A DNA stretch of 32,000 bases from Cereibacter sphaeroides 2.4.1 (GCF_000012905.2 NC_007490.2:68828-100827); one strand, 5' to 3'. Positions 1 to 32,000 are shown, counted from the stretch's first letter. Numbers and translations: made by a program. The notes: generated by a model not told the origin, from the sequence alone.

Positions 1-1
1 G

Positions 2-367
2 GGAATGCCGCCCGAAGGGGCAACCGCAGGTGCGGCGCCCGCCGCGGAGGCCAGGTCCGAAGGCTTCGAACTTGCCGGCGGAGAGGGCGGGGGCGGCTAT
101 GCCTCCGGCCTCGTGGCCTTCACCCGCGCCACCATCGACAAGCACATTGCCGGGAAGGCCGCACCGAAACGCTCGCACGGATCGGTCGTGGGATCGGAAA
201 GCGGCACGGGAATGCGCGCCAAGGTCATTGTCGCGGCTGGCGGCCGAGGTGGCCGCTATGTCCGCCCGCAGGATTTCTACACGTCGAAGGTGCTCGGGGT
301 CTGGGTCCAGCGCAATGCGCTCGGCCCCTCCGACCATGCCTGGGTCGTGGTGGTGGAGAAGCGGTAA
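2..367 (+). CDS. traK: C-terminal part of a TraK-like F-type T4SS protein (5' end lies outside the window)
   Basis: The frame is open from the window edge and has strong G/C third-position bias. Stop TAA 365-367 shares a base with the traB ATG (TAATG). I call it TraK only from its position directly upstream of traB-traV-traC; I recognise no diagnostic motif. Confidence 0.5.
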   Translation, partial: GMPPEGATAGAAPAAEARSEGFELAGGEGGGGYASGLVAFTRATIDKHIAGKAAPKRSHGSVVGSESGTGMRAKVIVAAGGRGGRYVRPQDFYTSKVLGVWVQRNALGPSDHAWVVVVEKR

Positions 368-1620
368 TGTCGTCGGACGCACGCAAGAAGCAGCAATGGA
401 TTGTCCTCGGCCTGATCGGGGGCGGCCTTCTCCTCATCATCATCGTGCTCGGGCAGGTGATGAACCGGAAGCAGGCTGCCTTCCGCTCCTCCGGTGCCCC
501 GGATCGGGTTGACGAAACCATCATCGCGGACCGCACCTCGAACGCATCGCCCGAGCTCAGCTGGGCGCGGCAGAGCCGTGAACAGATCGACCAGCTCAAC
601 AAGACCGTGACGGAGCTCACCAACACGGTGAAGGGCATGGCCGAGAAGCAGGCCAGCGACCTCGAGGAGCTGCGCACGCAGTATGACGAGGTGATCGTCC
701 AGCAACAGGCCGAGATCAACTCCTTGAAGACCGGCGCGCCTGTGCCGGCCGTCGGCGGAGAAACCGGCGAGGCTCAGGCGCCCGGCTACGGGCAGGAGTT
801 CGTCTCGGGCGGGACGCGGACGCCCGCGGCCGGGCGGGCAGGGCAGGGTGGCGCTGCCGGTCCCGGCGCTCCCGGTGCGGCGCCCATGGTGCAAAGGTTC
901 GGCGCGGGCGCATCGGTCGACTTCACGCTGCAGCCGAAGCCGGAAAAGCCCACGACGCCGGAAGAAGAGAGCTCGCGCAACGTGCGCGACCTGCACTCCT
1001 ACATCCCGGCCGGGAGCTATGCACCCGCCGTGGTGATCTCGGGGGTCGACGCCTCCACGGGCGTCGTCTCGCGGGACAACCCGGTGCCGGTCCTCGTGCG
1101 GATCACGGGGCCGGCCGTGACGGCCGCCGCCGGTGCGGGCGCAGGCCGGCGGATCAACCTGACCGGCTGCACGGTGCTTGGCTCGGCCATGGGCGATCTC
1201 TCGAGCGAGCGCGTCTATGTCCGGCTCACGACGCTGACCTGCATGGGCCGCGGCAACAAGGTGATCGAAACGCAGGTCGCAGGGCTCGTCGCAGGCTCGG
1301 GCAAGGCGGGCGTGCGCGGGCATGTCGTCAGCCGCGAGGGCAATCTGGCGACGAACGCGGCCATCGCGGGCGCTCTCGGCGGCTTTGCCAAGGCGCTGAC
1401 GTCGGCCGCGAGCATCGCCTCCTCCAATGACGGGGCCGAGACGGTGGGCTCGGTGCTCGGCGGCGCGGGTGCGGGCGTGGTGGGCGGCGGTGCCGCCAGC
1501 GCCGCTGACCGGCTGGCCGAATATTACATCAAGCGCGCGGAGCAATATCAGCCGGTCGTCTCGCTCTACGCCGGGACGAATGTGGAAGTTGTGTTCATGG
1601 AAGGGGTTTCGCTCAAATGA
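367..1620 (+). CDS. traB: TraB (VirB10-like inner-membrane/core complex protein of F-type T4SS)
   Basis: 417 aa. It has an N-terminal TM segment (WIVLGLIGGGLLLIIIVLG), a coiled-coil-like region, a Pro/Gly/Ala-rich linker and a C-terminal TraB/VirB10-like domain (RINLTGCTVLG...VYVRLTTLTC). It forms an ATGA overlap with traV. Confidence 0.85.
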   Translation: MSSDARKKQQWIVLGLIGGGLLLIIIVLGQVMNRKQAAFRSSGAPDRVDETIIADRTSNASPELSWARQSREQIDQLNKTVTELTNTVKGMAEKQASDLEELRTQYDEVIVQQQAEINSLKTGAPVPAVGGETGEAQAPGYGQEFVSGGTRTPAAGRAGQGGAAGPGAPGAAPMVQRFGAGASVDFTLQPKPEKPTTPEEESSRNVRDLHSYIPAGSYAPAVVISGVDASTGVVSRDNPVPVLVRITGPAVTAAAGAGAGRRINLTGCTVLGSAMGDLSSERVYVRLTTLTCMGRGNKVIETQVAGLVAGSGKAGVRGHVVSREGNLATNAAIAGALGGFAKALTSAASIASSNDGAETVGSVLGGAGAGVVGGGAASAADRLAEYYIKRAEQYQPVVSLYAGTNVEVVFMEGVSLK

Positions 1621-2045
1621 TCGCCCGCAGTCTCATCGCATCGAGCCTGGGGCTCGCGATCCTCGCCCTCGCAGGTTGCGGCGGCAACACGCAGAAGGAC
1701 TTCCTCTGCCCGGCGCAGGAGGGCATCGCCTGCGCCACGATCAGCGAGGCTGACGTGGGCTCGGGCAGCGCGGTCACGCCGGTCCGCGAGACCTTCAGCG
1801 ACACGCTCGGCAAGGAAATGTCGCAGTCGCCGCTCGGGGTCGGCTCGGGCAAGGGCGGCAAGCTGACCGTCGTGAGCCAGTCCTCCATGGGCGACGGCGG
1901 CGCACCCTACCGCGCGCAGCAATATCGGGTGCCCGAAGAGGTTGGCACGCTCTGGATCGCCCCGCATCGCGATGCAGACGGGCTGCTTTATGAGGCGAGC
2001 TTCGTCCATTTCGTCGTGCGCGAAGCGCGGTGGGCGTCGCAATGA
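1617..2045 (+). CDS. traV: TraV outer-membrane lipoprotein of F-type T4SS
   Basis: 142 aa. The lipoprotein signal has lipobox LAG|C (Cys21, nt 1677-1679). Its size and position between traB and traC fit TraV. ATGA overlaps occur at both ends. Confidence 0.8.
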   Translation: MIARSLIASSLGLAILALAGCGGNTQKDFLCPAQEGIACATISEADVGSGSAVTPVRETFSDTLGKEMSQSPLGVGSGKGGKLTVVSQSSMGDGGAPYRAQQYRVPEEVGTLWIAPHRDADGLLYEASFVHFVVREARWASQ

Positions 2046-4525
2046 GCGCGTTCAAGGCACTGTTTCAGGGGCTCTTTGACGATCCCGACTGGTCCGAGGA
2101 CGAACCGCAGGCGCTGGCCACGGACATTGTGGCGGACCTGCTGCCCTACCGTCTCTTCGATCCCGAGAGCGAGCTCTTCTTCAACCAAAACTCCACGGGC
2201 TTCCTGATCGAGGTGAACCCGGTCGTGGGCGCCGACGATGTGGCCTCGAACCTGCAGGCCGTCATCAACTCGAACGCGCCGAACGGCGCTACGATCCAGT
2301 TCCTCAACTGGACCTCGCCCGACATTGACGGGCAACTTGTCCGGTGGGCCCGGCATCGTCTTCGCGGCGATGAGCTGGTGATGGAAATGGCGCAGCGCCG
2401 CATGGCGCATCTGCGGGGCGCCCGCTTCGGCACCGATCACGTCATCAAGGCCCTGCCTCACCATCGGCGGGTCTTCGTGGCCTGCTGGCTCGACGGCGAC
2501 GCCGATCTCAGCCAGCAAAAGGAGCTGAAAAACTTCCGCCGCTCGCTCTATTCGGTGTTCGGCGGCGAAGCCTATGTCCGTCACCTGGGGCCGGACGACT
2601 TCCTGAAGTTCCTCGGCGAGGTTCTGCACTGCCGCGGCCTCGTCGGGATCTCCGATCTGACCTACACGGCGGAGGAGGCGCTGAACCACCAGCTGCCGGG
2701 CGCGGGCCTCACGGTCCAGCGGACGGCCATCGGCCTCATGGGCGAGCCGCCCATGGCGGTCTCGAGCGCCACCGTCCGCCGCTTCCCGCGCGAGTGGCAA
2801 TTCGTGCTGGGCATTCTGCTGAACGGCGTGCCCGAACGGATCGCGGAGCGGCCGGCCGGGCCGGTGCTGACGTCCTTCACCATGCGGGTGCGGTCGAAGA
2901 GCGATGCCACCTCGTTCCTGATGAAGAAGCGGGCGGGCCTTCAGCACACGGCCTCGACGCAGTTCGCCCGCTTCGCGACCGGCCTCTCGGAGAAGATGGC
3001 AGAGTTCGAGGGGCTGAACCAGCAAGTCGAGCTCGGCGAGCGGCTGCTCGACACGACCTATGTCGTCTGCGCCTATGCCAAGGGCACGGCCGAGGATGCG
3101 CGCCATTCCCTGGCCGAGGTGGCGAAGATCTACCGCTACGCCGGACTGGTGCTCGAGAACGACACGTTCGTGCAGCTCCCGGTCTTTCTCGCGGCGCTGC
3201 CGTTCGCGGTTCACGGCAAGCGCATGGAGGATCTGAAGAAGCTCCAGCGCATGAAGATCCTCAAGTCCGAGGCTGCATCGGCGCTGGCGCCGATCCACGG
3301 CGAATGGACCGGCAGCGGCAACGGCCGGGGCGTCCTCCTGCTCGGCCGGCAGGGCCAGATCATGGATTGGGACAACTTCGCCTCGGACGGCAACTACAAC
3401 GTGGCCGTGGTGGGCAAGTCGGGGGCCGGGAAATCCGTCTTCATGCAGGAGCTTGTCACCTCGATCTATGCGGCCGGCGGCCGTGTCGTCGTGATTGACG
3501 ACGGCTACAGCTTCAAGAACACGGTCGAGATCCTGGGCGGCACCTTCGTGGGCTTCGACGGCTCGGTGCAGATCCGCCTCAACCCCTTCTCCATGCTCTC
3601 GGCCGAGGACATGGAAAAGGACGAGTATCGCGCGGATGCGATCGAGCTCGTGACCGGGATCATCGCCTCGATGGCCGCGCTCGGCGAGGGCAAGCAGTCG
3701 CGCGTCGAAGAGTTCGAGGAGGGCCGGATCTCCCGGATCGTGGCCGACGTCTGGGCCGAGAAGGGCGCGGCCGGCGAAGTGACGGACGTCTGGGAGCGGC
3801 TTCGCGCATTCGCGGAGGAGGATCAGCGGCTCGCCGATGTGGTGGTGAAGCTCGAGGCGTTCACGCGGAGCGGTCCTTACGGGCACTACTTCGCGGGGCC
3901 TGCGACGCTCCGGCTCGAGACGGCCTTCACGGTCTTCGAGCTCTCCGACATCAAGGGGCAGAAGGTGCTCCAGGACGTCGTGCTGCAGATCGTCATGTTT
4001 CTGGGCACCGAACTCATGTTCAAGACGCCGCGGGCGGTGCCGGTCGCCATCCTCATCGATGAGGCCTGGGATCTCCTGAAGTCTCACGCCACGGCGCGCT
4101 TCATCGAAGGCGTGGTGCGGCGTGCCCGGAAATACACCGGGGCGCTCATCACCGGCACGCAGTCGATTGACGACTATTACAACAACGTGGCCGCCACGGT
4201 CTGCCTGCAGAACTCCGACTGGACGGTGCTCCTCGCGCAGAAGGCGGAGACCATCGACCGTCTGGTGCAGGACAGACGGCTCTCCGTCTCTCCGCACATC
4301 GCCGGCCAGCTCAAATCGCTCCAGTCGGTGAAGGGTCTCTTCTCGGAAATGGGCGTGAAGGGTCCCAACGGCTGGTTCTTCGGCCGCCTGCTCCTCGATC
4401 CGTTCAGCCTCGCGATCTATTCCTCGAAAGGGTCGACCGTCGAGAAGATCAACCGGCTGAAGGATCAGGGTTACACGACGGTCGAGGCGATCCGCATCCT
4501 CGTGGAGGAGGGGGCGGTCGAATGA
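2042..4525 (+). CDS. traC: TraC (VirB4-family T4SS ATPase)
   Basis: Walker A GKSGAGKS lies at nt 3413-3436, with a Walker-B-like AILIDEAW further on. The protein is about 827 aa. ATG 2042 forms ATGA with the traV stop. GTG 2030 is the longest-ORF alternative start. Confidence 0.95.
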   Translation: MSAFKALFQGLFDDPDWSEDEPQALATDIVADLLPYRLFDPESELFFNQNSTGFLIEVNPVVGADDVASNLQAVINSNAPNGATIQFLNWTSPDIDGQLVRWARHRLRGDELVMEMAQRRMAHLRGARFGTDHVIKALPHHRRVFVACWLDGDADLSQQKELKNFRRSLYSVFGGEAYVRHLGPDDFLKFLGEVLHCRGLVGISDLTYTAEEALNHQLPGAGLTVQRTAIGLMGEPPMAVSSATVRRFPREWQFVLGILLNGVPERIAERPAGPVLTSFTMRVRSKSDATSFLMKKRAGLQHTASTQFARFATGLSEKMAEFEGLNQQVELGERLLDTTYVVCAYAKGTAEDARHSLAEVAKIYRYAGLVLENDTFVQLPVFLAALPFAVHGKRMEDLKKLQRMKILKSEAASALAPIHGEWTGSGNGRGVLLLGRQGQIMDWDNFASDGNYNVAVVGKSGAGKSVFMQELVTSIYAAGGRVVVIDDGYSFKNTVEILGGTFVGFDGSVQIRLNPFSMLSAEDMEKDEYRADAIELVTGIIASMAALGEGKQSRVEEFEEGRISRIVADVWAEKGAAGEVTDVWERLRAFAEEDQRLADVVVKLEAFTRSGPYGHYFAGPATLRLETAFTVFELSDIKGQKVLQDVVLQIVMFLGTELMFKTPRAVPVAILIDEAWDLLKSHATARFIEGVVRRARKYTGALITGTQSIDDYYNNVAATVCLQNSDWTVLLAQKAETIDRLVQDRRLSVSPHIAGQLKSLQSVKGLFSEMGVKGPNGWFFGRLLLDPFSLAIYSSKGSTVEKINRLKDQGYTTVEAIRILVEEGAVE

Positions 4526-4839
4526 AAGCCCGGCGGCAGGATCTCAAGCGTCCTCGCCCCACGCGCGAGGCGGCCAAAGGCAGCTGGTCGGAATGCGCCC
4601 GCAGGACCATCGAGTGCGTTCATGACCGCCTGCCGCCCGAGGCGACGCTTGCGGAGCGGATCGCGGCCGTGGATGCCGCCTATCCGTTCGGGGAGCGCGC
4701 CCACTATCCCTACAAGGTCTGGTGCAAGGTGAGGCGCAATTACCTCATGCGCTACGGCTATGTGCCGCAGAACGCCAAGCCCGGACCGCTTCTCAAGCTC
4801 ATGGAAGGACAAAACGGTGGATCTCGGACGGGCGGTTGA
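4522..4839 (+). CDS. hypothetical protein embedded in the tra block (105 aa, no TM segment)
   Basis: It forms an ATGA overlap with the traC stop, has good GC3 bias, and is basic and aromatic-rich (YPYKVWCKVRRNYLMRYGY). I recognise no family. Confidence 0.55.
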   Translation: MKARRQDLKRPRPTREAAKGSWSECARRTIECVHDRLPPEATLAERIAAVDAAYPFGERAHYPYKVWCKVRRNYLMRYGYVPQNAKPGPLLKLMEGQNGGSRTGG

Positions 4840-5176
4840 ACTCACTCTCACGGGCATGGGCAGCGTCGCCCTGACCCTGGCCATTGTGCTGGCTTCTCAA
4901 CCGCGGGGCCTGCCCACGGGCATCGTCACGCTCGATGCAACGGAGGCTGTCCTCAGCTTCATCCGGGCGGGCGGCAAGGAAATGCCCGACACGGACTATG
5001 AGGCGGCCGCGAAGATCTATCAGGCGGATCTCGAGGCGGCCATCGCGGACTTCGCGGCCGAACATTCCGTCATCGTGGTCAATTCGGCCACGGTGCTCGC
5101 GGGCGCCCCCGATATTACGCAGGAAGTCTCGCAAAAGGCGCTGGCGCGGTGGCGGGAAGCGAAGGGCACGCCATGA
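4817..5176 (+). CDS. trbI: TrbI-like F-type transfer protein (single-pass membrane)
   Basis: It has one TM segment (VALTLAIVLAS). The C-terminal 'VVNSATVLAGAPDITQEV' resembles the conserved end of type-F TrbI as I remember it. GTG 4817 lies 7 nt after GGAAGGA; ATG 4856 is an alternative start. The track start 4760 would overlap the previous gene. Confidence 0.55.
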   Translation: MDLGRAVELTLTGMGSVALTLAIVLASQPRGLPTGIVTLDATEAVLSFIRAGGKEMPDTDYEAAAKIYQADLEAAIADFAAEHSVIVVNSATVLAGAPDITQEVSQKALARWREAKGTP

Positions 5177-5703
5177 CCCTGCGCGATCTCGCCCGGCGCA
5201 GCTTCATGATCGGAGGCTCGCTCTTCGTCGTGGCGGGCTTCTGGCTCCTGCACAATGGCCGCCTCACCCTCAATGCCTCGCACTCTCTGCCCGAGCCCGC
5301 CTATCTCATGTGGGCTTGGCCGAAGGTGATCTGGAAGGGCGCCGTGATCTCGGCCGATCCGCCCGCAGCCTATGCGGCACGGTTCGACGGTCTGCTCTTC
5401 ACCAAGCGCGTCGTCGGTCTGCCGGGCGACCGGATCGAGCATCGAGACGGTGCGGTGTGCGTCGCAGGCGAGTGCTATCCGCTCGCGCTGAAGGATGGCG
5501 CACCCTTCGCGCCGGCGCTGGCCGAGGGCGTGATCCCGGACGGGCATTACGCCGCCTTCGGCAGCTCGGCCGACAGTCTCGACAGCCGCTACGCCACGGT
5601 CGGCCTCTTCGCGCGGGAGACAATCCGCGCCGTGGGCGTCGGCACCACCCTTGTCCCTCATTGGAAGGAGCTGAAGGCATGGGCGGACGCGCACGGATAC
5701 TGA
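5173..5703 (+). CDS. trhF: S26-family signal peptidase-like transfer protein (TrhF/TraF-peptidase type)
   Basis: It carries a Ser box NASHSLP, a Lys box KRVVGLPGD, SADSLDSRY and an N-terminal TM segment. It sits between traC and traW, as trhF does in SXT/R391/IncH systems. ATG 5173 forms ATGA with the preceding stop; GTG 5149 is an alternative start. Confidence 0.8.
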   Translation: MTLRDLARRSFMIGGSLFVVAGFWLLHNGRLTLNASHSLPEPAYLMWAWPKVIWKGAVISADPPAAYAARFDGLLFTKRVVGLPGDRIEHRDGAVCVAGECYPLALKDGAPFAPALAEGVIPDGHYAAFGSSADSLDSRYATVGLFARETIRAVGVGTTLVPHWKELKAWADAHGY

Positions 5704-6317
5704 CCGCGCTCGCCGTGGTTGCCTGCACGGCAGGGGCTGCGGCGGGCAAGGACTTCGGCGTCTATGGGAAGCTCTTTCCCATTGCCGAGCCGGATCTTCT
5801 TGAGCAGATTCTCGGCCGCCTCCGCACCATGGAGGCGAGCGGAGAGCTCGCCGAAATGGAGCGGGCGATGCAGGAGCGGACGCGCGCCTATGTGGAGCGG
5901 CCGGACACGGGCAGCGAGCTGCCTCCGGCCGAGGAATATCGCGCCTTCGAATTCGATCCCTCGATCACCCTGAATCAGGATCTCGCCGATCATCAGGGCC
6001 GCGTCTTTGCCCGGGCCGGGACGGTCGTCAATCCGCTCGCCTATTCCGCCTTCGCCAAACGCATCGTCGTGATCGACGGCGACGCGGAGGATCAGGTGCG
6101 CTTCGCCCTCGCAGAGGGGGATGAGCTCGACACCCTCATCGTGATCGCGAAGGGCTCGCCGCTGGCGCTCGGCCGCGCGCACGGCCGCCGCTTCTGGTTC
6201 GATCAGGACGCCGTGATGGTCAGCCGGTTCGGTCTCGAGCGACTGCCGAGCGTCATCAAACGGGCCGATCCCATCCTTCTGATCGAGGAAATTCCGACCG
6301 GGGAGGCGCAGCCATGA
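5679..6317 (+). CDS. traW: TraW (F-type pilus assembly protein)
   Basis: 212 aa from ATG 5679, which has GGAAGGAG 9 nt upstream. It has a signal peptide (ILTALAVVACTAGAAAG) and a TraW-like N-terminus FGVYGKLFPIAEPDLLEQI. The 477-aa track ORF 4884..6317 is an artefactual upstream extension. Confidence 0.85.
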   Translation: MGGRARILTALAVVACTAGAAAGKDFGVYGKLFPIAEPDLLEQILGRLRTMEASGELAEMERAMQERTRAYVERPDTGSELPPAEEYRAFEFDPSITLNQDLADHQGRVFARAGTVVNPLAYSAFAKRIVVIDGDAEDQVRFALAEGDELDTLIVIAKGSPLALGRAHGRRFWFDQDAVMVSRFGLERLPSVIKRADPILLIEEIPTGEAQP

Positions 6318-7300
6318 AGGGCCTGTTCTTCGCCATGGCGCTTGCCCTTGGCATCGGCGCGTCGGGCGCGAGCTTCGCGAAATGCAATGCGAAGTTCCTG
6401 AATCCGATCACTGAGGTCTGCTGGGACTGCATCTTCCCGATCTCGATCGGGTCGATCAAGGTCTTGAACAAGAGGCCCGACACCAAGAACCCGTCGCTGC
6501 CGGTCTGTCTCTGCCCGGGCACGCCGCCGCGTGTCGGCCTGGCCATCGGGCTCTGGGAGCCTGCCCGGCTGACCGACGTCGCGAACGAGGCCGGCTGCTT
6601 CGTGAACATGGGCTTCAAGGCCGATCTCGGTCTCTTCTCCATCGGCAAGAGCTCCGTCACCTCGAGCGACGGCGATCAGACCGGCAGCAAGTGGCAGGCG
6701 CACTACTATTACTATCCGCTGATCTCCTGGCTCGGGACGGTCGTGGATGGCCTCTGCCTCGAGACCACGGCCTTCGACATTGCCTATATCAGCGAGTTCG
6801 ATCCGCTCTGGCAGGACTCCGAGCTCAACACGATCCTGAACCCGGAAGCGGTCCTCTTCGCCAATCCCATCGCGCAGGCCGCCTGTGCGGCCGATTGCGT
6901 GCGCTCCTCGGCCGGCGGCCTGCCCATGGACAGCCTCTTCTGGTGCAACGGGTGTCAGGGCGGCATGTATCCCATGCAGGGCGACAGCAACGCGCACTAC
7001 GGCGGGATCCAGGCCAGCGAGACGGTCACGGCGAAAATGCTCGCGCGCCAGCACCGGCTCGGGCTGGCGCGCCGGACGTCCGGCAGTTCGGCGCTCTGCA
7101 CGACCGCCACCGCGCCGATCATCAAGAAGTCGCAATATCGCTTCCAGGTCACGCGGCCGCGGGCGGCCGTAAGCGGCCGCTATGCCTGCGGCCCGCTCGG
7201 CTCGAGCACGCAGCTGGTCGATTCCATGCGGCAGTTTCCATACAAAGGGGAGAGCTTCGGATGGCTCATCTGGCGCAAACGCAACTGCTGCGCGCTCTGA
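6314..7300 (+). CDS. traU: TraU (F-type pilus assembly/DNA transfer protein)
   Basis: 328 aa with a signal peptide. It has the characteristic Cys-containing N-terminal region (KCNAKFLNPITEVCWDCIFPISIG). It forms an ATGA overlap with traW. Confidence 0.9.
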   Translation: MKGLFFAMALALGIGASGASFAKCNAKFLNPITEVCWDCIFPISIGSIKVLNKRPDTKNPSLPVCLCPGTPPRVGLAIGLWEPARLTDVANEAGCFVNMGFKADLGLFSIGKSSVTSSDGDQTGSKWQAHYYYYPLISWLGTVVDGLCLETTAFDIAYISEFDPLWQDSELNTILNPEAVLFANPIAQAACAADCVRSSAGGLPMDSLFWCNGCQGGMYPMQGDSNAHYGGIQASETVTAKMLARQHRLGLARRTSGSSALCTTATAPIIKKSQYRFQVTRPRAAVSGRYACGPLGSSTQLVDSMRQFPYKGESFGWLIWRKRNCCAL

Positions 7301-8013
7301 TCGCGGCCGCCGTCCTGTCGGCAGGCACCGCCAGCGCCGGGGACGAGCTGCCCGATCCTGCCTTCGCGCCGGGAGCCACCGGTCGGATTGCGGCGCCGGT
7401 CGACCGGATCGTTCGCGATGCGGAACGCCGCGGCGAGGCGCTGGCCCGCGAGCTCACGATCCAGCCGCCGCGCGAGGGTGTAGAGATCGAGGATCTGGCC
7501 GGGATCCGCACCCGGGCGCTGAACGATCCGCGCGTGCGCGCCCTCCTCGGAGCCCCCGATGCGGAGGAGGTCGCGGCCGAAACCCGCGCCCGCTACGGCG
7601 AGGCGCGCGCGATCCTCTTTGCCTCCTTCTCGATGCCCGACACTTCGCTCCGGCAGATGATGCGGGAGGCAACCGCTCACGATCTGACGGTGGTGTTTCG
7701 GGGCTTCGTCAACAACAGCGTCTTCGACACGCGGGCGAGGCTCGAGGAAGTCTTTGCGGAGGACGAGACAGGCGAGGCCTTCGGGATCGACCCGACGCTC
7801 TTCCGGCGCTTCGACATTCGCTCGGTGCCGGCCCTCGTGGTGCTGGCCGAGGATCTCGGCGACTGCGCAACGCCCGCCTGCGAGGGCGATCCGCCGCCCC
7901 GGCATGATCGGGTGAGCGGCAACGTGCCCCTTGAGACCGCGCTGCGCGTGATCGCGGCCGGCAATGGCGAGGCCGCTTCGGTGGCCCGCTCGCTTCTGGA
8001 GCAAAAGCCATGA
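7261..8013 (+). CDS. trbC: TrbC (type-F pilin assembly protein)
   Basis: ATG 7261 lies 6 nt after GGGGAGAG. It has a signal peptide and the motif ILFASFSMPDTSLRQMM...LTVVFRGF, typical of F-type TrbC. It overlaps the traU end by 40 nt, and its stop forms ATGA with traN. Confidence 0.8.
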   Translation: MAHLAQTQLLRALIAAAVLSAGTASAGDELPDPAFAPGATGRIAAPVDRIVRDAERRGEALARELTIQPPREGVEIEDLAGIRTRALNDPRVRALLGAPDAEEVAAETRARYGEARAILFASFSMPDTSLRQMMREATAHDLTVVFRGFVNNSVFDTRARLEEVFAEDETGEAFGIDPTLFRRFDIRSVPALVVLAEDLGDCATPACEGDPPPRHDRVSGNVPLETALRVIAAGNGEAASVARSLLEQKP

Positions 8014-10118
8014 TCCGCGCTCTCCTGTCGATCCTTCTCCTTCTCGCGGCCGCGGCCGCGGGCGCAGCCTCGGCCGAGGACCTGAACCCGACGGCGCGGG
8101 CAAAGGCCGCGGGCAATGCCGCAAAGATCGGCAGCGGCTCGAGCGTCTTCACGACCGGCAAGATCGAGGAGACGGTGACGCCCTACGCCGGCACCGACCT
8201 GCCGGAGGCGTCGATCCCGGGCTCGAGCCTCGAAAGCCGCGGGCGCGAGGAGGCGATCTCGGGAGGCGAAAGCTCCAAGGTCTATCAGAAGATGCAAAGC
8301 AGCTCGCAGCTCCGGCCGACCTATGAGCTCGACGGCAGCTATGGCGGCCTCCAGGCTGCGGACGCTGCCATCAAGAACGCGGATTCCATCGCCGGGCAGT
8401 ATTTCTCGGGGTCCGAGACGGAGAACCCGGCCTGCAACTTCACCGACTTCAGCGTCATGGAGAGCTTCGTCCGCTACTGCGACTCCCACACGGCCATGAC
8501 CAGCAAGGATTGCACGATCACCCGCACGGTGGAGGTGGATCGGCGAGATTACTGGCAGTGCGACATCGCCAGAAGCGATCTGACCGTCACCTGCGTGCCG
8601 GACGCCACGGGAGAATGCCCGAAGGCTGACCTGCCTGAAGGTAACCCCAACAACCAGTGCACGTTCCTTCAGGAGCGCTGCGTGGAATGGAGCAGGAACG
8701 AGTGGACGGAGGGGCCATACAACGGCCGGGTCGACGGAAGGTATTACGGCTGGGAGAAGTCATCGGACGGAAGCCTCCGCCTTTTCTGGGACACATCCGG
8801 GCCACAGGAAAGGACGGCGAAGACAAACAGCACTCCGATCTCCATTGGAAACTGCGTCTACCACGCGGATTGGGGCAACAAGCAGAAGGTGGGCTCCATC
8901 TACCGCTATGCTGTCTATCGCATCTGCACGGGCGAAGGAGCTCAGTGCCTCAAGAAGGAGCGGGATTATCGCTGCATCAGCGGCAACCAGTGCAAGAGCC
9001 TCAAGGCCACGCCGGCCTGCAAGGTGGATCGCCAGAAGTGCATTACATCGGGGCCGAACGGATGCGAACTCCAACGCTTCGACTATTCCTGCTTCAATGA
9101 CCTGAAGAACCACAAGCCTGCACGGCTGGTAGAAACCAAGATCGAGCGGATCGAGGACAAGCTCACAAACTCCTGCAACCCGAGTCCGGCCGATCAGGGC
9201 TGCGCGGCACAGGACACGGTTTGCACCTCGGGACCGGAGATCCGCACCGTCATGGGCTTTCCGGTCTCGCGGGACTGCTGGACCTACAAGCAGAGCTTCC
9301 AGTGCCTCGACGGCAAATCTCCGAATGCCACCGACTGCGGACCGTTCCTGAAGGATCCGAGCTGCAAGAAGGTGAGCCAGACCTGCCTCACCTTCGCTGA
9401 AGCGGACGAGGAAGTGGGGCCCACGCCGAAGACCTGCCAGCATTGGGAATATGGCTACAAGTGCGGGGGCGGGATGAGCCTGCCCGACTCCTGCTCTGCC
9501 ACCAACGTGTGCGTGGGCGATCTCTGCGAGGGCATTCCAGATGAGGTGAACAAGGACTTCCCGATGGCGGCCTCCTGGCTGAGCGTGCTCGATGAGGCCG
9601 CCAAGGACAGCGAAAAGTCGCTCGACATGCAGGACGTGAAGCTCTTCGGCGGCGTCAATCGCAAGTGCAAGGTCGGCGCCCTCGGCTACATGAACTGCTG
9701 CAAGGACTCCGGCTGGGCCAACGGGATCCTCGACTCCTGCTCGGAAAGCGAGCTGGCGCTGATCGACCGCATCCAGGCGAAGGCCGCCGTCTATATCGGC
9801 ACCTATTGCTCGCGGAAGGTGCTCGGCGTCTGCGTCTCGAAGCGCCGGAGCTACTGCACCTTCAACAGCCAGCTCGCCATGGTCTTCCAGAAGGAGATCC
9901 ACCACCTCACCGCCACGAGCTGGGGGTCGGCCAAGAAGCCGAACTGCAACGGGATCAAGCTCGACGAGATCGAGACGATCGATTGGGACAAGATCGATCT
10001 CTCGGAAGCCTTCGGCGACATGATGAACGGGGCCACCGTCCCGGCCTCGAAGGACGTCACGAAATACATGCGCGACCGGTTCGATGCCATGGCAGGCGCG
10101 GCGGCGGGAGGCCAGTGA
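8010..10118 (+). CDS. traN: TraN (mating-pair stabilisation outer-membrane protein)
   Basis: 702 aa with a signal peptide and about 38 cysteines by my count. The C-terminal motif region (GALGYMNCCKDSGW...YCSRKVLGVCVSKRRSYCTFNS) is typical of TraN. Confidence 0.9.
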   Translation: MIRALLSILLLLAAAAAGAASAEDLNPTARAKAAGNAAKIGSGSSVFTTGKIEETVTPYAGTDLPEASIPGSSLESRGREEAISGGESSKVYQKMQSSSQLRPTYELDGSYGGLQAADAAIKNADSIAGQYFSGSETENPACNFTDFSVMESFVRYCDSHTAMTSKDCTITRTVEVDRRDYWQCDIARSDLTVTCVPDATGECPKADLPEGNPNNQCTFLQERCVEWSRNEWTEGPYNGRVDGRYYGWEKSSDGSLRLFWDTSGPQERTAKTNSTPISIGNCVYHADWGNKQKVGSIYRYAVYRICTGEGAQCLKKERDYRCISGNQCKSLKATPACKVDRQKCITSGPNGCELQRFDYSCFNDLKNHKPARLVETKIERIEDKLTNSCNPSPADQGCAAQDTVCTSGPEIRTVMGFPVSRDCWTYKQSFQCLDGKSPNATDCGPFLKDPSCKKVSQTCLTFAEADEEVGPTPKTCQHWEYGYKCGGGMSLPDSCSATNVCVGDLCEGIPDEVNKDFPMAASWLSVLDEAAKDSEKSLDMQDVKLFGGVNRKCKVGALGYMNCCKDSGWANGILDSCSESELALIDRIQAKAAVYIGTYCSRKVLGVCVSKRRSYCTFNSQLAMVFQKEIHHLTATSWGSAKKPNCNGIKLDEIETIDWDKIDLSEAFGDMMNGATVPASKDVTKYMRDRFDAMAGAAAGGQ

Positions 10119-10119
10119 C

Positions 10120-10518
10120 ATGAACCGACGCACCCTGATCCTCGGGGCCGCGGCCGCGCTGGCACCCCTGCCTGCCGTCGCCGATCCCTCCGCACCCGTG
10201 GGACTCATCCTCGTCGGCGCGAGCTGGTGCCCGTTCTGCAAGGGCGCTGCCCAAGCGCTCCATGCCGCGGCCGGCCCGGCCGGGCTGCCGGTTCTGGTCG
10301 CGTCCCATGACGGCCGGCCGATCCCACCGTTCGAGGAGTTCGTGGACGCCCGCGGCCATCCGCTCGCGGCGGGCGTCCGGCAATGGCCGACGCTCCTCTT
10401 CGTCCATCTGCCCTCGCAGCGGGTCTTCGCCACCATCGAAGGCTTCCGCAACGCGCGGGCCTATCTCGGGCAGGTCCGGGCCACCCTCACTGCAGCACGG
10501 GAGGCGGGCTATGCGTAA
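10120..10518 (+). CDS. periplasmic thioredoxin-fold protein with CxxC (TrbB/DsbC-like transfer-associated disulfide isomerase)
   Basis: It has a signal peptide (LILGAAAALAPLPAVA) and WCPFC at nt 10225-10239. ATG 10120 lies 9 nt after GGGAGG. It sits between traN and traF. Confidence 0.75.
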   Translation: MNRRTLILGAAAALAPLPAVADPSAPVGLILVGASWCPFCKGAAQALHAAAGPAGLPVLVASHDGRPIPPFEEFVDARGHPLAAGVRQWPTLLFVHLPSQRVFATIEGFRNARAYLGQVRATLTAAREAGYA

Positions 10519-11344
10519 GAGCGTGTTCGCGGCCCTCATCGGCGCGTCTCTCGGCGGCTCGGCCGCGCTGGCGAACGGCGGCGCGGGCTCGGCCTACGGC
10601 TACTGCCGCGACGAAATCACGACCGGCTGGAATTTCTACTGCGACCCCACGCGCGCGAAGAAGGAAGAGAAGCCGAAGCTGCCAGCCGCGGCCGCACCTG
10701 CGGCGCAGGCTCCCGCCGCACCGGCCGAGAAGAGCTACACCCAGAAGATCGAGGAATATCGCAAGGAGCTGGATGAGCTGAAGTATCGCGCCGTGCTCGA
10801 GCCGTCGCCGGAGAATGTGCAGGCCTACATGGAGGCTCAGCAAAAGATGAGCCGGATGGCCGCGAGCTTCACCGACCAGTGGCAGAGGATCCTCTTCCGC
10901 ACGCCCTCGCTCGACATCAACACCCGCTTCCCGATGACCCAGATGGGCGGCTCGGTCTATCAGGACCAGATGCGCGTGGCGCGCGAGGCCTCGTTGAAGG
11001 ACGCGGCGGCAAATCTCGGCTTCATGGTGATCGTGGAGGATGCTGCGATCTGCGGCCTCTGCACGCCGCAGCTCGAAGTCATCCGCAGGATGCAGGAGCA
11101 ATATGGGATCGAGCCCATCGTCGTGACGGTGGACGGCTCGTTCCATCCCCTCTTCCCGAACGCCGTGGTGGATACGGGCCAGCTCAAGGCGCTGAAGCTC
11201 GCGGACAGCCCGCGCCCGACCATCGCTCTGGTCGAACCTCGCACCGGCACGGTCGAGCCGATCGGCTCGGGGCTTCTCACCGAGGACACGATCCTCGAGC
11301 GCGTCCATGTCGTGACGCAGATCCCCGCCGGCCAAAGATACTGA
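10511..11344 (+). CDS. traF: TraF (type-F pilin assembly, thioredoxin-like)
   Basis: 277 aa from ATG 10511. It has a signal peptide, GWNFYCDP near the N-terminus, and a C-terminal thioredoxin-like part (GFMVIVEDAAICGLCTPQLEVIRRMQEQYGIEPIVVTVDG). It is collinear with F TraF as I remember it. Confidence 0.85.
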   Translation: MRKSVFAALIGASLGGSAALANGGAGSAYGYCRDEITTGWNFYCDPTRAKKEEKPKLPAAAAPAAQAPAAPAEKSYTQKIEEYRKELDELKYRAVLEPSPENVQAYMEAQQKMSRMAASFTDQWQRILFRTPSLDINTRFPMTQMGGSVYQDQMRVAREASLKDAAANLGFMVIVEDAAICGLCTPQLEVIRRMQEQYGIEPIVVTVDGSFHPLFPNAVVDTGQLKALKLADSPRPTIALVEPRTGTVEPIGSGLLTEDTILERVHVVTQIPAGQRY

Positions 11345-11351
11345 GGCAGTC

Positions 11352-11597
11352 ATGTCCCATGCTTTTCATCCGCAAACCTCGGGCGGCCTCTCGGCCCGGC
11401 GCAGGCGTCAACGGTGTCTGGACCTCTTCCGTCTCTCGTTGGCGGCCCTAGCGCTCCACCTCGTCATCATCGGCGCCGTCTATGCGGGGATCCTCGGCCC
11501 GGAGCCCAACTGGACGCCCTTTCTCGTCACCATGACTGTCTTCGGCGCCTCGGCCCTCTGGGGCCTGATCGGCCTCGCCCTCTCTTCCAGATCGTAA
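11352..11597 (+). CDS. small two-TM membrane protein in the tra block (TraQ/TrbF-position ORF)
   Basis: 81 aa with two hydrophobic segments. GAGG lies 5 nt upstream of ATG 11352. It fills the whole gap between traF and traH. Confidence 0.5.
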   Translation: MSHAFHPQTSGGLSARRRRQRCLDLFRLSLAALALHLVIIGAVYAGILGPEPNWTPFLVTMTVFGASALWGLIGLALSSRS

Positions 11598-11607
11598 GGA
11601 GTAGCCC

Positions 11608-13005
11608 GTGCAACTGTTGAAATGGATCTCGAGCGGGATCCTCGCCGGCGCGCTCAGCTGCGCCACCGCGGGATCAGCCATTCCGGCCGGCCTTGGCGAC
11701 GACCTGAAGGATTTCTGGGAGCGGACCGGCGGCGGCGTGAACGTGACGCGGCCGCAAGCCTATCAGGGGCAGATGGGGGGCTATGTCACCCTCGGCTCGC
11801 TCTACATGCGCACCAAGCCGCGCAACAGCTCCATGCTGCAGTTCCAGCTCCCCTCGGTGCGGGCCGGCTGCGGCGGCATCGACATTTTCGGGGGCTCCTT
11901 CTCGTTCATCAGCAAGGAGGAAATGATCTACCTCATGGAGGGGATCATGCAGAACGCCTCCAGCTTCGCCTTCGAGCTGGCCCTCGAGAGCCTGTCGCCG
12001 GCCGTGGCCGAACAGGTCGCCAAGCTGCGCGACCTGCTGCAGGAGGTGAACGCCATGAACATCAACTCCTGCGAGGCGGGGCAGATGCTCGTGGGCTCCC
12101 TCTGGCCGAAAATGGACGGCGCGTCTCAGCACATCTGCCAGACGGTCGGCGGCATGAACGGCACGTTCGCCGACGCCGTGTCCCGCCGGCACGGCTGCGG
12201 GACCGAGGGCAAGCAGAACCAGACGCTCCGCGGTGCTAAGGGCGCGCTCGCCGATCAGGTCCCGGTCGACATCAACTACGCCTGGCGCGCGGTAAAGAAG
12301 AACGGCTTCCTCGCCTCGAACCCGACCATCGGCGAGCTCTTCATGTCGATGACCGGCACGATCATCACGACCGGGGCCGCGAACGACAATGAGGGGCCGA
12401 AGCACCGGACCATCGCTCCCCGCGCCTTCACTCCGGAAATGCTGGTGGCTCTGGTCGATGGCGGCACGATCCCGATCCTGAAATGCAACGATACCAACAA
12501 GTGCCTGAACCCGACGTGGAAGGACGTGACCCTCGCGCGCGATGACGCCTATTTCGCGCGGGTCCGGAAGGTGGTGAAGGCCCTCTCTGACGCGATCCGC
12601 GACGATACCGAGCTGACCGAGGAAATGATCGGCATCATCGGCCTCACCTCGGCGCCGGTCTACGAGACGCTGAAGACGGCCCGGGCCTACAAGTATCAGT
12701 TCGTGGACGACGAGATCGCGCTCCTGTCCGAGCTCGTCGCGGTCGAGCTCGCCATGCTCTACATGAACGAGACCCTGACCGAAATGGGCCGCTCGGCCTC
12801 GAACGTCGACACGTTCGGCGACATTGTCCGCGAGTTCCAGGAGACCATCCGCAACACCCAGAACGGCTTCGGCACGCTGCGCCGCGAGGCCGCCGAAAAG
12901 TATGCAGACGCGCTTTCGGCCATCGAGAAGCTGCAGCTTCACAAGGCCATGCTCACGGCCGGCAGCTCCACGAAGTTCGCTTCGATGATGGGACAGGGGC
13001 GCTAA
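11608..13005 (+). CDS. traH: TraH (F-type pilus assembly protein)
   Basis: GTG 11608 lies 6 nt after TAAGGAG. It has a signal peptide and a TraH-like region GGYVTLGSLYMRTKPRN...LPSVRAGCGGIDIFGGSFSFI. Confidence 0.9.
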   Translation: MQLLKWISSGILAGALSCATAGSAIPAGLGDDLKDFWERTGGGVNVTRPQAYQGQMGGYVTLGSLYMRTKPRNSSMLQFQLPSVRAGCGGIDIFGGSFSFISKEEMIYLMEGIMQNASSFAFELALESLSPAVAEQVAKLRDLLQEVNAMNINSCEAGQMLVGSLWPKMDGASQHICQTVGGMNGTFADAVSRRHGCGTEGKQNQTLRGAKGALADQVPVDINYAWRAVKKNGFLASNPTIGELFMSMTGTIITTGAANDNEGPKHRTIAPRAFTPEMLVALVDGGTIPILKCNDTNKCLNPTWKDVTLARDDAYFARVRKVVKALSDAIRDDTELTEEMIGIIGLTSAPVYETLKTARAYKYQFVDDEIALLSELVAVELAMLYMNETLTEMGRSASNVDTFGDIVREFQETIRNTQNGFGTLRREAAEKYADALSAIEKLQLHKAMLTAGSSTKFASMMGQGR

Positions 13006-13008
13006 TCC

Positions 13009-16000
13009 ATGCAGTGGGAAATCTACACGACCGGCGGCGCCTTCTATCTCTATGACGTGTTCCAGATGCTCGGGGCCTACACCTCCTCGGGCAACTTCAA
13101 GAACCTCCTCGCCATCGGGACGATCATCGGCATCGGCTGGGCGTCGCTGCAGCTGGCCTTCGGCGGCAGCCTCGGCTCCGCCATGAAATATGTGCTGACC
13201 ATGATGCTCGTCATGATGTTCACCCTCGGCCCGAAATCCTCGGTGGTCATCATCGACAAGACCAGCGGAACGGTGCCCATCTACGGGGTCGTGGACAATG
13301 TGCCGACGCCGGTGGCGATGCTCGGGCACTACACCTCGGCCGTGAGCTACTACCTGACCGGGCAGATGGAAACGCTCATGTCCACGCCCACGAACCTCAC
13401 CTACCAGAAGAACGGGATCCTCTTCGGCGCCACCCTCCTGTCGCAGGCCGCGAACTGGCGGGCGGTCACGCCAAAGATCCACGAGAACCTGGTCAACTAT
13501 ATGCAGAACTGCGTTCTCGACGCGGCAGCGCTCGGACACATGGAGCTCGAAATGGTGGCCACGACCGGCAACCTCGAGAGCTACATCGCCTCGAACATGC
13601 CGGCCTCGATGGCCTATTACGACGTGGTGAAGGGCGCGACGCGCAAATGCTCCGAGGGCTGGGCGAACGTCCGGGCCGCCGTGACCACCGACGTGAACAA
13701 GGTGTTCGCGCGCAAGGCGGCCGGGATCTTCCAGGGCGTCAATTCCTCGGGCGCAGCCAACGTGAACCGGCTGAAGGGCACGCTGAGCGACTTCCAGCAG
13801 CTCATGGCCATGTCCTCGGCCTCGTCCGTGCAAACCGTGAAGCAGGCCATGTATGTCACGGCCATGGACGACGGGATGAAGCGCTTCATCGCCAACTCGG
13901 GCAACTCGGCTGCGATGGAGATCTATCAGGCGACCCGCGCCGAGATCCAGACGCGCTCGAGCTATGCCGCCATCGGCGCCAGCGCCGCCAAATGGGTGCC
14001 GCTCCTGAAGATCGTCTTCGAGACGCTCTATTACGCCGCCTTCCCGATGGCCGTCCTCATGATGATGACCCCGCTCGCCATGACCGTGCTCAAGGGCTAT
14101 GCCGGCGGCTTCGTCTGGATCGCGGCTTGGGAGCCCTTGAGCGCGATCCTGCATTCGGTCGTCATCAAGGCCTCCACCGGCTTCTACCGCGAGGCGGGGG
14201 CGGTCACCTCGGACGGATCGGTGAGCGACGTGGTGCTTTCATGGGCGAACCACTTCGGGATCCGGGCAGTCGAGCAGGATGTGGGCAGCGTCGCGGGCTA
14301 CCTCATGATGTCGGTGCCGTTCCTCGCGACGGCCATCCTGTTCGGCGCCAACCGCATGGTGGGCATGGCGACCTCGATGCTGAACGTGGGGCAGGGGGCC
14401 GCAATCGAGTCCGGGCGCGAGGCCGCAACCGGCGCGATCAGCCTCGGCAACATGTCCATGAACAACTACGCGGCCAACAAGATGAACCTCTCGAGCATGT
14501 GGGACGTCGGCCGGGACAGCATGGTGGGAGACAACGGCGCGGTCATCACGCAGAACGCGGACGGGCGCTACAACTGGGCCGCCGGCACCGCCGTCTCCTC
14601 CGGCGCCATGACCTCGCAGTTCGGAGAAGCCGTCCGGTCCGAAGTCAGCCGCCGCGCCGAAAGCTCGCGCACCGCCGCCTCAAGCGCGGCTTCCGAGCTC
14701 TCGGACTACATCAGCCAGGGGGCATCCGAGATCAACAGCTTCGGGCAGAGCTTCACCAGCGGGAAGATGGCAAACAAGGGATATGCCACTGATTCACAAG
14801 CGACAGAGACAACAAGGGTCGCGGAGTCGTTCAAGCGAGTTGAGGACTTTGCGCGCGATCATGGCATCTCGACCGACGTCGCAATAGGCGCCGGCATCGC
14901 CGCTCACCTTCAAGCGAAGGCGGGAGGAGCACTAGGATCAGCTATCTCTAGCTTGACCGGTCTGGAGGCCGGTGCAAGCGCCTCTCTGTCGGGCAATCTG
15001 GGAGCCAAATCCGACGAACGGTTCAGTGAAATCGTTAAGGCTGCCACAAGTGCTGGCATTGACAAAGACGTGAGCACAATCAACTCGGCGCGCTACTCGG
15101 CCAGCTCCTCTGACACGCATGGCCGCCAGACCACGGCGGGAGAGGACCGGCGCTTCAGCTTGGACGAAGGTGAACGCCTGGCGGAAAGTTACATTTCGAG
15201 ACTGGAGGAGGCCAAATCTTATTCGGAAGCGGAGAGCCGGTTGAAGTCTGGTGGCACCTCTCTCGACATGAACCTCAATCAGATGATCGGCAACGAACTG
15301 GTCCGCGGTGGCCACAACCCGCTCGAAGTAAGCGACTTCTTCAATCCGAAAACAGGCGCGGCCATGGGAGAAGGCAAGCAGATCGTCGGCCGCGTGGTGG
15401 ACGACCTCGTAAACGGTCTGGTCGGGCCCGGGCCCCAAGATCGCACACAAGACTACGAGGTGCAGGTCGATCAGAGCGCCTTCCGCAAGGATCTGCCCCG
15501 CGAAGCTACTCTTGATGCAGGCACGCCAAATGCGCGATCAATTTCGCTCGATGCTCAGCGCAGCTCTGTCGATGGAGCGATTGGCCAAGCTGAAAGCGAT
15601 GCGCAAGGCGACCATCTCAACCTTACCCGCTACCATGGTGACAAGGTGAGGGAGGAAAATCCGCTGCTCGAATCCAACCGGTCTGCTCTGGCCAGTGGCG
15701 CTGAGCAGACGATTGGGGAGGCCGGCTACAAGCGCGTGTTTGGTTGGCTGAACGTTGGCGCCGCCGAGGCGGCAGAGCTGCAGCAGGCACATCCTGCCGC
15801 TTGGACGTCGCCAGGCGCGGCTTTGGATTACTACAGTCAGAACCCGGAAAAATTCATGGAGGTGCTCGGCCGCCCTTTCGTTGATGGCGACGACTTGCCC
15901 TCGTCGCCGGATAACCAGAATGCGGCCCTGTATCCCTCGCCGATGCTGCCGAGAGCATACTCAGCGCAGGAGCGGGACGTCATGGTGCGCACCATCCTCG

Positions 16001-16419
16001 GCGAGGCCGCCGATCAGGGCAATGTCGGCATGGCGGCAGTTGCGCTAGTAATCCGCAACCGTGCGGAAGACGTCAGGTTTCCCGACAACGTGGCAGACGT
16101 CAGCCTGCAGCCACGCCAGTTCTCTGCCTGGAACGCGGACGGATCAGGGAACGCTCTCGTCGCCAAATACAACCCCGGCGAGGCGGCTTATGAGCGCGCC
16201 GCCTACGTTGCCGATCTCGTGATGGCCGGGCTGGTTCCCGACTTTACTGAAGGCGCCACGCACTACTACTCACCGGCCGGAATGAACCATCTGGTGGAAA
16301 GCGGCTACCAGAAAAACCTCATCCCGTCCTGGCTCGCCCGTGAGACGGAAGCTCGTGATGCTCCGCCGATACGCATCGGCGGGCACATTTTCACAGGCTC
16401 GGTTCGGATTGACAGATGA
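13009..16419 (+). CDS. traG: TraG (F-type mating-pair stabilisation/pilus assembly membrane protein) with a C-terminal SleB-type cell-wall hydrolase domain
   Basis: 1136 aa. The polytopic N-terminal half is TraG_N-like. The middle is Ser/Ala-rich. The last ~155 aa (nt ~15955-16416) read ERDVMVRTILGEAADQGNVGMAAVALVIRNRAEDVRFPDNVADVSLQPRQFSAWN...GATHYYSP...IGGHIFTG, which is the SleB/Hydrolase_2 pattern. Confidence 0.9.
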   Translation: MQWEIYTTGGAFYLYDVFQMLGAYTSSGNFKNLLAIGTIIGIGWASLQLAFGGSLGSAMKYVLTMMLVMMFTLGPKSSVVIIDKTSGTVPIYGVVDNVPTPVAMLGHYTSAVSYYLTGQMETLMSTPTNLTYQKNGILFGATLLSQAANWRAVTPKIHENLVNYMQNCVLDAAALGHMELEMVATTGNLESYIASNMPASMAYYDVVKGATRKCSEGWANVRAAVTTDVNKVFARKAAGIFQGVNSSGAANVNRLKGTLSDFQQLMAMSSASSVQTVKQAMYVTAMDDGMKRFIANSGNSAAMEIYQATRAEIQTRSSYAAIGASAAKWVPLLKIVFETLYYAAFPMAVLMMMTPLAMTVLKGYAGGFVWIAAWEPLSAILHSVVIKASTGFYREAGAVTSDGSVSDVVLSWANHFGIRAVEQDVGSVAGYLMMSVPFLATAILFGANRMVGMATSMLNVGQGAAIESGREAATGAISLGNMSMNNYAANKMNLSSMWDVGRDSMVGDNGAVITQNADGRYNWAAGTAVSSGAMTSQFGEAVRSEVSRRAESSRTAASSAASELSDYISQGASEINSFGQSFTSGKMANKGYATDSQATETTRVAESFKRVEDFARDHGISTDVAIGAGIAAHLQAKAGGALGSAISSLTGLEAGASASLSGNLGAKSDERFSEIVKAATSAGIDKDVSTINSARYSASSSDTHGRQTTAGEDRRFSLDEGERLAESYISRLEEAKSYSEAESRLKSGGTSLDMNLNQMIGNELVRGGHNPLEVSDFFNPKTGAAMGEGKQIVGRVVDDLVNGLVGPGPQDRTQDYEVQVDQSAFRKDLPREATLDAGTPNARSISLDAQRSSVDGAIGQAESDAQGDHLNLTRYHGDKVREENPLLESNRSALASGAEQTIGEAGYKRVFGWLNVGAAEAAELQQAHPAAWTSPGAALDYYSQNPEKFMEVLGRPFVDGDDLPSSPDNQNAALYPSPMLPRAYSAQERDVMVRTILGEAADQGNVGMAAVALVIRNRAEDVRFPDNVADVSLQPRQFSAWNADGSGNALVAKYNPGEAAYERAAYVADLVMAGLVPDFTEGATHYYSPAGMNHLVESGYQKNLIPSWLARETEARDAPPIRIGGHIFTGSVRIDR

Positions 16420-16426
16420 TGGGCAA

Positions 16427-16759
16427 TCAATGCCAACCCAACAAGGCTCGGTGAGCATGATACTCCGGCGTGCCCAGTACGAACTCGCGCGCGGCGAAGC
16501 TATGCGGCTCCACATCCACCGGAGCCAACGGCGAAGGACTATCCACCAACAACAGATTGAGCTGAGCCGGTCCCGCACCGCTTCTAGTGCCGTATCGTGG
16601 CACCAGTGCAACTACCCCCAGAAAGGCACCAAAAAATGTCGTCGCAGCGCTCATGAACCAGACGCCGGCTGATAGATAGTAGAGGCCCGCTGCGCCGAGA
16701 ATCCACTCGAACACAACCCTCAAGATGCGAGACATCGACCATGCCTTGTGCTTCGGCAT
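16427..16759 (-). CDS. small inner-membrane protein, convergent with traG (candidate entry-exclusion or immunity factor)
   Basis: 110 aa from ATG 16759; the track ORF extends to 16822. It has two hydrophobic segments (ILRVVFEWILGAAGLYYLSAGVWF / TTFFGAFLGVVALV). Its codon usage matches the lower-GC3 3' part of traG. Its stop lies 8 nt from the traG stop. Confidence 0.45.
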   Translation of the reverse strand: MPKHKAWSMSRILRVVFEWILGAAGLYYLSAGVWFMSAATTFFGAFLGVVALVPRYGTRSGAGPAQLNLLLVDSPSPLAPVDVEPHSFAAREFVLGTPEYHAHRALLGWH

Positions 16760-17127
16760 CTGAGCGCCGCAAGAGACGCCGGGTAGCTTGGGCAAACTTG
16801 CCTGTCTCGGGGGTAGGGTCATAACGACATCCTAGATACAACAAACGCCCGCCGAAGAGGTTCGAGCAGCTCATTCACCTTGAGGATAGCGCAAGATTTG
16901 AACAACGCAAGGCTGAAGAACAAAGTACGACCAAGGCGAACTAACGCAGTAAGCCACTAAAAAGAGCTAAGAGATGGTAAACCTTCTCTTGTGTCGAGTC
17001 CCACTGCACATGCCCAGCCTCATCCATATAAAGCTCTATTTTTCTTGACATGCGCAAGGTCCGAGCCCTCCACTGATACGGCGAAAGGCCGAGAGTTCCA
17101 GGCTTTTGACAGCGGCTATGTGGAGAG

Positions 17128-17682
17128 GTGTCAATTGTGACAACAACGGCTGTCGACAGCGGACGCTTGATGAGGTCCGCTTTTGCGCGATCCCGCAGCG
17201 GTGAGCACACTGTCGTTCGGGAGCTTGGGCGTGCTGACGATCTCGGTCCGATCCTGCACTTGGTCAGGGATGCGCATGCCGAAAGCCGCTTCTCGTATAT
17301 TGCCTTCTGTGAGGGCAAGGCACGTGCGGCCATACAAGCGATAGCTGATGATCGCAGGCTGCAGTGTGGATTTATCGCTTGGCAAGGTGGCACGCCGATC
17401 GGATTCTCATCATGCCGTCTGGGTGAGTACTTCCTTGGTACCGGCGTGCTGGTGGCCACCATCAATAACGTCTTTGTCGCCAGGACAGCACGTCGTTCGC
17501 TGAATGGCGGATCGGCAGCTCTTGGCCTCATGGAGCACATGCTGACATGGGCGGCCAGAAGAGGTGCCCACGAGATCATGCTCCATACTACCTCGGGTAT
17601 TGATCCCGGCCGCACCCATAAGCTTGTCAAGCGCCTTGGCTTCGGCGTGGTCGGCGGCAGTTACGTGCGACGATTCCAATGA
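17128..17682 (+). CDS. GNAT-family N-acetyltransferase
   Basis: It has a motif-A-like region (VFVARTARRSLNGGSAALGLMEHMLTWAARRGAHEIML) and a C-terminal KLVKRLGFGVVG. The start is uncertain: GTG 17128 or ATG 17170. Confidence 0.6.
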   Translation: MSIVTTTAVDSGRLMRSAFARSRSGEHTVVRELGRADDLGPILHLVRDAHAESRFSYIAFCEGKARAAIQAIADDRRLQCGFIAWQGGTPIGFSSCRLGEYFLGTGVLVATINNVFVARTARRSLNGGSAALGLMEHMLTWAARRGAHEIMLHTTSGIDPGRTHKLVKRLGFGVVGGSYVRRFQ

Positions 17683-17744
17683 ATTTCAAGCCCCGACGGC
17701 CGGCCAGCTGGTTGAGCCAAACTCTCAAGACGGAGGATGATGTG

Positions 17745-18215
17745 ATGGTATGTGGGAAGCGATCTCGATTGCGTTGTTTGATAAGGTGGTGCTGCGCAGC
17801 CGTTGTAGCGGGCGGGATATTCCCGCTGGCTGCGCACGCGCAGGTCACCGCGCCCGAATTGACTTCGGCCGCGGCTCTCCTCGACTGGCTGGCGACGGAG
17901 GCGGAGGCGGGGGCAACCAGAGTTCGTCTGTCCGAAACCGGCACGATCTGCGTCGTGGGCCAGTACACCCGCGTTGATCGTTCGCTCAAGAAGCACGGCG
18001 TCGACGTAAATGACAAAACGCACGTGCCGGAGAATAATGTCGCGATCGTATTGATCAATGGATCGGAAGTTTCGACGTCGCTGCACCGTCAGAACAAGCT
18101 TTTATTCCATTATCTTGGTTGCTGGGAGGCTTCGCGCATTGAAATTGAATTCGAACCATTCATTGCGCTGGATACGGGGTTCATCAACGTATGGTTTCGA
18201 CCGATCCTGAAATGA
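17745..18215 (+). CDS. small secreted hypothetical protein
   Basis: ATG 17745 lies 7 nt after GGAGGA. It has a signal peptide ([25 protein letters not shown]|Q). An alternative ATG 17679 forms ATGA with the GNAT stop. I recognise no family. Confidence 0.5.
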
Positions 18216-18240
18216 AGTCACTCTGTGTTTGGGGTTAAAT

Positions 18241-21200
18241 ATGAGCGAAGGCTTGCCGTTAAAAGACGTACTTAATAACGTTAACGATGCTTTTGGAGAA
18301 ATGCTTGAGCGCGTAGAGGATCAAGCCCTTGAATCAAAGAGGAATTTTAAGGATTGGCTTGCAAAGGCTGGCGAGAATTTCGCGGCCGATATCGGAATTA
18401 CAGACCAGTTTGAAATCAACGGCGTCGTTCATGTCTATACGTCAGCGATGCACGCATACAAAATCCACAAGTCTTTTAGCTTCACCTTCGGCTGGATCAA
18501 TGAGGTGCATAATATATGGGCAACCGAGGCGGACGTCATCTTGGACACCCGGAAGGACATCTACAACAACGTAGTCGGCCGCCAGATTGCTGAGTTCGCC
18601 GTAGATAACGGGTTTGGTCGCGACGTCGTCGAAAGCCTTCTAAGAGAGGCTATCAAACAAGATCTGGTGATCCTTAACGAATTTCTTGATCCACGCACGA
18701 AGTATTACCAGTCGCCACCAGAAATCGACATGGTGGATTTGTTTAACAAAGCCTATGAGGGACGCGCCGTCGCATCCCTGAACGGCAGCGGAGGCGTCGA
18801 TGTACACTCTCTGGTCGATGGGGCGCCTGGGGACAACGTCATCGGGGATGGTTACGCTTACGACTACAGCCTTGAAATGGAGAACCCCTACAGCGCGACT
18901 TACGACTCTGATGGGAACATCATTTCGTCCCCGAGGCCCGAGCCGAGGCCCGACGATTTCGATCCGACGGGCTCAGGCAACCAGTCCTCGAAGCCACTGA
19001 TCATAGACATGGACGGTGACGGCATCGAAGTGTCGGCGGACAACACAGCAGACTTTGATTGGGATGCAGACGGCTACCTGGAGAACGGTAGCTGGGTTCA
19101 TCCGGACGATGCCTTCCTTGTGATCGACCTGAACGCAAATGGAAGCAGGGGTGCCGGAGACGGTAAAATTAATCAGGCGAAGGAGATTGCTTTCTCGCTC
19201 TGGACAGGTGGCAACCCCGACGACACCGATCTTCAGGCACTTGGCATTTTTGACCGTATCGCCAACGGCGGCAACGGGAACGGACGGATCGACGCGGGCG
19301 ATGCCATCTGGACTGAACTGAGAATATGGCAGGATAAGAACAGCGACGGCGTTGTGGATGGCGCGCTCGACACGCCTGGCGGAGAACTCCACACACTGTC
19401 CTCTCTGGGCTTCAGTCGCATCAACCTGAGCTATGGCTCTGGGAGCTTCGGTGACGATTCTGACGATCAGGTGACGACCGGGGCCGCCTTGTTGGGTCAA
19501 GCCTCATATGTGCGTAACGGTGTCACCACGCAAGGCGGCGTTGGTGACGTCGCTATCACCTTCAATCCGATTGGCTGGAAGAGGCTCCAGACCACTGAGG
19601 GCTATGATATCCGATTTGAGAACGGAGACAAACTCCGGTATGCCGTAGTCGCTTCAGGAGCGCCTGCGTCGGTTAACCTTGCATCTCTGGTTCTTGATGG
19701 CGCGGTCGGGGATGCGAGGGCCAATGCACTGGACGCATCCGGGCAGACCCGGCAGGTGCAGATCGCTGGTGGCGAGGGAGGAGACACGCTGCGGGGTGGT
19801 GCAAACCATGACATGTTGTCTGGAGACGGAGGTGCCGATGTCATCTACGGCAATGACGGGAATGACACACTGTTCATTGATGCTGCGGATCTCGCAAGTG
19901 GCATCGTAAACGGCGGACGCGGCCACGATACAGCCATCGTCTTAGGGTCGGAGGATGTCGTCCTTGACCTTCAGGCGCATTCGCTGGAGGCGGCAGCCGG
20001 CGGAGATGGCAACGACTCCATCTCGGGCGCGCAGCTTGATCTTAATCTCTACCTTCAAGGTGGGGCCGGAGATGACAGCGTATCCGGTGGGTCAGGTGAT
20101 GACACGCTGAGTGGTGATGCCGGCAACGACACGGTGCGAGGAGGGTATGGCGATGACACCGTTTTCGGGGCAAAGGGCAACGACAGCCTCCAAGGTCAGG
20201 CCGGCGATGATCTGCTTCTCGGTGGCGAGGGGGCCGATAGCCTGGAAGGAGGAGATGGCGATGACATAGGTTCCGGCGGTGCCGGAAACGACGTGATGAC
20301 CGGGAGCAGTGGAGACGATCACCTTTCAGGTGATGACGGCGCTGACACGCTTGATGGCGGGATGGGGGACGATTCCCTTGAAGGGAATGAGGGGAATGAC
20401 CGCCTCCTTTACTGGCGTGGCGACGATACGCTGATCGGAGGTCTAGGAAACGATACGTTCGTTCTATCAACCAGTGCAGAGTATGGCTCCGCCAGCCATT
20501 GGGGCTGGGTCATCATGCAGGGTGGCAAGGGGCAAGACACCCTGGAGCTGATTGGTTCGAGCGATAGCTACTCGATCCGGAAGGTCGATGACAACCAGTG
20601 GCAGATCTACCGCGCCACGTCGGCATCAGCCAAAGTCGTCATCGACGCTATGGACATTGAAGTGCTCCGCTTTGGAGATGGTTCAACAAGGATCCTGTCC
20701 ATCGACACATCCCTCGACACGTCTGCCGACTACGTTCGAAGCAACACCGATATGTGGGTTGGCGACAGCGCCGCCTCCATCCTCTTCGGCAGCTTTGTAG
20801 AGAATGGAACGTTGTTTGGCTGGATGGGAGAAGACACTCTGACGGGAATGATGTCGTCGGACTCGATCATTGGGGGAGAAGGTCGCGATACGGTCGATGG
20901 TGGCAACGGCAACGACAATATAAGCGGGTCAAGCGGCGGGGACTTACTCTACGGGAACGCCGATAAAGACACGATATCGGGTGGGTCCGGCTCTGACAGC
21001 CTGGTCGGGGGAACCGGAGCCGACTCCTTGGTCGGCGGCACCGGAGCAGACCTGCTGCTTGGAGAAGCCGGTATGGACACTCTGGTGGGTGGCGATGGGA
21101 GTGATAGTCTGGATGGCGGCGCCGACAGTGACGTCATTTACGGCAGCGGCGGATCTGATCTTGCATCCGGCGGCGACGGCGATGACTCCATCTATGGAGG

Positions 21201-22875
21201 AATCGGTTCGGACCGCATTTTCGGAGGCGGCGGAGACGACCTTCTGGAAGGCGACGAAGGATCGGACACGCTCTATGGGAATGACGGCAACGACACGTTA
21301 TTCGGCGCTGCAGGCTTCAACATGCTCTCGGGGGGAGACGGCAATGATAGCCTCATAGGGGGCGATGATGATGATCAACTCGTTGGCGGCAACGGAGCAG
21401 ACACACTCATCGGCGGGCAAGGCAGCGACATCATCATAGGCGGCGATGGCGGGGATCGTCTCGACGGTGGAGCGGGTGTTCTCGACGTGGTCAGCTACTA
21501 CGAGTCCGACAGCGCGGTTTTCATTGATCTGTTGAGCGGTAACACATCCGGCGGCGATGCATCCGGCGATATCTTGGCAGGCTTCGAGCACGCATCGGGT
21601 AGCAGCTACAACGACAGCCTGTGGGGCGACGACCAGAACAACGTTCTGATTGGCTTGCGAGGCGCTGATATCCTTCGGGGTCGTTCGGGCCACGATGATC
21701 TCTCGGGCGGCGACGGCGATGATAGCTTGGACGGGGGCGCCGGACTGGATCGACTTTGGGGAGACGCGGGAAACGACACGCTCTCTGGAGGCTCGGGAGC
21801 TGACACGCTGTCGGGTGGAACTGGAATCGACACCGCCTCCTATGCGACATCTGCGAGTGGACTGTGCGCGGACCTCTCCAACAGCGCAAAGAACACTGGC
21901 GACGCCGCGGATGACGTCTACGCAGGCATTGAAAATCTGATTGGATCAGATTTTTCGGACGAATTGGTGGGCAGTGGCATCGGCAACCGCCTGACAGGCG
22001 GCTCCGGACACGACTGGCTGGAAGGCCGCGCCGGCGCTGATACGCTGGACGGTGGAAGCGGCTGGGACAGAGCGGATTACTCTTTGTCGACAGCAGGTGT
22101 CTCAGCCGACCTACTTACGCCTACCTCCAACACCGGCGACGCGGCGGGTGATACCTACATTTCGATCGAAAGCCTCGGTGGATCGAATTTCGGCGACACT
22201 CTAGCGGGTGACAACAACGCGAACACCCTCCTCGGTCGGTCCGGCAACGACGTTCTTCGGGGGCGCGAAGGCGACGATCATCTGCTCGGGCATGAGGACA
22301 ACGACATACTCGATGGCGGCGCTGGGAGCGACACCCTCGACGGAGGGGAAGGCATTGATCGTGTTTCGTACGGTTCGGCCACGACGGCGGTCAAAGTGGA
22401 TCTCAGCGACCCAAGCATCAATACCGGCGATGCATTTGGCGACGTCTACATCTCGATCGAGAACCTCATGGGCTCAAACAACAACGACAACCTGCGCGGC
22501 AATGAAGGTGCAAACGCGATCTATGGAGCATCCGGAAACGATGTCATCTACGGTCGCGCCGGCGATGATACGGTGACCGGAGATGATGGAAATGACACTC
22601 TTTATGGGCAGGCAGGCAACGATCAACTCTACGGCGGATCCGGATCGGACGTCTTCGTCTTTGGTGCTGGCTACGCGCGTGACCGGATTGCTGATTTTGA
22701 GGACGATGTTGACATCATCCTGCTGACCGGAACAGGCATTTCGACGGTTGGTGCGGCAATGGCCCACGCTCGTCAGTCCGGCTCGGATGTCATCTTCGAC
22801 TTTGGTGGTGACGATGTTCTAACGGTGACGAACACGCTGCTGGGTCAGTTGTCTAACGACCTGCAGTTGGCCTGA
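18241..22875 (+). CDS. giant RTX (hemolysin-type calcium-binding repeat) protein, probable type I secretion substrate
   Basis: 1544 aa. An N-terminal ~250-aa non-repeat domain is followed by a Ca-binding '[13 protein letters not shown]...' module. After that come dozens of GGxGxDxUx nonapeptides in several blocks. There is no N-terminal signal peptide, and the acidic C-terminus is non-repeat ([15 protein letters not shown]...). Confidence 0.9.
19765..22660 (+). repeat. coding RTX nonapeptide repeat arrays (GGxGxDxUx), including four ~70-100-aa super-modules from ~21487
   Basis: Translation shows repeated G-G-x-G-x-D-x-L/I/V-x units. Four longer units share the pattern D.xSY...s...xDL......TGDAxGDxYxxIExLxGSxxxDxL. 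Confidence 0.8.
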
Positions 22876-23059
22876 TAAGAAGCACAGGCCGCCGATTAAG
22901 CGAGGGGTCCCGACGCGCACCTTATCAGGCATCGGAGCGGGACCCCGAGAGACCATATCAGCTTGGCGAATTATACGCAGGTTAAGCCACTTGAGCGAAT
23001 GCCGCAGTGGAGGTTTCATGCCCAGCACGACAGCCTTGTGGGAGGTTCGGTCAGACCTG

Positions 23060-23344
23060 TCAGGCAGCGAGGGTCTTCATGACCAACTCCGGAGCGGCCT
23101 GGATGACCCGAACATAGGCGACGGCAAAATCAGGTGCCGTGGCTCTCGCCTGCTCCCAATCCCTCAGAGTCCCGACAGGGACACGGAAACGCTCCGCGAA
23201 ATCGGCCTGCGAGAGCCCGAGGCCCGACCTCACCTTACGGATCAGCCGCGCCCGCTGACCGCGATCCATTGCCTCCGCCGTCACATCGAAATCTTCCGCG
23301 TCGGACGTGTCAGCAGGAAGAACGATAGGCTCTTTCTTCACCAT
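23060..23344 (-). CDS. brnA: BrnA-like antitoxin (HTH, XRE-like C-terminal part)
   Basis: 94 aa. 'LGLSQADFAERFRVPVGTLRDWEQARATAPDFAVAYVRVI' is the pattern of BrnA-type antitoxins paired with BrnT. AAGGAG lies 5 nt upstream of ATG 23344. It overlaps the brnT 3' end by 35 nt. Confidence 0.75.
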   Translation of the reverse strand: MVKKEPIVLPADTSDAEDFDVTAEAMDRGQRARLIRKVRSGLGLSQADFAERFRVPVGTLRDWEQARATAPDFAVAYVRVIQAAPELVMKTLAA

Positions 23345-23582
23345 TGTTGCTCCTTCTCACGGAAATATAGCGGGGCAGATCGCCCCGCCATGTGAACACG
23401 GCCGTGAAGAGCTTCCCCTCGACCTCACCTACAACCTTGAAGCGCTCTTCCTGATCTTCGGCACGGATCGAGGGGATAATGAGGTGACTATCGTCCTCGA
23501 AGATCCGATCGCCAAAGATCAGTGGCAACTTGTGCTTCTGCAGGTTCGCGGCGTCTTTCGCGGGATCGAATCTGCTCTCCAT
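23310..23582 (-). CDS. brnT: BrnT-family (DUF497) toxin
   Basis: 90 aa from ATG 23582. 'FDPAKDAANLQKHKL...ERFKVVGEVEGKLFTAVFTWRGDLPRYISVRRSNNGEERAY' matches the BrnT/DUF497 pattern (F.WD..K...N..KHG ... R.ISaR.a...E...Y). The track ORF start 23618 is probably too long. Confidence 0.8.
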   Translation of the reverse strand: MESRFDPAKDAANLQKHKLPLIFGDRIFEDDSHLIIPSIRAEDQEERFKVVGEVEGKLFTAVFTWRGDLPRYISVRRSNNGEERAYRSSC

Positions 23583-23593
23583 AACTACCAACA

Positions 23594-23608
23594 TACGGAA
23601 TTTCCGTA
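23594..23608. promoter_or_regulatory. perfect palindrome TACGGAA-T-TTCCGTA, 12 nt upstream of the brnT start; candidate BrnA operator
   Basis: Read directly from the sequence. The 7-bp arms surround one central base, and the site sits in the brnTA 5' region. Confidence 0.5.
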
Positions 23609-23658
23609 CTCGTTGCAACGCCGGTCATGGCATTGCCGCGCCCCATGATTGGACCCAG

Positions 23659-23880
23659 CTATCCGGGTTGGCGCTCGGGTAGGGATGACCCGACCCATAA
23701 TGCTAACTGCTTCCTCGAGGAAGCCAATGTGTCCGGCAGACAGGCGCGGTGTGCAGCTCCGTGCCCGCCGTCCAGCGGCGCAGCCAGCGGACCTCTGCAC
23801 AGGTTGCGGACATCCCGGATGAGGAGGTGCGCCGTGCGCGACTCGATGTACCCGGCCCATTGCGGCCGGTCGATCATCAT
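23659..23880 (-). CDS. possible small ORF or 5' gene remnant (73 aa)
   Basis: ATG 23880 lies 8 nt after GGAG. The first ~27 codons (MMIDRPQWAGYIESRTAHLLIRDVRNL) have good GC3 and the rest is poorer. I recognise no family. Confidence 0.2.
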   Translation of the reverse strand: MMIDRPQWAGYIESRTAHLLIRDVRNLCRGPLAAPLDGGHGAAHRACLPDTLASSRKQLALWVGSSLPERQPG

Positions 23881-24235
23881 GGGTGCTGCTCCGCAGCGAT
23901 CATCGAAGCGGTCGCTCAGAGGCGGCGCAGCGAGATCTTAGAAGATAACAAAGAGTTGCGGGAAATCCTGCTGTTCGCCGCAGATGCTCGATGCTTGCCG
24001 TGCCTGCGGATATTTCCGCACGTCGGGCGGGAAGTGGACATCGGACAGGCCTCGACATCAAGGAGCAATGATCGAGAAATCACCGATGACCAGGTCGCCA
24101 CCCGAGCACTCAACCGCATGACAACCTCCGTCGCGCGGGGATCGTTCGTGGCTGAAGATCCGCAGGAAGTCCAACCTTCGTCGCTTGCTTGACCCATGCA
24201 GTCGCGTAACAGCAGGTTGATTCAGATGGCGAGGC

Positions 24236-24420
24236 TCAGAAGGCGTAGCGCAGGCCGGCGAGCAGGTCGAAGGTCTCGAGCCTGCCGTTGAAGTTGTCCC
24301 CGCCTGGGCCGTCAAACCTACCGACTCGGTCTGGAACCAGCGTCCCTCGGCGAATAGGGTGGCATTGGGGCTCAGTTTGTAGTCAAGGCCGCCGATCAAC
24401 TGGTGAGGCGCAGATGGCGC
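24236..24420 (-). pseudogene. 3' remnant of an outer-membrane beta-barrel (OmpA-like/porin-family) gene, frameshifted and 5'-truncated
   Basis: One minus frame reads ...LIGGLDYKLSPNATLFAEGRWFQTESVG. A second frame continues FDGPGGDNFNGRLETFDLLAGLRYAF-stop (stop at 24236-24238). The terminal aromatic and alternating pattern is typical of OM beta-barrels. The frame switch is near 24310-24320, and no N-terminal part is present. Confidence 0.5.
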
Positions 24421-24448
24421 GGCTGCAGCCCTTCTCCCCAACCCGTCG

Positions 24449-25234
24449 TCATCGCCAGGCGCGCCGGGTGTCGGTTTCCTCAAGCATTCGTCCGTCATGG
24501 AAGAGCAGGAGCGTCAGTGTCTCGTTGCGACCGATACGGACGGTCTGCTCCTTGACCTCGAAATGGTCCGCTCCCGTCCGGTCGAACCAGGCATCTGCAC
24601 CCATCTTCTTGGGGGAAAGCGTTTCCTGAGCGAAACCGAACTGGATGTCGAACGCGAAGCTCTCGTGATCCAGTTCCCGCTGTGGATACCACCGCTCTGG
24701 AATGCTTTTCGACCGCGTGAACCAGCGGCGTCCGTTCCGCCCGTGGCAGACGAGCATCGAAGGTTCGAGGTCCGCCTCGACGAGCCGGATGGCCGCAGCG
24801 GTGAAGCTGACGTCGAAGGCCTCAGCGAAGGACCGGATGGTCGAGACGTCAAGCTTCTTCGTCTGTCGGACGAGGGGGCGGAACAGGTAGTTCGGCATCA
24901 GGAGGTCGGCCGCGTATCCATCGGCCGTCCGCTCTCGGGATGTTCCAGTTCGCGGATGGTAGTCCTCGACGCGGCACATCAGGCACTGCCCGCGATGATG
25001 GTGCCAGTGGCCGAGCTCGTGGGCGATCGAGAACCGCTGGCGAGCGGCAGGGCTGCGGCTGTTGACGGTGATGATCGCCTTGTCGTTCGCGCCGACGATG
25101 CGTGCCTCGCAGCCGTCAAGGGCGAGGTAACGCACCTTCGCCCCTGCATCGAACGCGATGGCCTCAAGGTCGATCTCACTGGGGTCTGTCACGCCCAGGT
25201 CCTGGAGCACGGCTTCGGCCGGGGTGAGACGCAT
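24449..25234 (-). CDS. ImmA/IrrE-family zinc metallopeptidase (CapP-like) with an extra C-terminal domain
   Basis: 261 aa. The HEXXH motif is AHELGH (nt 25007-25021), followed by 'ADGYAADLLMP', typical of Peptidase_M78/ImmA. About 120 aa of C-terminal extension follow. The start shares one base with the upstream stop (TGATG). Confidence 0.85.
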   Translation of the reverse strand: MRLTPAEAVLQDLGVTDPSEIDLEAIAFDAGAKVRYLALDGCEARIVGANDKAIITVNSRSPAARQRFSIAHELGHWHHHRGQCLMCRVEDYHPRTGTSRERTADGYAADLLMPNYLFRPLVRQTKKLDVSTIRSFAEAFDVSFTAAAIRLVEADLEPSMLVCHGRNGRRWFTRSKSIPERWYPQRELDHESFAFDIQFGFAQETLSPKKMGADAWFDRTGADHFEVKEQTVRIGRNETLTLLLFHDGRMLEETDTRRAWR

Positions 25235-25662
25235 CAGGACAGGCCGTCCTGGGGATCGATTACCCCGAGCTCCATCAGATCCTGGAGCTGGCTCAGCACG
25301 TCGGCATCGGAAAGCTCGCTTTCGTTGCGGGCCGCCATCGTCAAGCCGGCCGGGTTCCTGTCGATCGCCTGCCGCAGCCGCGCGCGTGCAGATGCCATGT
25401 CGATGACTGCAGGCGGGTGCGGGGTTTCCTGACGACGTGCAGCGGAAACACCTGCCTTGGCGGCCGCCATCCGGGTCTTTCTGGACGCAATACGGACCTG
25501 TTCGAACCGGGCCCGCATGCGGGAAGCGAATGCCTCCGGATCGCGACCATCTTCACGTGCTTCCGCCAGGATTTCCTCGTCCGACAGGCTCATGAGATCT
25601 TCCACGAATGCGTCTGCCAAGCGGTCGAGAGGGCGCTTTCGAAATGATTTTTCACTTGTCAT
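25234..25662 (-). CDS. hypothetical helical acidic protein (142 aa) between the sigma-like gene and the peptidase; candidate protease substrate or anti-sigma
   Basis: ATG 25662 forms ATGA with the stop of the sigma-like gene; ATG 25671 is an alternative start. I recognise no HTH, TM segment or zinc motif. GC3 bias is good. Confidence 0.6.
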   Translation of the reverse strand: MTSEKSFRKRPLDRLADAFVEDLMSLSDEEILAEAREDGRDPEAFASRMRARFEQVRIASRKTRMAAAKAGVSAARRQETPHPPAVIDMASARARLRQAIDRNPAGLTMAARNESELSDADVLSQLQDLMELGVIDPQDGLS

Positions 25663-26249
25663 GATTTCCACCCCGCGGGGAACTTCTTGTCGATGCGTCG
25701 GCGCATCAGGCGTCTCTTCGTGTTGTAGGCGGTGACATCGAGTCCCGTGAGCTCGCGGAGTTCCTCGGCCGTCAGGCCCTCCATGATTCCGACGAGGATG
25801 TCCTGGGCGACGGGATCATCGTCGAAGAGGGTGAAGAAAGCCGCCCGGATGCGCGCATCCTCCTCGTCCCGGATCAGTATCGCTTCCGCGTCCGGGCCCA
25901 GATCCTGGATCTCAAGGACATCTCCGTCTTCGCCGACAGCTTCCGATGCGTCTGCCGGATGCCGAAGGGCATCCTTTTCGCGCTCGCCGCTCGCCAGGGA
26001 GCGGATCACGCCGATCAGAAACCTCATGATCGGCACGTCAGCCGGACAGGACCGCCGATCGTCAAGGGCGCGTACCAGTGCCTCTTGTACCAAGTCACCA
26101 GTATCCACGGAGGAACCGCGCCCGAAGTAACGAGCCGCGCTCTCCAGCCTGGCGTAGTCCGCCACTGTGAAGCCGCAGATCGCAGCCTCGATCTCTTCCC
26201 TCGTCCTGATCGTGGTCTTCTGCCCCAAACTCACACCCCACCTGCTCAC
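25659..26249 (-). CDS. sigma-70-family (ECF-sized) RNA polymerase sigma factor-like protein
   Basis: 196 aa with a GTG start. It has a region-2-like 'DTGDLVQEALVRAL' and a region-4 HTH-like 'LTAEELRELTGLDVTAYNTKRRLMRRRIDK'. The two are joined by an acidic linker. Confidence 0.65.
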   Translation of the reverse strand: MSRWGVSLGQKTTIRTREEIEAAICGFTVADYARLESAARYFGRGSSVDTGDLVQEALVRALDDRRSCPADVPIMRFLIGVIRSLASGEREKDALRHPADASEAVGEDGDVLEIQDLGPDAEAILIRDEEDARIRAAFFTLFDDDPVAQDILVGIMEGLTAEELRELTGLDVTAYNTKRRLMRRRIDKKFPAGWKS

Positions 26250-26380
26250 TCATCTATGCGGCCGAACCTGCTCCTCTCGGACATCGCGCCCGCATGTCCG
26301 AGGCAGCCCCTCTCGCCCGCATATGGAGATGAGGCGGCAAGGCCGGAAGGTCTGCCCCCGACAACTATAGGAGATCAAAA

Positions 26381-26659
26381 GTGATCTACGCGATCAACTA
26401 CGACCTGCACCGGCCCGGGCAGAACTACGACGGGCTCCACGACGCCATCAAGAACCTCGGTGCCTGGTGGTACTACCTCGGTTCGACCTGGCTCGTTGAC
26501 ACCAACTTGAACGCCGGCGGCATCTGGGACCGCCTCGCACCCCACGTCGACAAGAACGACAGCGTCCTCATCATCGGCGTGACCCGGAACCATGCCGGCT
26601 GGCTGCCCCAGGCGGCGTGGGACTGGATCAACGCCCGCAGCAACAGGATGGCGGCGTGA
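26381..26659 (+). CDS. small conserved-looking hypothetical protein (92 aa), first gene on the CBASS strand
   Basis: GTG 26381 lies 7 nt after AGGAG (26369-26373). It is Trp-rich (IYAINYDLHRPGQNYDGLHDAIKNLGAWWYYLGSTWLVDT...SVLIIGVTRN...WDWI). The alternating predicted pattern suggests a small alpha/beta (ferredoxin/Cas2-like) fold, which is inference only. Confidence 0.7.
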   Translation: MIYAINYDLHRPGQNYDGLHDAIKNLGAWWYYLGSTWLVDTNLNAGGIWDRLAPHVDKNDSVLIIGVTRNHAGWLPQAAWDWINARSNRMAA

Positions 26660-26663
26660 GTAA

Positions 26664-26708
26664 ACACAATATATGGTTTGAATAATCATTAGCTACACCA
26701 TATATGGT
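26664..26708 (+). promoter_or_regulatory. AT-rich candidate promoter/operator of the CD-NTase operon
   Basis: There are two 14-bp direct repeats, ACACAATATATGGT (26664-26677) and ACACCATATATGGT (26695-26708). The second contains the perfect 12-bp palindrome ACCATATATGGT. TTGAAT (26678-26683), 17 bp, then TATATG (26701-26706) resembles a sigma-70 promoter whose -10 lies inside the palindrome. Confidence 0.4.
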
Positions 26709-26763
26709 AAAGCGCGGTCGCCTGAGGGGAGGCGGGACGACCGAAAGACAGAGAGGAAGACAT

Positions 26764-28005
26764 ATGCCGCTCGATAACACATCTCCCGCACTTGACGCCC
26801 TCCTCCTCGGCACGGTCCTGGAGCTTGAGCTCAGCGACCGGGATCGGCGGGTTCTGAGGAAGCGCTACGACCTGATCAAGCCGCACCTGGAGCGGCAGGG
26901 GAGCGCGCTGGCGCCCTATCTGAATAACGCTCTGGTCTACGCTCAGGGATCCCGGGCCATCGGCGCCACGATCGTTCATGGTGCCGACGATGACCGGTTC
27001 GATCTTGACGGCATCCTGGAGTTTCCCACGCCCATGGGCTGGGGTCCTGCCAAGGTTCTCGACGAGCTCTACACCAGCCTGGAGGGGTTTCCGGACTCGA
27101 CAGGCATCCAGCGCTGCACGCGGTGCATCCAGCTCAAGTTCGCCTTCATGCATCTCGATCTGACGCCGATGGATCCGGCCAGCGCCCCGCGCGTCGACCG
27201 GGTCGGAGACATCTACCACAGTCCGGACAAGGGCGAGGACCTGCGGGTCGCAGCCAATCCCTACGGTTTCGCATCCTGGTTCAGGGGCAGGGTCGCGCAG
27301 CCGACGGTCATCTTCCGCGACCAGGTCGCGAAGGCCCGGACGGCGCTCGGCATCCGTGACCGGATCGCGCTCGGCTCCATGATCATCAAGGCTGACACAC
27401 AGGTTGACGACTTGCCGGACGAGGTCGATCCCATCCGCGACGCGCCGCAGGTCATCGCGCTCAAGCTGATGAAGCGGTACCTGAACTTGCGATACGCCAA
27501 TCGCAAGGAACGTCGGCCGCCCTCGGTCTATCTTTCGAAGCTGGCTGCCATGGTTCCCGTCAATTCCACGGGCCTCTGCTCGCAGCTCGAGGATTATGCC
27601 AACCTCGTCGAGCAGCGGATGGCGTACTGCCTCGCCACCGGCTCGCGGCCAGAAGAGCGAAACCCGGCCCTCTGGGAGGAGAACTTCAACGATCGCTGGC
27701 CGAAGCAGGTGTGCGAGATGCAGCTCCTCCAGAACGACATGCGGCATCTTCGGCACGAGTTGGCAAAGGCCCGTATTTCGGAGGCGCCGGAGATCCGGCG
27801 GATCTTCTCGAGACTGTTCGGAGAGAGGGCGACGGTCGCGTCGTTCAAGGCCTACACCGACCAGCTTTCCTCTACAGCCGGGAAGACCCGGGTGGAGCAG
27901 GGCAGGGGCTACATTGCTGCCCCGGCGATTTTGCCCGCAGCGGCGGCTTTGAAGGTCTCCGCAGCACCTGCTCACCACTTCCATTGCGGGGTGCAGGACA
28001 AATGA
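26764..28005 (+). CDS. CD-NTase (cGAS/DncV-like nucleotidyltransferase, SMODS-type) of a CBASS system
   Basis: 413 aa from ATG 26764 (AGGA 6 nt upstream). The nucleotidyltransferase signature is QGSRAIGAT (26944-) ... FDLDG (Asp codons 27001, 27007) ... MHLDLTP (Asp 27157). It has a long Ala/Pro-rich C-terminal tail. It forms an ATGA overlap with the next gene. Confidence 0.85.
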   Translation: MPLDNTSPALDALLLGTVLELELSDRDRRVLRKRYDLIKPHLERQGSALAPYLNNALVYAQGSRAIGATIVHGADDDRFDLDGILEFPTPMGWGPAKVLDELYTSLEGFPDSTGIQRCTRCIQLKFAFMHLDLTPMDPASAPRVDRVGDIYHSPDKGEDLRVAANPYGFASWFRGRVAQPTVIFRDQVAKARTALGIRDRIALGSMIIKADTQVDDLPDEVDPIRDAPQVIALKLMKRYLNLRYANRKERRPPSVYLSKLAAMVPVNSTGLCSQLEDYANLVEQRMAYCLATGSRPEERNPALWEENFNDRWPKQVCEMQLLQNDMRHLRHELAKARISEAPEIRRIFSRLFGERATVASFKAYTDQLSSTAGKTRVEQGRGYIAAPAILPAAAALKVSAAPAHHFHCGVQDK

Positions 28006-28484
28006 AACCGCGGCGGCTGTCGCTGGAAGCGCAGATCCGCAGGATGCGGGCAAAATGGCCGGAGTTCAGGCCGGGCGTCATCGGATCTACGAGCATCAGC
28101 TGGATGGGACCACTGCGCGGCTTCCAGATGGATTACACAGTTCTTGTGCGCTGGTCAGTTGGTCAGACGCCCAAGGCCATCGTCGTGAGCCCGCAGTTGC
28201 GACCGCGTGTCGGCACGGCCTTCATCGACATTCCCCATCTGATCCTCGACGTGGAGAACCCCGAGGACTCCCCGCTCTGCCTCTTCGATCCGGAGGCCGG
28301 CGAATGGAACGACACGCTTTCCGTGGCGGACACCATTCTGCCCTGGGCATCGGAATGGCTCCACAACTACGAGCTCTGGCACCTGGATGGCGTGTGGCGA
28401 GGACCGAACGCACCGGGGCCGATCTCGATCGGTGACGCCCTGAGACTGAGAAAGGAGTGCCTGCATGGCGAAAAGACGGACTGA
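28002..28484 (+). CDS. E2 (UBC-fold)-only CBASS accessory protein (type II-short Cap2-like)
   Basis: 160 aa. 'IPHLILDVENPEDSPLCLFDPEAGEWNDTLSVADTILPWASEWL' parallels the UBC core 'HPN...G.ICLDIL...W.P.l.i..vl..i..ll'. The candidate catalytic residue is Cys93 (nt 28278-28280). It is coupled to both neighbours. Confidence 0.7.
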   Translation: MKPRRLSLEAQIRRMRAKWPEFRPGVIGSTSISWMGPLRGFQMDYTVLVRWSVGQTPKAIVVSPQLRPRVGTAFIDIPHLILDVENPEDSPLCLFDPEAGEWNDTLSVADTILPWASEWLHNYELWHLDGVWRGPNAPGPISIGDALRLRKECLHGEKTD

Positions 28485-29655
28485 CGCAAGACAGGTAACG
28501 AAAACGCTCCTGTGGGCGCGGGCGGCGGGCCGCTGCCAGTTCCGCAATTGCGGCAAGCGGCTGGATGTCGATCGGGTTACGGCCAACATGCAACGGAACA
28601 GCGCCTACGTAGCGCATATCGTGGCGGCCGACCCCGGCGGCGCCAGGGGTGACGACGCTCTCTCGCCGCTGCTGGCAGACAACATCAACAACCTGATGCT
28701 GGTCTGCGACACCCATCATCGGGAGGTAGACGACAAGGCCGAGGAGCACATCTACACCGTCGAGATCCTGACCGCGATGAAGCGGGAGCAGGAGGCGCGA
28801 GTCGACCGGCTGTTGTCTCCGAGAACGACAAAGGCGGCCCACGTCCTGCAGGTCAGCTCCCCCATCGGGCCAAACGAGACGGCGATCGTCTTCGATGACG
28901 CGTTCGAGGCGGTGGCTGACACCAATACCCTCGGCGACACCAGGCCGACCGAGATCAAGATCCGCGGCATGCGCCACAAGGACAGCGATCCGAACTACTA
29001 CGACGTTGAACTCAGGCGCCTGCGGGAGGGGTACGACCAGGACATCCGGTGGCGCTTCGAGAAAGGGGACATGGAGCATCTGGCGGTCTTCGCCTTGGCG
29101 CCGATCCCGATCCTCATCGAACTGGGCCGGCTGATCTCCGACATCTCGAGCGCCACCGTCTACCAGGCGCATCGGGAGCCGCGGCAACATTGGAGCTGGT
29201 GGGACGATGGTGCCGAGATCGATTTTTCAGTCGTGCGTTCGACCAAGAACTCGGAGGCCAAGAGGGTTGCCTTGAAACTGGAAGTGACCTCGGAGATCGT
29301 CGACGAACGCATCATGGCGGCCGTGGGCGAGGGGGTTCCGATCTGGTCGATCCGCTCCTCGAGCTTCGGAACGAGCGTCATGCGCAACAAGACCGATCTC
29401 GGAAAATTCCGGCAGCTTGCAGGGCAGGTTCTCGACGATATCAAGAACGCCTACGGGTCGGATGTCGAGGTCCTGGTGTTTCCTGCCATTCCGAACTCCG
29501 GCGCTGTCGAGTTCGGTCGGGTCTGGCAACCGAAGGCACATCCCTCTCTGTCTGTCTTTGACGAGGCCGGGGCGCAGGGCTTTAAGCGCCGTCTCTCCAT
29601 CCTGAGGGAAGGCGCCAGCCCGCACGCCGTAGCCGTGCAGGTAGATGCGGAGTAG
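28465..29655 (+). CDS. cap5: Cap5-type CBASS effector: N-terminal HNH endonuclease fused to a C-terminal SAVED sensor domain
   Basis: 396 aa. The HNH elements are CQFRNCG...YVAHIVAADPGGARGDD...NINNLMLVCDTHHREVD. About 270 aa of C-terminal alpha/beta domain follow, in the position and size of SAVED. AAAGGAG lies 7 nt upstream of ATG 28465. Confidence 0.85.
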   Translation: MAKRRTDARQVTKTLLWARAAGRCQFRNCGKRLDVDRVTANMQRNSAYVAHIVAADPGGARGDDALSPLLADNINNLMLVCDTHHREVDDKAEEHIYTVEILTAMKREQEARVDRLLSPRTTKAAHVLQVSSPIGPNETAIVFDDAFEAVADTNTLGDTRPTEIKIRGMRHKDSDPNYYDVELRRLREGYDQDIRWRFEKGDMEHLAVFALAPIPILIELGRLISDISSATVYQAHREPRQHWSWWDDGAEIDFSVVRSTKNSEAKRVALKLEVTSEIVDERIMAAVGEGVPIWSIRSSSFGTSVMRNKTDLGKFRQLAGQVLDDIKNAYGSDVEVLVFPAIPNSGAVEFGRVWQPKAHPSLSVFDEAGAQGFKRRLSILREGASPHAVAVQVDAE

Positions 29656-29666
29656 GAGATCGCGCT

Positions 29667-29876
29667 TCACTGGACGCGCCTGCGAAGCCGCCACAGACGC
29701 CGAGCAAGGGTAGCGGCGCTTACGAGCGCAAGGGCATCGAGCGCGAAGCTCCGGGCAACGGCAGCGCTGGAGAGATCACCCGAGATCGGCAGCCATGGGC
29801 GCGGAAGCAGAGTGCAGAGGAGGGGAAGGGCGATGCCGGCGACGGGCAGCGCCCAGAATGCAATGCTGCGAGGCAC
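29667..29876 (-). CDS. small hydrophobic protein (69 aa)
   Basis: GTG 29876 lies 1 nt after the upstream stop. Hydrophobic segments are present (IAFWALPVAGIALPLLCTLL, ALDALALVSAATLA) and the C-terminus is basic. Its stop is 11 nt from the convergent cap5 stop. Confidence 0.4.
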   Translation of the reverse strand: MPRSIAFWALPVAGIALPLLCTLLPRPWLPISGDLSSAAVARSFALDALALVSAATLARRLWRLRRRVQ

Positions 29877-29877
29877 G

Positions 29878-30051
29878 TCAGTAGCCGAGCCAGCGAAGGA
29901 CGTCACCCGCATCGTAGACCTCCCGATCGCCGCACTCCTGCAGAAACGCGGCGACGCCTTCTGGCACTGGCACGCCGTGCGCCTTGAGCTCGCGAAGGGC
30001 TCTTTCCTTCGTGATGGTCTCGCCCTCGGCGCTCTCGAGGTAGGTCATCAT
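29878..30051 (-). CDS. small acidic soluble protein (57 aa)
   Basis: The sequence is MMTYLESAEGETITKERALRELKAHGVPVPEGVAAFLQECGDREVYDAGDVLRWLGY. GC3 is high only from ATG 30051 onward. The 173-aa track ORF extension has poor GC3 and an Arg/Gly/Pro-rich composition. Confidence 0.5.
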   Translation of the reverse strand: MMTYLESAEGETITKERALRELKAHGVPVPEGVAAFLQECGDREVYDAGDVLRWLGY

Positions 30052-30056
30052 CTTCT

Positions 30057-30302
30057 TTACCGCTCCAGTCGATCCGCAGCCCATTCGGCCGCTGCGGCCC
30101 ATCCGGGCGCACCCCGCGAGAGCTCGGATTCCATCAGCCGCCGAGCGGCCGCAGCGTCGTTCATCACCATGCGTCGCAGCCTTCGCTCTTGCGGGTGAAG
30201 GCGCGCAGGCCCGGGCTGAAGCCGCCGAAGGAGGAAGTGGTCTCGGAAACGGCCCGCCAGCACGTCGGCCGAAGGAAGCAGGCACGAGTAATAGAGAAGC
30301 AC
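30057..30302 (-). CDS. possible small protein (81 aa from GTG 30302; the frame is open up to 30383)
   Basis: This frame has the best GC3 between the DUF2726-like gene and the 57-aa gene, and its N-terminus is hydrophobic. The start codon is uncertain, because no ATG/GTG/TTG lies upstream of 30302. Confidence 0.3.
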   Translation of the reverse strand: MLLYYSCLLPSADVLAGRFRDHFLLRRLQPGPARLHPQERRLRRMVMNDAAAARRLMESELSRGAPGWAAAAEWAADRLER

Positions 30303-30391
30303 CGCGCTCCAGATCAGCGCGGTCTGTGCCCCGAGTGGCAGGGCGCGGAACAGAAGCCGCAGGCCCTCTTCCGTGTCCTGCAGTCAACACG

Positions 30392-30949
30392 TCAGCCATG
30401 AGCTGGCTCCTTCAACTCGGGAATGGGGGCGAGGGCTGCATGAAGCGTCTCGCGGAGGGATTGGGCGCTGTAGTCGGTCGGCAGCTCCATCCACGGGATT
30501 CCGGCAGAGGCGCAGGCCCGGCGTTTGATGGCGTCACGGCCGAGCGCGTCGCGACGGTCGCGGCGGGTGCGGCCGTAGTGACCGCGGCCCTGATACTCGA
30601 TCACGAGAAGCGGCCTGAAATCGGCATCGACAAGAAGGAAGTCGGCGCGCTTCGCATTGATCCGCCAGAATGCCTTCTGGCTGCGGACTGCCAGAAACTC
30701 CCCGTAGGAGACCTGGCAGAGGAGCCGCGGCCGGGGCTCCGGCAGTGAGGAGATCGCCCGGCTCAGGGAGCGGAAGAGGCGTTGCTCCGTCCGGTTCAGG
30801 ACCGGCCGCGCCGTGTAGGAGGTCTCGAACCTGATCCGGAGAACTGCCAGAACCAGGACAAGCGCCACGAGGAGGGCGAGGGCGAGCCAGATCCCCGTGG
30901 GGATCTGGCCGTCCGAAAGGAGAACCGAAGCGGGCTCGAACCCGTCCAC
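30392..30949 (-). CDS. membrane-anchored DUF2726-like (PD-(D/E)xK nuclease-fold) protein
   Basis: 185 aa with an N-terminal TM segment (IWLALALLVALVLVLAVL). Then comes 'PVLNRTEQRLFRSL...LLCQVSYGEFL...AKRADFLLVDADFRPLLVIEYQGRGH...RDA...AGIPWMEL', which matches the DUF2726 pattern as I remember it. GTG 30949 lies 1 nt after the upstream stop. Confidence 0.7.
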   Translation of the reverse strand: MDGFEPASVLLSDGQIPTGIWLALALLVALVLVLAVLRIRFETSYTARPVLNRTEQRLFRSLSRAISSLPEPRPRLLCQVSYGEFLAVRSQKAFWRINAKRADFLLVDADFRPLLVIEYQGRGHYGRTRRDRRDALGRDAIKRRACASAGIPWMELPTDYSAQSLRETLHAALAPIPELKEPAHG

Positions 30950-30950
30950 C

Positions 30951-31442
30951 TCAGCATCCTTTCTCGAACTTCACCTTCTCGAGCTGACCGATGCGCTGCG
31001 CGATCAGCATGGCGTCGTTCACGTCCTTGAGCTGCTGAGTGCTCGACTCCCGGCCGGCCACCGCGCTAAGGGCCGAGCGCCCGGCATCGGTGGCAAGGCC
31101 CACGTTGCGCAGGCCGGTGGCCGATCCTGCGTTCATCATGGCCGATCCGCCGATGACCGTGGCACCCACATCCACGAGCCCGCCGATCATGGCCGACTGG
31201 CGCTGCCGCGCCCGCTGCTCGCGCTCAACCTCGGCATAACGCGCATAGAGGTTGCCGAGCCGCTGGTTGACGACCGGACAGCTCAGCGCATAGTCGTCCT
31301 TGGAGGGCGGCTGCGTGGCGGTCATGAGACCCTGCATTCCGGTGCCCGCCGTCACCATGTCGGTCGCGGTGCCGCCGGTCACGCAACCGGAGAGCGTCAG
31401 CGCCGCCGCCAGAGCGATCACGGTCTTAGCAATCTTCGTCAT
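30951..31442 (-). CDS. lipoprotein with a glycine-zipper-like segment
   Basis: 163 aa. It has lipobox LTLSG|C (Cys20) and a Gly-rich stretch GGLVDVGATVIGGSAMMNAGSATG. AGGTGAAGGA sits directly upstream of ATG 31442. A TATAAT (minus strand, 31467-31462) lies in the AT-rich upstream DNA. Confidence 0.7.
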   Translation of the reverse strand: MTKIAKTVIALAAALTLSGCVTGGTATDMVTAGTGMQGLMTATQPPSKDDYALSCPVVNQRLGNLYARYAEVEREQRARQRQSAMIGGLVDVGATVIGGSAMMNAGSATGLRNVGLATDAGRSALSAVAGRESSTQQLKDVNDAMLIAQRIGQLEKVKFEKGC

Positions 31443-31504
31443 TCCTTCACCTTACTCGTTGATTATATTACATAATTCTCATTATCGGCTCGACGGTTGT
31501 AAGC

Positions 31505-31546
31505 GCAAAGTAGAATTGTCGCATCCAAGCAAAGTAGAACTGTCGC
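31505..31546. repeat. two 18-bp direct repeats, GCAAAGTAGAATTGTCGC / GCAAAGTAGAACTGTCGC, 24-bp period (iteron-like or protein-binding sites)
   Basis: Read directly from the sequence: 31505-31522 and 31529-31546, with 1 mismatch. A weaker third match, GTAGA..TGTCG, lies at 31626-31638. They sit next to the AT-rich tract 31453-31490. Confidence 0.6.
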
Positions 31547-32000
31547 CTCTTCCTGTCGGGACATATGGTAGGATCGGCGGCATGGGATGGGTGCTGATGA
31601 TGTCGAGCGCGAACTGAACCGCATCGTAGATCCTGTCGAAGGTGCTCGATCGGAGGATGACGACGACGGAAGCCTCGGTTCTGTCTGGCGATCGGCCCGC
31701 GTCAGGTGCAGTCTTCTGTTGTCGTCGGTTGCGCGAGGTTCGGCTCGGCGGCATCGCGGCACGTGGTTGCGCGGGCGACCGTCGAACCATCCGCCTCTCG
31801 CCGGGATTTCGGGATCCTTGTCGTCTGGCCCTCGTGCGGGAGACCTACGTCGATTTCGGCCCCACGTTCTCGTCCGAGAAGTCTGGCTCGAGCGCGTTCG
31901 GCCTGTCATGTGTCTCTGGGATGATCTTCTGCGTGAATGTGTACTGTTGCGATGGACTGGGCTCTGTCTGTCGCGTAATACAGTCGCCGATGGGTATCGA

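Follow-up and report, generated by a model that had tools for sequence, protein, structure and literature searches.

An active question is what keeps abortive-infection systems, CBASS among them, silent and what then turns them on. Three families of controllers have been characterised (CapW/BrxR, CapH-CapP and CapK-CapS), and all of them are based on derepression. In CapH-CapP the repressor is CapH, an XRE-type helix-turn-helix (HTH) protein with a C-terminal dimerisation domain. A different kind of switch is found in ECF sigma/anti-sigma pairs (sigma-E/RseA, SigW/RsiW, RpoE/ChrR), among which release by regulated proteolysis is common. ImmR/ImmA (in ICEBs1 and phage phi105) and DdrO/IrrE (in Deinococcus) resemble the proposed working of the locus described here in that DNA damage is sensed by an M78 metallopeptidase, which cuts the regulator encoded beside it; they differ from it in that their substrate is an XRE-type HTH repressor and no sigma factor is involved. 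A further related system is DdvS-DdvA of Myxococcus xanthus, an ECF sigma factor and anti-sigma factor that control a CBASS-containing defence island, with sigma release through proteolysis of the anti-sigma factor proposed (PMC11506125). DdvA is a transmembrane protein that combines a three-helix bundle binding zinc with a TPR-CHAT domain in the periplasm, and the proteolysis proposed for it is intramembrane and of the RseP type (PMC11506125).

The locus considered here is already on record: Lau et al. (2022; 10.1101/2022.04.27.489752; EMBO J) list it in Table S1 as "Sigma-70 present", with its second gene named capH and left unanalysed. A sigma association was recorded there for 24 CBASS systems, this one included, which corrects an earlier note on this DNA that was not aware of a described sigma-based version. 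The literature searched yielded no case of an anti-sigma factor as the target of an M78/IrrE protease, and no later work on the "Sigma-70 present" systems. The three genes are an uncharacterised but widespread form of a known controller.

Three coupled genes on plasmid pDE

The window, that is, the whole stretch of DNA analysed (32,000 nt, to which all coordinates refer), belongs to plasmid pDE of Cereibacter sphaeroides 2.4.1, a conjugative plasmid (MOBF, MPF_F) with traG only a few kb from the locus. Three coupled minus-strand genes (24449-26249), here called the triad, are divergent from a type II-short CBASS operon. Their open reading frames extend over 25659-26249 (gene 1, 196 aa from the first GTG), 25234-25662 (gene 2, 142 aa from ATG) and 24449-25234 (gene 3, 261 aa). 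The translational coupling described in the earlier note is borne out, as both overlaps are real: ATGA between genes 1 and 2 (reverse complement of 25659-25662) and TGATG between genes 2 and 3 (reverse complement of 25232-25236). Gene 1 is open upstream to the GTG at 26249, just 4 nt from a conserved -10-like box, but comparison with its homologues makes the GTG at 26234 the most likely true start, giving a protein of 191 aa (25659-26234): this start is favoured because RefSeq places it there and the N-termini of homologues agree. The gap of 131 bp previously given between the triad and the 92-aa gene at 26381 is therefore correct from 26249 and becomes 146 bp from the likelier start.

From profile searches and a predicted structure, gene 1 has a sigma-like fold and weak sigma homology. 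In a profile-HMM search it matched Pfam Sigma70_r2 at E 9e-4 (19.4 bits, cut-off 24) over a segment that includes DLVQEALVRAL, and 33 of its 42 relatives also matched Sigma70_r2, below threshold and at best with E 1.1e-5; no other Pfam family was matched among these relatives, nor was there a Pfam match for region 4. NCBIfam TIGR02937 (sigma70-ECF) matched at E 2.4e-5, again below its cut-off, as is every sequence-level sigma match of this protein. Region 4 aligned by hhalign with residues 116-183 of E. coli sigma-E, the sequence of which was entered by hand (probability 69%, E 4e-5). The AF2 model (pLDDT 84) comprises two helical domains with a disordered linker between them, and the top 27 Foldseek matches in the PDB were all sigma factors, nearly all of ECF type (SigH, SigE, SigL, RpoE-NepR, SigW and CnrH among them), with probabilities up to 1.0 and E-values of 2e-3 or weaker. 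A profile of the family searched against PDB sequences returned no sigma factor, just noise (SIZ1, centrin), and for that reason the sigma case rests on the family-wide Pfam counts, the hhalign alignment and the fold search. Together these agree with the first description of gene 1 as sigma-like, and we propose that it is a divergent ECF-type (group 4) sigma factor of the sigma-70 family. In its size of about 190 aa, its predicted sigma-2-linker-sigma-4 architecture and its translationally coupled, co-transcribed small downstream partner it resembles the ECF sigma factors of known pairs, from which it differs in being very divergent, below the Pfam and NCBIfam cut-offs.

For that partner, gene 2, an all-helical structure is predicted; the protein has a pI of 5.3, an acidic N-terminus, a conserved basic middle segment (residues 59-105) and an acidic C-terminus. 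It had been characterised as helical and acidic with no recognisable HTH, and the searches bear this out: neither Pfam nor NCBIfam gave a match or an HTH. The protein has no cysteine, no zinc-binding motif (HxxxCxxC or CHCC), no hydrophobic stretch of membrane-spanning length and, by Pfam and by PDB sequence and fold searches, no likeness to a known anti-sigma domain. It would be soluble, and it differs from the partners in characterised ECF pairs in having no ZAS motif; unlike DdvA, it is small, lacks both a membrane-spanning segment and cysteine, and has a CapP peptidase as its neighbour in the triad. Its AF2 model is of moderate confidence (pLDDT 76) and had no significant Foldseek match in the PDB, nor did the family profile find anything significant among PDB sequences, so neither "anti-sigma" nor "HTH" can be assigned to gene 2 from structure. 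A weak match to the PADLOC capH model (E 1.4e-4) might have filed gene 2 under CapH. That assignment was rejected: hhalign of the gene 2 family against canonical CapH (L046, which itself matches HTH_3 at E 1.7e-13) gave a probability of 0.1%, showing no relation, and the PADLOC model is suspected of having been built partly from sigma-associated "capH" entries. These profile comparisons place the so-called "CapH" proteins of sigma-containing systems in a separate family, without an XRE-type HTH or detectable similarity to canonical CapH, a distinction that matters for annotation pipelines such as PADLOC. The family is large (1856 clusters at 50% identity), and RefSeq annotates the pDE member at 119 aa, a truncation by which conserved residues are lost.

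Gene 3 is, by its sequence matches, a full-length CapP. The PADLOC capP model matched at E 3.2e-67, with residues 5-245 on model positions 8-241 of 242, and Pfam Peptidase_M78 at E 6e-20; the HEXXH motif is H72-E73-L-G-H76, and RefSeq names the protein an ImmA/IrrE family metallo-endopeptidase. In the alignment with Thauera CapP (PDB 7T5T, E 3e-8), Cys87 corresponds to the cysteine-switch residue Cys113, and the switch-cysteine entry for this locus in Table S1 of Lau et al. (2022; 10.1101/2022.04.27.489752) is "Yes". The ImmA/IrrE-type peptidase of the earlier note is thereby recovered, whereas the extra C-terminal domain of about 120 aa that it described is the standard CapP domain: the capP model is matched end to end, and a linker and GAF domain after the peptidase are normal in CapP and IrrE (Lau et al., 2022). 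The triad thus shares with CapH-CapP a protease of the same family, matched over its full length and with the cysteine switch. Three independent fusions of gene 2 to CapP (L009, P0305, P0335) add a further likeness, since in CapH-CapP the small partner can likewise be fused to the protease.

Conserved neighbourhood and a paired promoter-like motif

Related loci were compared using GC3-weighted greedy gene calling and clustering, since calling the longest ORF or applying a strict GC3 filter was too noisy in high-GC genomes; operon boundaries in this survey are therefore approximate. Of 40 loci in other species, 37 have the same order of sigma-like gene, gene 2 and CapP, and one more has gene 2 fused to CapP. 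Gene 2 lies directly downstream of gene 1, and overlaps it, in all 41 loci, and CapP comes next in 38 of them; at the level of sequence comparison, the arrangement is not due to chance. The divergent operons beside the triad are varied: CBASS of types II, II-short and III, Bil, multiubiquitin/E2/E1 (Bub/6E), NsnAB, PDC-S06 and others. The earlier note asked whether the triad is enriched beside defence genes or beside tra genes; the neighbourhood survey found it with defence operons and not with transfer genes. Here too the triad is like CapH-CapP, which also lies upstream of and divergent from the defence operon that it controls and has an equal range of cargo (CBASS and the ubiquitin-like 6E/Bub systems). 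Neither gene 1 nor gene 2 had a homologue in 50,697 phage records, which leaves an origin of the pair as a prophage switch unsupported.

On pDE the first gene on the divergent side is p92 (26381-26659, plus strand), which encodes a small, highly conserved protein of 92 aa. In 24 of the 41 loci it lies next to the triad on the divergent side, ahead of different defence operons and at 61-80% identity; it matches phrog_1090 (E 4.5e-25) and has no match in Pfam. Beyond it, all on the plus strand, are the genes for the CBASS CD-NTase or cyclase (26764-28005, 413 aa from the RefSeq start; PADLOC Cyclase PDLC00813, E 3e-201; Pfam SMODS), the E2-like protein that marks type II-short systems (28002-28484; PADLOC E2, E 1e-44) and an effector in which an HNH endonuclease is fused to a SAVED sensor (28465-29655; PADLOC Endonuclease effector, E 4e-131, SAVED_HNH; Pfam SAVED, E 1.5e-44). 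Between p92 and the CD-NTase gene is an AT-rich gap (26660-26763) with the direct repeat ATATATGGT at 26669-26677 and 26700-26708. Comparable AT-rich "TATATA...TATATGG" elements occupy the same position in four related loci (L010, L017, L019, L020), and the gap is possibly a second, weak promoter or operator of the CBASS cassette.

The intergenic region between the triad and p92 holds two opposite-facing copies of a motif, ATGTCCG-N16/17-CGCATAGG. In the copy facing the triad (26253-26284, minus strand), the -35-like box ATGTCCG (26278-26284, read as the reverse complement) is separated by a 17-nt spacer from the -10-like CGCATAGA (26253-26260, also read as the reverse complement). In the outward copy (26294-26325, plus strand), ATGTCCG at 26294-26300 is followed, again after 17 nt, by the -10-like CGCATATG at 26318-26325. 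An alignment of 23 intergenic regions showed conservation of these four boxes and of Shine-Dalgarno sequences only. The triad-facing copy is present in 37 of 41 loci, the outward copy in 34 and both in 32, at near-invariant positions although the sigma proteins are just 40-50% identical. The motif is strongly concentrated there: 72 matches fall in the 460-nt upstream regions (19 kb), as against 23 in the other ~646 kb, the latter being at chance level (shuffled sequence gave 12-30 matches over the whole set). It was also found in a betaproteobacterium and, as the variant ATGTCCA-N17-CGTCTAA, in a gammaproteobacterium. Where gene 1 and gene 2 occur without CapP (L022, L025, L031), the outward motif is missing. 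A scan of 24300-26900 for consensus sigma-70 promoters and terminators found nothing relevant in either intergenic gap. The spacing between the -35-like and -10-like boxes stays at 16-17 nt while the inner spacer between the two -35-like boxes varies; in 26 of the 32 loci these two boxes lie 7-10 nt apart as an inverted repeat, and in the other six the distance is 13-27 nt. As read from the aligned sequences, the layout fits an autoregulated promoter of the sigma factor together with a target promoter, much as known ECF pairs have the same promoter motif before their own operon and before a small target regulon. It also sets the triad apart from CapH-CapP, in which the intergenic DNA holds a CapH operator in place of paired bipartite promoter-like motifs. 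The positive, sigma-based control suggested in the earlier note gains independent support from this conserved divergent pair.

A proposed sigma-release switch and its alternatives

On balance the triad appears to act as a portable controller of transcription for the defence operon next to it, akin to CapH-CapP but with a sigma factor as its output instead of a repressor. In this scheme gene 1, an ECF-like sigma gene inserted upstream of gene 2 in a position that has no counterpart in CapH-CapP, would encode a protein that binds RNA polymerase core and recognises the two divergent promoters ATGTCCG-N16/17-CGCATAGG: one would drive gene 1, gene 2 and capP, and the other p92 and, by read-through, CBASS. 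Gene 2 would be its cognate cytoplasmic anti-sigma factor, binding the gene 1 protein and keeping it inactive; from gene position, translational coupling and the gene 2-CapP fusions we infer that gene 2 is an anti-sigma factor cleaved by CapP. Single-stranded DNA arising from phage infection or DNA damage would be the signal, by analogy with the CapP of Lau et al. (2022), whose cysteine-switch loop is present here too, and would activate CapP to cut the gene 2 protein. Candidate cleavage sites, chosen on the model of CapH (F82|R83) and DdrO (L106|R107), are Ala92|Arg93 and Ala111|Arg112, both invariant. The freed sigma factor could then transcribe from both promoters, giving defence induction and positive feedback, while the anti-sigma factor and CapP made at the same time could reset the switch. 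The triad would probably turn on defence genes through sigma release, unlike the removal of a repressor in CapH-CapP, and its predicted logic would accordingly be one of activation with positive feedback and not of derepression. The proposed protease, a cytoplasmic M78 (ImmA/IrrE/CapP) enzyme, would also distinguish it from known ECF sigma/anti-sigma pairs.

Other readings of the same genes place the control elsewhere. Gene 2 could be a functional equivalent of CapH, a non-HTH repressor that binds CGGACAT-N8-10-ATGTCCG and is cleaved by CapP, with the sigma-like protein merely accessory (for promoter specificity or constitutive activity). Lau et al. do list gene 2 of this locus as capH, the PADLOC capH match (E 1.4e-4) is weak but present, the conserved basic segment at residues 59-105 could suit such a role, and Foldseek returned weak, non-significant matches to small three-helix DNA-binding domains; the inner boxes, moreover, make up an inverted repeat in most loci (26 of 32, with a spacer of 7-10 nt) and could be used by a dimeric DNA-binding protein. 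Set against this are the lack of an HTH by Pfam, NCBIfam and fold search, the hhalign probability of 0.1% against CapH and the behaviour of the motif itself, since six of the 32 loci have a longer inner spacer (13-27 nt) with the -35 to -10 spacing fixed at 16-17 nt, the outer boxes are equally conserved and would go unexplained by a palindromic operator, and the alignment of intergenic gaps contained no further conserved operator. We regard this reading as unlikely, and one in which gene 1 is a sigma-derived DNA-binding regulator, activator or repressor, that binds the repeats alone and is modulated by gene 2 and CapP as slightly less likely again. The latter draws on the weakness of the sigma homology, below all curated cut-offs, and on the existence in Rhodobacterales of sigma-like proteins that act unlike a conventional sigma factor; an example is GafA, which is reported to control the expression of gene transfer agents by way of the omega subunit of RNA polymerase (PMC9638019). 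The motif, however, is bipartite and asymmetric, with a fixed spacing of 16-17 nt, and lies at promoter distance from both start codons; it therefore has the signature of -35/-10 recognition rather than of a dimeric regulator.

It is very improbable that the triad controls transfer or maintenance of the conjugative plasmid and adjoins CBASS by coincidence. Such a role is suggested by the location on conjugative pDE, a few kb from traG, and by the control of mobile elements by ImmR/ImmA pairs (Lau et al., 2022). Yet across more than 40 loci of other taxa the outward predicted promoter faces defence operons and never tra genes, the only copies of the motif with at most one mismatch across the 150 kb of pDE are this intergenic pair, and the two-mismatch matches inside traB are at chance level; genes 1 and 2 are missing from the 50,697 phage records as well. 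Regulation of tra genes by the triad was rejected on the pDE motif scan, and the alternative raised earlier, that the triad regulates the conjugative element itself, finds no support in that scan or in the survey of more than 40 loci.

Meaning of a possible sigma-based defence switch

Taking the sigma-release switch beyond pDE, we lean neither way on the wider claim of a module, widespread with its 1,800 or more gene 2 clusters (50% identity), whose CapP regulates a sigma factor through cleavage of an anti-sigma factor of a new, soluble type. If true, it would be the first link of M78 peptidases to sigma/anti-sigma control: CapP-type proteases would be the input to a sigma/anti-sigma pair, and the substrates of M78 enzymes would extend beyond HTH repressors. 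Because the predicted promoter motif is short and nearly invariant, designing reporters, predicting the regulon and transcribing in vitro become directly testable, and C. sphaeroides 2.4.1 is genetically tractable. The conserved, Cas2-like 92-aa protein would be the first output of the switch. An activation-based controller with built-in positive feedback would be added to the known ones and, if the triad works as proposed, its dynamics would therefore differ, with a threshold and bistable commitment. Defence islands would gain an ON switch that is triggered by DNA damage, regulates itself positively and works through a defined promoter, ATGTCCG-N17-CGCATAGG.

The sigma-like gene and the protease

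The window's CapP is 100% identical to a protein of pDE (NZ_CP030276.1), the Cereibacter (Rhodobacter) sphaeroides 2.4.1 plasmid on which the triad lies; pDE is conjugative (MOBF/MPF_F) and measures 153 kb. The triad's three minus-strand open reading frames are coupled as the earlier note had read them, through an ATGA overlap at 25659-25662 and a TGATG overlap at 25232-25236. RefSeq labels gene 1 (25659-26234) a 191-aa "hypothetical protein", gene 2 (there 25234-25593) a 119-aa "hypothetical protein" and gene 3 (24449-25234) an "ImmA/IrrE family metallo-endopeptidase". A GTG at 26249 is too near a -10-like box (4 nt) to be a good start for gene 1, so the GTG at 26234, which is preceded by AGGTGG and agrees with RefSeq and with the homologues, is the likely start codon.

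Gene 3 is, on its sequence, a complete CapP: the PADLOC capP model matches over all of its 242 positions (E 3e-67), Pfam Peptidase_M78 matches at E 6e-20, and PDB entry 7T5T ("CapP") at E 3e-8; in that alignment Cys87 pairs with the residue of the cysteine switch. Because the match spans the whole model, and because a linker and GAF region after the peptidase are normal in CapP and IrrE (Lau et al., 2022), what had been taken for an extra C-terminal domain is the ordinary end of such a protein. A BrnT-family toxin and HTH antitoxin pair (RefSeq) lies downstream of capP at 23060-23618 (-), and pDE carries another BrnT copy elsewhere.

The sigma-like character of gene 1 is supported by several lines of evidence; no single sequence test passed a curated threshold. 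Gene 1 itself falls under the cut-offs for Sigma70_r2 (Pfam, E 9e-4) and for the NCBIfam sigma70-ECF superfamily model (E 2.4e-5). A word-indexed search gave 47 relatives of about 190 aa, some of which bear the source names "sigma-24" or "ECF subfamily"; a Pfam scan of 42 aligned members matched Sigma70_r2 in 33 (best E 1.1e-5) and unrelated Pfam families in none. The C-terminal 70 residues of the family align with region 4 of E. coli sigma-E (hhalign probability 69%, E 4e-5), placing the HTH "LTAEELRELTGLDVTAYNTKRRLMRRRI" over "LSYEEIAAIMDCPVGTVRSRIFRAREAI". A plain HMM search of PDB sequences with the family found no sigma factors. The AlphaFold2 model (mean pLDDT 84) has two helical domains joined by a disordered linker (residues 100-118), and the 27 PDB structures that Foldseek ranks highest against it are without exception sigma factors, ECF-type in nearly every case and matched over the full length (among them SigH, SigE, SigL, RpoE-NepR, SigW-RsiW, AlgU-MucA and CnrH-CnrY), with probabilities up to 1.0 and E-values of only 2e-3 to 0.8. 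Taken together, the profiles and the model place gene 1 in the ECF sigma fold, as a very divergent member.

A paired motif in the intergenic region

We gathered 40 loci from species-representative genomes via the gene 1 family and then made an alignment of 23 intergenic regions, those lying between gene 1 and a homologue of p92, the 92-aa gene at 26381-26659 (+). Besides ribosome-binding sites, conservation is confined to four boxes, CCTATGCGG ... CGGACAT ... ATGTCCG ... CCGCATAGG; read by strand, they amount to a single asymmetric bipartite motif, ATGTCCG-N16/17-CGCATAGG, present twice in opposite orientations, so that it faces the triad once and the divergent operon once. The triad-facing copy occurs in 37 of 41 loci, the outward copy in 34 and both in 32. 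The spacer is 16 or 17 nt in every case, and the gap between the copies is 7-10 nt in 26 loci and 13-27 nt in six. All 15 motif positions are near-invariant, despite only 40-50% identity among the sigma proteins. When one and two mismatches were tolerated in the two boxes, there were 72 matches in the upstream regions, which at 460 nt each add up to about 19 kb, against 23 in the remaining ~646 kb, and Markov-shuffled controls gave 12-30 over the whole set. The motif also accompanies the triad in Polaromonas (Betaproteobacteria) and Phyllobacterium, and the AT-rich Pseudoalteromonas has a variant, ATGTCCA-N17-CGTCTAA.

An autoregulated ECF sigma factor leaves a recognisable footprint: an asymmetric two-box element of fixed spacing, at promoter distance, that also precedes the sigma factor's own operon. 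The motif's asymmetry, its fixed spacing, its promoter distance from both start codons and its copy before the triad fit that footprint, and we predict an autoregulated ECF sigma promoter pair. In the window, the predicted triad-facing promoter (-) would have its -35-like box at the reverse complement of 26278-26284 and its -10-like box at that of 26253-26260; the outward promoter (+) would use 26294-26300 and 26318-26325. A consensus scan found no sigma-70-type promoter in the gap between gene 1 and p92.

Further downstream, the p92/CD-NTase gap (26660-26763) is AT-rich and holds a direct repeat, ATATATGGT, at 26669-26677 and 26700-26708; a consensus promoter scan of it reported nothing. Comparable "TATATA...TATATGG" elements, some with an upstream TTGACA, lie between p92 and the phospholipase gene in loci L010, L017, L019 and L020. 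The element in the window could serve either as a basal sigma-70-like promoter or as an operator of the CBASS cassette.

Gene 2 and its place beside the sigma factor

The RefSeq form of gene 2 (25234-25593) drops about 23 N-terminal residues, including R14 and D22, which are invariant in the family alignment; the 142-aa form (25234-25662), whose start codon is that of the ATGA overlap, is preferable. In a full HMMER scan over 1.84 billion representatives, 1,856 clusters pass E ≤ 1e-3 and 833 pass E ≤ 1e-10; nearly all are 135-150 aa long. The protein has no cysteines. Its conserved parts are an acidic, helical N-terminal region with a net charge of about -7 across residues 11-40, a long basic helix rich in Ala (59-80) and, after a variable linker, a C-terminal region, "ARxRL ... 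LTxAARK ... LSDxDV ... DLxELG". The earlier note had described the protein as helical and acidic, with no recognisable HTH. Pfam and NCBIfam give no match, and the AlphaFold2 model is all-helical (pLDDT 76), with no significant structural neighbour (best Foldseek E 1.5).

We considered whether gene 2 is simply CapH, the HTH repressor of the CapH-CapP controller. PADLOC capH matches it weakly (E 1.4e-4). A canonical CapH from a Rhizobium rhizogenes CBASS plasmid matches HTH_3 at E 1.7e-13, and hhalign shows no relation between it and the profile of gene 2 (probability 0.1%). Gene 2 thus lacks the feature that defines CapH, and a plain "CapH-CapP" annotation is unsuitable.

In 41 of 41 loci gene 2 comes directly after gene 1, and its start codon overlaps the stop codon of gene 1. 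Cognate anti-sigma factors are canonically encoded in this place, right behind an autoregulated ECF sigma gene and coupled to it. A positively autoregulated sigma factor requires an inhibitor, and gene 2 is the only candidate. CapP follows gene 2 in 38 of 41 loci, and gene 2 is fused to the CapP N-terminus in locus L009 and in the database proteins P0305 and P0335, paralleling reported CapH-CapP fusions (Lau et al., 2022). We infer two steps: binding of the sigma factor by gene 2, and cleavage of gene 2 by CapP. CapH is cleaved at F82|R83 (Lau et al., 2022); by analogy with CapH and DdrO, one might speculate that the invariant Ala92-Arg93 and Ala111-Arg112 are candidate sites.

Divergent partners and relation to known controllers

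In the window, RefSeq labels the plus-strand genes, in order, hypothetical (92 aa), nucleotidyltransferase, hypothetical and SAVED domain protein; Pfam and PADLOC identify a type II-short CBASS with a CD-NTase (PADLOC cyclase, E 3e-201), an E2-like protein (E 1e-44) and an HNH-SAVED endonuclease effector at 28465-29655 (E 4e-131). The identity of the divergent operon changes from locus to locus. Type II-short CBASS recurs in L001, L003 and Pseudoalteromonas L045; other partners are type II CBASS with phospholipase, CD-NTase and E1-E2 (L010, L017, L019, L020), type III CBASS with TRIP13, CD-NTase and SAVED nuclease (L037), Bil with BilC and BilD (L028), 6E/Bub with multiubiquitin, Prok-E2_E and E1 (L013, L024, L026, L033, L035, L036, L040), multiubiquitin with only the E1-like ThiF (Pontibacter L047), NsnA/NsnB (L012) and PDC-S06 (L029). 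L022, L025 and L031 face a PCMT-like methyltransferase (weak PADLOC mad2 match); all three have the sigma-like gene and gene 2, lack CapP and keep only the triad-facing motif, and could represent decayed modules or else a variant that takes another input.

The earlier note had allowed that the triad might instead regulate the conjugative element. Transfer genes were the divergent partner in none of the loci surveyed, and in 150 kb of pDE the only motif copies with at most one mismatch are the two in the gene 1/p92 gap. A two-mismatch copy at 1217-1247 (+), ATGTCCG-N16-TGCATGGG, lies inside traB/virB10 and recurs in that gene's pDE duplicate; such matches occur at chance frequency, and it was regarded as non-functional. 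Genes 1 and 2 have no homologues in a collection of 50,697 phage records. On this evidence, the triad is a portable controller of defence operons, like CapH-CapP, and not a conjugation regulator.

The replicon has other features. A tra block is duplicated with identical protein accessions (TraN, TraF, TraH, TraG; TraL to TraC), at record positions 135-8067 and 43460-51869 and at 33385-45568 and from 142528 onwards; together with three annotated repC genes, this suggests that pDE is a cointegrate or bears a large duplication. A gene at 18229-22875 (+), with the tra region on one side and the defence locus on the other, encodes a 1548-aa RTX-like protein, annotated "calcium-binding protein" and rich in GGxGxD-type repeats.

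The p92 gene, noted in the window, L001-L020, L024, L030, L041, L042, L051 and L052, precedes various defence operons in 24 of 41 triad loci, and its 61-80% identity is far above the conservation of the adjoining regulators. It matches phrog_1090 (unknown function) and no Pfam family. Without the triad it occurs in Acuticoccus beside a BrxR/WYL regulator, as gp05 of Enterococcus phage phiFL1A in an int/ImmA/XRE lysogeny module, and in a P2-like Klebsiella phage next to the portal gene (Cas2 in one record's annotation); it looks like a mobile small gene riding behind stress-responsive promoters. Within ~15 nt downstream of its homologues in L001-L008, L011, L012, L014 and L015, and absent from the window, is a conserved ~85-aa protein starting "MRVQGAVIREQGQTFAVVVVKPHVVQN" that matches phrog_23950 (unknown function, E 3e-25); together with p92 it seems to make up a two-gene unit.

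The earlier note was not aware of a described sigma-based version; the association itself was already on record. Table S1 of Lau et al. (2022) lists Rhodobacter sphaeroides 2.4.1 with "Sigma-70 present" and numbers capP ...17, capH ...18 and CD-NTase ...21, which fits the order capP, gene 2, gene 1, p92, CD-NTase exactly. The co-occurrence of sigma factor and CapP is therefore already known and this locus catalogued, with gene 2 filed as CapH and the mechanism unaddressed. The table gives the effector as "phospholipase" where the window has an HNH-SAVED endonuclease; either this is a mislabel or another annotation was meant. Later work by the same group names CapW/BrxR, CapH+CapP and CapK+CapS as DNA-damage-responsive controller families for defence operons, and no sigma-based one. 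In Myxococcus, the sigma/anti-sigma pair DdvS/DdvA controls a CBASS-CRISPR island, and DdvA is a transmembrane TPR-CHAT anti-sigma with a zinc-bound three-helix bundle (PMC11506125). Literature searches for an M78 peptidase that targets an anti-sigma factor returned none. The core idea withstood all tests run, and the promoter analysis adds support: the most fitting description of the triad is a sigma-based variant of the CapH-CapP controller, widespread and uncharacterised, and its key steps would be an anti-sigma role for gene 2 and its cleavage by CapP.
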